In this document: piece after piece, positions 1 through 64,000 of the stretch
How positions within the stretch are numbered: the stretch's first letter is position 1
How the letters are laid out: every line of letters starts with the position of its first letter
IMG/VR virus record: IMGVR_UViG_3300047445_000457
Span: 6,227-70,226 of that record
Reading direction: 5' to 3' (one strand)
DNA from: a virus
Length of the DNA stretch: 64,000 bases
Notes under the pieces: generated by a model
What the model was told of the DNA's origin: nothing
What the model saw: the letters and a program-made list of their open reading frames with translations, nothing else
The model's database searches: none
Program-made: the position numbers and the translations under genes

Positions 1-3000
1 GCCGGACGCTGCCACGACCCCTGGAACAGGTCTTGGCCGAACGAACCCCAGCCGGTATAGCCGGCCAGCACTTCCTGTTCCTCGCGGGTCGGCGCGCGGC
101 CGGCGTCGAGCAACTGGTTGCGCATCTCGAGCGCGGCGCGGTTCTTGTCGAAGCGGACCTTCTGGCCGCCGCCGACGATTTTCAAGGGGTCGGCAATATG
201 GAAGTCACCCGGCCCGGTGTCCGCCGGGCTGACGCTCGCCGGGTTCTTTACGACAGGGGCGGCAGCGCGCGATCCTCCACGTCCTGCTCCGGTTCCAGCA
301 TCAGGATTTCGCGCTCCGCCATTTCGCGGGCGTCCGTCACCGGCATCCCCGCTTGCAGCAGTTCCTTCTGACGGGTCCACATGCGCTGCTGGAGCACGTA
401 CGCCAGTTGCTTCGTTATTTGCAGGCGTTGCAGGTCCGCCCACAGCTTCGGGCTGTCGCGCTCCCAGGTCGCCAGGATGTGCCGGTCCAGTTCCCGGTTG
501 TGCAGCGTCTCGTCGTTGTGGCGCAGCCGCAGGTACTCCTGCAGGATCTCCTTGCGCCATTCCTTGCTGGCTGTGTTCATCGGTCGTGGTTCCCTTGGGT
601 TTCTGTGCGTTATCGGGCGATGCTGCACTATTTTGAGCGTTCACGCCAGCGGCCTGCGCAACGGCAGCCCGTGCGCGGTCGGCCAGCTCGGATGCCGGCA
701 GGTTCACCGGCATCCAGCGGTTCTCGCCGCCGCTGAAACGCTGGCCCTCTTTCGTCACGCGCATCACGACACTGACGCCGGATTTGGTGGACTTGAGGAA
801 GCCCAGCGATTCGCCGCCAACAGTAATATAGATGCCGTGCTTCATGCCTGGGTGGAACATGGTCAGCATGGCATCGCCGGAACCGGCTGGGCCGCCTTCG
901 TTGACGCTGACGATCTTCGTCGGCTTGCCGTTGTGGTCCGTGTGCGGCACGAAGCCCTCGACGTCCAGCGCCTTGCCCACTGCTTTCAGGTAGGTGCTGG
1001 CGTCCTTGAGGAAAGCGTCCTTCATGCCCCCGCGCAGGCCGAAATCGGTCTGTTCGTTCTTGCCGCCGGGGATAGGCGTGTAGCCGTCGATGTACTCGAC
1101 GCCCCAATCGTCGCGCAGGACCGGATCGGTGCCGGACTTTGCTGGGCGCGGTGCGGTCGGCTGCGTCGGCTTTTCGTCCTTCGCGGCCGCCACTTGCGCA
1201 GTCTTCGCGGCAGCATCCTCGGTCGCCATCGCGGTCATCTTGTCCTTGGCCCAGGCGATCGCATCTTCCAGCGGCATCAGGCCGGTTTGCCCGAGTCCGC
1301 GCCCTTCGGCGCGCCACTGGTCGCCTTCGCGGGTCAGGATGACATTGGCATACTCGTAGTCGGGCAGCCTTACCTTGATGCTGCCGTCCTTCTCGTACAT
1401 CACCGCCAGGCCGGCGTCCTCGGCCAGCAGCCGTTGCCTGGACAGCGAGTTGACAATCACCTTCATGCCGGAAGGTGCGATATGCACGCTGGTTTCGCTG
1501 GCATCGCTTGCGGCTTTCGGCTCTGCCGCCTCTACCGCCGGCATTTTCATCCCGCGCCGCTGCATTTCCTTGGCGATCGGATCCGCGCGCTTCGGCAGTT
1601 CCTTATGCGCACGCAGCAGTTGCCCGTCCGTCATGGCCTTGACGGACAGATTGTTGAGTTCCTGGGTAGTCAGCTCGGCGCCGGTTTCCGCCGCCTTGAC
1701 GACCCCTTGCCCCAGCGTGATCTGGCGGCTGGCGTCAATACCGGGATAGTCGCGGGTGTCGATCCCGAGTGCCTGGCTGGCGCGGTCTTCCGATGCTTCG
1801 CGCTTTTTCGGGTCGGCGTTCTTGTGCTCACGCGCCTGCTGGTAGCGGCGTGCGGCGAGCGAATCGAGCACCTGGGCGATCTCGACCAGTGCGCGCTTCG
1901 CTTCCTGAACCGCTTTCGGGTAGCGTGAGTCGATCTGGTCCTCGTACCTGAACCCGAGTTGCGCCAGCGTCGGGGCCAGTTCGTTCCAGCGCTGCACCGC
2001 CGCGTCAATGATCGGCTGCGGCAGCACAGGGGCCACGTTGGTGATCCGCGGCATGTCGGCAGCCGTGATCGGCACAAAATCGACCGGCACGGCCGGCTTG
2101 CCCTCGCTCGCTCGCATGGCGATCGCCTGGCGCGCTTTGTCCTCGCGGAACGCCACGCCGGCCTCGTTCAGCCGGCCCTGGCCGGCGTCCATGTGTACGC
2201 CGGCCTCGATCACCCTGGCCATGTCGTCGTCGCCCGCGTCGCGCAGGTCACGCAGCATCTTCTCGATGCGTGGCGCGAACGGCGTCGACTGCCAGGCGCG
2301 CGCCGACGCTGCGGGTGCGGCCTCCGGCTCGTCTGCCGTCTCGCCCTTCTCTGCGGCCACCAGCTCGCGCAGCGCGTCATTCGCTGCGTCATCGTCCATA
2401 TCACCGTAGTAAGAATCCTCCACGGCGCTGTTGATGTCGCCTTCGGTCACGCCGGCCGCCACCGCCTGTTCGATCAGCTTGCGGTCGAGGCGGTCGTACT
2501 TGTTGGCGATCGCCATGGCCGGGTGATCGGCGGCGTTGTTGGCCATGAAGAAACCATAGCTGAAGCCTTCCGGCGTGACGGAACGGGCGTTCTTCGTCGC
2601 CTGGCTCTTGCCGCCGTACAGGCGGTGCATCTTGCTGCCCTCGGTCGGCTCGACCGGCGCCACCGGCAGGTCGCCGTTGAAGCGGCCCCAGATCAGGGTT
2701 TTCTTGGTGTACGGGTCGCCCAGGTGGTTCGGGTCGAACGACAGGCGCCACGGCGGCAGGCCACCCAGCTTCTCGATGCGGCCTACAGGGTTTTCCAGCG
2801 CCCAGACGGACGGCTTGAAGTATTCGATGGTGCGCAGGGTCTGGTGAACCAGGTTCACGCTGGCCACCGTGCGGCCGTCCGCGTCCTTGGCGGCGAAGTG
2901 GCGCGCGCCGGATACGGCGAAGTCAGTGCAGGGGCAGGCGGCCAGGATCGCGTACACGTCCATGCCGTCAAAGGAGCCGAACCAGTCGTTGAAGAACTCG

Positions 3001-6000
3001 GTCGAGAAGTTGTTGACGTCGCCCATTTCCGGGTCGTCCTGGATGTCGAAGCGGAATACCTGGTAGCCCGCTTCCTCCCACGGCTTCGACCACTCGCCCG
3101 ACAGGTCGAACAGCGACAGCACGACCTTCTGGCTGTTGGCGCGGCGCGTGGCGTCATCTTCATACTGAGCCAGCGCGTGTTCTTTCCACTGCTCGATTTT
3201 TGCCTTGGCCTCGGCCGGGGTCATCCAGCCATGCCCGGCATGGTAGACCTTTGCCTTGTCGGCCAGGCGGACGATCTCGCCATTCTTTGGCGGCTGGAAG
3301 ATGTTGGTAACGACGTGCTCGCCGTCCATCATTTCCGCTTGGGCGGCGTTGAACTCGTCCACGATCTCGCCCAGCTCGCGGTCATCCACCCCTTGCAGGT
3401 GTTCCGGCGCAGTCGCGTTCGGGTGTGCTTCCGGCTTCTCGGACGGCTCGGCCAGTGGCTTCCATTCGGTAAAACGATAGGTCGCCAGGCGCTCGGCGTT
3501 CTTGAGCGCTTCCAGCTTGTCCCAGCCGCCGGACGGCCCGGCACCGCCCTTGGTGTGGATGGTCTTGTCGCCGTCCTCCATCGACTTGACGACCCAGCCC
3601 TTGTCCGTCTTTTCGATCCACACCGTGCTGCCCGGTGCCCCGGCGTAGTCGAAGTGGGCGCGGTAGCCGGCATCGACGTCGCCAATGAATTCGTCCAGCG
3701 TGGTTGGCTCGCGCACTTCCAGCGGCTCGACCGTCTCCGCGGCGCGCGCACGCTTCTCCAGCGGACTCAGCGGCTCCACCGGATCCCGGCGCTGGTCGTC
3801 GCGCACCACGCGCGGCTGTGGCGAACCGTCTGCCATGTCCGACTGGATGATGTGCTTCATCGCCTGCGGGCGCGGGCGATCAGGCGTGATCAGCGCGCGC
3901 AGGCGGTTGGCGTCCGCCGATACGTTGCCGTCATAGTCGGCCGCCATCAAGGCGTCCAGGCGCGGCTGCAGGCGGGAGTCCGACACCGCGCCCAGGATAT
4001 GCACGGCATGGATGTTGTCGCCGTACTTCCGCATCAGGTCCGTGAGCTCGTCATTCGACACCGCCTCGGCCTGCGACGGGATGCCGATGATCGGAGAAAT
4101 GTCGCGCGCCGGGTCCATGCCCAGGTTGTGCATCATCTGCTCGTAAGCCTCGGTCAGCGACAGCTCACCACCTTGCAGCGGGATGATCGCCTGCAGGCCG
4201 TAGCCATTGATCGTCTCCGCATAGCGGGCGACCAGATCCAGCGAACCAGCCTGATCCCCCACGATGTCCGGCATGACGAAGAAGGCGCGACCGTTCGCCA
4301 TCCCGCCGCTGGCCTTGCTGATCGCGTGCGACAGGTCCTCGTAGCGCTGCATCAGTGCGTCGTGGTCCAGCTTTGCCGCCTCGGCCATTTCGCGCTGCTC
4401 GCGCTCCGCCACGCCCTGCTCCCGCACGTTGCGCATGAAGATCGAGAACGCGCCCGAATCAACGAACAGGTAGGCACCCGGCGCCGCTGCCAGCTGCTCG
4501 GCAATGCGCGGAACGGACACCTTCGACAGTTCCAGCATGGAAATGCCGACGTTCTTGCCGTTGCCGAACAGCTTGCTGTAGTCGCCCGGCGCACTCATGC
4601 CAGAGACGAACTTCAACGGTTGCTCCGGGGTGCCGTACACGCCCGGTTTGAACTGGCCGTTGGTGTCGACCGGGTTGCCGGCGTTGGCGTAGGTCTCCGC
4701 CAGCACACGGGCGCGCTCGCGCTCGTCCACGGCGGGCGGTTCCGGCGTCACCAGTTCGGAGGCCACCATGTCCGGCCCGCGCACGCGCGCATCTTCCTCA
4801 ACCAGCCGGTTGTAGCGGTCCTGATCCATCAGCACGACCTGCTCGGACAACATATCGGGGTTCCGAGTCATGCGGATCTTGTTCTTCCCGATGTCGATGC
4901 CATTGAGGCGGTAGAGCGTGCCATCTTCCGCGTGCAGGACGTCGCCAGTCGCGGCGGATTTCAGGCTGACTTTTGCAGGCGCATGCTTCGCCTTCGCCTC
5001 GCGGTACTGTTGCAAGGTGCGCTCGGCATCCGCAATCTTGTCGTCGTACACCCATGCGTTGGCGGTCGCCTTGGCCTGCTCTTGCAGCCGCTTCAATTCC
5101 GCGACCTTCGCCTCGCCTGCGGCGATGAGTTCGTCCAGTTTAGCGAGCGCGTCGGCGCTCGGTGCCGCCGGCGCGGCCACCAGGCGCAGCACCTGGTCGT
5201 CCGGCATCGCCGCCACCACTTCCTCGCTGTCGGTGCCTTCGTGGTCCTCGGCAATCGCGTTGTAGGCCGCTTTCCAGCGGCGCGCGCTGATCTGGTCCAC
5301 ATGCGGGGCCACAGCCGGGTTGCCGCGCATCGCCTTGGCCGAAGCGCCGACCGCGGCGGCGAACGTGCGGAATCCCTTGCGGACCAGCAGCTCGATCACC
5401 TTCGACAGCGCCGGCAGCAAATCGCCTGTGCCGTGCTGCTTGCCGGTCATGTTCAGCTTGGAACCGAACACGTCGCCCAGCACATCGCCCAAGTGCCCCA
5501 GCGCAGCCTGCAGCTCGGCGTCCAGCAGGTCGATGGCGGGTTCGTCCGGCTTATCCGGCGCCTGCTCGGCCGCTACTTCTGCCACGGTCGGCGGCGTCTC
5601 GCGCTTGCCGTCGATGAAGTCGTTGACCGCCTCGCTTTCCGAGCGCGGAATCGACGGATTGGGGGCGGGCTTCGTCCCGTCCTTGGTCGGGTTCAGCGCA
5701 TGGCGGATTTTCGCCAGCGCTCCCTTCTTGATGTCGAAGCGGTCGAGGGCGGCGAGCAAGGACTGGCGCAGCAGGTCCGCCGGCACGCGGGCGTTCTCGG
5801 CCCACTGCGCGACCGCCTGCGGCAGTTCCTTTGCGTCGAAGTCGGGCTCTCTCGTCTCTTCGGCCACCTGTCCGGCCATTTCGAGGCCGAGCGCCTCGGC
5901 CCGGTCTTCGATCAACTGCTCGGGAGTCTTGCCCTCGTTGCGCCAGGCTTCCGAGTTGCGCGAGGGTCGCGCCGGTTGCGCTTCGGCCGGCGACTCGGTT

Positions 6001-9000
6001 TTCGCCGTTGCCCCCTCCGCCGCCTCGGCGCTCGGGAACTCCGGCACCACCTTCAGCAGCTCGCGGATCGGCGCATCGAAGCGGATCACGCGCACCGGCT
6101 CGTCCTGCTCGTACTTGGCCAGCCACTGGTGATGGCCGTCGAGCACGTAGTCGTCGCTCGATACCAGGATCGCGCGGTCGCCGCCCTGGAAGTCCTTGGC
6201 CCGCTCGACCTTGGCGATGGAAAACTCGCGCTGGGTCGGCTTGAGCGTGTCCGGCTCCACGATGTCCTGTTCGTGCGCGATCCCGCGCCCCAGCAGGAAT
6301 TGCGTCAGTGCGCCGCGGTGCTCCGCCTTGATCTGCGGCATGTCGGCGCGTGGGATGCCCAGCGTGCCGGTCTCAGGCGCGAATGCGGTCCATTCCTTGT
6401 CGATCCGGTGGCCGGCGAGGTCGTTCACCGGCTCGGCCGCCTGGCGGCGCTTTGACGGCCCGGTGTAGTCGCGCACCTGGGCCGGCACGGTGGTATCGCC
6501 CAACTGGTTGAGCAGGAACGCGCGGTGGTGGCCGTCCTGCAAGTGCAGCGAGCCGTCCGGCAGTTCCTGGGCCTGGATCGGATGGGCGGCGGTGAAGGCG
6601 CGCAGGCGTGCTTGTGCCGCCGGGTCCGCCTTGATGGCGTCGACCAGTTCGCGCATCCCGGTGCCGGCCGGCAGATTCAGGCCCGCCGCGTGTTCGAGCA
6701 CGTCGCGGACCTGGCTTTCAGTCACGCCCTGCGTGCCGATCGCGCCGTTCGGGCGGCGGATCTCGGACAAAGCCAGGTCGATGGTGTCGGCCGGGTGCGG
6801 TGCGGTTTCGTGCGCCGCGTTCAGTGCAGCCTGTCCGGCCTCGGCATCCACTGCAGCCACAGCGCCCGCAGTACCGGGTTCGCCAGCGGCGACAGCGGCG
6901 CCGGGTTGCGCATCCTGCGCTCCAGCGGCGTGTCCGTGCCCACCTTCATCAGTTGCCGATACTGCATGATCTGCCCCCTCGGTAGCGCCGGGAACAGGCG
7001 CGACGGCTTTCCGCCCACCTTTTACGAATGCCTTGAACGCCTCCATCAGCGGCTTGCGCTGCCCGACCGGCACACCAGCCTTGTTCAGCGCCTTCCAGAA
7101 CTCGGTGCCGTCCTTCGCCTGCTGCGCCAGCGGCAGCAGTTCCGGCGGCAGCGCCGGCGCGGCGGCGGGCTGGCCCTTGGCCACGGGCGCGGCGGCGGGC
7201 TTGCGCTCGGGCACGGCGTCCACCAGCTCGTTCGGGGCGGCGTATTCAGCCTCGGGCACGGCAAAGGCGTGGGCCAGCGCGCTGTGCCGCTCGATGTGCC
7301 CGATTTCCTCCGGGGTCGGCGCCAGGTTCCGATACCCCTCGCGGCGCAGGCGGGCCGTGAACGCCGCCAGCTTCCTTTGCGGCGGGGCTTCGCCCAGCTC
7401 GTTCAGCACATGGTCGAGCAGGTCCATGCGCGCGTTGCGCGACTGCATCGCCTGGTGCGCCTCGACGCGGCCGTGGATGGCGTCGAGCTCAGCCTGGCGT
7501 TTCAGGTGTTGCATGCGCAGGTAGGCCTGCTGTTCGGCAGCGGCGGCTTGCTCCCGCTCGGCGGCGATGCGGGCGTCGTCCTCATGGATGCGGCGTTCCT
7601 CGGACGCCTCGATGGCAGGCTCCAGCAGGCGCAGCGCATCCTGTGGCGCGGCCTTGCGCGGCGCGAGCGCGGCTTTTTCCCTCTGCAACTGCTTGTATTC
7701 CGCTTCCTCGTCGGCGGTGTAGCGGCGCGCCGGGGCGTCCGGCCCGCCGCGCCCGATCGCGCGCAACTGCTCAAGGCGGGCGTCGATCTGGGCGATGCGT
7801 CCCTCCGCGGTCGGCGTTTCCGGCGGCGGGTCCTGCGCGGTCGCAGCGGCGTCAGTGGCCGCACCGGCAGGCGCAGCGCCGGCATCCGGCGCTGCCTGGT
7901 CGCCCGGCAGCGGCGTCGGCGGGGTCTTGTCGAAGCCGTTTGTGGCATCCACCTGGCGGCGCACCTCGGCTTGCTTTGCCGCACGCACGGCGGACGGGTC
8001 TTCGCTGCCGAATGCCGCCTCGGCATCGTCGCGGCGCTGCAGGCGCGCGGCGTCGGCCACGTTCGGGTCGAGTCCCGGCGACAGCGGCGGGGCAGCAGTC
8101 GCCGCCTGGCTGGTGGCGGCTGCGTGGTGCGCGCGTTCGAGCGGCCCGGCATCCGGCGACAGCGGCGGCGGCGCGGCAGGAGCGGCCGGCGCCGTAGCGG
8201 CGGGCTGGGTCGCCGGCTGATGCGTCGCCGCCGGCTGGTGATTACCATGGAACCCAGCCATGACCCCGCCCTGCACGCCGCCCACCACCATCCCGCTGCC
8301 GGCGGCGTTGCCGACCCCCTTCATGCGGTCCGGCTCGCCCTCGGCCACGTTGGTGAAATACTGTTCCTGGGCCGACTGCGGCGCTTCCTCCGCCACGCCT
8401 TCGCTGAAGGCTTCCTTGCCGATCTTGGCCAGCCGGCTGCCCTTCAAGGTATGCGCGCCGGTCGCCAGGTCGGTAGCGGCATCACCGAACACGCGGCCCG
8501 CTCCCAGCCCGATCCCGGCCGTGAGTGCGCCGGCGGTGAGCGCCGGCAGCGCGTAATCCGTGTAATCGCGCCCTTTACCTTGCGCCTGGTCCGCGATCTG
8601 GCCGGCGCTCTGCGCGCCCTCCATGCCCGAGCCGGTGGCCAGCAGGCGCGTCGAATTGGCCTCGACCGCGGCGTCAGCGGCGGCCTTGCCCGCCTTGGTC
8701 TTGAGCGCCGCCGCCGCCGCCTCGGCGCTGGACTTGCCGGCGTCGGTTGCGAGCTGCGCCGCCAGCTTGCCCTCGGTGGTGGCCAGCGCCGCCCTGACGC
8801 CGATGCGGGCGGCGAGCGCGTTGGTCACGCCCATGCCGGCCAACATCCCCGGCGCCGATTCGGCAATCCCGCCCAGGATCGCGCGCGGGTTCTCCAGCGA
8901 GGCAATGGTGCTGTCAACGAAGCCATCGGCCTGCTGGACTTTCGCATCCGCCGCCTTCTGGCTGTCGCTCAGGTACTCGCCCAGCGTTGCATTGGTGGCC

Positions 9001-9269
9001 TCGGGGTCGTAGCCGATCGCGCGCATACCCTTCCCCACCAGCCCGCCAGTCGCCAGGCTACCGAGGCCGACCACGGATTGCCCGAGGTCGACCGCGCCCT
9101 GCGCCAGCTTGATGCCGACGTCGCCCGCCGTCCGCAGGAAGCCCGCCTGTTCCGGCTCCTTGGCTTGCGCCTCCCCCATCTGGGAGTCGAGCCATGCCTG
9201 GCCGGCATCGAAATCGAGCGTGCTGCGGTTATCGGTCAGGTAGGGGGCTTGCGGTTTCTTGGTGGCCAT
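1..9269 (-). CDS. Giant polyvalent DarB-like virion-ejected protein (3' end beyond window, >=3089 aa)
   Basis: ATG at 9269 (MATKKPQAPY) just after the 746-aa gene. The ORF track lists no stop-terminated minus ORF in this frame, and I read 240-660 directly with no stop. Motifs: DGHHQW (6123-6140), FVDSGAFS (4443-4466), ACPCTDF/LENPVG (about 2781-2939), EEQEVLAGYTGWG (45-83). Confidence 0.88.
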   Translation of the reverse strand, partial: MATKKPQAPYLTDNRSTLDFDAGQAWLDSQMGEAQAKEPEQAGFLRTAGDVGIKLAQGAVDLGQSVVGLGSLATGGLVGKGMRAIGYDPEATNATLGEYLSDSQKAADAKVQQADGFVDSTIASLENPRAILGGIAESAPGMLAGMGVTNALAARIGVRAALATTEGKLAAQLATDAGKSSAEAAAAALKTKAGKAAADAAVEANSTRLLATGSGMEGAQSAGQIADQAQGKGRDYTDYALPALTAGALTAGIGLGAGRVFGDAATDLATGAHTLKGSRLAKIGKEAFSEGVAEEAPQSAQEQYFTNVAEGEPDRMKGVGNAAGSGMVVGGVQGGVMAGFHGNHQPAATHQPATQPAATAPAAPAAPPPLSPDAGPLERAHHAAATSQAATAAPPLSPGLDPNVADAARLQRRDDAEAAFGSEDPSAVRAAKQAEVRRQVDATNGFDKTPPTPLPGDQAAPDAGAAPAGAATDAAATAQDPPPETPTAEGRIAQIDARLEQLRAIGRGGPDAPARRYTADEEAEYKQLQREKAALAPRKAAPQDALRLLEPAIEASEERRIHEDDARIAAEREQAAAAEQQAYLRMQHLKRQAELDAIHGRVEAHQAMQSRNARMDLLDHVLNELGEAPPQRKLAAFTARLRREGYRNLAPTPEEIGHIERHSALAHAFAVPEAEYAAPNELVDAVPERKPAAAPVAKGQPAAAPALPPELLPLAQQAKDGTEFWKALNKAGVPVGQRKPLMEAFKAFVKGGRKAVAPVPGATEGADHAVSATDEGGHGHAAGAQDAQPGAAVAAGEPGTAGAVAAVDAEAGQAALNAAHETAPHPADTIDLALSEIRRPNGAIGTQGVTESQVRDVLEHAAGLNLPAGTGMRELVDAIKADPAAQARLRAFTAAHPIQAQELPDGSLHLQDGHHRAFLLNQLGDTTVPAQVRDYTGPSKRRQAAEPVNDLAGHRIDKEWTAFAPETGTLGIPRADMPQIKAEHRGALTQFLLGRGIAHEQDIVEPDTLKPTQREFSIAKVERAKDFQGGDRAILVSSDDYVLDGHHQWLAKYEQDEPVRVIRFDAPIRELLKVVPEFPSAEAAEGATAKTESPAEAQPARPSRNSEAWRNEGKTPEQLIEDRAEALGLEMAGQVAEETREPDFDAKELPQAVAQWAENARVPADLLRQSLLAALDRFDIKKGALAKIRHALNPTKDGTKPAPNPSIPRSESEAVNDFIDGKRETPPTVAEVAAEQAPDKPDEPAIDLLDAELQAALGHLGDVLGDVFGSKLNMTGKQHGTGDLLPALSKVIELLVRKGFRTFAAAVGASAKAMRGNPAVAPHVDQISARRWKAAYNAIAEDHEGTDSEEVVAAMPDDQVLRLVAAPAAPSADALAKLDELIAAGEAKVAELKRLQEQAKATANAWVYDDKIADAERTLQQYREAKAKHAPAKVSLKSAATGDVLHAEDGTLYRLNGIDIGKNKIRMTRNPDMLSEQVVLMDQDRYNRLVEEDARVRGPDMVASELVTPEPPAVDERERARVLAETYANAGNPVDTNGQFKPGVYGTPEQPLKFVSGMSAPGDYSKLFGNGKNVGISMLELSKVSVPRIAEQLAAAPGAYLFVDSGAFSIFMRNVREQGVAEREQREMAEAAKLDHDALMQRYEDLSHAISKASGGMANGRAFFVMPDIVGDQAGSLDLVARYAETINGYGLQAIIPLQGGELSLTEAYEQMMHNLGMDPARDISPIIGIPSQAEAVSNDELTDLMRKYGDNIHAVHILGAVSDSRLQPRLDALMAADYDGNVSADANRLRALITPDRPRPQAMKHIIQSDMADGSPQPRVVRDDQRRDPVEPLSPLEKRARAAETVEPLEVREPTTLDEFIGDVDAGYRAHFDYAGAPGSTVWIEKTDKGWVVKSMEDGDKTIHTKGGAGPSGGWDKLEALKNAERLATYRFTEWKPLAEPSEKPEAHPNATAPEHLQGVDDRELGEIVDEFNAAQAEMMDGEHVVTNIFQPPKNGEIVRLADKAKVYHAGHGWMTPAEAKAKIEQWKEHALAQYEDDATRRANSQKVVLSLFDLSGEWSKPWEEAGYQVFRFDIQDDPEMGDVNNFSTEFFNDWFGSFDGMDVYAILAACPCTDFAVSGARHFAAKDADGRTVASVNLVHQTLRTIEYFKPSVWALENPVGRIEKLGGLPPWRLSFDPNHLGDPYTKKTLIWGRFNGDLPVAPVEPTEGSKMHRLYGGKSQATKNARSVTPEGFSYGFFMANNAADHPAMAIANKYDRLDRKLIEQAVAAGVTEGDINSAVEDSYYGDMDDDAANDALRELVAAEKGETADEPEAAPAASARAWQSTPFAPRIEKMLRDLRDAGDDDMARVIEAGVHMDAGQGRLNEAGVAFREDKARQAIAMRASEGKPAVPVDFVPITAADMPRITNVAPVLPQPIIDAAVQRWNELAPTLAQLGFRYEDQIDSRYPKAVQEAKRALVEIAQVLDSLAARRYQQAREHKNADPKKREASEDRASQALGIDTRDYPGIDASRQITLGQGVVKAAETGAELTTQELNNLSVKAMTDGQLLRAHKELPKRADPIAKEMQRRGMKMPAVEAAEPKAASDASETSVHIAPSGMKVIVNSLSRQRLLAEDAGLAVMYEKDGSIKVRLPDYEYANVILTREGDQWRAEGRGLGQTGLMPLEDAIAWAKDKMTAMATEDAAAKTAQVAAAKDEKPTQPTAPRPAKSGTDPVLRDDWGVEYIDGYTPIPGGKNEQTDFGLRGGMKDAFLKDASTYLKAVGKALDVEGFVPHTDHNGKPTKIVSVNEGGPAGSGDAMLTMFHPGMKHGIYITVGGESLGFLKSTKSGVSVVMRVTKEGQRFSGGENRWMPVNLPASELADRARAAVAQAAGVNAQNSAASPDNAQKPKGTTTDEHSQQGMAQGDPAGVPAAAPQRRDAAQPGTGPAHPGDLGARQPEAVGGPATPANNEATGVRAPAAHVDPSEGTAASGDAGDGRPRNGGARNPDAGTGAGRGGSRAAAPVVKNPASVSPADTGPGDFHIADPLKIVGGGQKVRFDKNRAALEMRNQLLDAGRAPTREEQEVLAGYTGWGSFGQDLFQGSWQRP
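248..580 (-). CDS. Small helical protein (110 aa) nested out of frame inside the giant ORF
   Basis: MNTASKEWRKEIL...AREMAEREILMLEPE; AAGGGA SD 10 nt upstream; GC3 bias switches to this frame. Confidence 0.7.
   Translation of the reverse strand: MNTASKEWRKEILQEYLRLRHNDETLHNRELDRHILATWERDSPKLWADLQRLQITKQLAYVLQQRMWTRQKELLQAGMPVTDAREMAEREILMLEPEQDVEDRALPPLS
6821..6967 (-). CDS. Possible second nested small ORF (48 aa) in the giant ORF
   Basis: GAGGGGG SD-like element then ATG (MQYRQLMKVG); same alternative frame as 248-580; lies in a linker. Confidence 0.25.
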   Translation of the reverse strand: MQYRQLMKVGTDTPLERRMRNPAPLSPLANPVLRALWLQWMPRPDRLH

Positions 9270-9287
9270 GTTGGTCCTTGTCGTGGG

Positions 9288-11528
9288 TCAGAGCGGCATG
9301 CTGGCGGACTCGCCAGCGTTGGCGGCTTGCTCTTTCGCCTTGGCGTACAGTCGTGCGGCGGCCTTGCGGATGGCCGGGTTCGGGTTGGTCTTGGCGATTT
9401 CCTGGTACTTGGCCGGACCGTCCAGCGGGCCGATCAGCTTTTCCTGTACCCAGGTTTCCAGGGCGGCGTCCGTCATGCCGGTTGCGGCCGGCGCTGCAGC
9501 GCGCGGGGGCGTCTGTGCCGCATTCTTTTGCGGCGCAGGACCCGTGCCGCCTTTCCCCTGGTGCGGGGTGGATCTGGCCGCCACCGTCTTGTACGCCGCC
9601 TGCACCTTGGCGGCGTAGTCCGGGTCCTCGGCGTAGCCGCCCGTCTTCAACGCTGCGCCGAACCTGGCTGCGTCCGCACCTGCGCCGACTGCGCCGGGGT
9701 ACTTGCGGCGGATCAGGTCAACATACTGGTCCGCGAACTCATCGGGGCTGGCGAAGGCGCGGTACTTGTCCACGCTGCCGGTCTGGTTGTCGGTCGCCTC
9801 GACGCCCTCGCCGGAGAAGTCCTTGATGTTGCCGAGGTTATTCGTGCCGGGGACGATGGATTGGCCCCAGCCGGTTTCCAGACCCCAATGCCCCAGCACT
9901 ACGCTCGGGTCGACCCCGAGCGCTTCGCCAGCGCGCTTGGCGGCGGCACCGTAGCTGTTGGCATAGTCCGCTTGCTGCGCGTTCGGCTGGGCATCGCCCT
10001 GCTGCGGCGTGGCGCGGATCGCATGTTTCAGGTACTCGGCGCGCAGGCGGCGCAGCTCGGCCACCGGGTCCAGCATCTTCGGGTCGTTGGCCGCTTTCGG
10101 GTCCTTGGCGGCTTTGGCGACGTTAGCGGTGGCCAGCGCCTTGAGCTGGTTGTTCACGCCCACCGCCACCCCGGCGCCGCTCATGGCGTCGCCGCCGTGC
10201 TGGCGGGCGTAGTCGATGCCGACCGTCTTGGCGAAGGTGAAGCCGTCGCCGTCGTAGACTTCGTTGCCGTCCTGGTCCTTGGCCTTGGTCGTGGCCACCA
10301 GGTAGGCGTCGGCCTCCTTGGTCCAGTTCGCGGCCTGCTCGGCGCTCTGGGCCTGCTTTACCTTGAGCGCCTCTTCCTGCAGGCGGCGCTGCTCGCGCAT
10401 GTTCTTGGCCTGGTCCTCGCGGTAGCCGGCATTCGTGTCGGCGTTCTTCCTCGCCGCTTCCACCATGCCGGTCTTGTAGTCCGTTTCGCTCTTGCGCTGG
10501 GCCGCCTTATCCATCACCTCGAGGCGATCTTTCAGTGCCATCGTCTGGAACTGGTTGAGCGAGGTGTCGATGTCGGTGCGGCTGCCGTCATTGTTGGCAA
10601 TTTGCAGCTTCCAGGTCGGCACTTCCATACCGTTCGGCAGCGTGGTCGTGGCCTGCTGGGGCGTGCCGACGATGCGCCCGCGATTCTCTCCGAGGCCGTT
10701 GTACAGGGCCATGCCGCCCGCGAAATCGCCATGCGCAAACGCCTCCATGGCCTGCGTCACGCCCTCGGTGCGCATCTTGTTCAGCAGCTCGCGGGTCTGC
10801 ACGTAGGCCTGCGGATTGACGTCGCCGCGCTTGGCAGCGGAGTTCAGCATGGTCTCGTACATGCCCAGCATGCTGCGCATGTCGCGCGGCTTGGGGATGC
10901 CGGCCGGCTGCTGCACCAGTGGGGCGACGTCGCCGGATGCGGGTGCGGTTGGTGCCACCTGTGCGATTGGTGCCGCCTGCGCAATCGGTGCTGCCGGTGC
11001 CGCCTGTGCAATCGGTGCTGCCGGTGCGGCTGGCGCAGCCGTCATGTCCGGTGCGATCGCGCGCTGCGGCGGCGGGCCTTCCAGTCCATCGACCAGCGGC
11101 GTCGCCAGCTTGCTTGCGGTTGCCATCGGGGCCGGGGTAATGTCCGCTGCCGGATCGGCCACCGGCAAGGTCTGCGGACCGCCATCATCCGGCGCAGTGC
11201 CGCCTGCCGCCGGGGCGGAGGGCATTGCCGGGGCGGGCGCCGCTGCGGCACTCGGCGCAGCCGGCGTGCCGGCGGTCGGTGCGGTGGCGCCGCTTGCGGG
11301 CGGATCCTGCCAGTAGTCGGCGGCGGTCTTCTTATTAGCGTCGCGCACGCGGTCGGCCTCGCTCCACTCGTAGCGCTGGCGCGAACGCAGTTCGTCCTGG
11401 TAGGCGCGGTCGGCCTTCTTCGCCTCATCCTCCACGCGGCGGCGCTCGGTGTCTTCCTGGCGGCGCTGCTCGTCGCGGTAAGCGTTGTAGCCGGCGGCGG
11501 CGCCGGTCAAGTTGATTCCAAAACCCAT
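9288..11528 (-). CDS. Ejection/internal virion protein with C-terminal GH73 (FlgJ-like) peptidoglycan hydrolase domain
   Basis: GHWGLETGWG, NNLGNIK and GGYAEDPDYAAKV motifs; Pro/Ala linker; located among ejection genes. Confidence 0.85.
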   Translation of the reverse strand: MGFGINLTGAAAGYNAYRDEQRRQEDTERRRVEDEAKKADRAYQDELRSRQRYEWSEADRVRDANKKTAADYWQDPPASGATAPTAGTPAAPSAAAAPAPAMPSAPAAGGTAPDDGGPQTLPVADPAADITPAPMATASKLATPLVDGLEGPPPQRAIAPDMTAAPAAPAAPIAQAAPAAPIAQAAPIAQVAPTAPASGDVAPLVQQPAGIPKPRDMRSMLGMYETMLNSAAKRGDVNPQAYVQTRELLNKMRTEGVTQAMEAFAHGDFAGGMALYNGLGENRGRIVGTPQQATTTLPNGMEVPTWKLQIANNDGSRTDIDTSLNQFQTMALKDRLEVMDKAAQRKSETDYKTGMVEAARKNADTNAGYREDQAKNMREQRRLQEEALKVKQAQSAEQAANWTKEADAYLVATTKAKDQDGNEVYDGDGFTFAKTVGIDYARQHGGDAMSGAGVAVGVNNQLKALATANVAKAAKDPKAANDPKMLDPVAELRRLRAEYLKHAIRATPQQGDAQPNAQQADYANSYGAAAKRAGEALGVDPSVVLGHWGLETGWGQSIVPGTNNLGNIKDFSGEGVEATDNQTGSVDKYRAFASPDEFADQYVDLIRRKYPGAVGAGADAARFGAALKTGGYAEDPDYAAKVQAAYKTVAARSTPHQGKGGTGPAPQKNAAQTPPRAAAPAATGMTDAALETWVQEKLIGPLDGPAKYQEIAKTNPNPAIRKAAARLYAKAKEQAANAGESASMPL

Positions 11529-11537
11529 GTTGCGCTC

Positions 11538-11795
11538 CTACTCCCCGGCTGGGGTGGTTGGGACTTCGAGGCGGGGCGACACCATGAACCTCACGGACTC
11601 GATGCGGCCGATCTCCATGGTCAACAGGCGCGCGCCCCGGTAGGCATCGGCGCGGCGCTCAAAGCGCTCGCGGCTGCGGTCAAGCAGGTGTTGCCCCTGC
11701 GCCGACAGGCGATCCAGCGTGCCGCCCTTCAAGGCACGATTCGGCATGCACCACAGGCGCATGAAACCTGCGCTTCCCGGCATGGCGGGGTCCAT
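11538..11795 (-). CDS. Hypothetical protein
   Basis: 85-aa ORF filling the gap, translationally coupled to the upstream gene. Confidence 0.5.
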   Translation of the reverse strand: MDPAMPGSAGFMRLWCMPNRALKGGTLDRLSAQGQHLLDRSRERFERRADAYRGARLLTMEIGRIESVRFMVSPRLEVPTTPAGE

Positions 11796-12508
11796 CAGGT
11801 GCCGATGCTCTCGCCGCTCGGCAGCGTATAACCGTCATTGCCACCGCTATACATATTCGCGTCGGTCATGCCGTTGCCGGACGAGGACGTGAACTTGCTC
11901 CAGTCGACCTTCGACAGTCCGCCGATCGCCGCGCCGGCGAGCTGGCCGGCCGCCGCGCCCTGCGCATTGGCCTGCTGCTGCTGGCTGTTCGCCACCGCAT
12001 TCGCGGTGCTGGCCGCGTTGGCGAAGCCGGTCGAGGCGTTGGCCACCAGCCCCTTGCCCATGCCGAGCATGTCGAGCTGGTGGGCGTAGGCGCTGTCCTT
12101 GACCTGTTTTCTCGCCGTGTTCTGCGCGGTCGCGCCCATCGCGGCGCCGGACAGGGCCAGGTTCGTTTGCGCCGCCTGCGCGGCAGCCGACGACGGATCG
12201 AAACCGACCTGGCGCGACAGACGATCCTGCGCCTTGCCGATCTCGCTCGAGACGTTGGCCTGCGCCTCCGCGGCGGCGGCATTGCGCGCCTCGGGGGTGT
12301 CGTAGTTCTTGGCGTCCATCACCATCTGCGTTTCGAGCGGCTGGTAGTTGGCCTTGTAGCTGTCCCACTGGTCCTGCGCGATCCGGCCCTGGTAGGCGTT
12401 GGCTTCAAGCGCCGCCTTCTGGGACTCGGCGGCGTTTTTCGACGCCTTGTTCGACGCGACCCCACCGACCACCGCCGAAGTAACTGCTGCTGCTGCTGCC
12501 CATGGCAT
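11795..12508 (-). CDS. DNA ejection/pilot-type protein
   Basis: Gly/Ala-rich hydrophobic N-terminus (MPWAAAAAVTSAVVGGVAS), Ala/Gln-rich helices; position typical of podovirus ejection proteins. Confidence 0.65.
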   Translation of the reverse strand: MPWAAAAAVTSAVVGGVASNKASKNAAESQKAALEANAYQGRIAQDQWDSYKANYQPLETQMVMDAKNYDTPEARNAAAAEAQANVSSEIGKAQDRLSRQVGFDPSSAAAQAAQTNLALSGAAMGATAQNTARKQVKDSAYAHQLDMLGMGKGLVANASTGFANAASTANAVANSQQQQANAQGAAAGQLAGAAIGGLSKVDWSKFTSSSGNGMTDANMYSGGNDGYTLPSGESIGT

Positions 12509-12509
12509 A

Positions 12510-12818
12510 TCAGCTCTCCTTAATGAGTTCGTGGTCGATCTTGTCCGGGTCCGTCTCGCCGGTTGCGTGTATGCAGAACCAGACGATGCCGGTGACGGCC
12601 TCGATGTGGTGGACGGCGCCGGCGCGGATCGCCAGGCATTCCGGGCCGATGTGCTGCGTGGTTTCGCCGTCGACGGTGACGCGGGCGATGCCGCTGGCCA
12701 GGATGCTCAGGTGATCGAAGTTGTGGCGGTGCGTGTCGGCCTGGTGCCCGGCGGGCAAGACCATCTTGCGGGCATACTCGCGCCCGGAAAAATAGTGTTC
12801 AATCTGCAGGTCAAGCAT
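12510..12818 (-). CDS. Cupin-domain protein (102 aa)
   Basis: HRHNFDHLSILASG and AGAVHHIEA cupin motifs. Confidence 0.8.
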   Translation of the reverse strand: MLDLQIEHYFSGREYARKMVLPAGHQADTHRHNFDHLSILASGIARVTVDGETTQHIGPECLAIRAGAVHHIEAVTGIVWFCIHATGETDPDKIDHELIKES

Positions 12819-13389
12819 GTCGGAGCCCCTTGAAGCGGTCGGTCTTGATGCACACGATGAGCGCGAGCCGGTCGACGCCTGACCCGTTGGTGACGCCATG
12901 CGGCACGCCGTTGTCGAACCAGAACAGATCCCCCGGCTGCGCCACCAGGTCGCCGTTCGGGAAGTGGAACAGCGCGCCCGGTTCGTTCTGGACGGCGACA
13001 TAGAATTTCTCGTAGTAGCCGGCATGCCAGCCGCGGTCGACGTGCAGGGCGATTTCGCCGCCTGGCGGGAGCCTGGTAATCAGCACGCCGCCCAGGCGCT
13101 CGCCTTCCACGAAGGCCATCAGCGGGAACAGGATCGGCTTCAGTTCCGGCAACGCGGCGTAGGCCGGATACCACACTGCGTCGTGCTCGTCGTTGAAGTG
13201 CGGGCCGAGCCTGTCGATGTGGTTGTAGCGCACCCAGATGTCCGTCATGCCGGCGTGCGGCGACTGGTAGCTGTCGGCGCGCGCCCGGTGCTGCCCGAAC
13301 AGGTGCGGCCTGGCCATGAGCGCGGCGCGCAGCGGCTCGACGTCGATGCCGGTGGCGATGTGCAGGAAGTGCGTCGAACCAGGATCCAT
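12811..13389 (-). CDS. Asp/Asn beta-hydroxylase-like 2OG-Fe(II) oxygenase
   Basis: LPPGGEIALHVD (HxD) and WFDNGVPHGVTN...DRLALIVCI motifs. Confidence 0.85.
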   Translation of the reverse strand: MDPGSTHFLHIATGIDVEPLRAALMARPHLFGQHRARADSYQSPHAGMTDIWVRYNHIDRLGPHFNDEHDAVWYPAYAALPELKPILFPLMAFVEGERLGGVLITRLPPGGEIALHVDRGWHAGYYEKFYVAVQNEPGALFHFPNGDLVAQPGDLFWFDNGVPHGVTNGSGVDRLALIVCIKTDRFKGLRHA

Positions 13390-13533
13390 GTTTTCGGCCG
13401 GCGCCGTCTCGCTATAGTTGACGTCCTGAAATTCTAGGGCGCGCTACCATATCCAGAAATCATTTTTGAAATTTCCTGGCAGCCGGGTGTATCCTTTCGG
13501 TCCCTTGCCAATATTTACTAGGAGCAGCATCGC

Positions 13534-14208
13534 GTGAGTGAGCGAAACGGTCCCGAAAAGATGGACCCGGCGACGCAGGCCATGGCCGACTGCATGGCCA
13601 TGGTCCGGGGCGAGCATGCGGTGCCGCCGCTGACGTCGCAGGACGTGGCCCGGATCGAGAGCGAGTGGGTGGCGTCGCTGCCGGGTCCGGGCTACCTGGT
13701 GCTGTCGTCGCTGCATGTCGTGCGACGCCTGATCGACGCCGGCGCGACCGGCAGGGCCATCGAACACTTGGGTAACGCGCTGCGCCTGATCGAGCACTAC
13801 CGGCTCGGCATGACCGAGTGGCCGGATGAGGGGGGAGTCCCCGCCGCACCTAATCCCCCCGAATTCGAGGGAATTAGGGCGCAGCCGGTGGCGGAACTGG
13901 TCGCCGCAGCCAATGCGGTGGTCGAGCGATGGCACTCGAAGGACTGGAAGCAGCCGCATACTGCGGAATTCATCGGCAGGCTGGCGGCGGCGGTCGGTGC
14001 CGTGAAGTTCCCCCGGCCCGAGCTGTACACCTGCATCGGCAAGGACGGGACCTACGCGCTGGTCGGCGGGGCCAAACCGGCCGGCGAGCTGCGCGATCTC
14101 GTGCAGGGCAAGGGCTTGACCGTCTACCGCGACGTGCTCAGCCAGGCCGTGTACGTGCGCATCGACAGCGACTTCGACCAGCGCATGGCGCGCATCGGAA
14201 ATGACTGA
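13534..14208 (+). CDS. Hypothetical phage protein (moron-like cassette)
   Basis: AGGAG SD; 224-aa ORF opposite to the late genes. Confidence 0.7.
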   Translation: MSERNGPEKMDPATQAMADCMAMVRGEHAVPPLTSQDVARIESEWVASLPGPGYLVLSSLHVVRRLIDAGATGRAIEHLGNALRLIEHYRLGMTEWPDEGGVPAAPNPPEFEGIRAQPVAELVAAANAVVERWHSKDWKQPHTAEFIGRLAAAVGAVKFPRPELYTCIGKDGTYALVGGAKPAGELRDLVQGKGLTVYRDVLSQAVYVRIDSDFDQRMARIGND

Positions 14209-14344
14209 CCCGACCGCCCGCGCCGTCGCCTCGGTTGCCGCCTCTGCCGCCTGTGCCGCGATAGGCTGGGCACAGTCCATGATCAGTTTCATGGCCCTTG
14301 TCGGCGTCGTCCTGTCGGCCTATTTCATCTGGAAAGACGCATGA
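14201..14344 (+). CDS. Small membrane protein (47 aa)
   Basis: MTDPTARAVASVAASAACAAIGWAQSMISFMALVGVVLSAYFIWKDA; start overlaps upstream stop. Confidence 0.55.
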   Translation: MTDPTARAVASVAASAACAAIGWAQSMISFMALVGVVLSAYFIWKDA

Positions 14345-14477
14345 GCTTCCACGTCCCCGAACAATTCCGCGTTCGCAGCACCCAAGGATAGCCAGGCGTA
14401 GGCAACGGCCTTTTTCGTTGTTGATCGGCGGCACGCGGCAGGCTATGCTGTCCGTTTATCAATCCCGCGACCCCACC

Positions 14478-14972
14478 ATGATGAGTCAGGCCCGTTTCCA
14501 GGCAATGTACAGCGGCATGTCCACGATCGCCAGGAAAGTGTACGACGCGGTGCCGATCGCGGCCCACTGGAACCCCGGCCAGGTCGTCGGCGAACTGTCG
14601 CGCACCGGCAGCAACATCGAATACCGCACCGTGGCCGGCTGCCTGAGCAGCCTGATCGACGCCGGCCTGGTGCAGGAGCCGGTCAAAGGCTATTTCTGCC
14701 GCGAGCCGGTGCGCGAAAAACTCCCCCCGCCGAAAAAGGACCCCATGAAACCGACCGCACCCGCGCCCGCCGTCACCCCGGCGGCGCCCACCTCCCCGCT
14801 CGACCGCCTGGGCGCGCTGTCGGTGCGGGTCGCCGGCATGGCGCAAAGCCTGAAGGAACTGGCGTCTGACATCGGCGACGCCGCGATCGACATCGAAGCC
14901 CAGATCGAAACCAGCCAGGCCGACATGCACAAGCTCAAGCAGCTGCAGGCCATCCTCAAGAGCCTGAACTGA
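14478..14972 (+). CDS. Winged-helix protein with C-terminal coiled coil
   Basis: NPGQVVGEL...TVAGCLSSLIDAGLVQEP wHTH pattern. Confidence 0.7.
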   Translation: MMSQARFQAMYSGMSTIARKVYDAVPIAAHWNPGQVVGELSRTGSNIEYRTVAGCLSSLIDAGLVQEPVKGYFCREPVREKLPPPKKDPMKPTAPAPAVTPAAPTSPLDRLGALSVRVAGMAQSLKELASDIGDAAIDIEAQIETSQADMHKLKQLQAILKSLN

Positions 14973-14995
14973 GCGCGGCCGGCGCATTCCCGTCG

Positions 14996-15024
14996 TTGAC
15001 AATCCGGCATGCTTGCCGGACACT
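14996..15024 (+). promoter_or_regulatory. Sigma70-like promoter with palindromic spacer
   Basis: TTGACA-17 nt-GACACT; TCCGGCA-tgct-TGCCGGA inverted repeat overlaps the spacer. Confidence 0.55.
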
Positions 15025-15029
15025 GGACC

Positions 15030-15094
15030 CGTCTCTTTCAGACATCCCTAGTTTTGGACTTCGGCCCGGCGCTTCATCGCGCCGGGCTTTTTTT
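15030..15094 (+). ncRNA. Candidate small RNA of about 65 nt
   Basis: Lies between that promoter and a strong terminator; no ORF; CU-rich GTCTCTTTC...ATCCCT segment. Confidence 0.4.
15064..15094 (+). terminator. Rho-independent terminator
   Basis: GCCCGGCGC-ttcatc-GCGCCGGGC-TTTTTTT. Confidence 0.85.
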
Positions 15095-15674
15095 ATCCTG
15101 CCACCGGCACCACCAGCATCCCCCACAGCCCCAGCGCATAGCTGCCGCCCATGTCGTTACCCATGTGCAGCGTCAGCGCATAGGTCCCGGCCTCGAGGCG
15201 GAAGCCGTTTGAGGCCACATGCGTGCGGGTGTAGCCGCCGCGCGTGGTGTCACTCTGGGACAGCAGCACGACCCCGCTGCCGTTGTGGATCTCGGCACGG
15301 GTGCCGCCCGTCCTGATGCCGCTGGAGGTCCAGTTCACCGTCGCCTGAAAGCTGGTCGCGCGGTCGAGCACCAGGTTGATGGTGGCGAGCGGGCCGGACA
15401 GCGTGCCAAGCCCGAACGTGCCGCCGCCGGACCCTTTCACGTAGCGGGCGAGCATCCGCGGCGCGGCGCCCTGCTCGCCCACCGCACCCAGGCGCACGAC
15501 TTCGAGCGCCTGGCGCGTGGTGATGAAGGCGTCGTCGCCGCTGCCCGCCAGGTTGTTGCGGACGTTGTGGGTATCCACCAGCGCGCGCAGCACGTCGCGC
15601 ACCTTGCCGTCCCCGATCGCGGCGAGTGACGCGAGCGGGATACCCGGAATGACTTTGCCGGCCTGGTCGGTCAT
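15093..15674 (-). CDS. Tail-associated protein
   Basis: Coupled to the 691-aa gene; its C-terminal beta-rich domain resembles a segment of that protein. Confidence 0.65.
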   Translation of the reverse strand: MTDQAGKVIPGIPLASLAAIGDGKVRDVLRALVDTHNVRNNLAGSGDDAFITTRQALEVVRLGAVGEQGAAPRMLARYVKGSGGGTFGLGTLSGPLATINLVLDRATSFQATVNWTSSGIRTGGTRAEIHNGSGVVLLSQSDTTRGGYTRTHVASNGFRLEAGTYALTLHMGNDMGGSYALGLWGMLVVPVAG

Positions 15675-17749
15675 CACATCGCCTTCAGGTCAGTCGTGGT
15701 TTCGGCCACGCGCAGCTCGCGGAACACGCCGGTGCCGTGGATCGCCACCTGCCAGCGGTCGGACAGGAAGCCGGACGGCAGGCGGAAAGTCACGTTCCCA
15801 TCCAGCCCGGCCTGCGTGTGGCGCAGCACGCCATCGGCGTAGAAATCCACGGTCCAGCTACCGCTGCACACGGCCTGCGCCACGCTGAAATTGCAGGGGC
15901 GTAGCATGATGAAGGTGCGGCTGATCCAGTTGGCCGTCAGCAGCGGCCCGCCCGCCACGCGCACCAGGCTCGACCCGTTAACAACGAAACACTGGTCGGC
16001 CACCGGCGACACGAACGAGCATTGCGCGCGCAGGTTCGGCAACTCCGTCATCGCGCCGCGCGCTTCGTCCAGCCCGAGCATGAAGGGCGTAAAGGCGTCC
16101 TCCGCCGAATACACGATCAGGCGCCCGTCCCAGACCGCGAAGCGCATGCTGGCCAGCCCTGCCCCGTACTTGGCGCGCCACACGTCGCGCGTAAAATAAA
16201 TCTCGGACATGGCCATGGACGGCAGGCCACCGTCGAAGGCCACGATCCCGTCATGCGAGGCGTACACGATCTGCCCGCCCAGGTCCGCCAGCGCCCACTT
16301 CGACGCGCCGGCCTGCTGCGTATTCAGTACGCTGTAGGTCATCGAGTCGGGCGACACGCCGGCCACCACGTAGGGTTTTCCGGTCGTCGTCACCAGCGCG
16401 GAGGCGCCGACCGCGATGGCGCCGACCACGTTGTAGTCGCCAAAGGTCAGCCGGTACTGCGGTGGCCACGACCACGGCTTGTAGGCGTCCGAAAAGTGCA
16501 TTTCATTGCCCTTCCAGGCCATCAAAATACCGTTCGGGAGCTGTAGCAGGCCGACCAGGGCCGGATCCGGCGGGTAGTAGTTCATCGACGCCAGCGCCTC
16601 GTTCAACTCCGCCGCCTGCACGTCGTCGTGGAAGGTCACGGTCCCGGCCCCGACACCCAACACGTCGATCTTGCCGACATAAAAATACTCGGCAATGCTC
16701 GAACTGTCCGGCGTGCGGTAAATCCGCACTTCCTTGAGCGGCGCGTAGTCGTCCGCCGGCGGCGCGTAGGGCACGCTGACGTCGACCGCGCCGAGCGGAA
16801 AGGTGAACATGGCGGGCGGCGACGGCGGGCCTTCCTCGCCGTAGGTATTCACCTGGGTCCAGACATAGGCGCGCGTCACGTCCGGCGGCGGATCCGCTGC
16901 CGGCAGGGTTTCGCCCTCGACCTGGACCGGGATCAGGGTGATCGACCACTGCCCCAGATACCACCAGCCCTGGGTCCAGTCGTTGCCGAAGCTGAGCTGA
17001 AAGACATGCTCGCCGGCGTCCAGCGTCACGGCGCCGGTGGCGGCGCGCGACTCGTTGTACCCGGCCAGGCCGGACGCCGACTGCGCGAGCATCACGGCGC
17101 CGTCCGCCGTCACCTCGACGCGCACATTGAAATTGTCGCCCGGATTGAACGACAGCGATTCCCAGGCCACCAGCACGGCCACGCTGCCGGCTACGGGCAG
17201 GGTGATGTGCGCCGCAGCGACCATCGGCCCCATGCCGGCGCCGGCGTGGTATTCAAAGCCGCTGCTGTTTGTGCTCTGGGTGCCGTGCATGTAGACCGGC
17301 AGCACGCCGGCGTTGGTCGCCGCGCTCGCCGTGCCCGCGGTGCCGCCCGAGCTGGAAAGCGCGATCGACGGCGCGGCGGCGGGGCGCGGCACGCCCACGC
17401 GGTAGCTGCTTGGCGGCGGGCCACCTGCAGCGCTCATGCTATTGCGTGACGCGACACGGAAATCCGTGGTCGTGGTGTAGTACAGCCGGTTGAACAGGTC
17501 GTTCGCCATGGGCGAGCGCACCGCATTGACGTCGGTTGGCCAGGAATAGAACAGGGTGCCGTCGTCGGTGTAGATGCTGGCCGCGCTCGCGCCCAAGGCA
17601 TGTTCCGGCACGTCGGCCGCCGCGCTGCGCAGCTCGCCATAGGCGAAATCGCAGTTGTTCGCGGTCGTCGCGTTGACCGGCGGCAGCAGCGTGTCCGGCA
17701 CGCGCGGCAACAGGCCGGCGAAGCGGGCGAGTTTAATACCATTTGGCAT
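15674..17749 (-). CDS. Podovirus tail nozzle/hub-type protein (691 aa)
   Basis: Beta-rich; YVWTQVNTYGEEGPPS, RIYRT and IVYASHDG segments typical of podovirus tail stabilisation proteins. Confidence 0.7.
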   Translation of the reverse strand: MPNGIKLARFAGLLPRVPDTLLPPVNATTANNCDFAYGELRSAAADVPEHALGASAASIYTDDGTLFYSWPTDVNAVRSPMANDLFNRLYYTTTTDFRVASRNSMSAAGGPPPSSYRVGVPRPAAAPSIALSSSGGTAGTASAATNAGVLPVYMHGTQSTNSSGFEYHAGAGMGPMVAAAHITLPVAGSVAVLVAWESLSFNPGDNFNVRVEVTADGAVMLAQSASGLAGYNESRAATGAVTLDAGEHVFQLSFGNDWTQGWWYLGQWSITLIPVQVEGETLPAADPPPDVTRAYVWTQVNTYGEEGPPSPPAMFTFPLGAVDVSVPYAPPADDYAPLKEVRIYRTPDSSSIAEYFYVGKIDVLGVGAGTVTFHDDVQAAELNEALASMNYYPPDPALVGLLQLPNGILMAWKGNEMHFSDAYKPWSWPPQYRLTFGDYNVVGAIAVGASALVTTTGKPYVVAGVSPDSMTYSVLNTQQAGASKWALADLGGQIVYASHDGIVAFDGGLPSMAMSEIYFTRDVWRAKYGAGLASMRFAVWDGRLIVYSAEDAFTPFMLGLDEARGAMTELPNLRAQCSFVSPVADQCFVVNGSSLVRVAGGPLLTANWISRTFIMLRPCNFSVAQAVCSGSWTVDFYADGVLRHTQAGLDGNVTFRLPSGFLSDRWQVAIHGTGVFRELRVAETTTDLKAM

Positions 17750-17798
17750 GGCTGAGATCCAATGCTAGGATTCCGGTTCAGTGAAATCGGGTGTTGGC

Positions 17799-18101
17799 AT
17801 GACGGAATTGGCTATAGATGAGGTGCGCGGCTGGGTGGATCAGCCAGGCGTTACGGATGTGCAGCAGAAGGGTGATGCCGGGTTTGTCTGCATCAACCGC
17901 TTGATGTACACCCACGCCATCCTGGCGGACCTGACCCACTTGGGGTACGGGGATCGCTGGTGTTACAAGGACTACGACGCGGCCAGGGCGGCGCTGGATG
18001 CCTGGGACGGCCAGGACGGCACCGAACCGAGCGGCTGGCACCGCCACCCCAACAGCGGAAGGCGCCGCGACGAGAACGGCCACGAAACCGTGGCGTTTTG
18101 A
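17799..18101 (+). CDS. Hypothetical phage protein
   Basis: GYGDRWCY...AALDAWDG...EPSGWHRH. Confidence 0.7.
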   Translation: MTELAIDEVRGWVDQPGVTDVQQKGDAGFVCINRLMYTHAILADLTHLGYGDRWCYKDYDAARAALDAWDGQDGTEPSGWHRHPNSGRRRDENGHETVAF

Positions 18102-18119
18102 TAACTACTGATAAGACAC

Positions 18120-18368
18120 ATGACGACGACGAATGAAGACGATTTGCACGCCAAGCTGACCCGCCAGGGCTATCTCGACGTACAGAACAAAGGTGAGGCT
18201 GGCGTGGCCGGGATCACCCGGCTTATGTATGGGTGCGCAGTGGTTGGCGGCCTGGACTCGCGCGGCGCCTATCTGGTCCGCAGGAATTACCCGAACTACG
18301 ATATAGCGAAGGCCGCGCTGGAGGCCTGGGACGGCACTGGCCAACCGCGTCCAGCGATCGCGGCCTAG
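18120..18368 (+). CDS. Hypothetical protein, paralog of the upstream gene
   Basis: Shares DVQxKGxAG, RLMY and AALEAWDG. Confidence 0.7.
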   Translation: MTTTNEDDLHAKLTRQGYLDVQNKGEAGVAGITRLMYGCAVVGGLDSRGAYLVRRNYPNYDIAKAALEAWDGTGQPRPAIAA

Positions 18369-18550
18369 TAATCCTCCAGAAACTCCCCCGGCGGGGTCTG
18401 CCATCCGTTGCGCCAGGCCCGCCACTCTCCCGCCTCTTCCTCCTTGTCATACGGGTTTCCGCCCGTATGAGCCGGGTCCGTGCGCGCGTCGCGGCCCTCA
18501 TTCCACACGCGCAAATAGGTCTCGGCGTCGATCAGGCGCGGTACAGGCAT
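18365..18550 (-). CDS. Rmf-like (ribosome modulation factor fold) small protein
   Basis: EGRDA...NPY...AWRNGW pattern. Confidence 0.55.
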   Translation of the reverse strand: MPVPRLIDAETYLRVWNEGRDARTDPAHTGGNPYDKEEEAGEWRAWRNGWQTPPGEFLEDY

Positions 18551-18625
18551 GGAATATCCCTAATTGAGTACATTCAACGAAATGAGGCAACAGTCAACGT
18601 AGCACCGAGGTGCAGCACACGCACG

Positions 18626-19183
18626 CTAGGGATTGACCGCCTTCGCCGCGGCGTCATACGCCACGATGCAGGCATTCAGCCGCACTATGGCGTTGTCGCC
18701 GGTTCCAGTGAGTTCGACAAGGCGGCCGGCAGCCTGCGGGTCAAGTTCGGCTGCAGCGGCGGGTTGCGGATCCAGTCCGGCAGCGGCGCCACCTTCACCC
18801 TGGACGGCTGGATGACTTCCGGGGCAGATGGCGGCGACTGGCAGCCGCACACGGCGGGCAGCAAGATCAGACTGCAAAGCAGCGTTGTGGCGTTGTTGCT
18901 CATGTAAATCCCTTTCACGGTCCGCAAGGGTGGCCAGCGCCGCATCGAGCGCGGTCTGTCGTTCCGCCACCTGGCTGTTGGCGAGTGTCACCGCCTTGTA
19001 GGCGGCGCGTTCGCGGGCGGCATCGGCCAGCGCATGCTTGGCGTCGGCCTGCGCCCTGCCCTGTTCAACCAGGTGATGCTGGTACGCGAGCAGCCCGCCA
19101 ATGACCGCGGCAGCGGCGGCGGCGGCGGCGATCCACCTGGCCTCGGGCGGGATCAGGCCCGCCAGCAGCTCACTCGCGTTCAT
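18626..19183 (-). CDS. Rz-like inner-membrane spanin
   Basis: N-terminal TM, coiled coil, AELDPQAAGRLVELTGTGDNAIVRLNAC. Confidence 0.85.
   Translation of the reverse strand: MNASELLAGLIPPEARWIAAAAAAAAVIGGLLAYQHHLVEQGRAQADAKHALADAARERAAYKAVTLANSQVAERQTALDAALATLADRERDLHEQQRHNAALQSDLAARRVRLPVAAICPGSHPAVQGEGGAAAGLDPQPAAAAELDPQAAGRLVELTGTGDNAIVRLNACIVAYDAAAKAVNP
18685..18903 (-). CDS. Rz1-like outer-membrane lipoprotein spanin embedded in Rz
   Basis: Lipobox-like LILLPAVCGC, Pro-rich body, AAGGGA SD. Confidence 0.8.
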   Translation of the reverse strand: MSNNATTLLCSLILLPAVCGCQSPPSAPEVIQPSRVKVAPLPDWIRNPPLQPNLTRRLPAALSNSLEPATTP

Positions 19184-19274
19184 CGGGATGCCCCAGCGGC
19201 GAGTAGGCGAGATCCCAGGCCGCCCACGCCACGACGATGAAGGACAGGACGGCAAAACCCAGCAGGTAGATCAT
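19170..19274 (-). CDS. Small membrane peptide (34 aa) in the lysis cassette
   Basis: GGAGGT SD; MIYLLGFAVLSFIVVAWAAWDLAYSPLGHPDERE. Confidence 0.55.
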   Translation of the reverse strand: MIYLLGFAVLSFIVVAWAAWDLAYSPLGHPDERE

Positions 19275-19301
19275 GATTACCTCCGTGCGGTCGAAAGCGG
19301 T

Positions 19302-19523
19302 TTATTTGTCGGCCAGGCTGGTCGAGGTGCGGAAGCGGAGCACGATGTTGACCACCACCACTGCCAAACCGATGGTTCTGTAGGTGGATGGCGATAAATA
19401 GTCGGTTAGTTGCGGAAGGCTGTCGCGTGCGTACTCGGCCAGCGGCAGCGCGGCCAGCATCAGGCCGTTGAACCAGATCACGGCGGACTTGCGCATGCCG
19501 CGCAATTTCTGTTGCAGCTTCAT
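19302..19523 (-). CDS. Putative holin
   Basis: 73 aa, two hydrophobic segments, directly after the endolysin. Confidence 0.7.
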   Translation of the reverse strand: MKLQQKLRGMRKSAVIWFNGLMLAALPLAEYARDSLPQLTDYLSPSTYRTIGLAVVVVNIVLRFRTSTSLADK

Positions 19524-19984
19524 GCCACGGTTCCCCCTGCACGCTGGTAGGCGGCCACCAGGTCCGCCATCTTGTTTTCGCGCTGCCTGTAGCCCGCGCC
19601 AGGCAGCGAGGCCCAGCGGCTGCGGCATTTCGTGATCGCGTCCTGGATCCGGCCGGCGCCCACGTCGTCATAGGCATGGCATTCGCGGATCAGCTGGATC
19701 GCCCACTGGTCCTGGGCATCCTTGCCGAAGTCGGGCAAGTGGAGCTGGTCGCGGTAGTGCTCCCAATAGCGGCCCATGAACTGGTAGCGGCCGGCAGCGT
19801 CCGAGTCGAGCGCGTCGCAGCGGCGGCGCGGGTGTTCGGCGTAGCCGTCGAACAGGATCGGCCTGGCGGGGGTCGAGCCAACGCACACGTCGTAGCCGTT
19901 GTCGCTGGCGTTCAGGAGCCGCGGGCCGAGCTCGGACCACGCGAGCATGTCGAGGAAGGCTTTGATGTTGGACAGGCGATTCAT
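19520..19984 (-). CDS. Endolysin, lambda R/GH104 lytic transglycosylase
   Basis: AFLDMLAWSE, SDAAGRYQF and WASLPGAGY motifs. Confidence 0.93.
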   Translation of the reverse strand: MNRLSNIKAFLDMLAWSELGPRLLNASDNGYDVCVGSTPARPILFDGYAEHPRRRCDALDSDAAGRYQFMGRYWEHYRDQLHLPDFGKDAQDQWAIQLIRECHAYDDVGAGRIQDAITKCRSRWASLPGAGYRQRENKMADLVAAYQRAGGTVA

Positions 19985-19985
19985 G

Positions 19986-20423
19986 TCAGTCCGCCTTCAA
20001 GCCACGCGCGGTTGCCCACAGCCCGAGCACGGCGCTGATGAAGCCGATGATCCAGGTCAGCGGTTTCAGGACCTTGCCGGTCGCTTCAATCGTCTTCATC
20101 GCGCCGCCCCAACTCGTCATCAACTCCACGATGCCGGCGGTGGATTCCTCCAGGCGCTTGGTCGCCGCCGCCTGCAGGTCGATCTTCGCCTCGATGTTGT
20201 CCATGCGGGAGGCCTGCGCGGCGAAGCGTTCGCCGGCGTACTCCCGCAAGACGCCGGCAATCTTGAGTTCAATCGCGGCGCTCAACCTGTTGTCGCCGTT
20301 GATCAGCTCGGCAACCTGGGCCACGGTCGGCGCACAGCGCTTGGTGCAGTCGATGTCGGCGCACAGCATCGCACCGTCCGGGTCCGGCTTCGGCTGCAAC
20401 TTGATGGGTTGGGAATTCGGCAT
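19986..20423 (-). CDS. Membrane-anchored lysis-region protein
   Basis: Coiled coil plus C-terminal TM, upstream of the endolysin. Confidence 0.6.
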   Translation of the reverse strand: MPNSQPIKLQPKPDPDGAMLCADIDCTKRCAPTVAQVAELINGDNRLSAAIELKIAGVLREYAGERFAAQASRMDNIEAKIDLQAAATKRLEESTAGIVELMTSWGGAMKTIEATGKVLKPLTWIIGFISAVLGLWATARGLKAD

Positions 20424-20448
20424 CGTGGCTCCTGTAGGGATGGCGCGG

Positions 20449-21006
20449 TTACTTGAATCGGCCCGGTCGGCGCATCAGGTACTTGGGCGGCCGGGGTTGC
20501 GGGGTGATGACGCACTCGCAGGCACCGCCCGGCCCATCTACGCCGCCGGCGCCCTGGCCCGGCTGGGAGGATCCGGCGCTGACCACCTCGAGGATGTAGC
20601 CCTGAAGGACCACCGGATTGTTCAGCAGGGGATCGCGCCCGAGGCCGCTGCGGCTGATGACTTCGGCAGTGACTGCGCTGGTCTGCGCCGCCGGGGAAGC
20701 TGTGCTCAACACCTCGGCGGCGAAGGTCTGCACGACCGCCGCGGTGCCGTCCGGCAGCGGGGTCACGCCGAGGCCGCTGCGGCTGATCACCTCGGCCACG
20801 ACCTGCGCCGACTTTGCGCGCGGCGCGACTGGCGTGCTGACCGTTTCTGCAATGAAGGTCTGGAGCACCACCGGGTTGCCGACCAATGGCGGCGCACTGG
20901 CGCCGGTAACGCTGACGACCTCGACAATGCATTGGGCGGTGCGCGCCGTGGGGCTGCGCGGTGCGACTACCTCTAGCGCGACCTGGTAGCTGCGGGCAGT
21001 GGTCAC
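20449..21006 (-). CDS. Tail/fibre-associated repeat protein
   Basis: Repeats of about 42 aa (VVLQTFxAE...AEVISRSGLG); C-terminal LMRRP. Confidence 0.65.
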   Translation of the reverse strand: MTTARSYQVALEVVAPRSPTARTAQCIVEVVSVTGASAPPLVGNPVVLQTFIAETVSTPVAPRAKSAQVVAEVISRSGLGVTPLPDGTAAVVQTFAAEVLSTASPAAQTSAVTAEVISRSGLGRDPLLNNPVVLQGYILEVVSAGSSQPGQGAGGVDGPGGACECVITPQPRPPKYLMRRPGRFK

Positions 21007-21009
21007 GGC

Positions 21010-22059
21010 TTAGGCGGCGACGACGATGCCGAATTCCGCCGCGTTGATGCCTGCCTGGGTCCAGTTCGTGCCGGTGGCCGGGTCGTGTTCGTGGATGGTG
21101 GTGTAGAACTTGCGGTCGGTCGACAGCGGGATCGCTGCCGAATACTCTTCGCTGACGCCGGACTTGACCAGGTGGCCGATGGAACGCACGCCGGCGTCGT
21201 CCTTGGTCGAGACATCCACGATCTGCACGCCGCGCACGACGCCGACGATCGACGTCAAATCCTCGAACTGGTACGAATCCTTGGCCCCGACAGTGCTGGA
21301 GGCAACGTACGACAATTGATCGGCAACCTGCTCGTTGACCCGGCTGTAGTGGTTGACGCCGCTGTCCGGCGTAAAATTCCCGTATGTACCATCGGCGTTC
21401 GGCTTCACCGCGTCTACCCTGACATCCCCGAAGAAATCGTTGTTCGACAGGCCGCTGGTGTCACACATATACAGGTCATCGACCGATGTGGTTCCGCCAT
21501 TCGCCGGGCTTATCACGCTCACGCGGGTGATCGTCTCGGTGGCAGAGAGGTAGCTGATCGTGGCGACATTCACCAGGTTCAGGACGTTGGCACCATTGAC
21601 CAGAACCTTGACCGTACCGGTGCCGGTTGCGCTGATGCTGGCCTTGACCTCGAGGTAGGCGTAGACATTGGGATCGACCACGGCACCCGTCGTCTTGCCC
21701 AGCTGCTGCCAATCAGTGCTTGCGCTGCCGTTGCGGCGGTAGACAGAGATCGAGCCATCCAGTGCAATCGCAAAATACAAATGCACCCCGTCGCCGTTAC
21801 CCAAGGTCAGACACCATGGCGAGGCGTTTGGGTCCGTGATGGTCGTGAAGGTGGAAACCTTGATGGCAAAGCCAACGATCAGGGTCTTTGTTCCAGCGAG
21901 GTCCTTGCGCGCCGAGGTTGCGAGGGGAAGCGACATCCCGCCACCACCGCGGCGCCCGCCAGTGGCATTGATCGTAACGGCACCAGTGACAGCGCTCCAC
22001 TTGAGCGGCAAGTCGCTCGTGCCGTAATGGTCGAACGAATCGAGGAAAAGCATGGTCAT
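21010..22059 (-). CDS. Virion structural / putative receptor-binding protein
   Basis: 349 aa, beta-rich, atypical codon usage, in the tail cluster. Confidence 0.7.
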   Translation of the reverse strand: MTMLFLDSFDHYGTSDLPLKWSAVTGAVTINATGGRRGGGGMSLPLATSARKDLAGTKTLIVGFAIKVSTFTTITDPNASPWCLTLGNGDGVHLYFAIALDGSISVYRRNGSASTDWQQLGKTTGAVVDPNVYAYLEVKASISATGTGTVKVLVNGANVLNLVNVATISYLSATETITRVSVISPANGGTTSVDDLYMCDTSGLSNNDFFGDVRVDAVKPNADGTYGNFTPDSGVNHYSRVNEQVADQLSYVASSTVGAKDSYQFEDLTSIVGVVRGVQIVDVSTKDDAGVRSIGHLVKSGVSEEYSAAIPLSTDRKFYTTIHEHDPATGTNWTQAGINAAEFGIVVAA

Positions 22060-22060
22060 G

Positions 22061-22363
22061 TCAGTAGTCCTTGATTTTCAGGATGAATTCGTCCTGCAGG
22101 ATGCGGCCCGAGGCCGTGGTGGCGGTCACAGTCACCTTGTAGGTCTGCCGCACCGTGCCGCCGCCGATCCACAGGCTCACGCGGGTAGTGCCGACGTCGG
22201 CCGCGTACAGCACTGGCGGGCTGGTGTCGTCCATGGAACCCTGTGCGGCGATCTGGACGTCCGGCGCCGGGGCGATGGTGTCGCCGGCTGCCAGATCGTC
22301 CTCGTACTCGATCGCGTAGACTTCGCGCTCGGCCGGTTGCTTCGTAAATTTCCCCAAGAGCAT
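22061..22363 (-). CDS. Fibre-tail adaptor-type protein
   Basis: FTKQPAEREVYAIEY...WIGGG...YKVTVTATTASGRILQDEF. Confidence 0.75.
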   Translation of the reverse strand: MLLGKFTKQPAEREVYAIEYEDDLAAGDTIAPAPDVQIAAQGSMDDTSPPVLYAADVGTTRVSLWIGGGTVRQTYKVTVTATTASGRILQDEFILKIKDY

Positions 22364-22382
22364 TGCGGTGTCCTTCGCTCGC

Positions 22383-22865
22383 TTATTTGTGCATCACACG
22401 GTTGACGGACGGCCGCCATAGCACTTGCGTGGCGGCGATCGAGGCGGGATTGAGGCTGGTGGCAGTGCGGAGCGCGCCGAGGCGCAGGAGCAGGACCGCC
22501 GCGAGCGGGCTGGTGGCGGTCGCGTCGGACGACAGTGGTGCCAGGCCAGCGTCGACCCGCCCGGCGAGGCCGAACGTGCCGCCGGCGTCGTCCAATAGCA
22601 GCGCCGCCAGCATGCCCAGCACCCCGGCGCCCACCGTGCGCTCGGCGCCGGCCACAACGACAGCCGGCGCGAGCGTCGCGCCCAGCTCGGCAGTGCGCCA
22701 GGCGGAACCGTCCGCATCGAGCAGCAGCGCGCCCAGCGTCACGTCCAGGTGCGCGCCGGTGCGGCCCTCCGCCTGAACCAGCAGAGGGCCGAGCAGGACC
22801 GCCAGCTCCGTGCCGGCAGAGTCGAACGCCGTACGGTCGAATGCGGCCCAGTAGAACGCGACCAT
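22383..22865 (-). CDS. Tail fibre shaft-like protein
   Basis: Ala/Leu/Gly repeats; C-terminal LWRPSVNRVMHK. Confidence 0.6.
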   Translation of the reverse strand: MVAFYWAAFDRTAFDSAGTELAVLLGPLLVQAEGRTGAHLDVTLGALLLDADGSAWRTAELGATLAPAVVVAGAERTVGAGVLGMLAALLLDDAGGTFGLAGRVDAGLAPLSSDATATSPLAAVLLLRLGALRTATSLNPASIAATQVLWRPSVNRVMHK

Positions 22866-23125
22866 TACAGGGTCACGGCCAGCGGGAATACGCTGTTATT
22901 CATTTGGTTGTGGTCGACCGCGGAAACGCCGAGCTGCTGCATCGCGGCTGCGATCTGCTCCACGGTGGCAGTCGGTTCCGGTTCTGGCGGATCGGGAAGC
23001 AGGTCGGGGCCGTTGCCCGCCTGGAGCCAGAGCACGTAGGCGTCGTAGGGCGGATTGCCGTCCACCTGATCAATCAGAACCCCATCCTCGAACAGACGGC
23101 CACTCGGATAGTAGACTGTGTACAT
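22865..23125 (-). CDS. Tail fibre assembly chaperone-like protein
   Basis: NPPYDAYVLWLQAGNGP motif; directly after the fibre gene. Confidence 0.6.
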   Translation of the reverse strand: MYTVYYPSGRLFEDGVLIDQVDGNPPYDAYVLWLQAGNGPDLLPDPPEPEPTATVEQIAAAMQQLGVSAVDHNQMNNSVFPLAVTL

Positions 23126-23126
23126 A

Positions 23127-24053
23127 TCAATTCCCCGTTTCAAGGTAAAAGCTAAAAAAGTCGAACCGGACTTCGAGGGTGGCCGTTCCATTACATCGCA
23201 GGAAGTAGGCTGATGTGCCCGAAGTGGTGCTCGGCAGGTCGGTGGTCAGGCGCGTGCGGAACACGTCGCCAGTATTCAGCCGCGTAACCTCGACATCCAT
23301 GTAGGCGCCACTGGCGGGGCAGGCCATCGCCAGCTCGTACACGTCGACGCTGAGCGTGTGGTCGGGGAAGTTCGCCCCGAGTGAAACCTTGGTGGCGGCG
23401 CCGGTGGCGTCGTTGTAGAACAGGCTGAGCGTCGTGTCACCGCTATCGGTGCCGACCCCGACCAGGTTTAGCATGGTCGACGGGTTAGCAGTGCCGAGGG
23501 TTTGCGCCAGGCCGACGAAGCTGCGGGCCGCACTGGCGACGGTGGCTGGATCGCTACAACCCCATCGCGCCACCATCCGCATCGCGGTAGTGCCGCGTGC
23601 CCACGACGCGACGGTATAGATGCGTGCGTAACTGCCGGCAGCGGTCGGGGAACCATAGCCAAGACGTGGCATCATGAGGAAGCGGCTTGTCGTGCCGGCG
23701 GTGATCGTGCGGATGTAGGTTGTGCCGCTGGAATTGACCTGCTGGCCGAGGACAGTCAGGCTGCTGCTGGCCCAGCCTGGGATCCACGCAATGACATTCC
23801 CTCGCCCCAGGAATGGCTGCAAGACGTTGGTGCTGCCGTTTGACGTGATGTAGGCGGGTAGCGGATCGCTGGCGATGTTCTGTGCGTACAAGGCCAGGGT
23901 GCCATCGGGCGGCGCCACGGGTGCGGCGGTGCTCGCGGGCAGGTTGATTCCGCCGGCGTCAACCTGGTGATCGTCGTTCCAATCGTCACCGCCTACCTTC
24001 GCCGGATCAGTGCTCGCCCCAGCGGTCGATGCCTTCCTGTGCTTGATCGTCAT
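23127..24053 (-). CDS. Putative tail fibre / receptor-binding protein
   Basis: MTIKH...DDWNDDH N-terminus, beta-rich body, atypical codon usage. Confidence 0.65.
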   Translation of the reverse strand: MTIKHRKASTAGASTDPAKVGGDDWNDDHQVDAGGINLPASTAAPVAPPDGTLALYAQNIASDPLPAYITSNGSTNVLQPFLGRGNVIAWIPGWASSSLTVLGQQVNSSGTTYIRTITAGTTSRFLMMPRLGYGSPTAAGSYARIYTVASWARGTTAMRMVARWGCSDPATVASAARSFVGLAQTLGTANPSTMLNLVGVGTDSGDTTLSLFYNDATGAATKVSLGANFPDHTLSVDVYELAMACPASGAYMDVEVTRLNTGDVFRTRLTTDLPSTTSGTSAYFLRCNGTATLEVRFDFFSFYLETGN

Positions 24054-24076
24054 GGAATCCTTGTCTTGTCGGTGCG

Positions 24077-25492
24077 CTAGATCGGGCGCGGGTTGCGGCG
24101 CATGGTGCGGGGCTCGGACGGACGGCGCATGAGGCATTGCAGGGCGGCGGTCCGCAGCAGGGGCGGCGCCACGAACTGGAGCGAAATCCCGCTGGCGGCG
24201 CGCACCAGGTCCAACTGGCCGGGAAAGTCGAGGCCGACGAGCGATGCGCCGGCGCCGGTCACATTGGCCGTGCCCAGCGCACCGGCCAGCACTGCCGACG
24301 CCGGGGTGCCTGCTCTCGCCGCAAGGCCTGCCGGTGCGAGCGCGCGGTTGAAAGTGGCGATGATGTTGCTCGACACGACGCTCGCCGTCCAGGCCGGTCC
24401 CAGCGTTGCGGCCACCTGCGCGGTAGTCAGTAGCGCCGCCGTCGTGAGCCCTTGCAACGGATCGAGGGGTGCCGCCAGCGCGCCGGCTACCTGCACGGAT
24501 CCGCTGGCCGAGGTGCCGGTCGAGGCGAGCGGCGCGAGGGTGGCGGTGCTCGATCCTTCAAGCGGGACCACGCCCGCTGCCAGCAGCCCGGCGACGGCGA
24601 GCGTCGCCGTGAAGGATGCCGCAGCCAGTTCGGTGGCAGTCGTTACCAGCGGCCCATAGGTAATGATGATCGCGCCGCTGCCGCCCGCCGCCGGCACGCC
24701 CAGCCTGTTGGTGTTCGGATCGTAGCCGGGACCGCCAGCGCCGCCGCCGGGGAAGCCGCCCTTGGTGCCGGTGCCGCCCCAGCCAGCGCCGCCGCCACCG
24801 CCGCCGCCCTTGCCGGAAGCTGCGCCGGGCGATCCGGTGGCCTTGACCCCGCCGCTGCCGCCAGTGCCGCCCAGCCCGTTGTCGCCGGTGCCGCCGTCGC
24901 CGCCCGGCGCCACGAAGTTATTGCCGTTCAGGCCGCTGCCGTCCGCGCCGTTCAGGCCGTTGCCGTCCGCCCCGCCGGCACCGCCGCCGCCGCCACCCGC
25001 ATTCCACGGTACGGCACCGCCACTGCCACCCGAGGACTTGAGCGTGCCGATCGAGGCCGAGGCCTGGCCACCGGGCGAGGTAAGGCCCGTCGTGACCAGG
25101 GTGCCACCCTTGGCCGCCACCAGCGCCGCCGCGAAAGTGGCGGCGCCGAACCAGGTGTCGCCGCCCGATGCGTTGCCGATGCTCTGGCCGACCGAGATCG
25201 GGATGGCGCCGCTACCGTTCCAGTTGAAGATGGCCGCATACGCACCGCCGCCACCGCCGCCGCCGCTGACTTGCGAGCCCGCGCCGGCACCCCAGCACTC
25301 GACGCTGTTGTTCGCCGGGTTGAAGTCCGCCGGCACGGTCCATGTCGTCCCGGCGGTGAGAACGATGGTCTTGGTGCCGCTGCTCGTAAAGAGCGCGCCG
25401 AGGGTTGCCGTCAGCGTGCTGACCGCCGGAAGCTGGGCGGCAGCGGCGACGGTTCCGGCGCCGAGTGTCTTGGCGAGATCGGCGGTCGTCAT
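24077..25492 (-). CDS. Glycine-rich tail fibre-like protein
   Basis: TWTVPA...VECWGAG...GGGGGG glycine-rich domain; C-terminal LMRRP. Confidence 0.7.
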   Translation of the reverse strand: MTTADLAKTLGAGTVAAAAQLPAVSTLTATLGALFTSSGTKTIVLTAGTTWTVPADFNPANNSVECWGAGAGSQVSGGGGGGGAYAAIFNWNGSGAIPISVGQSIGNASGGDTWFGAATFAAALVAAKGGTLVTTGLTSPGGQASASIGTLKSSGGSGGAVPWNAGGGGGGAGGADGNGLNGADGSGLNGNNFVAPGGDGGTGDNGLGGTGGSGGVKATGSPGAASGKGGGGGGGAGWGGTGTKGGFPGGGAGGPGYDPNTNRLGVPAAGGSGAIIITYGPLVTTATELAAASFTATLAVAGLLAAGVVPLEGSSTATLAPLASTGTSASGSVQVAGALAAPLDPLQGLTTAALLTTAQVAATLGPAWTASVVSSNIIATFNRALAPAGLAARAGTPASAVLAGALGTANVTGAGASLVGLDFPGQLDLVRAASGISLQFVAPPLLRTAALQCLMRRPSEPRTMRRNPRPI

Positions 25493-25504
25493 GGTGACTC
25501 GCGG

Positions 25505-25909
25505 TTAAGCGTTGGCGTCGGTCAGGCTGAAGGTGTTGACCGTCACTGCCTGGGTAGCAGCGATCACGGTATTGTCGAGCGTCATGTCGCCGCCGCTGCC
25601 GGTGGCCGTGACGGTGCCCTGCAGGTGGCAGGTGGTGCCGGCCGCGTCGACCACGCGGAAATAGCCGACCGTGCCGCCAGCCGCACCGGTGCCGCTCCAG
25701 GTGCCGCTCTTGATCTTGCTGCCGGCCGAAGCGTTGGCCAGCCAGTCGGCCGGCAAGGCGATCTCGCACAGCAGGGTGCCGGATTGGGCGGTCGCGCAGT
25801 CGGCCGGCGCCGCGCCGGACAGCAGGCGCAGCTTGGCGGACGCGCCCGCGGTGGTTTCGATAGCGTCGAGCCGCGCGTTACGCACGGCAACAGAGAGTTG
25901 CAGGGCCAT
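25505..25909 (-). CDS. Virion structural protein
   Basis: RNARLDAIET...LPADW...GYFRV...LQGTV, a pattern common in tail clusters. Confidence 0.7.
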   Translation of the reverse strand: MALQLSVAVRNARLDAIETTAGASAKLRLLSGAAPADCATAQSGTLLCEIALPADWLANASAGSKIKSGTWSGTGAAGGTVGYFRVVDAAGTTCHLQGTVTATGSGGDMTLDNTVIAATQAVTVNTFSLTDANA

Positions 25910-25941
25910 GGGGATCCTTCAGTAGTGGGTCGTTCGGGGAA

Positions 25942-26598
25942 TCAGGCGCGGGTACGGGCCGGGGATTCGGCGCGTTCGTGCGTGGTCTTGCCGTCCAGCG
26001 AAGCGGCAAACGCGGCGTAGCGGCTGGCGGCGCGCGCCGGATCGGCGGCGTACTCCGCATCCTTGGAAAACGCCCGGTACAGGACGTAATCGAGCAGCGC
26101 GTCCTGGTAGATGTCGTCCAGCGTGATGACGGCCGCTTCGCTGGACACGGGCGGCGGGTTCGCGCTGTACACCAGGTCGAGGCATCCGGTGCCGTCGTTC
26201 GGCGGGTACACCATGAAGCGGACCGGATCGAGCGGGTTGACCATGTAGTGCTGCACGGTCGTGTTCTGCGGCGCGTTGTGCCACTCTGGGTTGAACTGGT
26301 CCATCAGGTCGCGCTCGATCAGGCGCACGGCGCGCCCGGTGGCGTTGCGCAGCACCTCGATCAGCTCGATCGGATCGACCGGCCCGGTATCGTCCGCGCT
26401 CGGCAGGGACTGCACCGTGCCCACCGCGAGCGTCATGCTGCTGCGCAGCACGTAGGCGCTTGGCTTCCTGATGACGGTTTCGCGCTGGCCGGCGTTCAGG
26501 TAGTCCAGCAGCTCGGCGCGGGTCCAGCGCACGTTGCTGGTGTCCTGCAGGGCGGTTGCGGCCCGGTTGATGATGGTGGCGGCGGTCACTATGGGCAT
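25942..26598 (-). CDS. Head-tail adaptor-type protein
   Basis: LQDTSNVRWTRAELLDYLNAGQRE...YRAFSKDAEY. Confidence 0.75.
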   Translation of the reverse strand: MPIVTAATIINRAATALQDTSNVRWTRAELLDYLNAGQRETVIRKPSAYVLRSSMTLAVGTVQSLPSADDTGPVDPIELIEVLRNATGRAVRLIERDLMDQFNPEWHNAPQNTTVQHYMVNPLDPVRFMVYPPNDGTGCLDLVYSANPPPVSSEAAVITLDDIYQDALLDYVLYRAFSKDAEYAADPARAASRYAAFAASLDGKTTHERAESPARTRA

Positions 26599-26605
26599 GG
26601 CCGCC

Positions 26606-27223
26606 TCACATGAAGGAACGCGGGCGGACCCGGTTGCCACTCATCCCGAATCCAGCCTCGGCGCGGATCCGCGCGTTGGTCCGTCCGACGACATAGATCG
26701 TCTGGTAGGTCGGCGCCAGTTGCGGGTTGCTGAATAGCTGGTTTGGCATCAGCATCAGGCGTGCGACCGCACCGCTGCCGATCTCGTAGGCGTAATCGGC
26801 CAGCAGCACGTCGTCCAGCGTCGCCGCCAGCATGGTCGGGCGGGTCGCCACGCGCAGGACGATCACGCCATCCTGGTCGACGGTCGGGGTCGGGTAGAGC
26901 GTAAAAGTGTTGTCGGCGGCCTGGCGCAGCGCAAACGGGGCGGTGCCGCCCTCGCGCACGTCGTCGTCCTGGCGGATCACTTGCATGCGCTGGCCGTCGT
27001 AGTAGGCCTCGAGGATCAGCGTGACATTGGCGCCGTACGGCACGTCGATGTCGTACTGTGCCTGGCCGGCGTACACGTCAACCGGGTCCAGCACCTGCTG
27101 CGCCACCGGGGCGTAGGTGCAGAAGTCGATCGCCACGCCGCGCAGGGTCATTTCCGCCAGCGGCGCCGGGCAGCCCGGCACCAGTGGCAGGATGTACGGC
27201 ATGAAATCCGCCAGGTGCGCCAT
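26606..27223 (-). CDS. Head-tail adaptor-type protein
   Basis: PLVPGCP...AIDFC...LYPTP; position after capsid genes. Confidence 0.7.
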   Translation of the reverse strand: MAHLADFMPYILPLVPGCPAPLAEMTLRGVAIDFCTYAPVAQQVLDPVDVYAGQAQYDIDVPYGANVTLILEAYYDGQRMQVIRQDDDVREGGTAPFALRQAADNTFTLYPTPTVDQDGVIVLRVATRPTMLAATLDDVLLADYAYEIGSGAVARLMLMPNQLFSNPQLAPTYQTIYVVGRTNARIRAEAGFGMSGNRVRPRSFM

Positions 27224-27225
27224 GT

Positions 27226-27582
27226 TTAGGCGGCCTTCGCTGCCGGACGCGCGTTGTACGAGAAGCGCTTCACCTGGCGCGCGCGCGAGGTATTGCCGTT
27301 CGCCTCGTACACGATCTGCACCGCGTTCTCAAGGATCTGCAGCAGTTCCACCGGCACCTCGACCGGGGTATCGCGCGGGACCTGGTAGCCGGTGCCGTTC
27401 AGGCCGATGAACACCGGATCGCGGCCCGAGTCGCCTTCGCCCTGGTGGATGGTCAGTTCGACGCGCTCGCCGGACAGCACATCGCCGTCGTTGTTGACCT
27501 GCAGTTGGGCGACGGCGACCGGCTCGATGGTCTTCGGTGCGTCGTCAATGGTGGTGATGCTGGTGTCTTGTGCCTTGGCCAT
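27226..27582 (-). CDS. Conserved phage protein downstream of capsid genes
   Basis: PVFIGLNGTGYQVPRDTPVEVP motif. Confidence 0.7.
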   Translation of the reverse strand: MAKAQDTSITTIDDAPKTIEPVAVAQLQVNNDGDVLSGERVELTIHQGEGDSGRDPVFIGLNGTGYQVPRDTPVEVPVELLQILENAVQIVYEANGNTSRARQVKRFSYNARPAAKAA

Positions 27583-27606
27583 GATGTGCCTCGCTTGGTA
27601 GGGTCG

Positions 27607-27632
27607 AAAAAAAACCCGCCGAAGCGGGTTTT
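27607..27632 (-). terminator. Rho-independent terminator after capsid genes
   Basis: AAAACCCGC-TTCG-GCGGGTTTTTTTT on the minus strand. Confidence 0.85.
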
Positions 27633-27651
27633 AGGGGGGATCGCCGGGCGC

Positions 27652-28149
27652 TTACGGGGCGACCGAGGGCAGCACGGCCACGTCGAAGAACGTGAACGCG
27701 ATGCCGGCCGCATCCAGCGCCGTGGTGCCGGGGGTGAAGGCGGCCGAGGTGGTCGTCACCTTGATCAGGCCGATCGGGGTGACGCCGTTCGGCACGTCCG
27801 GCACCGAGCCGACCACCGAGGTGGCGGGCTGGTTGTTGGCCAGTGCCGCGGCGATCGCGTTGTTGGAGGCCGGCGCGCCCTGGTAGGTGCTGACGGTGCC
27901 GGCAGCATCCAGGCCGACCGCGTAATACATGGTCTGGCCAACCGCCTGCACGGCATGGCCGGCGGAGAAAGCCTGGGCCGCCAGCGCAACCTTCGACTTG
28001 AACACGCCGTCGCAGGTGTAGGTATAGGCGTTGGTCGACTTGAAGGTGACTGCGCCGGCGATGTTGATGGCCAGGATGCCGGCGGTGTGATTGCGGTAGC
28101 CGGTGATTTCGCGGCCGGTTTCGTCGTTGACGTCGCGGAGAGTTGCCAT
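27652..28149 (-). CDS. Probable capsid decoration protein
   Basis: 165 aa, between capsid gene and terminator; strong AGGA SD. Confidence 0.65.
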   Translation of the reverse strand: MATLRDVNDETGREITGYRNHTAGILAINIAGAVTFKSTNAYTYTCDGVFKSKVALAAQAFSAGHAVQAVGQTMYYAVGLDAAGTVSTYQGAPASNNAIAAALANNQPATSVVGSVPDVPNGVTPIGLIKVTTTSAAFTPGTTALDAAGIAFTFFDVAVLPSVAP

Positions 28150-28205
28150 GGTGTTGTCCTTGTGGGTTCGTCAGCAGGCCCGCCGAAGCAGGCCCGCCGG
28201 GGTGA

Positions 28206-29210
28206 TTAGGCGGTGACGGCGCTTTCGAGGCGGCACATCCAGGCGTCATTCAGGATGACGGCGGATTGCATGGTCTTGAAGCCGATGAAACCGCGCTGGG
28301 CCAGCGGATCGGCCGAGCTCGGCTTAGGATTGACCACCATCGGGGTCAGCGCGAACATGCCTTTCAGGGCCACGATGCCGTAGGCGTTCTGGGCGATGTA
28401 CAGGGTGCTGTACACGTCCGCGTTGGCGCCGCCGGTGGCCGAGGTCATCGCGCCCTTGGCACCGCCCGCGTTCAGGAACGGCTCGAAGATCGTGGACGAC
28501 AGGTAGCGCACGTCCTCCACCTTGCCGATCTCGTTCTCGTACGGGGTCAGCGAGCCGTATTTCTCGACCGGCACGAACACCGATTTGCCATCCGCGCCCA
28601 GCATGTTGCGGATGTCCGATTCCTGGTCCGGGTGGATCAGGCCGATGAACGATTTCGCCACCGCCTCGGTGCCGTAGGCCGGGGTCGAGCGCAGCACCTT
28701 GGTGATCTGCTCGGCGTTCTGGCGTTTCAGCGCCTTCGTCACCTTGCGCTGGGCGGTCAGCGAGATCGCCGTGTTCACCGCGTTGCGGCTGGCGCCGTTC
28801 GCGTAAATCACGTTGGTGCCGGCGCGCAGGATGCCGTTGCGCATGCGCTCGACCATCTGCGCGGCCTGCTCGCCCAGCAGCTCGACGGCCTCGTTGAGGA
28901 CGTTATCCTCGTGGGTGTCCAGAACGATGTCCGAAATCTGGATCAGGCCGCCGTACTGCGTCAGCAGGCAGGGCACGTCCGTCGCGGTCATCTGCTGGGC
29001 GCCTGGGGTCACGCCTTCCGCCAGCGCGGTCGGGGTGGTGTCCAATGCGTTGTAGCGGCGGAACACGATGGTCTTGCTGTTGTTGGCCGGCAGTGCCTTC
29101 GACTGGCCGAATTTTTCGAGAACCATGAAGGGAATGGCCCTCTTCAAGAGTTCCTTTTCTGCATACGCGGCAGTGCGCGGGCTGATATCGCCGTAGTTGG
29201 TAGCGCTCAT
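28206..29210 (-). CDS. Major capsid protein, N4-gp56 family
   Basis: YGDISPRTAAYA, IVFRRY, EGVTP, EIGKVEDVRY and DPLAQRG motifs. Confidence 0.92.
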   Translation of the reverse strand: MSATNYGDISPRTAAYAEKELLKRAIPFMVLEKFGQSKALPANNSKTIVFRRYNALDTTPTALAEGVTPGAQQMTATDVPCLLTQYGGLIQISDIVLDTHEDNVLNEAVELLGEQAAQMVERMRNGILRAGTNVIYANGASRNAVNTAISLTAQRKVTKALKRQNAEQITKVLRSTPAYGTEAVAKSFIGLIHPDQESDIRNMLGADGKSVFVPVEKYGSLTPYENEIGKVEDVRYLSSTIFEPFLNAGGAKGAMTSATGGANADVYSTLYIAQNAYGIVALKGMFALTPMVVNPKPSSADPLAQRGFIGFKTMQSAVILNDAWMCRLESAVTA

Positions 29211-29431
29211 TGGGTATCCTTGAGTGAACGGTAAATCGGTGGGTGTGGTGGGTCAGCGATTCAGCGAACGCTCGCAAGGGGGCGGAGCCTGTCCTTCGAT
29301 GCGTGCTTTCGATGCCCGCAAAGCGTTCCCGGCGCGGGTTGGCGGCGCCCGAGGGCGTGTCGCTCCCGGCCGGGGGTGGCAGTGGGGGTTGATCGGCTTG
29401 AGGTCTGTTCAGGCGCGAACAGCAGCGGCAA

Positions 29432-29514
29432 AATTCGGCGAGTAGTCGACGAGTGCTCGGCGAGTGGTCGGCGAGGCCTCGACTACGGAATGGAATGGAA
29501 TGGAATGGAATGGA
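29432..29514. repeat. Four tandem 11-mers next to (GGAAT)x5
   Basis: aattcggcgag/tagtcgacgag/tgctcggcgag/tggtcggcgag (29432-29475); GGAAT x5 (29487-29511). Confidence 0.85.
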
Positions 29515-29560
29515 GTTAACTACAATGTCCGGTTGCCCGGACGGTTAGCAGCTGGATGGC

Positions 29561-30478
29561 TTAGGCCTCGTTCCACGCCTTGGCAAAATCGTCGCTGGCG
29601 GCGGGCTCCTTCGGCAGCGTCAGGCCCGACGAGCGCACGCCCTCGGCGGCATCCAGCGCGTCTTCGTGGTAGTCCTGGCTGTCCGTCTTCTTGGTCGCGT
29701 TCTTGAATGCGGTCAGCATGTCGATGATCTGGCGCGCGCTGCCGCTGTCGATCACCTGCTGCAGTCGGTCCTGATCCGGCTGCTCGCCCTTCCAGGCGGC
29801 GAATTCCGGCGACTCGACTACATCCATGAAATCGGCGTGGGTCTGCGCGATGGTGTTGAAGTGGTTGTTCAGGCGCTCGTTTTGCAGCGCCTCGATCACC
29901 TGGTCGACGCGCGGATCCATGCCGCCGCCGCACTCCTGGGCTACCTTCTTGATGAGGCGAGTGATCTGCTCCACGAAATCCTGCCCGAAGTCGTCGGCCA
30001 GCACCGCGGCCGGGTCGTCCCCGCCGCCGCCCTCGCCTTCGCCTTCGCCGGCTTGATCGCCGCCGCCTGCACCTTCCTCGCCCATCGGCTCGCTGCCCTG
30101 CTCGCTGTTGGCGTCCGAGATGCCCATCGCTGCTTCGCGCGCATCGAGTTCGGCCTGGCGCGCCTTGAGGCGGCCTTCCCACGACTTCAGGCGCTGTTCC
30201 TGGTCGGCAGCGGAAGGCGGCGCTTCACCTTCGCCGCTCGCTTCGGCTGGAGCGGCTTCGGCAGCTTCGCCAGCCGGTCCCTCTGCGGCTTCCTCGGCGG
30301 GCGACTCTGCCGCTTCCTCGGCGGCGCTGCCTTCCGGCGCTGCGCCTTCTGCGGCGGCGGGTTCGGACAGGCCGAAAGCCTCGTCGTCGCTCATCTGGCG
30401 CGGCTGTTTGTCTGGTTGGTCGAACTCGTCCGCATAGTCAGCGGCGCGAGCATCCATTTCGTCCTTCGTTGCCTTCAT
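29561..30478 (-). CDS. Probable capsid scaffold protein
   Basis: Acidic, coiled-coil, upstream of the capsid gene; ends DDFAKAWNEA. Confidence 0.75.
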   Translation of the reverse strand: MKATKDEMDARAADYADEFDQPDKQPRQMSDDEAFGLSEPAAAEGAAPEGSAAEEAAESPAEEAAEGPAGEAAEAAPAEASGEGEAPPSAADQEQRLKSWEGRLKARQAELDAREAAMGISDANSEQGSEPMGEEGAGGGDQAGEGEGEGGGGDDPAAVLADDFGQDFVEQITRLIKKVAQECGGGMDPRVDQVIEALQNERLNNHFNTIAQTHADFMDVVESPEFAAWKGEQPDQDRLQQVIDSGSARQIIDMLTAFKNATKKTDSQDYHEDALDAAEGVRSSGLTLPKEPAASDDFAKAWNEA

Positions 30479-30512
30479 TGGGTGACTCCTGTTGTGTTGA
30501 AACGCGGGAAGT

Positions 30513-30534
30513 AAAAAAACCCGCGTTCAGCGGG
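30513..30534 (-). terminator. Rho-independent terminator
   Basis: CCCGC-tgaac-GCGGG-TTTTTTT on the minus strand. Confidence 0.6.
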
Positions 30535-30850
30535 CCGGGTGCTCTTGGTTTGTGATCGGTTCCCCGAACAGGTCGGCTTGCCGGGTCGCCTCTGCGGCGT
30601 CCTGCTCTAGCTGGTAAAGCGACTTGGAGCGGTCGATGACGGTGTAGCGCACGACGCCCTTCTGGCGCAGGTCGCGCAGCACGCGGTCCGCAGACGCCGG
30701 CGCACAGCCTCCCTCCACCATGCCGTCGACATGGCGGCGCAGGTCGTCGGCGTGGAACGTGCGGCCTGCACGCTGGCGGCAATAGAGCAGGATCGCATCG
30801 GCAATCCGCGCCGACGTCGCTACCAGGTGGGCGGTATTCGGGTGGGTCAT
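30527..30850 (-). CDS. Small winged-helix-like protein
   Basis: FHADDLRRHV...APASADRVLRDLRQKG. Confidence 0.7.
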   Translation of the reverse strand: MTHPNTAHLVATSARIADAILLYCRQRAGRTFHADDLRRHVDGMVEGGCAPASADRVLRDLRQKGVVRYTVIDRSKSLYQLEQDAAEATRQADLFGEPITNQEHPAR

Positions 30851-32163
30851 GCCTGCGCCTCCTTGAACAGGTCCAGTTGCGGCACCTCGGGCGGCGCCTG
30901 CCGGGCCACTTCGAGCACGCGCGCATGTTCGTGGGCGATGCGGCGCTGCGCGATCCCGATGTACTCGGGCGACAGTTCCGAGCCGATGAAGGCAAAGCCC
31001 TCGCGCATGCAGGCCTTGCCGGTGCTGCCCGATCCCGTGAACGGGTCGTAGACGGTGCCGCCGGGCGGCGTCACCAGGCGCACCAGGTAGGCCATCAGGT
31101 CGGTGGGCTTGACGGTCGGGTGGAAATTCTGGCTGCTCTTGTCCGTGCCCTCGGCCTGGAACGAGCCGGGGTTCTGGGTGCCGCTCGACCATAACAGGGG
31201 CTTCTTGTCCAGATCCTCGCAGCCTTCGTTGCGGTCGGTGCGGGTCGCCTTCGGGCAGTAGAAGAACCGGGCCGCGCTGCCGCTGTCGCCCTGAAACGTG
31301 CTGCCTGCTTCGTCAACGTTGCCGGCGAAGGCGCCGTAGCTGTTGCGGAACTTGTCGGCCTTGCGTGTATGAACCGGCGCCGCCGCCCCGGCATTGGCCG
31401 GGAACAGGGCGATCACTTCGGCGCTGCCGTCGTGGATCAGGTTGGCGGGCCAGCGTCCTTGCGCCGCACTGCCGCCTGGGCGCATGCTGGTCGCGCCAGT
31501 GTCGTCGGCTGAGCGCGTGCCGGCGTGGCCACGGTCGCCGGAACAGTTGCGCGCATAATCGTGATCCGTCACGCCAATTCGGCAAGCGTCGATGTTGAGT
31601 GCCCCGGTTCCGTAGGCGAGCAGGTTCGCAGAGACGGTGCCGACGAGCGCCTTGCGGGCCATCACCACCGGCTCATGGGAAGGTTTCAGGGCGGTGCCCC
31701 AGCCCTCCCAGCGTGCCGCGTCATCACCCTGCAGGTCGTACTTGGCCACGTTGCGCGACTTGGGCATGCCTGATCCGTAAACCCACATGAGCTGGTCGCG
31801 GATTTCAAAGCCCGCGTCCTCGATCGCGCAGGCCATGCGGTGGTAGGTGCGGCTCCCCGAGAACGCCAGCAGGTGCCCGCCCGGCTTCAGGATGCGCAGC
31901 GCTTCGGCCCACAGCTCGACGCTGAAGGCAATCTCGCCGCCATCCCATTTCATGCCCATGAAGCCGGTGCCGATCCTCGCGCGCCCGTACGGGGTATCGA
32001 GGTTGACGGAGGCTTCCCCGCTGCCTCCCTTCTTCCCGGTCGTCAGGTGGTAGGGCGGATCGGTCACGATGGCATCCACCGAGGCGTCCGGCATCGCGCG
32101 CATCACCTCGATGCAGTCGCCCAGGTGCAGCGTGTACGGCAGGTCGGTCTGCGGGTCGCTCAT
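30847..32163 (-). CDS. Orphan N6-adenine/N4-cytosine DNA methyltransferase (beta class)
   Basis: TDPPY precedes HPTVKP and DPFTGSGST. Confidence 0.93.
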   Translation of the reverse strand: MSDPQTDLPYTLHLGDCIEVMRAMPDASVDAIVTDPPYHLTTGKKGGSGEASVNLDTPYGRARIGTGFMGMKWDGGEIAFSVELWAEALRILKPGGHLLAFSGSRTYHRMACAIEDAGFEIRDQLMWVYGSGMPKSRNVAKYDLQGDDAARWEGWGTALKPSHEPVVMARKALVGTVSANLLAYGTGALNIDACRIGVTDHDYARNCSGDRGHAGTRSADDTGATSMRPGGSAAQGRWPANLIHDGSAEVIALFPANAGAAAPVHTRKADKFRNSYGAFAGNVDEAGSTFQGDSGSAARFFYCPKATRTDRNEGCEDLDKKPLLWSSGTQNPGSFQAEGTDKSSQNFHPTVKPTDLMAYLVRLVTPPGGTVYDPFTGSGSTGKACMREGFAFIGSELSPEYIGIAQRRIAHEHARVLEVARQAPPEVPQLDLFKEAQA

Positions 32164-34181
32164 GCCACCGCCAGGTCTTCACAAAGAACAAGACCGGCGC
32201 GTGGCCGGTCTTGGGTGTCTGCTGCGGGTGCCGGCATCGCCAGCACCGCCTCTATCCGCTCCCCTATCCAGCGCATGTTGTTCACGCACATGGAATTGCC
32301 GAGCGCCTTGTAGCGCGGCCCGTCCGCCGCCGGCTTGCCCCGGTAGGTAATCAGGGTGTAGTCGTCGGGAAAGGCCTGCAGGCGTTCGCACTCGCGCGGG
32401 GTCAGGCGGCGCACCGCCATGCCGACCTGCGCGAATTGCTTCGGGTTCGTGCTTTCAAGTGTCGGGTGCAGGTCCCCGTGCCCAAATCCGCCGTGCGGCC
32501 CGTTGAACCGGCGCGGATCGTCAAAGCAGGCCGCTGCAACCACCTGGCTGCGCGTGACGTTGCCCGTGACGCATACGGCAGGAACCGCCGTCGACCCGTT
32601 GTTCTGCGCCTGTAGGGTCGGGGTGAAGTCGTCGGTGACGAAGATTCCGCCGGCCGCTTCGGATTGCCCCGGCTTGAACGCGAGGACGCCGTGAGCAATC
32701 GCGGGTATGCCCTGCCCCGGCTTGCCGCCACCAGTGGACAGCGCGCCCGTGCGGCTGCCGTCGCCGCCTTCCAGCCGCAACTCGCCGCGGCTGTTTTCCG
32801 CGAACGATACGGCGAACGGCTCGCCAATGCAGTTGTGCAGCCGGAACGTGGTGCCCTCATGGGTATAGGTCTTGGCCTCGTTCGCACTGATCGGGTCGGC
32901 CACCACGCCGTCCCCGGTGAAGATGGTCGGCGCGAGGATCAGCGTGTCCTGGTCGCCCTTGTCGGCATCTGCGGACAGCGGCGGAGCCAGCTCGGACGGC
33001 GCGCCATCCTTGCCGCGGGTGTAGTGCGAGGCCTTGAAGCTGACCGCGATCTGCCCGCCGCCATTCGCATGACTGCCGCTGTAGCCCATGGCGCGCAGGG
33101 TCGGCGCGATCTCCACGCTGGCGTCAGCGCCGTGGTCCTTGCATGAGAAGGCCACCGCCTGCACCTCCGCGCGCGCCTCCAGCGTGTAGGCGATGGCTTC
33201 CTGCACGCCCACGCCGTCCGGGCCGCTGGTCGGGTTCTCGCGCAGCGCCCCGGCCTGGATCGCGTAGCTGATCGGTGCCAGCACATGCGGCCTGTCGCCG
33301 CCTGTCGCCGCGCGCAGGGCAACGGACAGGACATGCGGCGTGTTGTTCGGGCTGACTCCGTGCCCGCCCGACTGCAAGGCGTGTACCAGGTCGCCCGTGG
33401 ACACCATGTTGCGGAAGTCAGCAGCTACAGGCTGGAGGTGCCCAGCTTGGGCATGGTCGACGTCGCAACCGCCGTCAGTGCTGCGTAGAGTGCCGGTGGC
33501 AGGATCTTGCCCCGCTTGTCGGCTCGGCGGAGTATGCCGCTGCACGCCTTCGAGCTCAAAAAGTACCTGGATGGGATCGAACCCCTCTCTAGAACTTGCG
33601 ACAACGAAACAACGGCGGCGACGTTGGGCCACTCCGAAATATTGGGCGTCCGTGATCCGCCATGCGACCGCCCTTTCGGGTCCAAGCACACAACCAGCGT
33701 TTGCCCATTTGCCCCCTGGCGGGACGAGCGCATCATCTTCGCCGGCAAGTGCTCCCAAAAAGCACCCGAAGGCGTTGTCTTTAGTGCTGGTGACGCCGGG
33801 GACGTTTTCCCAGACGACGATGGCAGCGGGTTCTCCGCGAACAGCCCGAGTTGCATCAATTGCATTGGCAAGATCCACAAAAGAGAGGGACAACTGCCCG
33901 CGCGCGTCATCCAGCGACTTGCGCAGGCCCGCGACCGAGAATGCCTGGCACGGCGTGCCGCCGACCAGCACATCCGGCGCAGCAACCTGGCCCGCGCGCA
34001 CCATGGAGGCAATCTTCGTCATGTCGCCCAGGTTGGGCACGCCGGGGTAGTGGTGGGCGAGGACCGCCGCCGGGAAGGCCTCGATCTCCGCCAGCCACGC
34101 GGCGCGCCACCCGAGCGGATGCCATGCCACGCTGGCGGCCTCGATGCCGCTGCACACGCTGCCGAAGGTAAGATCGCTCAT
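32160..34181 (-). CDS. C5-cytosine DNA methyltransferase, large subunit with long variable region
   Basis: SVCSGIEA, GGTPCQAFS, WENVPG, QRRRRCF and YKALGNS motifs. Confidence 0.93.
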   Translation of the reverse strand: MSDLTFGSVCSGIEAASVAWHPLGWRAAWLAEIEAFPAAVLAHHYPGVPNLGDMTKIASMVRAGQVAAPDVLVGGTPCQAFSVAGLRKSLDDARGQLSLSFVDLANAIDATRAVRGEPAAIVVWENVPGVTSTKDNAFGCFLGALAGEDDALVPPGGKWANAGCVLGPERAVAWRITDAQYFGVAQRRRRCFVVASSREGFDPIQVLFELEGVQRHTPPSRQAGQDPATGTLRSTDGGCDVDHAQAGHLQPVAADFRNMVSTGDLVHALQSGGHGVSPNNTPHVLSVALRAATGGDRPHVLAPISYAIQAGALRENPTSGPDGVGVQEAIAYTLEARAEVQAVAFSCKDHGADASVEIAPTLRAMGYSGSHANGGGQIAVSFKASHYTRGKDGAPSELAPPLSADADKGDQDTLILAPTIFTGDGVVADPISANEAKTYTHEGTTFRLHNCIGEPFAVSFAENSRGELRLEGGDGSRTGALSTGGGKPGQGIPAIAHGVLAFKPGQSEAAGGIFVTDDFTPTLQAQNNGSTAVPAVCVTGNVTRSQVVAAACFDDPRRFNGPHGGFGHGDLHPTLESTNPKQFAQVGMAVRRLTPRECERLQAFPDDYTLITYRGKPAADGPRYKALGNSMCVNNMRWIGERIEAVLAMPAPAADTQDRPRAGLVLCEDLAVA
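33425..33865 (-). CDS. Nested alternative-frame small subunit of the C5 methyltransferase (M.EcoHK31I beta-like)
   Basis: SLSQVLE...PSRYFLSSKACSGILRRADKRGKILP; local GC drop consistent with dual coding. Confidence 0.75.
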   Translation of the reverse strand: MQLMQLGLFAENPLPSSSGKTSPASPALKTTPSGAFWEHLPAKMMRSSRQGANGQTLVVCLDPKGRSHGGSRTPNISEWPNVAAVVSLSQVLERGSIPSRYFLSSKACSGILRRADKRGKILPPALYAALTAVATSTMPKLGTSSL

Positions 34182-34633
34182 GCGCTTGCCGGCGGCTGGG
34201 TCAGACCGAAGAAATGGGCCAGTACAGGGTCGGGGGCCGGAATGCACATGGACAGCGCGCCGGGATGGAATGAGCCGGTATCCAGGCGGTGGATCCTGTT
34301 CGGCTGCTTCGGCTTTTCCCGTAGTGCGGAGCCTGCCGCCACCGCGCGCAGATAGTCGTCCACGCGCTCCGTGTCGCGCACAAGGCGGAACATTGGATGG
34401 CCTGGCGAGCTGCGGGTGGCGTTCACGAAGCGATCGACCTCGATCACGCCATCCGCACGCAACATGAGGATGTACTTGTTGACGCCGGACTCGCTCATGT
34501 CGATGACATTGCGGAGGTCCGCGCGCAGCATCGGGCCGTTGCGAAGTGCGCCGATGATGGCCGTCACGTTCTGGTCGCGGCGCCTGGTGTTGGCATTCGA
34601 CCGGACGCGGCTGTTGGAAGGAACGAAGGACAT
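34178..34633 (-). CDS. Winged-helix DNA-binding protein
   Basis: PMLRADLRNVIDMSESGVNKYILMLRADGVI. Confidence 0.7.
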   Translation of the reverse strand: MSFVPSNSRVRSNANTRRRDQNVTAIIGALRNGPMLRADLRNVIDMSESGVNKYILMLRADGVIEVDRFVNATRSSPGHPMFRLVRDTERVDDYLRAVAAGSALREKPKQPNRIHRLDTGSFHPGALSMCIPAPDPVLAHFFGLTQPPASA

Positions 34634-34635
34634 GC

Positions 34636-34881
34636 TCAGGCTTTCGGGGTCTGGTGGGGGTTGTCGTCCAGCAGGGTGATGCGCAGGCACTGGAGCTGCC
34701 GGATTGCGCCTTGCTTGAATTCCAGGCGCTCGGGCAGCACCGTGATCAGGTCGGACAGGTGCGACTCGATCAGGGCGTCGATCAGGGCGATCAACTGCCG
34801 CATCGGCAGCGTGGCGCGCAGGAGCTGGAGTTCGCGCACTTCGGTGGCGACCGCAGCGCGGAGTTGGTCACTATTGCGCAT
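34636..34881 (-). CDS. Hypothetical protein
   Basis: 81-aa ORF coupled to neighbours. Confidence 0.65.
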   Translation of the reverse strand: MRNSDQLRAAVATEVRELQLLRATLPMRQLIALIDALIESHLSDLITVLPERLEFKQGAIRQLQCLRITLLDDNPHQTPKA

Positions 34882-35437
34882 CGCCCCTCCATGCGCGGGC
34901 GTAGTCGGCCAGGTCGGAGCCGGTGCTTGCCGCCTCGGCGACGCCGCCGGTGACGACTTTCGCGGCGCCGCTATTCTTGAGCGCCTGACCGGCCTTTTTT
35001 GACGCCGAATAGACCTCGGCGCCAGTCAGCGTGTTGCGGGCGACGTGCTGAATGTCTTCGCCAGTGCGGATTGCCTTGATGCCCTTCTTGACCAGCGCAC
35101 CGCCGGGGATCAACCCCGTTGCCGCCAGTGCCATACCTGACTTGTCGCCGTGGTTGTGGGCGTCGTTGAGTTCAATCGCGCTGGTGAGATTTCCCGTAAC
35201 CGGCAGCAGGCTGGCGACCAGTGCGACGACCGGGTGCTCCTTCTTGAAATCGTTCCAGTTGCGGCTGGCGTTGTCCAGGCTGGGGCCATCGTCCAAGGGT
35301 GAGTGACGGTTCCAGGCTGCGGCGTAGTCGCTTGGCTGTGCCGTGGCGGTGTCGCTCGCCGGGGTGGCTGGCGTTGCCGGGGCGTGGGTGCCTTCGCGCC
35401 AGGCCTGGGCCATTGCTTCTTCGGGGGTACTGTCCAT
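34871..35437 (-). CDS. Hypothetical protein with three AxAW motifs
   Basis: AAGGAG SD; AMAQAWR, DYAAAWN, DYARAWR. Confidence 0.7.
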   Translation of the reverse strand: MDSTPEEAMAQAWREGTHAPATPATPASDTATAQPSDYAAAWNRHSPLDDGPSLDNASRNWNDFKKEHPVVALVASLLPVTGNLTSAIELNDAHNHGDKSGMALAATGLIPGGALVKKGIKAIRTGEDIQHVARNTLTGAEVYSASKKAGQALKNSGAAKVVTGGVAEAASTGSDLADYARAWRGDAQ

Positions 35438-35456
35438 GCAGCTCCTTCCGGCCCGG

Positions 35457-35654
35457 TCAGGCCAATACCGTCTGGCTCGCAGCGGCCAGGCAGGCACGCG
35501 CACGGCGCACCTTCCACGCCACATATCCGCGTTCAACCATTTCCGCGTCGGAGATCACCACGTTGATCGCGTGGACCTCGCCGCGTACGAGGCGGCGCAT
35601 GTAATACCAGGTGCAGCCGCTGCGGTGCTCCTTGGTGTTCAGTACGCACTTCAT
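35457..35654 (-). CDS. Hypothetical protein
   Basis: 65 aa; ATGA overlap with the portal stop. Confidence 0.55.
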   Translation of the reverse strand: MKCVLNTKEHRSGCTWYYMRRLVRGEVHAINVVISDAEMVERGYVAWKVRRARACLAAASQTVLA

Positions 35655-37987
35655 GCTTGCGGGTCCCCATCCATACGCGCCGTCTCGATGCCATGCTCCT
35701 GTCCGACGCCAGCCCCGACGACACCACCCTGCGGATCGCGGCCGGCGGTCGGCGGCTCGGGAGGCTGCACGGATTGTTCGGGCGCGATACCGCTACCTGG
35801 TGCGGCTGGTGCGGCTGGTGCGGCTGGTGCGGCTGGTGCGATCGGCACGCCGGTTGGTTCGGGTCCGCCCGCCGGGGCATCCTTCGGCGTGCGGTCGATG
35901 TAGCCAGCCGACAGCAGCACCGCATCACCTGCCGCCGCCACTGCGCCGCTCGATGCCGCCACGCCACCCGCTTGCATGCCCGCGTAGGCAGCGTCCACGT
36001 TGGTCTTGGTGGCGATGGCCTGCAGGCGCTCGACGTCGGCAGCCAGGCGCGAAACCTCGGCCTCGGTCTTCTTGACCGCCAGTTGCGCGTTCTCCATCTG
36101 GAGCTGCTGCATTTGCTGGGCCATTGCGGCGGCCTGCTTCGCCTGGTCGGTGTTCTGTTCGGCCTGGACTTCCTCCTCCGTCTTGATGATCGAGGACAGG
36201 TCGTGCGCTTCCGCGCGCTGGCGTAGCAATTCCTCGCGCTTGATGTAGGGCGCGTCCTCGGGTGCGAGGGTGGTGGCGAACTGGTCGAGTTGCTGGGCGC
36301 GCAGTTCCTTCGCCATCAGCGATGCCGCCCCGCGCGCCTTGATGTTGAAGTCGCCCTTGATGCTGTTGTTCGGGTTGAACTGCATGTTCCACTTGTACAA
36401 AGACTCCACGAACGTCCTCGTCACCGCGTCGTAGGCCGTCAGCAGGTCCTTCATCACGATGGAAGCGCTGGCCAGCAGCATGGACATGCCGGACGCCGTG
36501 CCGGCCGCGCCCGTGGTCGCGTTTTCGCCCTGCATGTACCTGGGGATCGCGGTCACGTCGTCGGCGTTCTTCTTGAACATTTCGACCACCGGCATCAGGT
36601 ATTCGAGGCCGTTCGGGATGTTCAGGACGCGCACCGCAGGCGCCCCCGGATCCTGCCCGTTGCGCGCCCAGATTTTGAAGGGGTGCATGTCATCCGCCCT
36701 CTCGTTCGGGCCGAGCAAAGCCATGTTGACCTCGAACTGCGGTCCCGCAGTGAGCGCGCCGTTATCGAGGACCATGCGGGTCGCCGCGTTGATCATGATC
36801 TGGTCGTCGCGCATGACCGAGGGGAAGCCATCCGCGAAGATGCTGGTCTCGTCCTTGTCCACGTAGTACAGGTGATAGGGCCAGGTCACGCCGTTGATCG
36901 GCTGGAGTGCGACCTTGATGACGTCACCCGATGGCAGGAGCCACACGTTGCCGAAAAAGGTTTCGTGCATCCGGGCTGGCGGGACCTGGACGCCGGCGGC
37001 GGCCAACAGTTCGCCGTCCAGCCATCCCCAGCGCTCCAAGACCTCGTAGGAGCCGTCGTCCTTCTGCTGCGCGCCGGCACGCTCGCCAATGCTGCGGATT
37101 TCGTTGTCGAAGTAGCGGGACGTCTGCGCTCCCTTCGGATTGGCCAGGATGTGGTCGCGGATCAGCTGACCCTTGAAAGACTTCTTCTTGGCCAGGCTCG
37201 ACAGCTTGGCGCGGGTCATCAGGTGCCGCTCGTAGACATAGCGGCATTCGTCCAGCGAGGTGGCCGACATATCGGGATACCACCGCCACACGGGCACCTG
37301 ATCCACGAAGGGCACCACGTAGGTCTCCGTCTTCATGACCCATTGGCCCTGCTCGATCACGAACTTGGACCGGCTCTTGCGCTCCACCAGCGGCGCTTTC
37401 AAGATCCCGGTGCCGTACAGGTGGCCCGAGTGCAGCACGCGGCGCGCGACGCCAGCGTAGTCCGCCTCCGCGAGCTGGTCGTCAATCACCTGCACCATGC
37501 CCTTCGCGGCCTGCGCTACCAGCTTCTTGACCGCCGCATCCACTTCCTGCGGGTTGGGCTGGCGTGCGAGGGCTTGCTGCAGGGCTTGCACGATCTGGGC
37601 CTTGGTCGCGCGGTCGACGCTCGGCACCGGGGTCGGGTCCGCCGTCCAGGTGCGCTCGGTGCCGTTCGGGAAAAGCAGATCGGCCACGCGCGCATCGACC
37701 GTTTTCACTTTCACACGGGTAGCGCGGACGAATGCCTTGGACCTGTTCTTGCCGATCAGGGCCAGGACCTCGGGATCGTAGATGCCACGGTACTGGCGCA
37801 GATCGCGCAGCCAGCGCTGCTCGGTGTCCTGCCTCGCGTTTTCCGCCTGGGCGAACTCCGCCAGCAGCACGGCCCCAAGGGAGTCGAGCTGGGTGTAAGC
37901 GGCGCTGTCGTCGCGCTCCATCCCCTCGGCGGCTGCCCGCACGTATTCCTGCTCCGCCTGTTGCGGTGCCTGGTCGTTTTGCGTCAT
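35651..37987 (-). CDS. Portal protein (P22-like)
   Basis: 778 aa after terminase; WLRDLRQYRGIY, YGTGILK and TASGMSML motifs; C-terminal coiled coil. Confidence 0.9.
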   Translation of the reverse strand: MTQNDQAPQQAEQEYVRAAAEGMERDDSAAYTQLDSLGAVLLAEFAQAENARQDTEQRWLRDLRQYRGIYDPEVLALIGKNRSKAFVRATRVKVKTVDARVADLLFPNGTERTWTADPTPVPSVDRATKAQIVQALQQALARQPNPQEVDAAVKKLVAQAAKGMVQVIDDQLAEADYAGVARRVLHSGHLYGTGILKAPLVERKSRSKFVIEQGQWVMKTETYVVPFVDQVPVWRWYPDMSATSLDECRYVYERHLMTRAKLSSLAKKKSFKGQLIRDHILANPKGAQTSRYFDNEIRSIGERAGAQQKDDGSYEVLERWGWLDGELLAAAGVQVPPARMHETFFGNVWLLPSGDVIKVALQPINGVTWPYHLYYVDKDETSIFADGFPSVMRDDQIMINAATRMVLDNGALTAGPQFEVNMALLGPNERADDMHPFKIWARNGQDPGAPAVRVLNIPNGLEYLMPVVEMFKKNADDVTAIPRYMQGENATTGAAGTASGMSMLLASASIVMKDLLTAYDAVTRTFVESLYKWNMQFNPNNSIKGDFNIKARGAASLMAKELRAQQLDQFATTLAPEDAPYIKREELLRQRAEAHDLSSIIKTEEEVQAEQNTDQAKQAAAMAQQMQQLQMENAQLAVKKTEAEVSRLAADVERLQAIATKTNVDAAYAGMQAGGVAASSGAVAAAGDAVLLSAGYIDRTPKDAPAGGPEPTGVPIAPAAPAAPAAPAAPGSGIAPEQSVQPPEPPTAGRDPQGGVVGAGVGQEHGIETARMDGDPQA

Positions 37988-38006
37988 GACGTAATTTGGG
38001 AGAGGG

Positions 38007-39524
38007 TCAGTAGCCGGCGCTGCTCGGGGCGACGCGGGAGGATGCCGGGCCGCGTTCGTCGCGCAGGGCACGCGGGACGACTGGCTCAGCGAAGGTCATG
38101 GCCAGCGCGTCGGCGCCGTCAGGGCTGCGCACCTGGCGTTTCTTCATGTCGTCCTTCGACTCGATCAGCCTGGAGCCGTTGGAGCTGTACTTGTAGCTGG
38201 GTGCGGACAGGTCCGCGATCAGGGCCGGATCGTTCGGCAAGCGGTTCGGCGCGTCCTCGATCCACTCCTTCATCCTGAACCAGCACTCCGCGCGCTTGTT
38301 GTAATAGCGTTCCGGGTCGGCGGCGCGCACGGCGCTGTTGACGCCAATGACCGGAATATTCAGTTCCTTCAAGCGGTCCACGATGCCCGAGCCGATGCCG
38401 ATCTTGTCCACGAACAGCGCGTCCGGCTGGTACTCGCGCCAGTATTCGGCCAGCAGCCCGGCGACCTGCATCGGTCCCTTTTTGTTGTGGTACTCGATGC
38501 GGTAGGCCGTGCGGCCGTGCCGGAACACGACGGCGGTGCGGTCGTCCCCGTATTCCGCAGGGTCGCAGCCGATGACGAAGGCGCCGCTACGCTCGCGGTA
38601 GTCGGCATTGACCGCCGCCATGACAGAGGTTGGCGAAATCAGCGGGTCCGTGGTCGCACTGCGGAATGCCAGGCTCGGTGTAGCCGGATATTCCTGGTCG
38701 AACAGCCATTCAAAGCCCTGCCCGTAGGTTTGCACCTTGTTGGCCCGCCACGCCATCTGCGCGAGGTCGAGCTGGTAGGTGTCCATGTAAAGCTGGTCGT
38801 CAGCCGACAGGATGAAACCCGGCTTGGCTACCGACCTGTATTCGTCCTGCCAGAACCAGGGCACAAAAATGGCGATGTACTCGCCAATGCCCGCCTCCGC
38901 GTCCTGCCACATCGTGTGGAACTTGTTGCCCAAGCCGTTCGCGGTGGACTCGATCACGATCTCGGTGCCTGGATTGTCCGAGATCGTATTGCCGAGGCCC
39001 GCCAGGTGAAACTCGGCGTTGTCCCAGAAACCGAATTCCGATGCGTGCAGCAATTGGGCCGTGTTCGAGCGTCCCACGTCCTTGCTGCCGGCGGTGGCCA
39101 GCTTGTAGCCACCATCCAGGCGGCCGAAAATCAGTTCCTTGGCGTTGGTCGCGCTGGTCGAAGGCGCGAAAGGATTGTGTTCGTGGTAGCGCTTGACCAT
39201 GCGGAACAGGTTGTCCGTGGCCTTCTGTTCGTGGGCGACGATAAAAGCGCTGCGGCCCGGCGTGGTCGATGCCTTGCAATAGAAGCGCGCACCTATATAG
39301 GTCGACGCGCCTTGCTGCCGTCCCTTGAGGATGAGCACGCGGACCTTGCCGGTGCGCTGTAGCTGGTCCTCGATTTGGGCGTGTATGTGACGCTGTGCGC
39401 GGTTGAAGCGCAGCGGAACGAGCCGGCCGTTCTTGTCCAACACATACATGCAGGTTTCGCAGTGAAGCGCGACGTCGGCCATCAACGCGGCCAGCGTGCG
39501 GTCGATGTCTACCTGGTCAGCCAA
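38007..39524 (-). CDS. terL: Terminase large subunit
   Basis: LKGRQQGAST Walker A, LHASE Walker B, ESTANG, IGCDPA and SPDGADALAMTFA; probable TTG start. Confidence 0.93.
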   Translation of the reverse strand: MADQVDIDRTLAALMADVALHCETCMYVLDKNGRLVPLRFNRAQRHIHAQIEDQLQRTGKVRVLILKGRQQGASTYIGARFYCKASTTPGRSAFIVAHEQKATDNLFRMVKRYHEHNPFAPSTSATNAKELIFGRLDGGYKLATAGSKDVGRSNTAQLLHASEFGFWDNAEFHLAGLGNTISDNPGTEIVIESTANGLGNKFHTMWQDAEAGIGEYIAIFVPWFWQDEYRSVAKPGFILSADDQLYMDTYQLDLAQMAWRANKVQTYGQGFEWLFDQEYPATPSLAFRSATTDPLISPTSVMAAVNADYRERSGAFVIGCDPAEYGDDRTAVVFRHGRTAYRIEYHNKKGPMQVAGLLAEYWREYQPDALFVDKIGIGSGIVDRLKELNIPVIGVNSAVRAADPERYYNKRAECWFRMKEWIEDAPNRLPNDPALIADLSAPSYKYSSNGSRLIESKDDMKKRQVRSPDGADALAMTFAEPVVPRALRDERGPASSRVAPSSAGY

Positions 39525-40134
39525 TTCGATCCCGCACGCGCCTGATGACGTCATCAATGCCGGCGTTGCCTTCTTCCTGGCGTGCGTCGATGCCGAATGC
39601 TTCGCGCTCCAGCGCGACCAGGACCTTGAGCGAGTCGGCCAGTTGTTTCATGGTCGTCGTGCGCGACGGCAGGCTCATCGCCTTCATGAACAGGTCGAGT
39701 CGCTTGTCTTGCCCTTTCTCGTCCGGTGCCGCCAGCAGTTCGCCCAGCTCGCGGTACAGGTCGATGTGCTCGGTCTGGTGCTCCAGCTCGTCCAGCAGCG
39801 ACATGGTGAGCCTGCGCGAGCGTGAAATGTCCTTGCGCTGCGCCTGGATGATGTTGGCCTGCAGGGCTGCATTGCCCTCGATGATCTCCTGCTCGGTTAC
39901 AGTCGTTTGGGCTGTAACCGGGCGTGTAACCACCGACTGTGTAACCAGCGCGTCGGCCTTGGCGCGGATTTTCTCGCCCAGGTCGCGGAGGATGCCGAGC
40001 TTGCCGAAATGCTTGTCCATGGCAGCACGCGAGACGCCGTATTCCTGCGATAGCTGCTGCTTCGATTTGATGTTCGCCCGCCAATCCGGCTCGATCAGGT
40101 CCCAATCGACCGTCCTACGCTTCGCTTCTGCCAT
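39517..40134 (-). CDS. terS: Terminase small subunit
   Basis: N-terminal HTH (DWDLIEPDWRA...LSQEYGVS), LEREAFGID; directly upstream of terL. Confidence 0.8.
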   Translation of the reverse strand: MAEAKRRTVDWDLIEPDWRANIKSKQQLSQEYGVSRAAMDKHFGKLGILRDLGEKIRAKADALVTQSVVTRPVTAQTTVTEQEIIEGNAALQANIIQAQRKDISRSRRLTMSLLDELEHQTEHIDLYRELGELLAAPDEKGQDKRLDLFMKAMSLPSRTTTMKQLADSLKVLVALEREAFGIDARQEEGNAGIDDVIRRVRDRIG

Positions 40135-40279
40135 GTGCTGCCTCTTGTGATGCCGTCACTCGCGTCCTGACTGAGGATCATCAAGTGTCTTTAGATAGGT
40201 GTGTATATATTTGAAGTCATGGGATGCAGCAGCAACCCACCGGGCTGGCGGGACCAGCGACCACTTCACGGGTGATGCG

Positions 40280-40777
40280 ATGAGAAACGGGGTATTTCAT
40301 GCGCGGGTTGAGGATCGGCGGTCCGAATACGGTCTGGTTGACGACGATGCACTGGTGCGGCATGCCATCGCCATCCTCGAGAAGCGCTTGAGGAAACCGG
40401 GCGCGGCCATGAATTCCCCGACTGTCGTGAAGGACTTTCTTCGTATGTCGCTCGCCGGACAGGAACACGAAAGTTTCGTCGTGCTGTTCCTCGACGTGAA
40501 GAACCGCGTATTGGCCACGAAAGAGGTGTTCCGTGGCACGCTGACGCAGACCAGCGTGCATCCGCGTGAAGTGATGAGGGAGGCGCTGGGCCACAACGCC
40601 GCCAGCGTCCTCCTCGCCCACAATCATCCGTCCGGCTGTACGACCCCGAGTGACGCGGATTTCCTCTTGACGAACACGCTGGTCAAGGCGCTTGCACTGG
40701 TCGATGTTCGGGTTCTTGACCACTTCATCGTCGCAGGCGTCGATGTGCATTCGTTTGCGGAGCACGGGCAGATGTAA
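40280..40777 (+). CDS. radC: RadC/JAB-domain protein
   Basis: VHPREV and AHNHPSG...SDAD...VRVLDH. Confidence 0.92.
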   Translation: MRNGVFHARVEDRRSEYGLVDDDALVRHAIAILEKRLRKPGAAMNSPTVVKDFLRMSLAGQEHESFVVLFLDVKNRVLATKEVFRGTLTQTSVHPREVMREALGHNAASVLLAHNHPSGCTTPSDADFLLTNTLVKALALVDVRVLDHFIVAGVDVHSFAEHGQM

Positions 40778-40826
40778 TCCATGCGCGCCCACCCGCTACG
40801 GTGGGCCTTCTACTGGAGGAGATACT

Positions 40827-41330
40827 ATGATTGGCAAGAACATCTACAGGAACAACGACGACCATGGCTATCTGGTCGACGTCAAGACGGACAATGGCCA
40901 CGAGGTCGAGTTTTTCCGTCAGGGTGGCGGTTTTCTCTGCAAGATGCCGAGCAAGGAATTCCATGAGTTGTTCACCCTCGCGCCTGAGCCGACCATGCGC
41001 CGGGGCACTGTGACCGCCGACTTTCTCTCCGATCCCCTGCCCTGCTGGTCCGATGGAGGTGCGTGGAACGGCTGGGGCATGCCCTACTTCGCCCGCGCCG
41101 AGGTCGACAAGTTGATCGAAGTGTCCATGCGCGAGCAGAGCGACCCGATGCGCTGGAATGGCGACAAGGTGATCGGTTCGTCGGACGACTACAACGGGGA
41201 AGATCGTGATGAGTACGAGGCGGTGACGATGCCGGACGGCTCGCTCGCGTGGGGCATCGGCGCGGGTAGCTGGTGCTGGGACAGCGTTACATTCGATTCG
41301 GAGGCTGGCAATGAACAAGTCACTGTTTGA
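40827..41330 (+). CDS. Hypothetical protein
   Basis: GGAGGAG SD; WNGWGMPYF and WGIGAGSWCW. Confidence 0.75.
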   Translation: MIGKNIYRNNDDHGYLVDVKTDNGHEVEFFRQGGGFLCKMPSKEFHELFTLAPEPTMRRGTVTADFLSDPLPCWSDGGAWNGWGMPYFARAEVDKLIEVSMREQSDPMRWNGDKVIGSSDDYNGEDRDEYEAVTMPDGSLAWGIGAGSWCWDSVTFDSEAGNEQVTV

Positions 41331-41346
41331 ACAGAGGGAGACACCT

Positions 41347-41580
41347 ATGGCTCAATTCACGATTCAGGTCAGCGACCGGCGCGGGAAGTATCCCAGCAAA
41401 ACGTACACGGTCGAAGCCGAGCAGGAGTTTCTTGCCTATGGTCCGGCGACCGAGCAGTTCATCAAGGACAACGGCCATCGTGCGCGCGGCCCGAGTGAAC
41501 GAATGTCGTCGTACTACTCGCGGTTCTGGAACCAGCGCGTGCCGGATACCCCGGCGGCGATCCCTTCCCTACATGAATGA
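41347..41580 (+). CDS. Hypothetical protein
   Basis: GGGAG SD; 77 aa. Confidence 0.6.
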   Translation: MAQFTIQVSDRRGKYPSKTYTVEAEQEFLAYGPATEQFIKDNGHRARGPSERMSSYYSRFWNQRVPDTPAAIPSLHE

Positions 41581-41675
41581 CACGCAGAACGCCGCCGATG
41601 CGTGGATCAAGGCGGGTGGCCACAGGACTGCCGCCTGATCGGCGCGCGGATACCAGAACCTATCAGGAGCAGATC

Positions 41676-42143
41676 ATGGCAAACAGGACCCAGCAGATTC
41701 TCAAGCGCCTCGCCGCCTTGGGGGTGGCAGGCACATTCGTAAGCGACATTGACGAAGAAGCGGACGGCGAGATCAGGATCACGCCCACCGTCTCGGTGCA
41801 GGTAGGGTGGGAGTACCTGATCGTGAACGTGTCCGATTCCGCGACCGCGCCGACCGTCTTTCGGCACTACCCGGCGCGCAAGCTGCGGGAACTGGAGCAT
41901 CTGGTTGAGGATATCAAGATGGCCGGGATTTTCGACTTCAAGGCAGAACCCGTGTTCAAGCGCGAGGACGATACGTGGTATGTGGTGATCTACCACGGTC
42001 CCAACGGCGGCAGCATCATCGAGCGCTGGCGTGGTCCGAAAAGGACCAAGCCAGCCATGTGGCTGAACGAGCATCCCCCCGAGCTGTGGGTGGGCATGCA
42101 GCGCGACGCGGCCAGCTACATCAAGCAAGAGGTGCCAGCGTGA
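41676..42143 (+). CDS. Hypothetical protein
   Basis: AGGAG SD; 155 aa. Confidence 0.7.
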   Translation: MANRTQQILKRLAALGVAGTFVSDIDEEADGEIRITPTVSVQVGWEYLIVNVSDSATAPTVFRHYPARKLRELEHLVEDIKMAGIFDFKAEPVFKREDDTWYVVIYHGPNGGSIIERWRGPKRTKPAMWLNEHPPELWVGMQRDAASYIKQEVPA

Positions 42144-42352
42144 AAACGGATCGGAAGCCCGCGAAGGGCAACAACCCCGATGGGCGACCGCGCGTGCTTG
42201 TTGGCGGCATTCGCAAGAACGTCTATCTGGACGCCGACACCATCAAGTACGCGACCGCCTTGGGCGGTGGCGAATTGAGCGCGGGTCTGCGTGAAGCGGT
42301 GCGGCGGGTGCGCTGCGCGGTTTCGCAGGGCGAGCAGGGGCCGAACGAATGA
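42140..42352 (+). CDS. Ribbon-helix-helix-like regulator
   Basis: GRP...RKNVYLD...ALGGGELSAGLREAV; GTGA overlap. Confidence 0.65.
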   Translation: MKTDRKPAKGNNPDGRPRVLVGGIRKNVYLDADTIKYATALGGGELSAGLREAVRRVRCAVSQGEQGPNE

Positions 42353-42552
42353 GGGCAATTAAGAGAGCGACTGTTCCCCTGATCGGACCCACCTCAAGGG
42401 CAGGAAGTACGCTGGGGAAGACTGTAGAGCGCCGGTTCAACCTGGCACCCGTCCCGCTGGCTGGCGGCTGGACTGTCCTATCGTGAGTTTGTCGTGATAA
42501 TACGCAACAGTGTTGCCCGTGGCAATTTATGCCTGGATGTGATGCGAGGCGG

Positions 42553-43104
42553 TCACGCCGGCGGGCGGCGCATGATGCCGGCGGCGCGCGCGTCGTGGGC
42601 CTGCACCATCCCCTCCAGGTCGCTCACCATATCGGCGATGAGCTGCTGTTCAAGCCTGGTAGCACCTGGGGCGAACTCGGCGCGGCCGCTACCCTTGCAC
42701 GCCGGGCATAGGCGGCGGTTTGGCGTCTGCCCGGCGCCGCTGCACTCGCTGCAGCGCCCGTCGATCCAGTGCGCCAGGGAGCCCATGGCCACGCGACGAT
42801 ACAGTGTTTCGTGTGCCTGGATGGTCCACTCGCTGCCCGCTGTCGGCACCCAATTACGCCGCCCCGACTTGATTCGGATGCAGTCCTGCCAGATCGCCAA
42901 CAGGCGCACCAGGTTATTCGACCCAGGCTGGAAGTCCTTGCTGAGCGTACCGTCCGAATACTTGACGCGCGAGAGCAGCGCACCCAGCCCGGCGCCCGTC
43001 TTGCTGGCGATCGCGGCCGCAAAAAGCGCCTCGGTGGATACATGGTGCGGATCGTCGCGCAAGTCGGACGATTGCAGGGCACTGACATAGCGTTCAGAAA
43101 ACAT
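42553..43104 (-). CDS. Q-like late antiterminator
   Basis: CSECSGAG...CPACKGSG zinc finger; last early gene before terminase. Confidence 0.7.
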   Translation of the reverse strand: MFSERYVSALQSSDLRDDPHHVSTEALFAAAIASKTGAGLGALLSRVKYSDGTLSKDFQPGSNNLVRLLAIWQDCIRIKSGRRNWVPTAGSEWTIQAHETLYRRVAMGSLAHWIDGRCSECSGAGQTPNRRLCPACKGSGRAEFAPGATRLEQQLIADMVSDLEGMVQAHDARAAGIMRRPPA

Positions 43105-43158
43105 GGTAATGGTTCCTCCGAGCAGGAAACCGCAGTATCCCGTAAGTGAGCCTGATAC

Positions 43159-43560
43159 TCACATACGGGAGTGCCCTGATCTATGGCAATCCACCCGCGC
43201 CGGCGGCCGTTTCGTCTCCAGTATGGTGATCCCGTACAGGTGCATCATCAGGTGCCGCTTGATCTTGTACACCGCCGTCAGCGGCGCACCCTTCACATCC
43301 TCGATGATCCTGTCCCCGGTCGCGGTATCCAGGTAGCTGAAATCGGCCCGGTAGATCAGCGCCCGCTTGGTCTTGCCGTTGATCCTCACCTTGGGCGCGA
43401 GCACGAACGAGGCCTGGCGCGTCAGCTCGCGGATTGCGCCGTCCCTTTCCATCTGCAGCAGGACCAGGTAGCGCTCGTACTCCGCGATCGAGTCGTACGT
43501 CTGCCCCTGATGCGTGACCCTGACGTTGCCATACTTGCGGCGCACAGGCCGGAAGATCAC
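43159..43560 (-). CDS. DUF1064-type PD-(D/E)XK endonuclease
   Basis: KYGN...YDSIAEYERY...YRADFSY...EDVKG. Confidence 0.85.
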   Translation of the reverse strand: MIFRPVRRKYGNVRVTHQGQTYDSIAEYERYLVLLQMERDGAIRELTRQASFVLAPKVRINGKTKRALIYRADFSYLDTATGDRIIEDVKGAPLTAVYKIKRHLMMHLYGITILETKRPPARVDCHRSGHSRM

Positions 43561-43736
43561 GCTTGGCCGCCCTGTACGCCGGCCTGGCCAGCCTTGGCGG
43601 CATTGATGCGCGCGACCCTCTCGCGGGCGATCGCGCGGCGCTGCTCGAGCTGCTGCGCGATTTCGGCCTGGCGCGCGGCTACCGCGGCGTCGCGTTCCCG
43701 GCGCCGCGTCCACGGCATTTTGAATAGTCCCAGCAT
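43557..43736 (-). CDS. Hypothetical protein (59 aa)
   Basis: AGGAG SD; stop overlaps the next GTG. Confidence 0.55.
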   Translation of the reverse strand: MLGLFKMPWTRRRERDAAVAARQAEIAQQLEQRRAIARERVARINAAKAGQAGVQGGQA

Positions 43737-43776
43737 GCTGTTCTCCTATCCGTCATGAAAGTGCCCATCGAACCAC

Positions 43777-44523
43777 TTACACCTGGGGCGGATCCACCTC
43801 ATTGCCCGCATCGGCGGCGAGCTGGCGGGCGTAGCGCAGCGACACCGCAGGCAGCAAGGCGTCACCGGCAGCAGCCCGTTCCAGCACCTTGGCGACCCAT
43901 GCGCGCTGGTCGCCTGGCTGGTCGCCGCTGCGCAGGATGCCCGAAGCGCCCAGCTCCTTCAGCATCCTGGCGGCGGCCTCACGCGAGGTGAACGCCTCGC
44001 CAGGTGCCGGCAGTGCGATATGCGCCTCGGGAATCGGCTCCCACGCGCCGCGCGCCATCTGCCGCTTGAGCGCCGCCAGCCAGCGCTCGCGCACCGACCC
44101 GTAAGCCTCCTGCATCAATTCCCGCCGCAACCCCGACGCCGCCCAATACACGGCCGGATGCGTCCACTCCCCCATTTCGCCCTTGCCGCGTGCCTCGAGG
44201 CCCGCCACCGCTTCCTGATACGCGGCGATCGGGTCGACCTCGGGCTGGCACAGCGCGAGGAATTCCCCCCAGGTGGGCGGGAATTTCAGCCGCTCGCACG
44301 CAGCCAGGCCTCGCCGCAACTGCCCGCGCGTGATCCCGTTCGCCCTGATCCGTTCCAACCAGGTGCGCTTCATGTTCTCGATACCGGTGTCGACCCCGTT
44401 CTCGACATGCCCGCTGCGGTAGGCGTCAAGGAACTTGTTGCCGAACATGCCGTGCAACTCCCCGAACAGCGAGTCGATCCCGGCGTCAGTTGAGGTCGAT
44501 GATGGTGGGGTCGTCACGCGCAT
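43777..44523 (-). CDS. Phage replication protein P-like
   Basis: LFGELHGMFGNKF...GLAAC...FPPTWGEFLALC; follows the O-like gene. Confidence 0.7.
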   Translation of the reverse strand: MRVTTPPSSTSTDAGIDSLFGELHGMFGNKFLDAYRSGHVENGVDTGIENMKRTWLERIRANGITRGQLRRGLAACERLKFPPTWGEFLALCQPEVDPIAAYQEAVAGLEARGKGEMGEWTHPAVYWAASGLRRELMQEAYGSVRERWLAALKRQMARGAWEPIPEAHIALPAPGEAFTSREAAARMLKELGASGILRSGDQPGDQRAWVAKVLERAAAGDALLPAVSLRYARQLAADAGNEVDPPQV

Positions 44524-45511
44524 GATTGCCTCCGAGTCCGATGGATGCCGCCGCCGCTTTCCGCGAAGCGTCGCGCACGGCTGCCGCATTGGGTGAAGCG
44601 CGCAGCGGTGGCCGCACGGCGCCGCTGACCGCGATCGCCTGGCTCTCCGCCGCCCAGCGCTTGAGGACGCCAATCACGTAGCCCACGCTGACCGCCTCGC
44701 CTGGCTTGCTGCGCTTGGCCTCTTCGCACGCGGCCCTGACAGTCTCCGGCGTGATGCCCTGCTCTGCCAGCACGATCAGGTGGGGCTGGCTCGGGTTCGC
44801 GTTGATGCCGTACGGACGCATTGCGGCTGACAACTGCGCGGCGCTCACGCTCCCCCCCACCCCGTCTGGCGATTGCGTTGCTGGCGGCGGTGGTGGGTCT
44901 CCTGCTGCTGCTGTTGCTATTGCTGTTCCTGTTGCTGTTCCTGATTCGAGCAAGTCTTTCGGCAAGCCTTTTCCCGAAGCGTTCGGGGAAGGCTTAGGGG
45001 AAGGCTTACGGGGAGTCGCCGCGGAAGGGTCCGGGGTAGGCTCTGGCGGGGGCTTCGGCATCAGCTTCCCTCCCGTCACCTCGTCAAAGGCGTCCACGAA
45101 GGCTGGGCCGATCTCGGCCAGCGCGGCGCGGATTTCCACCAGCGCACTGCGTTTCAGCTCGCACTCGGGCAGCAGGTCGATCTCGACGCGCCAGTGCTTG
45201 ACCACGTTGGGCGACTCGGGCTTGTTGTGCTTGATCGCATTCGGCAGCCAGATCAGCCTCGCGCGGAAATCGGCCTTCGCCATGCCGAGGGTTTCCAGTT
45301 CATGGAAGGCGCCCGTGAAAGCGTCCATCTCCCAATTCAGTTCCTCGGCCATCGCGGCGCGGCCGGCGCGGTACAGGCCTGGGATCGGTCCCGTGTGCGG
45401 CCCGGTCAAGAGGAAGAACCACAGTGCCTGCCCGGATGGCATGAGCGGGGTCAGCGCGCGGAAAGCGTCATCGGACCAGGTGCGTACTTCGATTTTTCGG
45501 TAGCGTGTCAT
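44486..45511 (-). CDS. Phage replication initiator (O-like)
   Basis: RYRKIEVRTWSD N-terminus, central repeats, YVIGVLKRW DnaD-like C-terminus. Confidence 0.75.
   Translation of the reverse strand: MTRYRKIEVRTWSDDAFRALTPLMPSGQALWFFLLTGPHTGPIPGLYRAGRAAMAEELNWEMDAFTGAFHELETLGMAKADFRARLIWLPNAIKHNKPESPNVVKHWRVEIDLLPECELKRSALVEIRAALAEIGPAFVDAFDEVTGGKLMPKPPPEPTPDPSAATPRKPSPKPSPNASGKGLPKDLLESGTATGTAIATAAAGDPPPPPATQSPDGVGGSVSAAQLSAAMRPYGINANPSQPHLIVLAEQGITPETVRAACEEAKRSKPGEAVSVGYVIGVLKRWAAESQAIAVSGAVRPPLRASPNAAAVRDASRKAAAASIGLGGNHARDDPTIIDLN
44900..45012. repeat. Putative lambdoid origin inside the O-like gene
   Basis: About 12-bp units (gcaagccttttc, gggaaggcttag, gggaaggcttac) next to a strand-skewed tgctgt-type tract. 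Confidence 0.55.
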
Positions 45512-45577
45512 TTCGGGCTCAGCGTCGATAGTCTCTCGGTGTGCGGGCAGATCCATGGCAGGTCCGCGCCGCTCTTG

Positions 45578-46024
45578 TTATATGGGCTTTCCGGTCTGGG
45601 TCGCCTTCTGGAACGCCTCGGCCAGCCGGCGCGCATCGTCCAGCACGCCCAGCTCGAGGTCCGGCAGCAGCGCGAAATAGCCGCGCAGCGCCGGAAGGAG
45701 TGACTTGTATTCTCCGGTCGTCAGGTCCAGCAGGCGGGTATGGCGCAGGCCGGCGCGGTTCAGGGCGAGGCCCGCTTTCATGACGTCGCATTCCAGCTGG
45801 GCCAGCCCGTAGCGCCGACCGACATAGGCCGCCATGGTGATGACCGTGGCGAGGTAGTGATAGCCCTCGCTCGGGCAACGCGAGCGCTTGGCCGCGTCAA
45901 GGCACAGGTAGGCGCGCAGCTCCAGGTCGTCGGCGTCTTCCCGCCCGACTTTTTCGCGCCTGATGGCCGCGAGGTTGGGGGCGCCGCGTTCCGGCTTGCG
46001 GAGCAGGTGCAGCGTTCGGCTCAT
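45578..46024 (-). CDS. Hypothetical protein
   Basis: 148 aa in the early operon. Confidence 0.65.
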   Translation of the reverse strand: MSRTLHLLRKPERGAPNLAAIRREKVGREDADDLELRAYLCLDAAKRSRCPSEGYHYLATVITMAAYVGRRYGLAQLECDVMKAGLALNRAGLRHTRLLDLTTGEYKSLLPALRGYFALLPDLELGVLDDARRLAEAFQKATQTGKPI

Positions 46025-46027
46025 GGC

Positions 46028-46498
46028 CTACTCCATTTCAGCGGGCAGCACGCCCTTGGCGCGCAGCACCGCACGGCTGAGTGCCTCGGCCAGGTCGAAC
46101 CGGGCCTCGACCGCGGCGCGGGACCAGCCGGCGTTGGCATAGCCACCGTCATAAAAGGCATGGCAGGCGCTGCACCCGATGCACCCGTGTTCGTCCTGCG
46201 CCTTCAAGCCCATCCCTTTTCCATGCTCGTAGCGGTTGGAATGGCACCAGACCGAGGTGGCCGGGTCCCGGTTGCACACACCTTGGAAGCGCAGCGTGCA
46301 TTCCTCGCCGCGCGCCGCGCGCCGGATCGGCGTCATTTGCGGGCCGCGCTGCTTGAGCGGCAGCTTGCGCAAAGGGGTCTCTCGGTTCCTGGCGCGCAGG
46401 GTCGCGGTGCCGGCGCGGTTGAGCGGTGCCGTGCTTGCCCGCATCGGGGTGCGGCGCTGCAGCGGTTTGGTACCAGGCTTGAGAGGCGTGCGTTTCAT
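46028..46498 (-). CDS. DUF1364/YbcO-like nuclease-domain protein
   Basis: ARGEECTLR..GVCN.DP.TSVWCH...GMGLK...CSACH. Confidence 0.85.
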   Translation of the reverse strand: MKRTPLKPGTKPLQRRTPMRASTAPLNRAGTATLRARNRETPLRKLPLKQRGPQMTPIRRAARGEECTLRFQGVCNRDPATSVWCHSNRYEHGKGMGLKAQDEHGCIGCSACHAFYDGGYANAGWSRAAVEARFDLAEALSRAVLRAKGVLPAEME

Positions 46499-46607
46499 GG
46501 TCAGTTCCCACAGAAGCAGTCGGTGCCGCCCGCGTAGCCGTGCATCTGCTGGTACGGGGCGCGGTCGTTGCGGAACAGCTTGAAATCTGTCTGGATAGGG
46601 GTGTCAG

Positions 46608-47072
46608 TCATCGAGTAAATGCCAGTGTCTGCGCGAGCACGTTATCCAGGTCGGTGCGCGTGTAGTTGGTCAGGATGCGGGTGAGCACAACGTCCACCAG
46701 CGCGCTGAACAACGCTTCGCGTTCCGTCTGGTTCATGCGGCCGAAGTCCAGGCTGCGCGCGATCGGGCGCAGCCGCCCCTCGAGGTCCACGTAGACGTCG
46801 CCAAAACCCGCCATGATCGTCACGTCGCGGCGGAAAGCCTCAAAATTCTTGCGTACCGGCTCACCCCGGTAACGCACGTCGCGCGGCTCCCACACGTCAT
46901 AAGCGTGCTGGAGCAACGCGAACAGCTTGCGGTGAAAGCCTGGATGGTTGTACTGCTTGACGGTCGCCTGAAACCCCGCCCCCTCCGGGCAACGGTCGAT
47001 GTAGTCGGCCGTCGGCTGGTCCAGCGGTTCCAGCGCGTAGGCGGTCGACCTGACCAGGTAGAGGGCGGGCAT
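46608..47072 (-). CDS. DUF1367-like protein
   Basis: FHRKLFALL...KNFEAFRRDVTIMAGF...SLDFGRM. Confidence 0.8.
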   Translation of the reverse strand: MPALYLVRSTAYALEPLDQPTADYIDRCPEGAGFQATVKQYNHPGFHRKLFALLQHAYDVWEPRDVRYRGEPVRKNFEAFRRDVTIMAGFGDVYVDLEGRLRPIARSLDFGRMNQTEREALFSALVDVVLTRILTNYTRTDLDNVLAQTLAFTR

Positions 47073-47078
47073 GGGCTG

Positions 47079-47486
47079 TCAGCCGCCCATGCTGTGACGG
47101 GTCACGCCGACGATTCCCTTGGGCAGGGTCGTGTCTTCGGGCGTGAGGCGCTGCACGTTCCCCGCGAACCCGGCGTGCCCCTGCTGCTGCGCCGGCTTCG
47201 TTTCCCGGTCCGGTTCGGCCTGGGTCGCATCCACCAGTTGCGCGGGCGCGGCGGGCCGCGCAGGCACCGGCAGCGCTTCGATCCTGCGCGGGATGAAGTC
47301 GGTGCCGACGTCGGTTTTGGTCGCCTTCGCGTAGTCGATCTCCACCTTGGCGGTGTTGATGATGGTCTGGCCGATGTCGGACACGGCTTTTGCCGTGGCA
47401 ACGTCGATCTTCCCATCCTTCAGCTTGGCCAGTGCCTCGAACAGGTGTTCGCGCAGTCCTTCGATATTGTTGGTTCCGGTGCTCAT
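47079..47486 (-). CDS. Hypothetical protein
   Basis: LREHLFEAL...AKAVSDIGQTIINTAKVEIDY. Confidence 0.75.
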   Translation of the reverse strand: MSTGTNNIEGLREHLFEALAKLKDGKIDVATAKAVSDIGQTIINTAKVEIDYAKATKTDVGTDFIPRRIEALPVPARPAAPAQLVDATQAEPDRETKPAQQQGHAGFAGNVQRLTPEDTTLPKGIVGVTRHSMGG

Positions 47487-48148
47487 CCGGTGCTCCTCTT
47501 GTTGATTTGACGAACCAGCGCACCACGCAATTGCGTCACTTGCACGATCTCTGGCGGGTAGTTGTGGATCGTATTGCGCTGCATGTTTTCGACCAGGCTG
47601 ATGCACTCAACCCGGTCGATCACGATGTCCTGCAGCTCGGTGGTCCTCATGCCGGGCTTGAAAACGACGATGTGTTTGTCCGGCACCGGGCCGTTAAGCT
47701 CGATCCAGACCAGTTCGTGTACGCTGCGCCAGCGCTTGTCGTTGCTGCCCCTGGCGTTGCTGATCTTGCGCTGCAGATAGCCATCGGGGGACAGACGGTA
47801 GCTGCCGATCGGCATGGTGTTGTGCGCGGCCTGGCCAGGCTTGAACCGTGTCGATGCACCCGCCTTGGCGAGCGCCTTCCCCATCGCGCTGGAACCTGGT
47901 CGGCCTTTCTGGAAGCGCGTGGCGGCGCCGCGCACGCCGTCCAGCCGGCCGGATGCGCTGCTTGCCATGAACTCGGCGGTTTTCTTCAGGTCCAGGCTGT
48001 GCGCCTTGGCGTACACCTTCTTCTTCGAGTGGCCAACAATAACCGCCACGTCCTCTGTTTTATAGCGCGGGTAAAGATCCCGCAGAATGCCGATCTGTTC
48101 ATCGGTCCAGACCGCACGCGGCCCCCGAATGCCTCTTGATTTTGTCAT
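47483..48148 (-). CDS. HNH endonuclease-family protein
   Basis: TRFKPGQ, DGYLQRK, HELVWIELNGPVP; partly degenerate HNH core. Confidence 0.8.
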   Translation of the reverse strand: MTKSRGIRGPRAVWTDEQIGILRDLYPRYKTEDVAVIVGHSKKKVYAKAHSLDLKKTAEFMASSASGRLDGVRGAATRFQKGRPGSSAMGKALAKAGASTRFKPGQAAHNTMPIGSYRLSPDGYLQRKISNARGSNDKRWRSVHELVWIELNGPVPDKHIVVFKPGMRTTELQDIVIDRVECISLVENMQRNTIHNYPPEIVQVTQLRGALVRQINKRSTG

Positions 48149-48156
48149 GACGTAAT

Positions 48157-48816
48157 TCAGCCGTTCGGGCCATGCTTGGCCTTCCTGTTGATCGCCCTGG
48201 TCAACAGCCCGCGCATTTGCATGACCCGCACCAGTTCCAAAGGGTAATTATGCAGCGTGATGCGGCTCAGCCACTCCTGGCGGCTGAGCAGTTCCAGATT
48301 TTCGGGGACGAGATTGAAACGGTCCTTGTCGCGGAAGCACAGCACATGCCCGAACGGGACCGGGCCGTTGGCGCGCTCCCATACGACGTGGTGTTCCGGC
48401 TTCCAGGCATCGGGCCAGGATCCTTCCCGTACCTTGACCCAACGATAACCGGCCTGCATCCTGATGCTGCCGACCGGCTTGTAATTAGCTGGACGCTGGC
48501 CTGGGCGGAACCACCCGGCGCTACTGTAGCGCAGCCCCTTGCGACCTTTGGACCATGGCGTACAACCCGGCAAGAACCGGGTGGCGGTGCCGCGCTGCCC
48601 GTCCAGGCGACCGGATGCCGGGCTGTCGAGATAGGCCTGTGTCTTTTGCACGCCGAGGCGTCGCGCTCGGGTGTACAGCGCTTCCACCGTGACGCCGAGG
48701 CTCGCCGCCAGCGTGGCGGTCAGTTCATGCGGATAGCGATCGCGGACCACCTGCTCCCGCTCGGAAGTCCAATCCTGGCGCGGCGTGGCCAGCTTGCGGG
48801 TTTCGTTTTTTGTCAT
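48157..48816 (-). CDS. HNH endonuclease-family protein (tandem paralog)
   Basis: HHVVWERANGPVP...FRDKDRFNLVPENLEL. Confidence 0.85.
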   Translation of the reverse strand: MTKNETRKLATPRQDWTSEREQVVRDRYPHELTATLAASLGVTVEALYTRARRLGVQKTQAYLDSPASGRLDGQRGTATRFLPGCTPWSKGRKGLRYSSAGWFRPGQRPANYKPVGSIRMQAGYRWVKVREGSWPDAWKPEHHVVWERANGPVPFGHVLCFRDKDRFNLVPENLELLSRQEWLSRITLHNYPLELVRVMQMRGLLTRAINRKAKHGPNG

Positions 48817-49181
48817 GACGTAATCTTGCGGGACTGTCCGAAGAGGGCAGCTACCAGGTCCATGCGTTTCACCGGGTCTGGGCGCAGGGCACTGGACGCC
48901 CTCCGCGGCAGAATGACCGGGCGGTGGGACGGCAGAGGCTCAAGGCCGGGTGCCACCTGGTAGGTATTCGGCAGCGAGCCGTGAACGCCGATTTGGCTGG
49001 GCACGGTCCTGATGATGCGTTTCATCCTGCGCAAGTCCAGCGTGTAGCCGTTCAGGGTGGTGTGCTTGATGCATAGGGCGACTCCGATCTGGCGTGCAGT
49101 GCAGTGCGGGTGGTCAGCGATGTATTGCTCGACACGCTGAAGCGCAACGATCCGGCCCACCGTAATGACATTCTTGCGCAT
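48813..49181 (-). CDS. Winged-helix protein, first gene of the leftward early operon
   Basis: YIADHPHCTARQIGVAL...YTLDL. Confidence 0.65.
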   Translation of the reverse strand: MRKNVITVGRIVALQRVEQYIADHPHCTARQIGVALCIKHTTLNGYTLDLRRMKRIIRTVPSQIGVHGSLPNTYQVAPGLEPLPSHRPVILPRRASSALRPDPVKRMDLVAALFGQSRKITS

Positions 49182-49392
49182 GACAAACTCACCAATCAGT
49201 GTGCGTGAAGAAAACGGGATTGCGATAGCCGGGCAACCAGTCGATGTAAAACAAGTCCTCGATGGTCATCCATATTCCCAATCCTCACATATGTGTAGAT
49301 ACTTTGCAATACTTGCCCACAAATCACAGAAAAATTCTTTTCCGCGGTCTATAATCCAGCGCACGATGCTTGATGTTTTTCTGGGAAATCTT

Positions 49393-49821
49393 ATGATGAC
49401 TAAATCTACTGAACAACGCTTAGCAGCCCGAAAGGCGTTGGCAGAGCGGTGTACATGGGCACGTAAGCGACTAAGAATTTCACTTATGGAAGTAGCTCGA
49501 CGTGCCGGCGTAGCGGAGAGCGTCATCGGCAACGCCGAAGGCGGGCGAAACGAGACGATTCGCAGAATTACCGAGGTCGCACGCGCGCTAGAGGTGAACC
49601 CTTACTGGCTGGCGACCGGGGAGGGTGCCTACGATGATCCAGTGGAGCAGGATGCGCTGCCGCTACCTGAACAGTTCAGGGACCTTCCCAGGAACGAAAT
49701 CGTCATGGCCATGGAGTGGTTATCACTCTGGCGTGGGGCCGACCCACTGACACGCGGCCTGATTGAGAGCACCTTTGCCGTGGCCGGCCGAAGGGACCAG
49801 CCAGCGCAACGCTACGCATAG
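49393..49821 (+). CDS. CI-like XRE HTH repressor without peptidase domain
   Basis: SLMEVARRAGVAESVIGNAEGG...VARALEVNPYWLATGEG; divergent from the early operon. Confidence 0.85.
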   Translation: MMTKSTEQRLAARKALAERCTWARKRLRISLMEVARRAGVAESVIGNAEGGRNETIRRITEVARALEVNPYWLATGEGAYDDPVEQDALPLPEQFRDLPRNEIVMAMEWLSLWRGADPLTRGLIESTFAVAGRRDQPAQRYA

Positions 49822-49826
49822 CACGC

Positions 49827-50021
49827 TCAGTTGCACCTTACGAGCCGCAGCCCCCGCTGCGGCTTTTTCATTCCATGGTTCGGATATCGCGCGCCCATTT
49901 CTTGAGCGAGTGCCAGCAGCAAATGCTTGGCCTCTGGCGCGATCCGCGCCACCGCATCCGCCACCTGCGCATCCATGTCATCCGCTTGGGAAATACGATC
50001 GGATGTGGTCACGATAATCAT
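49827..50021 (-). CDS. Small hypothetical protein
   Basis: About 64 aa convergent with the repressor; start uncertain. Confidence 0.45.
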   Translation of the reverse strand: MIIVTTSDRISQADDMDAQVADAVARIAPEAKHLLLALAQEMGARYPNHGMKKPQRGLRLVRCN

Positions 50022-50197
50022 AGTCGTCCAGTTATTTCTAAACAATGTTACGTCGGGAATATATAGGATATTGACGGTCGGTATCACATCCGTCAATCCT
50101 TGTAGGATTCCTCCTACCACACGGTAAGTTTTCCGACTACAAGAGCACGACCCCAGATTGTAACGCTGATCCCTGCACCGCCGCAGGATGCCCGTTT

Positions 50198-50227
50198 TTG
50201 ACATGAGTGCCTCACATACGTGAGGAT
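50198..50227 (+). promoter_or_regulatory. Early rightward promoter overlapped by a palindromic operator
   Basis: TTGACA...GAGGAT; CCTCAC-ATAC-GTGAGG at 50210-50225. Confidence 0.6.
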
Positions 50228-50263
50228 CGGACGCATCCGAGGCACTCCCCAAAGGGCGCAGCA

Positions 50264-50440
50264 ATGACCGCAAACAAGCCATCCCGGCCCGATCCCGAGC
50301 AGGTGATCGACGCGCTGCTCAACGCCGCCATCAAGGCCCGCATGGACCTGCAGGCATGGATGAAAAATTACGGATCCGATATCGGGACCGAACTCCTGGT
50401 ATCGGAGCTCGACGCCGCGATCCGCAAAGCCCGCCTCTAA
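50264..50440 (+). CDS. Hypothetical protein
   Basis: 58 aa, first ORF after the promoter. Confidence 0.6.
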   Translation: MTANKPSRPDPEQVIDALLNAAIKARMDLQAWMKNYGSDIGTELLVSELDAAIRKARL

Positions 50441-50476
50441 AGCCGGCCGCCAGGCCACCAACCTGAGAGAGCATCT

Positions 50477-50962
50477 ATGCAAACGACCTCCCCTGATGAC
50501 GGAGCGGCGCCACCGGTGCGCCCCGATCCAGCCGAACTCGCTTACCTGCGCGGCGTTCTCGAGGACGAAACCGAGCTTGCCCACCTGCTGCGCTGGGGTA
50601 ACGTCGAGGCGCCAACGGTCCTGACGCCGAATATGTGGCTGTGGGGTACGCGCGCCGGCGAGCGCGGCCTGACGGCGCTGCTGGCCACCACCCCGCTACC
50701 GCGCTGGCGTCGCAAATGGGGCTGCGCCGGCGAGCTGGTGGCCAAGTGCGGCCTCATCATCTTGCAAGGCTCCACATCGGTGACTGTGATGGCCCGCAGC
50801 GGCGCCGCAATCGTCGCCAACTTCTCCGACTTCCCAAGTGTTGACCAGGCGATTTTCTACGCCATGTGCAAGGCCTCGATCGCCTACCTGAAAGCGGCGC
50901 GCAGCGCGCAGGCGGCGTCCACGGCCTACCTGTCCCAGTACATCCGGGGGGCAGAACTGTGA
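50477..50962 (+). CDS. Hypothetical protein
   Basis: 161 aa, coupled to the next gene. Confidence 0.65.
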   Translation: MQTTSPDDGAAPPVRPDPAELAYLRGVLEDETELAHLLRWGNVEAPTVLTPNMWLWGTRAGERGLTALLATTPLPRWRRKWGCAGELVAKCGLIILQGSTSVTVMARSGAAIVANFSDFPSVDQAIFYAMCKASIAYLKAARSAQAASTAYLSQYIRGAEL

Positions 50963-51456
50963 GCGAGCAAAAACGCACCCACTGGAAGGAGCTGGCGGAC
51001 CCGCGCTACATCGGCGCCTACGCCCTGCCGAACGGCGATGATCTGACGGTGACGATCACGCGCGTGCAGCGCGAGGAAGTGACGGTCGACGGCGGCCGCA
51101 AGGAGGAACACACCGTTGTCTACTTGCAGGATCAGAAGCCGTTAATCTTGAACGCGACCAACGGCAAGACGATCGCGCGCCTATACGGGCCGTACATCGA
51201 GGAGTGGGTTAACAAGCGGATCACGCTGTTCGGCAGCACCGCCAGGCTCGGCAACGACTTGGTGGAATGCCTGCGGATCCGCCCATCGGTGCCGGCCGCT
51301 TCAAAAAAGGGCATCAGCGCGGATCGCCTGGCGCGCGCGATCGAGCAGATCAAGGCCGGCACCTACACCCTGGCGAAGCTGCGCGCCGGCTTCGCGCTCA
51401 CCGAGGCGCAGGAGCGCCAGGTGACTGAACTCGAGGGAGTGCCGGCCGATGAATAA
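50959..51456 (+). CDS. Recombination-module protein (probable ssDNA binding/annealing)
   Basis: THWK...YIGAYAL...KPLILNATN...IEEW; adjacent to the exonuclease. Confidence 0.65.
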   Translation: MSEQKRTHWKELADPRYIGAYALPNGDDLTVTITRVQREEVTVDGGRKEEHTVVYLQDQKPLILNATNGKTIARLYGPYIEEWVNKRITLFGSTARLGNDLVECLRIRPSVPAASKKGISADRLARAIEQIKAGTYTLAKLRAGFALTEAQERQVTELEGVPADE

Positions 51457-52189
51457 CTTCCATTTTCGCTGCTCATCGCTGGGCCTCATCATGACCGATC
51501 CGCTGTCGATCGAAGAACAGCACGTTACCGACGAAATCGCCGCGATCCAACGGAAGAAGACCCGTACCGACGAGGAAAAGGCACTGCTGCAGGCAGCGAA
51601 AGACAAAAGCCTGTCCGCCGGCGCCAAGACGTTCCTGGAAACGCTGGCCAAGGAATACGTGTACGGCTACCACGAGGTCGTTTCCACGAAATACATGGAA
51701 AAAGGGCTGATCGTGGAAGACCAGGCGATCCAGCTCTATAACTCGGTCTATTTCACCGACTACGTGAAAAACACGGTCCGGCTGACGGACGAGCACATCA
51801 CCGGCGAATGCGACATCATCGTGCCAGGCGTGAAGGGTATCGACATCAAATCCTCCTGGTCGAAACCCACGTTCCCGGCCACTGCCGAAGTCGGGGCAGA
51901 CAAACTCTATGAGTGGCAGTGCCGCGGCTATATGAAGCTGTGGAACGTCCCCGAGTGGGAGGTGGCCTACTGCCTGGTCAACACGCCGGACGAGCTGATC
52001 CGGTATGAGCAGCCCGATCTGCACTACATGGACGATATTGACGAGGCGCTGCGGGTGACAGTCGTGCGCTACCAGCGCGACCTGGAACTGGAGGCCAAGA
52101 TCGCCACCAAGGTGGAAGCGGCCCGCCGCTACCTGGACGAAGCGGTGGCCAGGATCTACCGGCAGCACAACATGCCAGCAGCGGCGTAG
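51449..52189 (+). CDS. Lambda-exonuclease/YqaJ-like nuclease
   Basis: RCSS, MEKG..VE, TGECD, DIKSS and YEWQCRGYM motifs. Confidence 0.85.
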   Translation: MNNFHFRCSSLGLIMTDPLSIEEQHVTDEIAAIQRKKTRTDEEKALLQAAKDKSLSAGAKTFLETLAKEYVYGYHEVVSTKYMEKGLIVEDQAIQLYNSVYFTDYVKNTVRLTDEHITGECDIIVPGVKGIDIKSSWSKPTFPATAEVGADKLYEWQCRGYMKLWNVPEWEVAYCLVNTPDELIRYEQPDLHYMDDIDEALRVTVVRYQRDLELEAKIATKVEAARRYLDEAVARIYRQHNMPAAA

Positions 52190-52200
52190 GGCGTCGCCCT

Positions 52201-52308
52201 GCGGAAGCGTGGCTTCCGGGGGGGCGGAAATTCATTCCCAAATTTTCGCACTGCTTTTCCAGTTTTCGGAAAAGCGTTTCCGCAGGGGCGGAAATGGCGC
52301 TTCCGGTG
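52201..52308. repeat. CGGAA-Nn-TTCCG palindrome array downstream of rep
   Basis: cggaagcgtggcttccg, cggaaaagcgtttccg, cggaaatggcgcttccg. Confidence 0.75.
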
Positions 52309-52950
52309 TCAGGTCCGCTTGCGCAGGGGTGCCGAGAAGCGTTCGATCTGCTTGACCGCCTCCTCCAGCTCGGAGTCGGCGGTCTTGGCGGGCAGGTCTG
52401 GTTCCATGCCGTCGATATGGGGCTGGCTCGGCGGATCCAGGCCCGGCCCGGTCGGCAACTGGCGTTCGTTGGAAAAGAGCAGCGGGATCTTGCGCAGGTC
52501 CGTGCGCTCGATGGTCATCCTGTCCTGGTCATCCCGGTCCGCGATCACCTGGGCCGAGAAGATCGAGAGGTGCATCTTGTCCCGCGATTCGCCCCATGAG
52601 ACCTGATCGTTGACTACATAGGCCATGACGGTGCCGGGACCATTCAGCTTCACGGTGCTGATCCATCGGTCTGCCACCAGCACCTGTACTGCCGTGCGGA
52701 TTGTCCTGTCGGTGACGCCCATCATCTTGGCCAGCATTTTCTGGCCGACGACGACGGCGTTCCGCGGCCCCATGTGGGCCACCAGTAGGTGCAGCAGTGC
52801 GGCGGCGCGCGGTGCCTTCACCGACAGCAGCGCCCATGCTTCGTGCGCCTCGCGCTCAGTCATCACGAAGGTGGCAAAAGACGTGCCGGCCGGGGTGCCA
52901 AGTCTGGCAGGAACCAGCTTGTCGGATGGATTATCGGGAGATGTTTGCAT
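52309..52950 (-). CDS. rep: pBBR1-type plasmid replication initiator
   Basis: TEREAHEAWA, NAVVV, KLNGPGTV.AYVVND and QLPTGPG..PPSQP.I.GMEPDLPA match pBBR1 Rep as I recall it. Confidence 0.85.
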   Translation of the reverse strand: MQTSPDNPSDKLVPARLGTPAGTSFATFVMTEREAHEAWALLSVKAPRAAALLHLLVAHMGPRNAVVVGQKMLAKMMGVTDRTIRTAVQVLVADRWISTVKLNGPGTVMAYVVNDQVSWGESRDKMHLSIFSAQVIADRDDQDRMTIERTDLRKIPLLFSNERQLPTGPGLDPPSQPHIDGMEPDLPAKTADSELEEAVKQIERFSAPLRKRT

Positions 52951-53034
52951 CTTTTCGGAAAGGGGGCACACAGAACTTGCATGAGTATGCCGAGAATTGG
53001 CGTTAACTGCAATCAGGGATTGTTGCAATGGCCA

Positions 53035-53135
53035 GGTGCGGAAGCCGGGCTTCCGGGGGTGCGGAAATAGCTTGTTTCCGAGGGTGAAGAAACAAGCTGT
53101 TTCCGGGGGTGCGGAAGCCCTGCTTCCTGGGGGTG
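53035..53135. repeat. CGGAA-Nn-TTCCG palindrome array upstream of rep
   Basis: Four units at 23-25 bp spacing separated by GGGGT(G)-like spacers. Confidence 0.8.
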
Positions 53136-53441
53136 GGGTGTAAGTGATTGATTTATCGAAAGTTCTTTTGCGGCTCTCTTGATCTCGGGCCGCGTGTCGC
53201 GCCGACTTCTCGATTCTTTGCAAGCTTTTAACTAACGCGCGCTGCGCGCTTGTTGCCGCACCGGTTTGCGCAGCAAACCGGCGCGGTGGGTGGAAGCGGT
53301 GGCCAGTATCTATCGGCAGAACAACATGATGCGCGTGGCATGACTCGGCGATTGTCCCGGCGGGTAGTTTCCGGCTATCATCGAATGGTTCACCGCCAAG
53401 TTAGCTACAGGATGATAAAGCAATCCACAAAGGAGACGCTT

Positions 53442-54503
53442 ATGCAGCGCACCGCCGCTGCATCCATGCGCAAGTACACGCCGGTCCAGTTAGCGTTCTG
53501 GCCGGACGAGCGCAGGGCGATCGCCAACGAACTGGCGCGCTGTGCGCTGTTCCGCTGCGGCTCCACGCGCAAGCCGCGCCAGCAATTCGACAACCATAGC
53601 CTGTTTGTGCTCGGCAGCGGCAAAGTCACCTATACCGGCGAGGAACTGCGCAGCCTCGACGAGGATTTGTTCATGGCATTGGCCCATGCGGCGCGCCGGA
53701 TGTCGGTCGACTGCCTGACAGTCAAACTGAGCAACGCCCAAATCTGCAAGCTAACCGGACGGCACCAGTCGCAGGTTTATTACAACGAGATTTTCAGGTC
53801 GATCCAGCGGATGCGGGGCGGGACCATCACCGTGTTTTCCGCGCGCCTGACGAAGGCGCTGGCCTGCGAGAAGGCACGGGAGGAGGGCGCTGCACCGGAA
53901 GTGCTGTACCGCCTGTTCGCGGAACTGGCAGAGTTCGAGCGCCGCGAAGCGCTGAAACTGCTGACGCCGAACGACAAGATAACCGGCGTCATGATGTCCC
54001 TGATCGAAGGCGACCCGGTGTTCACCAACGTAGGCACGATAGTCGACAATATCCCGCAAGGCAATCTGCAATGGGAAATCATGCTCAACAAGAAACTGGT
54101 CATGCTTTTTGCAGAGGCCTACCTGACGCATATTGATTTTGAAGCGCGCAAGGAGCTGTCTCCGGGTGCGCGCCGCCTGCAGTCTTATTTTTCCAGCCAT
54201 CGCAATCCAAACGACGTACTCGTCAGCTCCCTGGCGCAGTACGTCGGCCTTGAACTGAGTTCACGCGAAGAAGTGCGGACGATACAGCGCTACCTGGATG
54301 AGCTGGTGAAGGTCGGGATCCTGGAAACCGGCGTGATCGTGCCGGCGGCCCGGAAGGGCAGCAAGCTGGTACAAGTAACACGCCCTACTACTAAAAACGA
54401 CACACAAGAGGGACAAAACGACCCACCAGCAAAGTCGGCGGAACTAAAAACCACACACAACGAGCTAAAATCGAACACGCTTTTACTTAAAATGACACCG
54501 TGA
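53442..54503 (+). CDS. trfA: TrfA-family (IncP-like) replication initiator
   Basis: AAGGAG SD; QLAFWP clamp-type motif, RAIANELARCALF, VTYTGEELRSLDED, YFSSHRNP. Confidence 0.85.
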   Translation: MQRTAAASMRKYTPVQLAFWPDERRAIANELARCALFRCGSTRKPRQQFDNHSLFVLGSGKVTYTGEELRSLDEDLFMALAHAARRMSVDCLTVKLSNAQICKLTGRHQSQVYYNEIFRSIQRMRGGTITVFSARLTKALACEKAREEGAAPEVLYRLFAELAEFERREALKLLTPNDKITGVMMSLIEGDPVFTNVGTIVDNIPQGNLQWEIMLNKKLVMLFAEAYLTHIDFEARKELSPGARRLQSYFSSHRNPNDVLVSSLAQYVGLELSSREEVRTIQRYLDELVKVGILETGVIVPAARKGSKLVQVTRPTTKNDTQEGQNDPPAKSAELKTTHNELKSNTLLLKMTP

Positions 54504-54519
54504 TTGCTAAAAACGACAC
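54391..54519 (+). repeat. Iteron array, consensus CTAAAAACGACAC
   Basis: Units at 54391, about 54412, 54444, 54465, 54486, 54507; inverted copy at 54779-54791. Confidence 0.85.
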
Positions 54520-55009
54520 CAGGCACATCTGGAAATAAACTTTACAATCAAAGAGTTACGTAATCCATCCACAGCGTTAACCGCTTTTAACCACTTTAAC
54601 CACTTAACGCCAACAAACAATTCTAGGATTTATCACAATTTCCTAACTAACAAGTAAATGGGTGAATTGTTAGAAAGATGGATGCCACAGCGAAACTAAT
54701 ACGCGAAAAGTTGTCAATAAGACGCTACTAACAACAACTTTCAGTGGCAAATTGCAGGTAACGCAAGCTGTAAAGCGTGGGTCATTTTTAGCGCCAAAAT
54801 TCTAGGTTCGCGGTTAAAACAATTCTACAATTCGCAGCCCTCACATTCGTGAGCCATCCAAGCGGCTCTACTGCCAACGACTGGCAACTTCCTTCCTCCG
54901 AGCACGCTATTCCGTAACCGAATTTCTCATCGCCCGTCCACGCTGTTTAAGAGGAGTGCGTTCTAAAAAAAAAGGGATTTTGTTAAAAAAATTTTGTTCA
55001 AACATAACT
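54520..55009. other. AT-rich non-coding region, putative oriV unwinding element
   Basis: Sharp GC drop; TTAACC(A/G)CT repeats at about 54577-54605; follows the iterons. Confidence 0.7.
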
Positions 55010-55037
55010 ATTTGACATAATGTAAGTTATGCGCGGT
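55010..55037 (-). other. XerC/XerD dif-like recombination site
   Basis: Minus strand ACCGCGCATAA-CTTACA-TTATGTCAAAT versus E. coli dif GGTGCGCATAA-TGTATA-TTATGTTAAAT. Confidence 0.85.
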
Positions 55038-55173
55038 CTCTGAACCTTGCTTTTCGGAAGCATGTTGTACAAATGTTTTTTTAACTTGTGCTATTGCTAA
55101 ATCGCAAAAGTGACTGCTAGAATCACATTTGTGGGGATGAAGACCAACCGAATCAATATCACAGGAAACGCAG

Positions 55174-55581
55174 ATGACTAGCAATGTCGCGCGCCGTGGG
55201 GAGATCAACGAGTTGCGCAAGCAGCTTAAGGTCGATCTTTTCAACCTTGAAAAGAAATTTAAGGAAGAGTCCGTCGCGCTGGAGAAGAAGTGTCAGGCAG
55301 ACATTTCCGCTCTCGAGCGTGAAATCAAGGAATGCGAAGCTCAGGAAGTGCGGGCGGCGCGAGAACAGATTCAACAAATCATCGCGGCTACCGGGCTTGA
55401 CCCTGCCGCCATCTTTGCAGGCCTGGCCGGGGCACGCGGCACCCAGGAAGCCCGCACCACCCGCAAACCAATGAGACCATCCACGGTCCAGCATACCGGC
55501 CCGAAAGGCCAAATCTGGAACGGGCGTGGTCGCACACCACAGTGGTTCAAGGAACGCCAAGTCGCTTCCAATGGCCACTAA
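55174..55581 (+). CDS. H-NS family protein
   Basis: Coiled-coil N-terminus; GQIWNGRGRTPQW motif. Confidence 0.85.
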   Translation: MTSNVARRGEINELRKQLKVDLFNLEKKFKEESVALEKKCQADISALEREIKECEAQEVRAAREQIQQIIAATGLDPAAIFAGLAGARGTQEARTTRKPMRPSTVQHTGPKGQIWNGRGRTPQWFKERQVASNGH

Positions 55582-55611
55582 CACCATTACCCAGATCGAC
55601 CTGGTGCAGGC

Positions 55612-55899
55612 GTGACGAATCCTGTCCATTACATGGATGCGACTCCCTGCCCCGTGTGCAGGGCCGAGCTGTCAGCGGTATCGAGCGCGAACGTGGCCGA
55701 GAACATCGTCGTGCCGCAGCCTGGTGATGTCACGGTCTGCCTGCACTGCGCCGCCGCGCTGCGCTTTAACGCCACCATGCTTCCGCAGCGGCTGACCGCC
55801 TACGATTTCTCGGACTTCGACCCTGAAACCCTGTGGGACCTTACCCGACTGCTCACGGCGGTGCGGATTGCCAAGCGCACTGGCCGGAAGCAGGCATGA
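55612..55899 (+). CDS. Zn-finger hypothetical protein
   Basis: CPVC...PQPGDVTVCLHC. Confidence 0.65.
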   Translation: MTNPVHYMDATPCPVCRAELSAVSSANVAENIVVPQPGDVTVCLHCAAALRFNATMLPQRLTAYDFSDFDPETLWDLTRLLTAVRIAKRTGRKQA

Positions 55900-56504
55900 G
55901 CGATCTCGCCAAAATCCGCCAGCGTGAAACCGACCCGGCCGTGCTTGAGCATGCGCAGCGCGTTTCAGACAAGATCGTTGCCCGCGTGGATCAACAGCGC
56001 GTCCAGTTGTTCGGGGCAATGGCCAAGCAGATGCCACACCTGGCCGGCAAAGTCGACATGCTGCGCCGAATGTCGGGCGAGCTCGCAACGGCGGCGCGCG
56101 ACCTGGTGCCGTGCTCCCGCGGCTGCTCCCACTGCTGCCACATGGCCACCATGCTGAGCCAGGAAGAGGCTGAAGTCATTGCGGCCGAGACTGGTGCGCC
56201 ACTCGCCACGCCGTCAGCCTGGTTCACTGGCGCCGACGAGCGGAACCGCTACGATGGCATACCGTGCCCCTTCCTCAAAGACAGCAAGTGCAGCATCTAC
56301 GAGCATCGCCCGGTGGCCTGCCGCCTGCATGTCCACCTGGACCGTGACAATACCCTCTGCCAGATCATTCCCGGTGAACCCATCCAGGTCCCGCGCCTCG
56401 ACACGCTGCGTTTCGACCTGAATTACGTCAGCGCCTTCGGTGATCCGCTGAACGCAAAACTGGCGGACATCCGCGAATTCTTCCCGAATGGATTGGCAAA
56501 GTGA
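55896..56504 (+). CDS. YkgJ-family CxxCxxCC cysteine-cluster protein
   Basis: CSRGCSHCC, CPFL...CSIYEHRPVACR. Confidence 0.88.
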   Translation: MSDLAKIRQRETDPAVLEHAQRVSDKIVARVDQQRVQLFGAMAKQMPHLAGKVDMLRRMSGELATAARDLVPCSRGCSHCCHMATMLSQEEAEVIAAETGAPLATPSAWFTGADERNRYDGIPCPFLKDSKCSIYEHRPVACRLHVHLDRDNTLCQIIPGEPIQVPRLDTLRFDLNYVSAFGDPLNAKLADIREFFPNGLAK

Positions 56505-56641
56505 GCTATTCGATTCGCCATAACGGCCGAGCGATCAAGTGTGACACCTGCGGTCGCACCTCATGGAACCTGAGTGATGTGAAATACCTGTTTTGCGGCT
56601 TTTGCAACGCATTCCATAAGCCGGTCGAAGAACCGCAATGA
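56501..56641 (+). CDS. Small Zn-finger protein (46 aa)
   Basis: IKCDTCGRTSWNLSDVKYLFCGFCNAFH; GTGA overlap. Confidence 0.65.
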   Translation: MSYSIRHNGRAIKCDTCGRTSWNLSDVKYLFCGFCNAFHKPVEEPQ

Positions 56642-56789
56642 GAATTTACTACTGCACTGTGCCGGGCCGCATCGGCTCACCAGCGTAGAAACCCAGCGCG
56701 CATTTTGGCGCGAAAGCGCAGTAAGCCGGAACGAAGGCTGAGCCCCCCTTTATTTCCTTCGCTTTGCCATAATTTCACGGGAGAGAACT

Positions 56790-58085
56790 ATGGCGCAACA
56801 CCTTGGATTACAACCTGTTCGCTGGGACGACGAAGAATGGGAAGATTTGGCCACGCTGCTGCATGAAGACAATCCACACCAGCACTACATGGATTCGTCC
56901 GACCTGGGCGGCCTATGCCTGCGACACTTGAACAACGCCGCCGCGCAAATGCGGCGCCCGCGTCATATGGTCGCCCTGACGGATCCGCGCAAGAACCTGC
57001 TGAAGGCATTCGCCCGCCTGCGCGCCAGCCGTCCAGGGGCTGCTTCCGGCACCGAGACGCGCACCCGCCGCGCCCCGGCGCCCTGCGAGCCAGCCAGCCC
57101 CCTCAAGCTCGACGGCAATGGTCGCCCGCTGTCGATCCCGACTGAGCAACGAGCAAAACCAGCTGAATCGACCAGTCCGTTCGCGGCCGTGGCGTGGGAT
57201 CGCGGCGAATGGCTGGCGATCGCCACCGAGATCGACCGCATGTATTCGGGGGCAAACTACCCGAACCGCGAGCACCTGAGCGGCCTGACTTCGGAAGACG
57301 TGGCATTCGCGCAGCGCATCCTGCCGCTCGAGCGCCAGATCCGCCATGTCAAGGTAGCCAGCTTCTCGACCCTGGCGCCGGCGCTGAAAGAGGCTTTCGA
57401 GGACCTGAAACGCCAGCGCCGCAGTGCTGAACTGGAGCAGGGTGTCGTGGCCGAGGCCGAACGCCACGCCAAGAACGCGCTGGACAAGGCCGCGGCGGCG
57501 CGCCAGGTACGCCCCGCGCCCGCGCCCGCGCCCGCGCCTGCCGTGGCGCCTGAGCCGGCACCCACGCCGATCACTGCCGGCCCGCGCGAAGCCGTGCTAA
57601 CGTCGGCTGTCAGTACCGTGCTGGGGATGTTGGCCGATTACCTGCGCCCGATGATTGCAGAGCTGATCGAGCAGGCCTTGAATGCGCCCCCGGCAGCGGT
57701 GCCGCCTGCGCCCGAGACCGCGCAAGCCGCCATGCCGACGCCGACGCCGGCGACTGTGGCGAAGCCAAGAGGGCGACGCATCCGAATCGGTATCGTCGGC
57801 AACCGCAACAGCTATGCCAGCGATCTTCAGCGCGACTTCCCGACTGTCGATTTCACCTGTATCGACAGCCTGAAGTGCGTCGATTCCATAAAGAACTGCG
57901 AGCGTGTGCTGGTACTGACGAAGTTCATCAGCCACAAGCTGGATGGCCAGGTCAAGCGCTCGATCGAGCCGACTCGGTACACGCCCGTGCATGGCTGCCT
58001 GACCGACATCCGGCGGGTTATAACCGGGCTGCTGAACGGCGAGCGCACCGAAGCCAGCCAGCCAGTGGTCGCACTCGCGGCCTGA
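56790..58085 (+). CDS. Multi-domain hypothetical protein with C-terminal DUF2325-like domain
   Basis: Two WDxxEWxx(L/I)A repeats; RIGIVG...VLVLTKFISH. Confidence 0.7.
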   Translation: MAQHLGLQPVRWDDEEWEDLATLLHEDNPHQHYMDSSDLGGLCLRHLNNAAAQMRRPRHMVALTDPRKNLLKAFARLRASRPGAASGTETRTRRAPAPCEPASPLKLDGNGRPLSIPTEQRAKPAESTSPFAAVAWDRGEWLAIATEIDRMYSGANYPNREHLSGLTSEDVAFAQRILPLERQIRHVKVASFSTLAPALKEAFEDLKRQRRSAELEQGVVAEAERHAKNALDKAAAARQVRPAPAPAPAPAVAPEPAPTPITAGPREAVLTSAVSTVLGMLADYLRPMIAELIEQALNAPPAAVPPAPETAQAAMPTPTPATVAKPRGRRIRIGIVGNRNSYASDLQRDFPTVDFTCIDSLKCVDSIKNCERVLVLTKFISHKLDGQVKRSIEPTRYTPVHGCLTDIRRVITGLLNGERTEASQPVVALAA

Positions 58086-58181
58086 AAAGAGCATCATGAA
58101 GAAACAGGCCGAGAAATTGTCCGCCGAAGCGATCAAGACGAGAAAGCGATGGGCGCCATCAGCGCCGATCTGCTGCAGTGA

Positions 58182-58658
58182 ATGACGACGCCCGAACCCC
58201 TCCCGGAGGGTATCCACCGGGTGTCGATCGACGCCATCCAGCTTACGCCCGAACAACAGAAGCATGTGCGCGTGCTGATGCTGCTGTCCGAGGGCGAACG
58301 CCTGGCGGACCTGGCCAAGCGGCTGACGCACCCGCGCCGCTGCATCCTGTTGCGCCTGCGCGACAGCCGCCGCGCGAGCGAGCTGGTGCATCGCGCCGAC
58401 GACCTGCTGGGCGAGGTCGCGCGCTTGACCGGGCAAGAACACACGCCGCTACCACGCGGCCGCCCGATGGCGTTCGGCAGCCCACTGGCCTGGTGGTGTC
58501 TGCAATGGTCGTTCGGGATCTGGAGCGCATCAAACCTGCTGAACTACCTTGCTGACCACCGCTGGGTCCTGGCCACCATGAGCGCCCTGTCGCTCCTGCT
58601 GTGTGCAGGCTGGCGGGTGCCGCCGTACCGGCTGGCCAAGCAAGGGAAGTGGGGATAA
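58182..58658 (+). CDS. Hypothetical membrane protein
   Basis: Two C-terminal hydrophobic segments. Confidence 0.6.
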   Translation: MTTPEPLPEGIHRVSIDAIQLTPEQQKHVRVLMLLSEGERLADLAKRLTHPRRCILLRLRDSRRASELVHRADDLLGEVARLTGQEHTPLPRGRPMAFGSPLAWWCLQWSFGIWSASNLLNYLADHRWVLATMSALSLLLCAGWRVPPYRLAKQGKWG

Positions 58659-58683
58659 CAACGAGTGACAAGCAAGGAATGAC

Positions 58684-58992
58684 ATGGCCGGGATACGACG
58701 AAGTGAAGATGATCTGGCCGAAGCCGGAAAGCAGTTTTTGGAGGGGGTCGCGCAGGCCGGGCGGGACCAGAACCTGGGACGGTCCTTCGTGATTCGCCTG
58801 TTCGGTGTGTTCGCGCGCAAGTGCGTCGACCTGGACGTGAACGAAGGCAGGCAGCGCGACGAGGCGACCATGGCACGCATGACCGAGTTCATGCAGGGTA
58901 TGGGCATGGAAACGGTGGGCGAGAACGTCGGAGACGAAGAAGCCGGCGCCATGTTCGATCTGGCGACGCGCAAGCGGGGGACACTGCAATGA
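58684..58992 (+). CDS. Hypothetical protein
   Basis: AAGGA SD; 102 aa. Confidence 0.65.
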   Translation: MAGIRRSEDDLAEAGKQFLEGVAQAGRDQNLGRSFVIRLFGVFARKCVDLDVNEGRQRDEATMARMTEFMQGMGMETVGENVGDEEAGAMFDLATRKRGTLQ

Positions 58993-59513
58993 ACGACGGC
59001 ATGATTGTCTCGCGCCTGATCGTCGGCGCGCGCTGCGATCCGACGTACGAACGCGAGCTGCTGGCCGCGGCGAAGACCACGCCGGATGGCCTGCCGGCCT
59101 TCTGTGTGTTCGAGGTCACGGCCTCGCGCGGGACGAAAACGCGGCGCGTGCTGTGCTGCTGGTCCGGTGGTGCGCTCGACCACAACAAGGTGAAGGATCG
59201 CACGTTCACAAAGGGAGCGAGTGGGATCCGGTTTTCCCCGGTGGGGCTGGCCGCGTTCCAGGCGCTGATGCGGTTGCCAGTGTGTATGGACGACTACCCG
59301 GCGATCAAGCCGCTGCCCGTCATCCGTGAAATCAAGCTGGGGCCGACCCCGCTGCGCGACAAGGTGATCGACGCCGTGCTGGAAGCGCAACCAGGCGCGC
59401 GCCTGTGCTTCCTGGGCGACCTGGCCGGGGAGCTGGAGGGAAAAATATCGCCGGCGTTCAACATCATGGACGGCGACCCGATCATGCTCGATGACGATGG
59501 GAGACCCACATGA
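58989..59513 (+). CDS. Hypothetical protein
   Basis: ATGA-coupled on both sides. Confidence 0.65.
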   Translation: MNDGMIVSRLIVGARCDPTYERELLAAAKTTPDGLPAFCVFEVTASRGTKTRRVLCCWSGGALDHNKVKDRTFTKGASGIRFSPVGLAAFQALMRLPVCMDDYPAIKPLPVIREIKLGPTPLRDKVIDAVLEAQPGARLCFLGDLAGELEGKISPAFNIMDGDPIMLDDDGRPT

Positions 59514-59770
59514 GCACCCGAAGGTCCGACCCATTGACCGCGCCGGACGTCGTGCTCAATCTGTGGACCGTGTACGAGCGGCCGAGCGACTACACGCAGG
59601 GGTTTGTCGCGCGCCTGCACCACGCCTACGCGAACGGCACCCACGGACCGACCTCGCTCGCATGCTACGGCCCGAGCCTGGAATCGGTGCGCGCGCAACT
59701 CCCCGGCGGCCTGTACAACCTGGGCCGACAACCCGATGACGATCCCTGTATCGTGGAGACTTGGATATGA
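59510..59770 (+). CDS. Hypothetical phage protein
   Basis: WTVYERPSDY...FVAR...DDPCIVETWI. Confidence 0.7.
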   Translation: MSTRRSDPLTAPDVVLNLWTVYERPSDYTQGFVARLHHAYANGTHGPTSLACYGPSLESVRAQLPGGLYNLGRQPDDDPCIVETWI

Positions 59771-60345
59771 CCGATCTGGCAAGGACTGAAACCGACTTGA
59801 CCGTGCCGGTGCGCACGCACTACCCGGCGCTGTTCCAGCCGACCGCCAACGGCTTCCTCGTCCGCTTCCGCGACATTCCCGAGGCGCTCACGCAGGGTGA
59901 CGACGAGATCGACGCAATGGGCATGGCGGAAGACGCGCTCGCAACCGCGCTCGAGTTCTACTTTGAAACGGATCGCTTGCCGCCGCTGCCGTCCGCGCTG
60001 CGATCAGGGGAGCGCATGGTCCGGCTGCCGCTGGAGGCCGACTTGCTGCTGCACCAGCGCATCCTGGACGGCGTGCGCAAAGCGTCCGGCCCGCTGAATC
60101 TCTGGTGGGCCATGATCGAGGCCGATGAATCCATGGCCGGCGAGGACCCGAGCGTAACCCTACCGGACGGCAAGACGATTCTGAACTTCATGGGATCCGG
60201 TGCGTCGACCACCGTGACGGCGGGACACCTGCGCGCCTTCATGGATGCCGCCGGCGATGCGTCCAGGCTGCTGGCCACGAATGAGGATCGTGCTTGGGGC
60301 GAGCGCCTGCTCAAGGACCTGATCGAGGATGCGCAGAATGGATAA
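59767..60345 (+). CDS. hicB: HicB-like antitoxin domain fused to an unknown C-terminus
   Basis: YPALF...GFLVRFRDIPEALTQGD...AEDAL...PLPS. Confidence 0.8.
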   Translation: MTDLARTETDLTVPVRTHYPALFQPTANGFLVRFRDIPEALTQGDDEIDAMGMAEDALATALEFYFETDRLPPLPSALRSGERMVRLPLEADLLLHQRILDGVRKASGPLNLWWAMIEADESMAGEDPSVTLPDGKTILNFMGSGASTTVTAGHLRAFMDAAGDASRLLATNEDRAWGERLLKDLIEDAQNG

Positions 60346-60814
60346 GCCGATCGACATCAGCCAGGCGAAGCGCCTGGTCACGCAACTGCGCGGCGAGCTG
60401 GCCCGCGTGCGGATCGAGCGCGACACCCAGGCGTACGGCCTGCTCCTGGCAAACGAGCACCGCGTCGAGCAGGACGCCAAGATTGCCGAGTTACAGCGCG
60501 AGCACGAAGAGGTGTACGGCACGATCGTGCGCCTGAGCGACCTGCTGCGCGACACCGCCAACGCCCTGAAAGGCCCGCCACCGAAACTGATGCTGCACTC
60601 CTGGCACGACCTGCCCGAGTGGGCGAGCGCGGCGCGCGCCGCTGCCGATGCCGGCGCCAGCCTCGATGCCGGCACGGATTATTCGGTCGCGGAGCATGAG
60701 AAACAGGTAGCGATGGTCCGGGCGTGGCCGCGCCGGCTGGCCAAGGATGCGCGGGAGACCGACGCTGCGCTCGCCCTGTGCAAGGCGGCGCAGAGCGCGG
60801 GTGCGCCGGAATGA
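60338..60814 (+). CDS. Hypothetical coiled-coil protein
   Basis: LLRDTANALKGPP...HSWHDLPE. Confidence 0.65.
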   Translation: MDKPIDISQAKRLVTQLRGELARVRIERDTQAYGLLLANEHRVEQDAKIAELQREHEEVYGTIVRLSDLLRDTANALKGPPPKLMLHSWHDLPEWASAARAAADAGASLDAGTDYSVAEHEKQVAMVRAWPRRLAKDARETDAALALCKAAQSAGAPE

Positions 60815-61041
60815 GTCGCAACGACAAGCTCGATGAATTGCATGCCAAGATCAAGGCCGGCACGATGACATACGAAGATACTGCCGACCTGTTCATGATG
60901 ACGATGGTTGGGCAATCCACTGGAGTCTCGCGCGAGGAAATACTGGCGAAGACGCGCGCTCACTTCCAGGACGCTACCGCGCTGAACGGCTACCTGCAGC
61001 ACGCTTTCGCTCAGTACGAAGCGCTGGTAGGGCTCAGATGA
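60811..61041 (+). CDS. Hypothetical protein
   Basis: ATGA-coupled; 76 aa. Confidence 0.6.
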   Translation: MSRNDKLDELHAKIKAGTMTYEDTADLFMMTMVGQSTGVSREEILAKTRAHFQDATALNGYLQHAFAQYEALVGLR

Positions 61042-61262
61042 GCCAAGGCTACCGGGTGGAAGGCTCGCACGGCTGCAAGGTGATTATCGGTGCGGTGCCC
61101 GTCAGTGATTTCGTTGCGCTGACGCGGGCATGGTCCGAGCTGGAGCAGGAAGGCGAAGAGTGGATTGTCGACGGCCTACTGGCCCAATCGCTCGGGGCCA
61201 ACTTCGTGCTCGGCCCCAAGGCAGCGTGTCTGGCGTGGCGCACGGAACGCGGGATCGAATGA
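61038..61262 (+). CDS. Hypothetical protein
   Basis: ATGA-coupled; 74 aa. Confidence 0.6.
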   Translation: MSQGYRVEGSHGCKVIIGAVPVSDFVALTRAWSELEQEGEEWIVDGLLAQSLGANFVLGPKAACLAWRTERGIE

Positions 61263-61263
61263 C

Positions 61264-61536
61264 ATGCCGCACGCTAAGGTGTTCGCCCTGCTCGGCGGCC
61301 GGGTGGCACTGTTGTGCGGCACCTGCGGCACGATGACCACGCTCACAAGCGGCGCGCCGCTTGTCTGCGCGCACTGCGCTGTAGCGGTCAGGCCAGCACC
61401 TGGCTATCCGCTGGTCACGGAGCCGCAGCCGCCAACCAAGAAAGCCCAGGACGGGCGCGCAGGCAAGGAGAAATTACGTCATGACGGAAAACGAAAGCGA
61501 CGAAGGCGCAAGCCTGTTATGCCAGTGGTGCGATGA
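61264..61536 (+). CDS. Zn-ribbon protein with basic tail
   Basis: CGTC...CAHC. Confidence 0.5.
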   Translation: MPHAKVFALLGGRVALLCGTCGTMTTLTSGAPLVCAHCAVAVRPAPGYPLVTEPQPPTKKAQDGRAGKEKLRHDGKRKRRRRKPVMPVVR

Positions 61537-61780
61537 ACCGGTGACGGAGCTGGAACTTCGGCTGGGAGGCGCGGAGGCTACTCTTTGGGGGCAGGTGACG
61601 CACATCGAATGCGGACTGCGTAGCGTCGTTGGCTCGGTGGGCCACCAGGCGCACCGCTGTTCCTGCCACGGGGGCACGGAGGAAGACCCGCCCGGCATGA
61701 CCAGGCGGGAAGCGGCGCGGGCCGCGATGACGTATTTCCAGTGGCGGCACCCGCCGGCCCGCTCTCACCAACCCGAGTAA
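61481..61780 (+). CDS. Cys/His-rich hypothetical protein
   Basis: AAGGAG SD; CQWC...HIEC...GSVGHQAHRCSC. Confidence 0.65.
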   Translation: MTENESDEGASLLCQWCDEPVTELELRLGGAEATLWGQVTHIECGLRSVVGSVGHQAHRCSCHGGTEEDPPGMTRREAARAAMTYFQWRHPPARSHQPE

Positions 61781-62418
61781 AGCGCGTACAGGCGGCCCCA
61801 ATCCTCGAGCGCGCCTTCATCCCGCAGGATCTCGATCCCCTCGCTCGCGTGCCAGTCCTTTTTGACGCGCACCATCCAGTTTTTGTCCTCTCCTTGCTTG
61901 TACAACTGCAGCACCGTGGCGGCCATCAACTGGCGCAAGGGCGATGCAGCGCGGTAGGCGGATCGCCACTCCTGGATTTCGGCGTCGATCGGGTCGGACG
62001 TCCGATAGTCGATCCCACGCGGCCGCAGATAATAATGCTCGCCTCCACTGCCATACGGCACCTCGATCCGCGTGAAAAACGGATGCAGGTCGTACTTGTC
62101 GACTACCTGCCATACCTGCTGGCCGAAAGCGGCCGGGTCGTACCAGCGGCGCCGTTCGTGTGCGCCGCACAGCCCGGCCAGCGCCTCCTTCTCAATGCTG
62201 TCGAGCTGATGCGCCTTCTGGATCAGGGCAACGAAGGTCAGTTTTGGAAAGCGGTCGCGCGCGATCGCCGGCACCGTCAGCGCATAGCCCACCAAGGCGA
62301 CGGGTGCGCGGGAGTGGTGGATATAGCCGTCTGCGGCGCGGGCGTCGATCAGCTGGGTGCCGAGCGGCCCCACGGCCAGGCCGAGTTCATCGAGCAATCG
62401 TGTGGTATCGGGGGTCAT
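61765..62418 (-). CDS. Hypothetical protein
   Basis: 217 aa, normal codon bias, ends WGRLYALYSGW. Confidence 0.75.
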   Translation of the reverse strand: MTPDTTRLLDELGLAVGPLGTQLIDARAADGYIHHSRAPVALVGYALTVPAIARDRFPKLTFVALIQKAHQLDSIEKEALAGLCGAHERRRWYDPAAFGQQVWQVVDKYDLHPFFTRIEVPYGSGGEHYYLRPRGIDYRTSDPIDAEIQEWRSAYRAASPLRQLMAATVLQLYKQGEDKNWMVRVKKDWHASEGIEILRDEGALEDWGRLYALYSGW

Positions 62419-62505
62419 CGTCAGATCCTGTCTCTCATGTGGACATCCCCACCGGATCACCGGGGGGATACATTTTTATCAGTTATATTACCAAAGTAGC
62501 AACTC

Positions 62506-63000
62506 TCAGAACGGGATGTCCTGATCCATATCCGAGAAGTTCGCGGCGGGCTGCGGGCGAGCCGCCGGTGCCGGCGCCTGGCGCGCTCCTGGGCGCGGTG
62601 CGGGGGTGGTCATCGCGGTCTGGTAGCTGTCGTCCGCGCCGTAGCTGTCGTTACCTCCTGGACCCGTGCGACCGCCCAGCATCTGCATGTTCTCGGCAAT
62701 GATGTCGGTAGCGTAGCGCTCGATGCCGTCCTTGTCGGTGTACTTGCGGGTCTGCAGGCGGCCTTCGACGTAGACCGACGAGCCCTTTTTGAGGTACTGG
62801 CCGACGATCTCCGCCAGGCGGCCGAAGAAGGATATCCGGTGCCACTCGGTCAGTTCTTTCTGTTCGCCGGTGTTGCGGTCCTTCGACTTGTACGAGGTCG
62901 CCACCGCGATGTTGGCGATCGCGTCGCCGCTCGGCATGTGGCGCACTTCCGGGTCGCGGCCGAGATTGCCGACGATGATGACCTTGTTGACTGATGCCAT
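62506..63000 (-). CDS. ssb: Single-stranded DNA-binding protein
   Basis: [18 protein letters not shown]...TEWHR...DIPF. Confidence 0.97.
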
Positions 63001-63074
63001 GATCTGACTCCTACGTAAAGTGTCCTGGAGCCGCCAGGCCGGATTCCTTGTCTTTGCAACCTAGCAATTATAGG

Positions 63075-63386
63075 TCACTTGCTGTTGCCGGCTTCACTCC
63101 GATCTGCTGTCTTACCGGGCTTCCTCGGGCGCTTCGGTGCCTGCACCAGGGCCGCTTCGAGCAGGAGCAGGCGCCAGGCGGCATAGTCGATCGCCGCATG
63201 GGACCGGGCCGTGGCTGGAGCCAGCCAGCGACGAACGGCGCGGCCGTCCTTCACACCCGTCAGGCCAGCGATCCGGTTGCCGGTGTAGCCAAGCATGGCA
63301 TACACGGCGCGGACGTCATCGGGCGACGGTTGCCGAAAGTTCGGGTCCGTGTACAGAAGCAGGGTATCGGGATGGGGCGCGGTCAT
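63075..63386 (-). CDS. korC: KorC-like HTH repressor
   Basis: QPSPDDVRAV...GYTG...RAVRRW...IDYAAWRLL resembles RK2 KorC as I recall it. Confidence 0.65.
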   Translation of the reverse strand: MTAPHPDTLLLYTDPNFRQPSPDDVRAVYAMLGYTGNRIAGLTGVKDGRAVRRWLAPATARSHAAIDYAAWRLLLLEAALVQAPKRPRKPGKTADRSEAGNSK

Positions 63387-63394
63387 GCCTCATT

Positions 63395-63598
63395 CTACCC
63401 AGCAGCAGATCCACCTGGAGGACGACGCCAGCGCGTTAGAGCTTCCTCAAGGATGCGGCTCGCCTCATGCTCGGGCTCCGACTCCATCAGGACCGCAGCG
63501 GCGTCGATCACCCGACGCATGCAATGGGCGATGCTGACCATCCGGGCGATTGTCTCCAGCCGGGCAGGTTTGGTATCGAAATTGGTGGTCTCACTCAT
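63395..63598 (-). CDS. Hypothetical protein
   Basis: 67-aa ORF in the leftward operon. Confidence 0.5.
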   Translation of the reverse strand: MSETTNFDTKPARLETIARMVSIAHCMRRVIDAAAVLMESEPEHEASRILEEALTRWRRPPGGSAAG

Positions 63599-63643
63599 GC
63601 TTGTCTCGCTTGCGCCGTAGCGCTCCAGTAATGTGTTGCCGAA

Positions 63644-64000
63644 TCAGGGCCGGGACAGGACTCCGCTCATCACTTCCACCAGCAATTGCCGCAGCTCCCA
63701 AGGGGTCCGCTTGCCCACGGTCGTCCGCAATACCTTGTCGAACCCGCCCGCGTAGATCGCGTTGTTCCATGCATCCGGGCTGTAGTTGTGCTGCAGGATG
63801 AAGGCGGCGTCGACCCCTGCCGCCGCCCGGCTGGCGATGTCAAGGCAGAACCGCACCAGGCTGGCCACTATCGGTTCAAGCGCCGGCTCAAGGCGCTGCG
63901 GGGCGACGTCCAGCAAGCGATATGCCGCAGTGGTCCATATCGCCACCACGCGGGCCTGTGCCCTGGTGGCGTACTCGACTTGGGTTTCCGATCCAGTCAT
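63644..64000 (-). CDS. Hypothetical protein (probably 5'-truncated by the window)
   Basis: Frame open to the window end. Confidence 0.55.
   Translation of the reverse strand: MTGSETQVEYATRAQARVVAIWTTAAYRLLDVAPQRLEPALEPIVASLVRFCLDIASRAAAGVDAAFILQHNYSPDAWNNAIYAGGFDKVLRTTVGKRTPWELRQLLVEVMSGVLSRP

Follow-up and report, generated by a model that had tools for sequence, protein, structure and literature searches.

The left end of a 64,000-nucleotide stretch of a provirus (positions 6227-70226 of a 70-kb record; hereafter, the window) is covered on both strands by very long open reading frames. This raises the question of whether a single giant gene is present there and, if so, what the phage would gain from a protein in which several types of DNA-modifying enzymes are joined. 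Giant polyvalent proteins occupy approximately one-fifth of some phage genomes and, to our knowledge, their activities have hardly been assayed to date.

A giant gene at the end of the virion operon

The minus strand encodes the N-terminal 3,089 codons of a giant polyvalent-protein gene (3..9269), which starts from an ATG at 9269 and is open at the window edge. In the left flank (record positions 1-6228), the frame continues unbroken for 2,076 further codons up to contig base 1, giving a total of 5,165 codons that is still open at the 3' end. By comparison with gp31 of Pseudomonas phage USP_18, the full-length protein probably comprises approximately 6,300 aa. The initial annotation had proposed a minus frame open from this ATG to the window edge and a product of >3000 aa; no in-frame stop was found in the window or in the left flank, and only the proposed size proved too low. 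With a stop probability of 0.0219 per codon, calculated from the actual base composition, the log10 probability that such a frame is open by chance is -29.7 for 3,089 codons and -49.6 for 5,165 codons. A Shine-Dalgarno-like AAGGA (9275..9279, minus strand) precedes the ATG by 5 nt and lies in the 18-nt gap between the start codon and the TGA of the upstream gene (9290-9288). The G+C contents at codon positions 1/2/3 are 0.72/0.485/0.831, and the third-position values of the capsid and portal genes are 0.896 and 0.844, respectively. The long plus-strand frames (381..1928, 1959..6455, and 6525..11831) exhibit first- and third-position values of 0.73-0.87 and 0.69-0.73, an antisense pattern that agrees with the earlier reading of these frames as the shadow of the minus-strand gene.

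A single real phage gene occupies the left end of the window. It is scarcely credible that the long frame is an artefact produced by mis-assembly, a chimera, or read-through of several genes. A high G+C content does favour long spurious frames, overlapping plus-strand frames of 1498 and 1768 aa are present, and the gene is interrupted by the contig end, but in-frame homology to single proteins of 4,947-7,235 aa extends along the entire length, the codon-position G+C matches that of real genes, and the chance probability is approximately 1e-50.

The phage is temperate, and the giant gene is both the last and the largest in its virion/ejection operon. The genes for the terminase, portal, major head, internal virion, ejection, and glucosaminidase proteins are located upstream on the same strand, and the previously noted position after the ejection genes was borne out by the phrog_8003 and phrog_21132 matches there. 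One of the upstream genes (11795..12508, minus strand) encodes a virion structural or DNA-ejection protein (phrog_8003, E 1.8e-23; phrog_21132 'DNA ejection', E 6e-10). The immediate upstream neighbour (9288..11528, minus strand) encodes a cysteine-free protein of 746 aa with a peptidoglycan glucosaminidase domain (Pfam Glucosaminidase, E 1e-20; phrog_3513) and, judging from these matches, is probably a wall-degrading ejection protein. In addition, two ordinary solo methylase genes are present between the portal and capsid genes; their products could mark the phage DNA before packaging, which is a point against the role proposed below for the giant protein. No tRNA gene was found in a search of the window. 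When the C-terminal 488 aa were searched against 185,579 species genomes, no close prophage was detected; the matches, in four unrelated metagenome-assembled genomes, were confined to the last 50-76 residues, where an ART-type domain begins.

Domain architecture of the giant protein

The domain order given in the initial annotation was recovered, except that the N-terminus described there as hydrophobic is Gly/Ala-rich and not strongly hydrophobic; no 19-residue window in the whole protein has a mean Kyte-Doolittle value >1.4. This family-specific N-terminal module (residues ~40-350; 8220..9152, minus strand) was recognized by BLASTP against the fetched giant proteins. In 21 of the 22 matching proteins, the match begins at subject residue 1-64, and the remaining protein shows a partial match beginning near residue 140. 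The module also weakly matches phrog_2206, 'virion RNA polymerase' (E 5.5e-7), and is a candidate signal for virion incorporation or ejection.

Two ParB-like regions follow. Region 1 (residues 885-935; 6465..6617, minus strand) contains DGHHR at 912 and matches Pfam ParBc_2 with an E-value of 2.2e-4 and a score of 21.8 bits, which is below the 23.6-bit cut-off. Region 2 (residues 943-1118; 5916..6443, minus strand) contains DGHHQW at 1044, with Gln at the Arg position of ParB, and matches phrog_11358 (E 1.3e-36) and phrog_2859 (E 1.1e-22), both labelled 'unknown function'. The ParB-like label given previously is thus weakly supported by the two motifs and the ParBc_2 match, although the score of the latter falls short of the cut-off. 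Region 2 is shared with USP_18 gp31 (56% identity) and 19 other fetched giant proteins, and is found together with the DpdA-like domain described below in only 7 of 62 large proteins by BLAST, a lower bound; this low count and the Gln both speak against the joint role considered below for the two domains. It differs from the ddrB-ParB family of the polyvalent proteins described in Iyer 2017: Pfam ddrB-ParB is carried by 15 fetched giants, none of which is among the 20 that share region 2. P1 DdrB was also considered as a relative of these regions. However, the best BLASTP E-value against the N-terminal 3,089 aa was 0.046, and because the carriers of region 2 also differ from those of ddrB-ParB, this kinship was rejected.

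Residues 1555-1814 (3828..4607, minus strand) constitute a DpdA/TGT-like domain that was modelled by AF2 as a TIM barrel (pLDDT 80.5, pTM 0.80). In a VIA comparison with 48,161 chains, DpdA (7ui4) was ranked first (Z 11.9, rmsd 3.9, 187 aligned), archaeosine TGT 1iq8 second (Z 11.5), and TGT 3unt fourth (Z 10.9), and DpdA and TGTs together held ranks 1, 2, 4, and 16. Unrelated TIM barrels in the same list are near ties, with Z 10-11, within 1-2 of DpdA. The Foldseek search of the PDB gave generic barrels, ranking sugar-epimerase/xylose-isomerase-like proteins first and not TGTs; the link to DpdA is drawn from VIA and hhalign. The hhalign comparison of 50 family members with seven phage DpdAs yielded a probability of 93.3% (E 2.6e-7), and a looser alignment yielded 94.4% over 208 columns, with E-values of 2.6e-7 to 8.7e-8 over the comparisons; this profile-profile comparison (93-94%) is the sole source of the link at the sequence level. 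The motifs DSGAFS (within FVDSGAFS at residue 1602), (P/L)D.(V/I)GD, (Q/H)GGE, VH.(L/F)G, and (A/C)D(A/S) are in register in the alignment.

The putative catalytic residues of the barrel are D1604 (in DSGAF, with F1608), D1668, Q1699, and D1786. Across the 50 family members, little or no variation is seen at the three aspartates (D50, D114, and D232 in domain numbering), whose aligned counterparts in phage 9g DpdA are D72, D114, and D215. When the phage 9g numbering was transferred to Salmonella DpdA by motif identity, not by alignment, the motif positions corresponded to Asp95/Phe99, Asp130, His181, and Asp256. The barrel keeps all three active-site aspartates of the TGT/DpdA enzymes, for which the roles of general acid/base (in DSG.F), base contact, and nucleophile are adopted from the description of the Salmonella enzyme (PMC10164549). 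In that description, replacement of either catalytic aspartate by alanine leads to the loss of guanine exchange; the two aspartates are given as Asp95/Asp256 in a figure legend and as 'Asp265 and Asp95' in the body of the same paper (PMC10164549).

Phage 9g gp03 and its relatives and Salmonella DpdA, the best structural match, share the TIM barrel and the registered motifs with this domain. However, the barrel is only ~19% identical to these enzymes, has a Gln where they have the base-contact His, and is embedded in a giant protein, whereas they stand alone. It also differs from them in the lack of a Pfam TGT match: TGT (PF01702) gave no match at E <= 1 over the whole record, and 14 of 14 control genomes were matched. 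The barrel contains no cysteine and hence lacks the zinc site of TGT/DpdA (CxCxxC...H). This does not set it apart from the phage DpdAs, because no cysteine is invariant in the seven that were aligned. QueC, the 7-deazaguanine synthesis gene that was searched for, was not found in the 70-kb record, and solved-structure sequence searches with the DpdA-like profiles, as well as with phage 9g DpdA itself, gave nothing useful. At 50% identity, the domain family falls into at least 1,161 clusters, and it has no Pfam model; none of the 50 members matched any named Pfam family, apart from one weak match to DUF6610. One solo homologue carries a fused Mom DNA-modification domain, and dpdA adjoins a ParB-like gene in actinophages. 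Together, the sequence and model comparisons support a relationship between the barrel and the phage DpdA DNA-guanine transglycosylases, with base exchange as the putative activity; the earlier label, TGT-like, can be sharpened to DpdA-like.

A C5-cytosine DNA methyltransferase-type module occupies residues 1950-2300 (2370..3422, minus strand; phrog_757, E 1.4e-41). It contains PCTDF at 2113 and ALENP at 2157, with the C-P-C of motif IV at 2112-2114 and the ENP of motif VI at 2158. In C5 methyltransferases, motif IV contains the catalytic Pro-Cys and motif VI is Glu-Asn-Val. In 26 aligned sequences, P174-C175 and E220-N221-P222-V223 are invariant, motif VI being ENP and not ENV. The Pfam DNA_methylase model (PF00145) scored 23.3 bits with the module alone, against a cut-off of 22, and 18.2 bits, under this cut-off, in the scan of the whole protein. 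Ranks 1-49 listed by Foldseek were all DNMT3A/3B or M.HhaI (E from 2.6e-4, TM 0.26-0.35). The top 19 VIA matches were likewise all from the C5 methyltransferase family (Z 11.7-7.9); SDR Rossmann folds ranked after them, none scoring above Z 7.9. The fold is like those of M.HhaI, DNMT3A, and the C5-carboxymethyltransferase 8yf3 (Z 11.7-11.0) without a sequence-level match; solved-structure sequence searches with the C5 domain and the C5 profile detected no C5 methyltransferase. A total of 1515 solo homologues were found, and those listed are 67-86% identical and named 'DNA cytosine methyltransferase'. These enzymes (~350-400 aa; Pandoraea, Cupriavidus, Pseudomonas, and Acinetobacter; phrog_757 type) share the invariant PC and ENP but are free-standing, whereas the same module is internal to the giant protein here. 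The C5 methyltransferase named in the initial annotation is in agreement with phrog_757, Pfam, the solo homologues, Foldseek, and VIA, and these sequence and model comparisons support a C5-cytosine methylase module in which the catalytic Pro-Cys is intact; its substrate and the transferred group are putative.

Residues 2663-3089 (3..1283, minus strand) consist of a domain shared with USP_18 gp31 (BLASTP), an Ala/Pro/Gly-rich linker, and a EEQEVLAGYTGWG stretch that leads into the N6-methyltransferase, with EEQEVLAGYTGWG itself at residue 3063; this part matches positions 1350-1631 of the phrog_10089 profile. The EEQEVLAGYTGWG stretch may be LPD36-like, an assignment made by position only (E 0.58 to DarB residues 45-76). 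LPD36 is placed N-terminal to the methyltransferase in polyvalent proteins (Iyer 2017, PMC5512222). An N6-methyltransferase/SF2-helicase module had been predicted beyond the window edge, and it lies just past it (phrog_10089 'DarB-like antirestriction', 1796 bits), collinear with P1 DarB. The module also matches Pfam Helicase_C, SNF2-rel_dom, and ResIII; the NCBIfam matches were only to helicase families and far under the cut-offs. In solved-structure sequence searches, the helicase matched only SNF2 ATPases, and the N-terminal 3,089 aa gave nothing useful.

Further downstream, an HETMH (HExxH) motif is present at residue 4949, and a search of residues 4678-5165 against Pfam found no metallopeptidase or other family at E <= 1 except a sub-threshold TAT_signal. 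The latter stretch, at residue ~4810, scored 19.1 bits against a cut-off of 22.7 and was not taken as a signal. In the ESM Atlas, residues 4756-5165 matched viral uncharacterised clusters with scores of 0.80-0.83 and pointed tentatively to LPD23, and residues 1130-1550 gave no usable match. No domain was assigned to these two stretches or to residues 2300-2660. The contig ends in the first residues of an ART-PolyVal domain, 17 residues past an RWFGDS motif.

Relatives in phages and databases

The giant protein is a member of a known and abundant class, the polyvalent proteins (Iyer 2017) or 'PLxRFG/LPD38' proteins; a C-terminal LPD38/PLxRFG domain would in this case lie past the contig end. 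It had been described as hidden, but as far as this implies rarity, the description does not hold: hundreds of relatives, of up to 7,235 aa, are present in databases and have been named by NCBI and JGI. Residues 1950-2300 are present in all 120 listed giants (62-86% identity), which bear names such as 'PLxRFG domain-containing protein', 'LPD38 domain-containing protein', and 'N12 class adenine-specific DNA methylase'. The internal domains differ widely among the relatives, some of which contain SLT or glucosaminidase domains inside the giant protein (precomputed Pfam), and the position of the N-terminal module is conserved. Several unrelated catalytic domains in one open frame and adjacency to virion/packaging genes are traits of the polyvalent class that are present here. 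The proteins described in PMC5512222 similarly combine many enzymatic domains, virion-gene neighbours, the LPD36/adenine methyltransferase/SWI2-SNF2 triad, and ParB-superfamily domains. In the main text of that paper (PMC5512222), 'TGT' and 'queuine' are absent and 'cytosine' appears only in a reference title. With this main text silent on it, no description of the DpdA-like domain within the polyvalent class was found.

The best match from isolated phages is gp31 of USP_18 and USP_25 (QLI49405.1, 4,947 aa, 'hypothetical protein', Pseudomonas phage vB_PaeM), which is 56% identical over residues 7-1659, in P0002 numbering, of the part that holds the DarB module (tblastn, USP_18/25) and 53% identical to residues 2663-4754 of the giant protein (BLASTP, USP_18). 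Its gene is likewise the last of the structural operon, where holin and lysozyme come next. USP_18 gp31 lacks the DpdA-like and C5 modules, since residues 1250-2660 found no match in it. Its C-terminus is complete, with LPD23, ART-PolyVal, and 1,168 aa beyond the point at which our contig ends.

The experimentally studied archetype is P1 DarB (2,255 aa), which is collinear in the N6-methyltransferase (33% identity over 193 aa, E 1e-26), the SNF2-type helicase core (21% over 442 aa, E 2e-10), and the helicase C domain (30% over 96 aa, E 3e-10). DarB corresponds to this module alone, whereas the giant protein has approximately 3,000 additional aa in front of it and more behind it. No relatives of P1 DarA or DdrB were seen. 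According to PMC5512222, P1 DarB resides in the phage head and shields DNA in cis from type I restriction. The 'DarB-like antirestriction proteins' of Bcep22-like podophages (JC1 gp69, 4,515 aa; Bcep22 gp75; BcepIL02, DC1, and CSP3) represent a more distant version, with ~30% identity over residues 7-1498 (P0002 numbering), and their gene is also the last of the morphogenesis module. These proteins are annotated with an internal lytic transglycosylase, whereas the wall hydrolase is encoded by a separate upstream gene here; the only modules reported for them in the JC1 and CSP3 papers are transglycosylase, helicase, and adenine methylase domains. JC1 gp69 was represented by 51 unique peptides in CsCl-purified virions, as reported in PMC9144972.

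Cysteine depletion and the proposed function

The giant protein contains only two cysteines in 5165 aa, both in the C-P-C of the methylase motif, whereas 50 are found among the 6273 aa of 13 other proteins of the window. Across 143 fetched giants, the median is 0.40 cysteines per 1000 aa, and the upstream glucosaminidase protein has none. The near-total lack of cysteine fits an ejected protein that threads unfolded through the tail and periplasm.

The best explanation overall, which we consider probable from the combined analysis, is that this is an ejected polyvalent protein whose modules mark the entering genome; in other words, we infer virion delivery of the protein and protection of the incoming DNA. 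The protein would be carried inside the capsid and ejected along with the DNA, in line with P1 DarB, a head protein, and JC1 gp69, a virion protein, and it may be cleaved by its own putative metallopeptidase (the HExxH region). Its DNA-modifying modules would then mark the incoming genome ahead of host nuclease attack: the helicase-coupled DarB module would set m6A, the C5 module would place an adduct on C5 of cytosine, and the DpdA-like domain would exchange guanine for a host-supplied 7-deazaguanine (preQ0), perhaps with the ParB-like domain in the role that DpdB has for bacterial DpdA. DpdB is the ParB-like ATPase partner of bacterial DpdA, and Dpd systems use the 7-deazaguanine mark as 'self'. 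It is conceivable, but on present evidence doubtful, that the DpdA-like family as a whole represents virion-carried base-exchange enzymes that swap the guanines of incoming DNA for host-made 7-deazaguanine and, with the fused ParB acting like DpdB, disguise the DNA from restriction. If true, the disguise would also be effective against Dpd systems that read the same mark as 'self'. It would add a fourth injected anti-restriction chemistry to methylation, DNA mimicry, and DNA binding, and would be the first case in which a DNA hypermodification is proposed to take place after injection instead of after replication. Base exchange on incoming DNA would extend the known counter-defences and account for a widespread domain family that lacks both a model and a name.

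Several other readings of the same data need to be weighed against an ejected, genome-marking protein. The enzymes may act mainly in the producer cell, late, on progeny DNA before or during packaging, with injection being incidental or serving another purpose; this is the less probable reading but has an appreciable chance of being correct. DpdA-type modifications are called post-replicative in PMC10516641, the protein would be present during DNA packaging because its gene sits in a late operon, and the two solo methylases encoded between the portal and capsid genes must work in this manner. However, DarB, the archetype, exerts its cis protection after injection (PMC5512222), relatives such as JC1 gp69 are reported from virions, and the family-wide scarcity of cysteine points to the passage of an ejected protein. 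The two readings are not mutually exclusive.

The barrel itself might not be a base-exchange enzyme but a glycoside hydrolase that aids wall crossing, or an enzyme acting against host DNA, either a DNA glycosylase or an endonuclease. The Foldseek PDB/BFVD lists hold sugar isomerases, glycosyl hydrolases, and 'spherulation-specific family 4' barrels, and Endo IV, a TIM-barrel DNA enzyme, is described as structurally close to DpdA (PMC10164549); the lack of a Pfam TGT match, of QueC in the record, and of the zinc site points in the same direction. This reading is rather unlikely given the 93-94% profile match to the phage DpdAs with all motifs and both catalytic aspartates in register, the four high VIA ranks of DpdA and TGTs, and the homologue fused to Mom, which is a DNA base modifier. 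A still less probable view is that the protein serves mainly in virion structure or ejection, for example as an internal core or a trans-envelope conduit, and that its enzymatic modules are secondary, variable cargo. The conserved position of the N-terminal module amid varying internal domains, the adjoining ejection proteins and wall hydrolase, and the relatives with internal SLT or glucosaminidase domains are consistent with such a role. In contrast, the C5 module is 62-86% identical across all 120 listed giants, and its catalytic cysteines are the only ones kept, which argues for selection on catalysis.

An ejected, genome-marking protein of this type would join three types of DNA-marking enzymes in one probably injected polypeptide, and such giant proteins affect phage host range and hence the choice of phages for the laboratory or therapy. 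Furthermore, the family-wide loss of cysteine, sparing only the catalytic motif of the methylase, is a simple sequence signature that could aid in recognizing ejected proteins and in telling live from dead catalytic modules.

The giant gene and its neighbourhood

The giant ORF is a real gene. As the initial annotation proposed, the minus frame is open from the ATG at 9269 to the window edge, and it appears in the ORF listing at 3..9269 (minus strand, 3,089 codons, ATG start, open at the edge). The record is a single contig of 70,226 bp, which IMG/VR classifies as a provirus with an estimated completeness of 85%, and the window covers its bases 6227-70226. When the left 6.2 kb of this contig (L002:1-6228) was added, the same frame continued unbroken to contig base 1, yielding 5,165 codons without any in-frame stop. 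Given a stop probability per codon of P = 0.0219 from the local base composition (approximately one stop per 46 codons expected), the chance that the frame stays open is ∼1e-30 over the window part and ∼1e-50 over all 5,165 codons. The G+C contents at codon positions 1, 2 and 3 are 0.72, 0.485 and 0.831, a pattern also seen in the element's capsid and portal genes. The long plus-strand ORFs have their highest G+C content at codon position 1, which fits the antisense of a real gene, and the earlier description of these ORFs as an antisense shadow therefore holds. The ATG at 9269 is the first possible start, and an AAGGA sequence (9279-9275, minus strand) is located between it and the stop codon of the upstream gene (9290-9288, minus strand). 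All of the motifs quoted in the initial annotation were found in the translation in the order claimed, but the hydrophobic N-terminus was not: this part is Gly/Ala-rich and not strongly hydrophobic, and the mean Kyte-Doolittle value does not rise above 1.4 in any 19-residue window along its whole length or that of the rest of the protein.

The genes upstream of the giant gene, all on the minus strand, encode the large terminase (38007-39557), the portal (35651-38071), the major head protein (28206-29210), an internal virion protein (15674-17749), a tail-fibre-like protein (between the internal virion and ejection protein genes), a virion structural/DNA-ejection protein (11795-12508) and, immediately upstream, a 746-aa protein (9288-11528) that contains a glucosaminidase domain. 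This same-strand gene order indicates that the giant gene is the last gene of a virion and ejection operon, in agreement with the position after the ejection genes that had been pointed out previously. In Pseudomonas phage vB_PaeM_USP_18, the nearest isolated phage, the equivalent product, gp31 (4,947 aa), is annotated as a 'hypothetical protein', and holin and lysozyme genes come next.

Two solo DNA methylase genes (30847-34247, minus strand) are present between the portal and major capsid genes, one of the C5 type (695 aa; 32160-34247, minus strand; Pfam DNA_methylase, E 2.3e-32) and one of the N6/N4 type (438 aa; 30847-32163, minus strand; Pfam N6_N4_Mtase, E 3.2e-30), so that the element contains four methylase-type modules when those of the giant protein are counted. 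On the plus strand, a TrfA-like plasmid replication initiator gene (53250-54503; Pfam TrfA, E 3.7e-17) is adjoined by a stretch of low G+C content (54001-56000; 0.519 versus ∼0.65). No tRNA genes were found in the window. The 'provirus' might replicate as a plasmid.

Domain layout and the end of the contig

The protein class is known and abundant, and relatives have already been named by NCBI and JGI. Because these relatives reach 7,235 aa, neither the size of the giant protein nor its DarB module is new. Residues ∼40-350 match the N-terminal part of giant relatives (22 fetched proteins), with the match beginning at most 65 residues from the N-terminus in 21 of the 22 and near residue 140 in the remaining one, a partial match. 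Stretches rich in Ala, Pro and Gly by composition are found at residues 301-400, 701-800 and 2901-3000. A total of ∼1,700 residues (350-880, 1130-1550, 1815-1950, 2300-2660 and 4755-5148) carry no domain assignment.

Concerning the ParB-like part of the initial annotation, the motifs stand, whereas the supporting models do not go beyond them. Region 1 (residues 885-935, DGHHR) matches Pfam ParBc_2 slightly below the cut-off. Region 2 (residues 943-1118, DGHHQW) matches two PHROGs of unknown function, is 56% identical to USP_18 gp31 and has Gln in place of the ParB arginine. 'ParB-like' thus remains a motif-level call for both regions. Assignment of region 2 to the ddrB-ParB family (Iyer et al.) was rejected, as none of the 20 fetched proteins sharing this region is among the 15 with Pfam PF18763 and P1 DdrB showed no similarity.

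The DarB module (residues 2663-4754; 53% identity to USP_18 gp31) contains the EEQEVLAGYTGWG stretch, an N6-adenine methylase with the motifs EPSIGIGNF and NWPF and an SNF2-type helicase (GTGKT, DEAH; Pfam Helicase_C, SNF2-rel_dom and ResIII). It matches phrog_10089 ('DarB-like antirestriction') with 1796 bits and is collinear with P1 DarB; the methylase and helicase predicted to lie past the window edge are thus present there.

The C-terminal stretch (residues ∼4755-5165) contains an HETMH motif and has no model match above the cut-off. The contig ends 17 residues past an RWFGDS motif. In USP_18 gp31, this motif is found at residue 3779, ahead of an ART-PolyVal domain (3788-3972), and is followed by 1,168 residues. 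The contig thus cuts the gene approximately at the start of a further enzyme domain, and by analogy with gp31 the complete giant protein would probably comprise ∼6,300 aa; the missing 1,100-1,200 codons are expected to encode ART-PolyVal and LPD38/PLxRFG domains. The last 50-76 residues, corresponding to the start of the ART-type domain, have matches with 46-62% identity in metagenome-assembled genomes (loci L011-L014, labelled Clostridia, Desulfovibrio, Gemmatimonadaceae and Muribaculaceae); judged from sequence, this domain boundary is widely shared. Shortly N-terminal of HETMH, a stretch resembling a twin-arginine signal, SRRQFLAAAAAAALA... (residues ∼4809-4825; L002:1021-1073 of the left flank, minus strand, outside the window), scores 19.1 bits with Pfam TAT_signal against a cut-off of 22.7 and may be due to chance.

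The DpdA-like barrel and the C5 methylase

Residues 1555-1814, initially annotated as TGT-like, are nearly orphan in annotation at the sequence level. Pfam TGT has no match in the record, and a word-indexed search with this domain matched only 11 proteins (157-501 aa). When 1.84 billion cluster representatives were searched exhaustively with a profile, 1,161 proteins were detected at E ≤ 0.001, including 745 at E ≤ 1e-30. Among the best 150 of the 1,161, 61 have fewer than 450 residues, and 62 have lengths of 1,000-7,235 aa. None of 50 short members matches a named Pfam family, apart from a single weak match to DUF6610. The longest carriers, the cluster representatives P0345 (7,235 aa), P0265 (7,099 aa) and P0319 (7,054 aa), are among the longest single-ORF phage-type proteins met in this analysis. 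One of the 11 proteins from the word-indexed search, a solo homologue from a metagenome (P0004, 497 aa), also contains a Mom-family domain (Pfam PF25680, E 2.8e-6) in fusion; Mom represents another type of DNA base-modifying enzyme.

Structure and profiles give stronger evidence. The AlphaFold model of the domain is confident (pLDDT 80.5, pTM 0.80) and forms a beta/alpha barrel, for which Foldseek against the PDB returned generic sugar-epimerase barrels. In an exhaustive VIA search, the top rank went to the DNA preQ0 insertase DpdA (7ui4; Z 11.9, rmsd 3.9, 187 residues), followed by archaeosine TGT (Z 11.5); bacterial TGT ranked fourth and QTRT2 16th, with unrelated barrels interspersed at Z 10-11. 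The decisive test was a profile-profile comparison, in which 50 family members scored 82.7% against phage 9g DpdA alone, 93.3% (E 2.6e-7) against seven phage DpdAs and, at a looser alignment threshold, 94.4% (E 8.7e-8, 208 columns). The motifs of the family and of phage DpdA are in register (FVDSGAFS/FLDSGAFS, PDIVGDQ/LDGIGDP, LQGGE/FHAGE, VHILG/VHGFG and SADAN/SCDSS). According to the paper on the DpdA structure (PMC10164549), Asp95 acts as general acid/base, Phe99 in gating, Asp130 and His181 in base contact and Asp256 as nucleophile, and alanine at either catalytic aspartate abolishes guanine exchange; the paper names the pair inconsistently (Asp95/Asp256 in a figure legend, but 'Asp265 and Asp95' in the running text). 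The counterparts in the giant protein are D1604/F1608, D1668, Q1699 and D1786, with phage 9g related to the Salmonella DpdA numbering by motif identity, not by alignment. The barrel has no Cys and so lacks the zinc site found in TGT and bacterial DpdA; the seven aligned phage DpdAs likewise have no invariant Cys. We therefore sharpen the TGT-like assignment to DpdA-like: in its fold and active-site pattern the domain belongs to the superfamily, but it falls outside every curated family.

The C5-methylase module (residues 1950-2300), also recognized initially, is the most conserved piece of the giant protein. It matches phrog_757 ('DNA methyltransferase', E 1.4e-41) and, when scanned alone, Pfam DNA_methylase slightly above the cut-off. 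Proteins of 1,698-5,406 aa gave 387 matches, and all 120 of those listed share the module (62-86% identity); proteins of 149-475 aa gave 1,515 matches (67-86% identity among the 120 listed), several of the listed ones being named 'DNA cytosine methyltransferase' by NCBI. Motif IV Pro-Cys and motif VI Glu-Asn-Pro-Val are invariant in 26 aligned sequences, and C2114 is the presumed nucleophile of the giant protein's module. With the model (pLDDT 79.7), Foldseek returned C5 DNA methylases only, among the matches listed, and the best 19 chains in VIA all belong to the C5-MTase family, including a C5-carboxymethyltransferase (8yf3, Z 11.7), a prophage enzyme (11.6), M.HhaI (11.0), DNMT3A/B, DNMT1, DNMT5 and Dnmt2; generic Rossmann proteins fall below Z 7.9. 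As the top three are tied, the transferred group, which could be methyl or carboxymethyl, is not readable from the fold.

At least two further cluster representatives, P0020 (5,281 aa) and P0265, combine C5, DpdA-like and DarB modules. A DpdA-like domain within polyvalent or virion proteins was not found in print. The words 'TGT' and 'queuine' are absent from Iyer et al. 2017 (main text), where 'cytosine' occurs in a reference only, although the supplementary domain tables may use another name. The one paper found to contain both 'polyvalent protein' and 'DpdA' (from 2026) concerns BREX-related systems and mentions GNAT-TGT fusions in defence loci, not phage proteins, and none of the papers listed for 'PLxRFG' is about a DpdA-like domain in such proteins.

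Proposed action of the giant protein

P1 DarB, which belongs to the phage head, protects injected DNA in cis against type I enzymes, and a proposal for polyvalent proteins is that they enter together with the DNA and are cleaved by peptidases of their own (both PMC5512222); purified virions of JC1 contain gp69 in abundance (PMC9144972). On these precedents, the giant protein would be packaged in the virion and ejected into the host with the DNA, where it could rapidly mark the incoming genome, using as many as three chemistries. For the DpdA-like step, the host would have to supply a free 7-deazaguanine base; no QueC gene was found in the record. Bacterial DpdA requires DpdB, a ParB-like ATPase (PMC10164549). 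In Mycobacterium phages Hilltopfarm and CRB2 and Arthrobacter phage Sonali (L008:1-1623, L009:1-1470 and L010:1-1563), dpdA directly follows a ParB-like gene or is separated from it by one small gene, an arrangement that recalls the bacterial pair. This dependence and adjacency make the fused ParB-like regions candidate partners of the DpdA-like domain. Support for such a partnership is weak, because BLAST finds region 2 together with the DpdA-like domain in only 7 of the 62 large proteins, a lower bound, and region 2 has Gln where ParB has arginine.

The giant protein is depleted in cysteine, with only 2 in 5,165 residues (positions 2112 and 2114), both in the catalytic C-P-C of the C5 methylase. 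Thirteen other proteins of the element contain 50 Cys in 6,273 residues (0.8%), the glucosaminidase protein (9288-11528) and the DNA-ejection protein (11795-12508) contain none, and 143 fetched relatives of >3,000 aa have a median of 0.40 Cys per 1,000 residues. Cysteine may have been selected against in proteins that exit the capsid in an unfolded state and then pass through the oxidising periplasm. Because both surviving cysteines are catalytic, we infer that the methylase module is active.

What the first reader, a model, noticed from the sequence alone, without database searches (positions are those of the whole stretch)
3870..4620. TGT/DpdA-like base-exchange domain inside the ejected giant protein
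Seen, in order: YLFVDSGAFS (about 4443-4472), VMPDIVGD (4254-4277), IIPLQGG, IIGIP, VHILG, VSADA. Known: tRNA-guanine transglycosylases and the DNA 7-deazaguanine inserter DpdA share DSGxF, PxxQG, HxLG and SxD motifs, and phage DpdA is usually a stand-alone gene, often near folE/queCDE. No que genes are in this window. Inference: a co-injected transglycosylase could use host preQ0/preQ1 to modify DNA at entry. I do not know of this domain being characterised in a DarB-type protein. This is my top candidate for an undescribed system.
Basis: partly seen in the sequence, partly recalled or inferred. Interest (0 to 1): 0.88.

Follow-up and report, generated by a model that had tools for sequence, protein, structure and literature searches.

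The report
DpdA-like base-swapping domain in giant phage protein
A giant multi-enzyme phage protein, probably injected with the DNA, contains an intact but uncatalogued relative of the DpdA enzymes that swap guanine in DNA for a 7-deazaguanine, so it probably helps shield incoming DNA from host restriction, though no activity has been tested.

Summary
They lie in one minus-strand ORF of at least 5,165 residues, which also carries a C5 methylase and a DarB-like methylase/helicase part.

Residues about 1551-1814 fold as a confident (beta/alpha)8 barrel. The best structural matches are archaeosine TGT, Cap10 and DpdA, but only narrowly above unrelated barrels. Sequence profiles decide it: 96.8% probability, E 3e-10, against phage DpdA, with controls and decoys at 6.4% or less. 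The three catalytic aspartates are kept in 125-126 of 126 relatives.

The domain belongs to a large family (432 clusters) that Pfam, NCBIfam and PADLOC do not hold. It occurs mostly inside giant polyvalent proteins and also alone.

New here: one stand-alone member ends a complete QueD-QueC-FolE-QueE operon. The other 158 of 159 loci, and this phage, have no such genes, so any 7-deazaguanine must come from the host.

It is not a member of TGT proper or bacterial DpdA, because it has no zinc site. It is best read as a further DpdA subfamily.

Activity, substrate and timing (entry or packaging) are untested. The scan noted this family before on other DNA.

The parts
3..9269 (-). Window part (3,089 aa) of a giant polyvalent protein; the gene runs on beyond the window to at least 5,165 aa and is still open at the contig end
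3828..4619 (-). DpdA-like (TGT-superfamily) TIM-barrel domain, aa about 1551-1814 of the giant protein
   Evidence: AlphaFold2 model pLDDT 88.6, pTM 0.86, eight beta-alpha units; hhalign 96.8%, E 3e-10 against a phage DpdA profile; fold matches
4458..4460 (-). Asp1604 (DSGAF), aligned with the general acid/base Asp of DpdA and TGT
   Evidence: 126 of 126 family segments; role taken from PMC10164549 section 30
4266..4268 (-). Asp1668 (PDIVGD), aligned with the base-binding Asp of DpdA
   Evidence: 126 of 126
4173..4175 (-). Gln1699 (PLQGG), aligned with His of phage 9g DpdA; TGT has Gln in the matching IIQG motif
   Evidence: Q in 112 and H in 5 of 126
3999..4001 (-). His1757 of HILG, aligned with HGFG of phage 9g DpdA
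   Evidence: 126 of 126
3912..3914 (-). Asp1786 (SADAN) on strand beta-8, candidate nucleophile; it pairs with the Asp of the S-x-D-S-S motif of phage DpdA only in the relaxed alignment
   Evidence: 125 of 126
6465..6614 (-). Weak ParB-like nuclease match (aa 885-935, DGHHR motif)
   Evidence: Pfam ParBc_2 E 0.17 in the whole protein and 2.1e-4 in a 267-aa piece, below the curated cut-off
5916..6443 (-). Domain of unknown function, aa 943-1118 (DGHHQW motif)
   Evidence: phrog_11358 E 1.3e-36 and phrog_2859 E 1.1e-22, both of unknown function
2502..3149 (-). C5 cytosine DNA methyltransferase domain, aa 2041-2256
   Evidence: phrog_757 E 1.4e-41; Pfam DNA_methylase E 0.0018, below the cut-off
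18..1199 (-). Start of the DarB-like antirestriction part (aa 2691-3084); the methylase and SNF2/helicase part follows outside the window
   Evidence: phrog_10089 E 2.4e-28 in the window part and E 0 (1,824 bits) in the off-window part; Helicase_C, SNF2-rel_dom, ResIII
7527..8960 (-). N-terminal region (aa 104-581) resembling the N-terminal part of a PHROG family annotated virion RNA polymerase
   Evidence: phrog_2206 E 5.5e-7
9288..11528 (-). Upstream neighbour, 746 aa with an endolysin-type domain
   Evidence: phrog_3513 E 3.4e-34
11795..12508 (-). Virion structural / DNA-ejection protein
   Evidence: phrog_8003 E 1.8e-23, phrog_21132 E 6e-10
15674..17749 (-). Internal virion protein
   Evidence: phrog_511 E 6.1e-103

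Best explanation
Residues about 1551-1814 of the giant protein are a self-contained, catalytically intact nucleobase-exchange (transglycosylase) module of the TGT superfamily. Its nearest characterised relatives are the phage DpdA1 enzymes. By analogy with DpdA, a guanine is flipped into the barrel pocket. Asp1786 then attacks C1' and expels guanine with help from Asp1604. [quoted passage not shown] The phage has no preQ0 genes, so that base would be preQ0 or preQ1 made by the host. The module is one of several DNA-marking units (C5 methylase, DarB-like N6 methylase plus SNF2 helicase) strung on a protein encoded among virion and ejection genes. Its likely job is therefore to make the element's own DNA refractory to restriction. 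Shown here: the fold, the homology to DpdA, conservation of the active site, the polyvalent DarB-like carrier, and one family member in a preQ0 operon. Inferred: base exchange itself, DNA as the substrate, the identity of the base, delivery into the cell, and timing (at entry or in the producing cell before packaging).
For: Fold: confident (beta/alpha)8 model, pLDDT 88.6. In a search of 48,161 chains that does not rely on Foldseek, TGT-superfamily chains take ranks 1, 3, 4 and 7: arcTGT Z 14.2, Cap10 13.4, DpdA 7ui4 13.3, TGT 12.5.

Sequence: phrog_887 (queuine tRNA-ribosyltransferase, the phage DpdA family) is hit by 20 of 41 family members at E<=0.1, best 2.5e-7. A 126-sequence family profile against a 29-sequence phage DpdA profile gives 96.8%, E 3e-10 over 144 columns from DSGAF to HxLG.

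Controls with the same profile: FbaA 0.2%, Endo IV 3.6%, E. coli Tgt 6.4%, reversed DpdA sequences 0.2% or less, reversed DpdA profile 1.8%. Single DpdA sequences score 76-93% for 5 of 9.

Active site: the three aspartates are kept in 126, 126 and 125 of 126 segments. They lie at or just after the ends of strands beta-3, beta-4 and beta-8 of the model. They align with the residues whose roles are given for S. Montevideo DpdA (PMC10164549 section 30).

Context: in L079 a 261-aa stand-alone member follows QueD, QueC, FolE and a QueE-like radical-SAM gene with overlapping ends. It scores E 5.9e-55 with the family HMM and only 0.012 with the DpdA1 HMM.

Precedent: 9g DpdA alone puts host preQ0 into plasmid DNA in E. 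coli, and 76 phages encode DpdA without preQ0 genes (PMC6884629, passages).

Carrier: phrog_10089 'DarB-like antirestriction' E 0. Neighbours are ejection and internal virion proteins. Of 19 other carriers, 6 have LPD1, 4 ART-PolyVal and 4 LPD38.
Against: Structure alone does not single out TGT. A class II aldolase scores Z 13.5, 489 chains score Z>=8, and Foldseek's first hit is a D-psicose epimerase.

P0003 itself matches phrog_887 only at E 0.011. It does not match Pfam TGT, Pfam DpdA, NCBIfam or PADLOC models. A family profile finds no TGT or DpdA among PDB sequences.

The nucleophile Asp pairs with the DpdA Asp only in a relaxed alignment, with no confidence values.

The large Ins8 DNA-binding insertion and the zinc site of bacterial DpdA and TGT are absent: 0 of 126 segments have CxCxxC and the window's domain has no Cys.

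preQ0 genes accompany the family in only 1 of 159 loci and QueC in 1 of 78 viral records, against 8 of 9 phages with canonical DpdA. The substrate may therefore differ.

The L079 member is distant (25% identity, long branch, other half of the tree).

Bacterial DpdA needs the ParB-like ATPase DpdB. A ParB-like segment accompanies the domain in only 6-7 of 74 giant carriers.

I estimate that a few injected copies could hardly modify a 70-kb genome quickly; no call tested this.
Confidence: 0.55

Rival explanations
1. Same fold and catalytic apparatus but different chemistry on DNA. One version is exchange of guanine for a base that is not a queuosine-pathway 7-deazaguanine. Another is a one-way glycosylase that removes a base, for instance a host mark such as dPreQ0/dADG, or damages host DNA, without putting one back.
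For: 158 of 159 family loci, and this phage, have no preQ0 genes within reach. The family has its own invariant residues (Tyr109, Pro133, Gln139, Pro197 in P0003 numbering). I did not check whether DpdA or TGT share these residues. It lacks the Ins8 surface that bacterial DpdA uses to hold DNA. No conserved partner gene was found next to 75 stand-alone members; the largest neighbour cluster is in 5 loci.
Against: The L079 member sits at the end of a full preQ0 operon. DpdA-only phages are the largest published group and 9g DpdA works on host preQ0. The base-binding Asp and Gln/His positions are those of DpdA and TGT.
Confidence: 0.2
2. The domain acts on RNA, like TGT itself. Once injected, it would swap the wobble base of host tRNAs to bias translation.
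For: Archaeosine and bacterial tRNA transglycosylases are among the best fold matches. Polyvalent proteins also carry RNA-directed domains (PMC5512222, passages).
Against: The family profile is specific for DpdA (96.8%) and barely sees E. coli Tgt (6.4%, only the DSGGF stretch). The tRNA-binding insertions and zinc subdomain are absent. The nearest partner domains are DNA enzymes: a C5 methylase within about 650 aa in 15 of 74 carriers, and in this protein a DarB-like module further on.
Confidence: 0.07
3. The domain handles a nucleobase-protein link, like Cap10 of type IV CBASS, which attaches a deazaguanine to the cyclase. A phage version could undo or mimic that mark as a counter-defence.
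For: The Cap10-CdnD structure 9ntn is a top fold match, Z 13.4-13.6 with 227-228 residues aligned, and it is of similar size.
Against: No PADLOC model is matched by any of 41 members beyond two stray ATPase hits. Whether PADLOC holds a Cap10 model is my recollection; no call checked it. Its Z equals that of DpdA and an aldolase, so it has no discriminating value. Sequence profiles point to DpdA.
Confidence: 0.04
4. It is an unrelated TIM-barrel enzyme (sugar isomerase/epimerase, aldolase or Endo IV-like), and the motif likeness to TGT is convergent.
For: D-psicose epimerases head the Foldseek list (E 6.8e-6). Class II aldolases score Z 12.5-13.5.
Against: The profile comparison gives 0.2% for FbaA and 3.6% for Endo IV, against 96.8% for DpdA. 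20 of 41 members hit phrog_887. One member lies in a preQ0 operon.
Confidence: 0.03
5. It is a decayed, catalytically dead module kept as a spacer or DNA-binding unit.
For: Polyvalent proteins shuffle domains freely: the tree needs at least 11-14 switches between embedded and stand-alone forms.
Against: Every catalytic position is present here and is kept in 125-126 of 126 relatives at 25-95% identity.
Confidence: 0.02

Closest known systems
Phage DpdA1 (Enterobacteria phage 9g gp03 and relatives; PHROG phrog_887)
   Same: Compact barrel of about 250-320 aa without the CxCxxC zinc motif (0 of 9 fetched DpdA, 0 of 126 family segments). DSGAFS, D-x-I/V-G-D, H-x-x-G and S-x-D motifs come in the same order. 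It is the best profile match of all families tested.
   Different: Only about 20% identity over the aligned part. The family has its own signature (SG-S on beta-1, PDVVGDQ, PLQ-G, G-PS, S-DAN-LR) and Gln where 9g has His. It is mostly embedded in giant polyvalent proteins. QueC occurs in 1 of 78 carrying records against 8 of 9 DpdA phages. No GenBank phage record matched three family queries.
Bacterial DpdA of the Dpd restriction-modification system (S. Montevideo, PDB 7ui4; PMC10164549)
   Same: TIM barrel, Z 13.3, rmsd 4.6 over 228 residues. Same order of general acid/base Asp plus Phe, base-binding Asp, and nucleophile Asp.
   Different: No Ins8 insertion (30% of DpdA) and no CXCX2CX22H zinc site. 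No match to Pfam DpdA PF23859. No obligatory ParB-like DpdB partner.
tRNA-guanine transglycosylases (bacterial Tgt, archaeosine TGT; Pfam PF01702)
   Same: Best fold match overall: 1iq8 Z 14.2, rmsd 3.6, 225 residues. Shared DSG-x-F, Q-G, L/M-G and D motifs.
   Different: No PF01702 match. Profile against E. coli Tgt gives only 6.4% over 23 columns. No zinc subdomain and no tRNA-binding insertions.
P1 DarB / Bcep22-type giant 'DarB-like antirestriction' proteins; polyvalent proteins of Iyer et al. 2017 (PMC5512222)
   Same: The carrier protein matches phrog_10089 at E 0, with the methylase-helicase dyad. Other carriers have LPD1, ART-PolyVal, LPD38 and InPase.
   Different: The match to the phrog_10089 profile does not cover the DpdA-like stretch. 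The 2017 catalogue text does not mention TGT, queuine, deazaguanine or a barrel. Its supplementary domain tables could not be opened.
Cap10 of type IV CBASS (PDB 9ntn)
   Same: Small TGT-like barrel, Z 13.4-13.6.
   Different: No sequence-level link was found. Cap10 acts on a protein, in a defence operon.

Membership tests
TGT superfamily (fold and catalytic core) | (beta/alpha)8 barrel with the active site at the C-terminal face | tested here: met
   Model with eight strand-helix units, pLDDT 88.6. arcTGT Z 14.2, DpdA 13.3, TGT 12.5. The margin over unrelated barrels is small (aldolase 13.5).
TGT superfamily (fold and catalytic core) | General acid/base Asp in D-S-G-x-F/Y with the gating aromatic four residues on | tested here: met
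   DSGAF aligns with DSGAF of 9g DpdA and DSGGF of E. coli Tgt. D in 126 of 126; F in 114 and Y in 10 of 126.
TGT superfamily (fold and catalytic core) | Second Asp that binds the base edge | tested here: met
   PDIVGD aligns with LDGIGD of 9g DpdA inside the confident part of the alignment. 126 of 126.
TGT superfamily (fold and catalytic core) | Nucleophile Asp on the last barrel strand | tested here: inconclusive
   An Asp kept in 125 of 126 lies in strand beta-8. It pairs with the Asp of the S-x-D-S-S motif of phage DpdA only at relaxed alignment settings, without confidence values. No coordinates were available to measure geometry.
TGT proper (Pfam PF01702) and bacterial DpdA (Pfam PF23859) | Match to the curated family model | tested here: not met
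   No PF01702 hit for the domain, the whole protein or the record. No PF23859 hit at E<=10. PF23859 also misses 4 of 4 records of known phage DpdA, and 120 of 120 listed 9g-DpdA relatives carry no Pfam domain. These models therefore say little about phage types.
TGT proper and bacterial DpdA | Structural zinc site (CxCxxC...H) pinning the Ins8 subdomain | tested here: not met
   0 Cys in the window's domain. 0 of 126 family segments have CxCxxC. E. coli Tgt has CDCYTC. The site is described as conserved in the DpdA family in PMC10164549.
Phage DpdA1 (phrog_887) | Significant match to the family profile | tested here: inconclusive
   The window's domain scores E 0.011 over 34 residues. 20 of 41 family members match at E<=0.1, best 2.5e-7. 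Profile-profile gives 96.8%. This is homology, not clear membership: the family HMM and the DpdA1 HMM separate the two sets by tens of orders of magnitude.
Phage DpdA (any subfamily) | Encoded beside 7-deazaguanine synthesis genes, or in a host that supplies them | tested here: inconclusive
   None in this record. One of 159 family loci has the full operon. The host is unknown. DpdA-only phages are an accepted group (PMC6884629).
Phage DpdA (any subfamily) | Guanine / 7-deazaguanine exchange in DNA | not testable with these tools
   Needs LC-MS/MS of DNA or a radiolabelled guanine exchange assay.
DpdA4 / DUF6610 (PF20314) | Match to PF20314 | tested here: not met
   Only 1 of 10 stand-alone members gave a hit, at E 0.16. 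None for the window's domain.
DarB-like polyvalent virion protein | Methylase-SF2 helicase dyad and match to DarB-like family | tested here: met
   phrog_10089 E 0; phrog_11801 DNA methyltransferase E 5.4e-170; Helicase_C E 3.6e-12; SNF2-rel_dom E 8.3e-6.
DarB-like polyvalent virion protein | Packaged in the virion and ejected with the DNA | not testable with these tools
   Inferred only from neighbours (ejection protein, internal virion protein) and from an N-terminal likeness to a virion RNA polymerase family.

The most novel reading that the evidence does not exclude
Write-on-entry base swapping. The giant protein enters with the DNA, and its SNF2/helicase part threads the genome past three writers in one polypeptide: the C5 methylase, the N6 methylase and the DpdA-like transglycosylase. 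Guanines at chosen sites would then be exchanged for host-made preQ0 or preQ1, or for a base not yet known in DNA, before restriction enzymes can act. That would be a sixth DpdA subfamily, and the first base-exchange enzyme delivered as a virion or conjugation cargo. The family is spread over hundreds of uncultured phages and at least 43 sequenced plasmids.
Probability: 0.25. Interest if true: 0.85.

Novelty: new variant of a known kind. Interest (0 to 1): 0.62.

Why it matters
7-Deazaguanine DNA modification is so far tied to separately encoded DpdA enzymes that act after replication, usually beside the genes that make the base. Five subfamilies are described: bDpdA and DpdA1-4 (abstract and passages of the bioRxiv copy of Cui et al. 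2023).

A further large subfamily built into injected or transferred polyvalent proteins, and almost never accompanied by preQ0 genes, would have three consequences.
- Many phages and plasmids would parasitise the host's queuosine pathway to disguise their DNA.
- The list of activities carried by DarB-type anti-restriction proteins would grow.
- Host queC/queD status would become a possible determinant of phage and plasmid entry.

The family is in no curated protein library tested here, so it is invisible to routine annotation. Members on plasmids of cultured Pseudomonas and Cupriavidus make the question directly testable.

Tried and rejected
Single-sequence and profile-to-sequence searches gave nothing useful.
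- Pfam and NCBIfam on the domain found nothing.
- phmmer and a family profile against PDB sequences returned only stray low-complexity matches.
- PADLOC on 41 members found nothing relevant.
- Pfam on 10 stand-alone members found nothing.
- Pfam DpdA PF23859 and Beta_protein PF14350, both suggested by the protein atlas, did not match the record. The atlas rows are leads only: recognition was 1819, below the 2300 that most proteins of known families reach.

The ParB/DpdB idea is not supported as a general rule. Bacterial DpdA needs a ParB-like ATPase, and 4 of 8 fetched phage DpdA loci have a ParB-like neighbour. This protein has ParB-like motifs upstream. However, iterative searches with the two segments found them in only 1 and 6 of 74 giant carriers, and Pfam saw no ParB family in 19 carriers at E<=0.001.

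The search for a conserved partner of stand-alone members found none. I clustered 502 neighbouring ORFs of 75 loci, and the largest cluster covers 5 loci.

No cultured phage carrying the domain was found. tblastn with three family queries against 50,697 GenBank phage records gave no match, and records near my window may be hidden from that search. Nucleotide searches show only short patches shared with Bcep22 and Pseudomonas phages.

The host was not identified: there is no tRNA in the window and no host genome is held.

I did not use the sequencing-run tools, complex prediction or a second fold.

The LPD tables of PMC5512222 and the alignments and Data S1 of the DpdA papers might already list this domain, so my statement that it is not in print rests on main texts and on searches only.
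Full report
WHAT IS THERE

The window is bases 6227-70226 of a 70,226-base viral record classed as a provirus and estimated 85% complete. A single minus-strand frame is open from the ATG at 9269 to the window edge, 3,089 residues. In the record it continues to at least 5,165 residues and is still open at the contig end. The long plus-strand ORFs over it are antisense shadows in 65-71% G+C DNA. All six strings named in the finding lie in this frame at the stated coordinates.

THE CARRIER PROTEIN

The part beyond the window matches the PHROG family 'DarB-like antirestriction' (phrog_10089, E 0, 1,824 bits). It also matches a DNA methyltransferase family (E 5.4e-170), Helicase_C, SNF2-related and ResIII.

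Inside the window there are three further features:
- a C5 cytosine methylase domain at aa 2041-2256 (phrog_757, E 1.4e-41);
- a domain of unknown function at aa 943-1118;
- a weak ParB-like match at aa 885-935.

Residues 104-581 resemble the N-terminal part of a virion RNA polymerase family (E 5.5e-7).

The genes just upstream on the same strand encode an endolysin-domain protein, a DNA-ejection/virion protein and an internal virion protein. Major head and portal/adaptor genes lie further on. So 'DarB-type giant protein in a virion module' holds. That it is packaged and ejected is inference.

THE DOMAIN

I cut out aa 1535-1830 (P0003). It has no match in Pfam or NCBIfam.

A search of 1.84 billion representative proteins found 432 clusters at E<=1e-3, of which 143 are at E<=1e-10. 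Of the 150 listed, 74 are 1,000 aa or longer, 54 are 2,000 aa or longer, and 59 are 500 aa or shorter. It is therefore a discrete mobile module.

With 40 stand-alone relatives as the alignment, AlphaFold2 gives a confident eight-fold beta/alpha barrel: pLDDT 88.6, pTM 0.86.

FOLD COMPARISON

Foldseek against the PDB ranks D-psicose epimerases and Z. mobilis TGT together, at E about 1e-5 and TM about 0.5.

The aligner that scans 48,161 representative chains without Foldseek puts these at the top:
- archaeosine TGT first (Z 14.2, rmsd 3.6, 225 residues);
- a class II aldolase (13.5);
- Cap10 of type IV CBASS (13.4);
- the DNA preQ0 insertase DpdA 7ui4 (13.3, rmsd 4.6, 228 residues);
- two more aldolases;
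- bacterial TGT (12.5).

In that search 489 chains reach Z>=8. TGT-superfamily chains take four of the top seven places, but the margin is about one Z unit. The fold fits the reading and does not prove it.

Among predicted viral structures the best hit is a polyvalent protein carrying the same module (E 1.5e-14). Seven of the 50 listed rows are annotated queuine/tRNA-guanine transglycosylases, at E 4e-4 to 1e-2.

SEQUENCE EVIDENCE

This is what decides the matter. Scanning the 41 aligned members one by one against PHROGs, 20 hit phrog_887, the phage 'queuine tRNA-ribosyltransferase' (DpdA) family, at E<=0.1 with a best of 2.5e-7. Another 21 hit phrog_15826, of unknown function. The window's own domain reaches only E 0.011.

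I fetched phage 9g DpdA and eight diverse phage DpdA genes, plus 20 of the 120 listed 9g relatives. I then compared profiles:
- 126-sequence family profile against this 29-sequence DpdA profile: 96.8% probability, E 3e-10, over 144 columns running from DSGAF to HxLG;
- hhalign through the tool, with the smaller alignment and 9g alone: 82.6%, E 9.6e-6.

Controls with the same family profile:
- E. coli class II aldolase 0.2%;
- Endo IV 3.6%;
- E. coli Tgt 6.4%, and only the DSGGF stretch;
- three reversed DpdA sequences 0.2% or less;
- the reversed DpdA profile 1.8%.

Five of nine single DpdA sequences score 76-93%. The other four score 6-44%.

ACTIVE SITE

For S. Montevideo DpdA the paper assigns these roles (PMC10164549, section 30, read in full):
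- Asp95 as general acid/base, with Phe99 as gate;
- Asp130 and His181 on the base edge;
- Asp256 as nucleophile.

Alanine mutants of the two catalytic aspartates are dead.

In the confident part of the alignment the correspondences are as follows:
- Asp1604-x3-Phe (DSGAF) pairs with DSGAF of 9g DpdA;
- Asp1668 (PDIVGD) pairs with LDGIGD;
- Gln1699 pairs with the His of 9g (TGT has Gln there);
- His1757-x-Leu-Gly pairs with HGFG.

Asp1786 (SADAN) pairs with the S-x-D-S-S Asp of phage DpdA only when the alignment is relaxed, and without confidence values.

In 126 family segments the three aspartates are kept in 126, 126 and 125, the His in 126, and Gln in 112 with His in 5 more. In the model they sit at or just after the ends of strands 3, 4, 5, 7 and 8. 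The module is under selection as an enzyme.

WHAT IT LACKS

Bacterial DpdA and TGT have a large insertion after strand 8, pinned by a CxCxxC...H zinc site. The window's domain has no cysteine, and 0 of 126 family segments have CxCxxC. None of the nine phage DpdA sequences has it either. This excludes membership of TGT proper and of bacterial DpdA, but not kinship with phage DpdA.

The Pfam models for TGT and DpdA do not match. The Pfam DpdA model also misses all four known phage DpdA records tried.

WHERE THE BASE WOULD COME FROM

The record has no QueC, QueD, FolE, radical-SAM or YhhQ-type gene.

I fetched 79 viral loci carrying the family and searched their 78 records for QueC:
- 1 of 78 has it over the cut-off, plus two sub-threshold hits;
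- none of the 40 records rated at least 90% complete has it;
- 8 of 9 control phages with canonical DpdA have it.

With 80 further metagenome loci, a local scan for QueC, QueD, FolE and QueE within the fetched flanks found them in 1 of 159 loci.

That one locus is informative. In L079 a 261-aa stand-alone member directly follows QueD, QueC, GTP cyclohydrolase I and a QueE-like radical-SAM gene, with overlapping ends, and an Eco57I-type methylase lies downstream. The member scores E 5.9e-55 with the family HMM and only 0.012 with the DpdA1 HMM. This is the classic setting of a DNA 7-deazaguanine transglycosylase, and it ties this family, not just DpdA1, to preQ0.

The caveat is that it is a single case, on a long branch, in the half of the tree that is rich in stand-alone forms, and at 25% identity to the window's domain.

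The published precedent for the other 158 loci is real. The largest group in Hutinet et al. 2019 (76 phages) encodes DpdA with no synthesis genes, and 9g DpdA alone inserts host preQ0 into plasmids in E. coli (passages).

ARCHITECTURE AND SPREAD

Embedded and stand-alone forms are interleaved in the tree. Well-supported branches force at least 11-14 switches.

Of 19 giant carriers scanned with Pfam, 6 have LPD1, 4 ART-PolyVal, 4 LPD38, 3 InPase and 3 a C5 methylase. These are polyvalent proteins in the sense of Iyer et al. 2017.

A C5 methylase like the one here occurs in 15 of 74 giant carriers, within about 650 residues of the domain on either side in every case. ParB-like segments occur in 1 and 6 of 74.

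No GenBank phage record matched three family queries. By contrast, 43 plasmid records did: Pseudomonas 29, Shewanella 5, Cupriavidus 4, with 16 predicted conjugative. Two examples:
- a 261-aa gene on the P. aeruginosa plasmid pHN39-SIM, downstream of a cytosine methylase;
- a 2,206-aa 'LPD1 domain-containing protein' on Cupriavidus plasmid pMTS3, near traW.

Both carry all five motifs.

READING

Homology to DpdA and an intact catalytic core are well supported. I put about 0.55 on the specific function: exchange of guanine in the element's own DNA for a host-made 7-deazaguanine, as an anti-restriction measure.

Timing is open. The architecture (helicase plus three DNA writers on a virion protein) invites action at entry. 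Canonical DpdA enzymes, however, act after replication, and I judge that a few injected copies may be too slow.

The main rival (0.2) keeps the chemistry but changes the base, or makes it a one-way glycosylase. It rests on the near-absence of preQ0 genes and on the missing DNA-binding insertion.

PRIOR WORK

The main text of the polyvalent-protein paper has no mention of TGT, queuine, deazaguanine or a barrel. Searches for DpdA with 'polyvalent', and for DarB with transglycosylase or deazaguanine, found nothing on this. I read listings, and passages of PMC12839542.

Five DpdA subfamilies are described (abstract and passages). Supplements were closed.

The scan itself has noted the same family in other giant proteins on other DNA, with the same reading. 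Those are unchecked AI notes. I re-derived the conclusion on this window and added the controls, the que-gene census, the L079 operon and the plasmid members.

Noticed in passing
L079:7838-10771: In an uncultured viral contig, QueD, QueC, FolE and a QueE-like radical-SAM gene are followed by a stand-alone member of this uncatalogued family, not a DpdA1. An Eco57I-type methylase lies at 11644-12516. It is the only such case among 159 family loci.
   Followed up: yes
L174:7019-7804 and L175:6757-13377: Family members sit on plasmids of cultured bacteria. One is a 261-aa hypothetical protein on P. aeruginosa plasmid pHN39-SIM, 2.5 kb downstream of a cytosine methylase. The other is inside a 2,206-aa LPD1 protein on Cupriavidus plasmid pMTS3, near traW. 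In all, 43 plasmid records match.
   Followed up: partly
phage collection: Three family queries found no match in 50,697 GenBank phage records, although the family is common in uncultured viral contigs. Records close to the window may be hidden from that search.
   Followed up: partly
L005, L006, L007, L010: Four of eight fetched canonical phage DpdA genes have a ParB-like nuclease-domain gene beside them. This recalls the DpdA-DpdB pair of the bacterial system.
   Followed up: partly
window 32160-34247 (-): A separate 695-aa DNA methyltransferase (phrog_116, E 4.9e-83). About 33454-34164 is 76.8% identical in DNA to the Bcep22 DNA methylase gene, one of the few stretches shared with any cultured phage.
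   Followed up: no
window 54001-56000: G+C falls to 0.52 against about 0.65 elsewhere. This may be foreign DNA or an element boundary.
   Followed up: no
window 7527-8960 (-): The N-terminal part of the giant protein (aa 104-581) resembles the N-terminal region of a PHROG family annotated as virion RNA polymerase (E 5.5e-7). It may be a shared packaging or ejection module.
   Followed up: no
window 5916-6443 (-): Domain with a DGHHQW motif. It matches two PHROG families of unknown function (E 1.3e-36 and 1.1e-22) and recurs upstream of the DpdA-like domain in 6 of 74 giant carriers.
   Followed up: partly
window 1959-6455 and 6525-11831 (+): ORFs of 1,498 and 1,768 codons on the plus strand are antisense shadows of the giant gene in high-G+C DNA, not genes.
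   Followed up: partly
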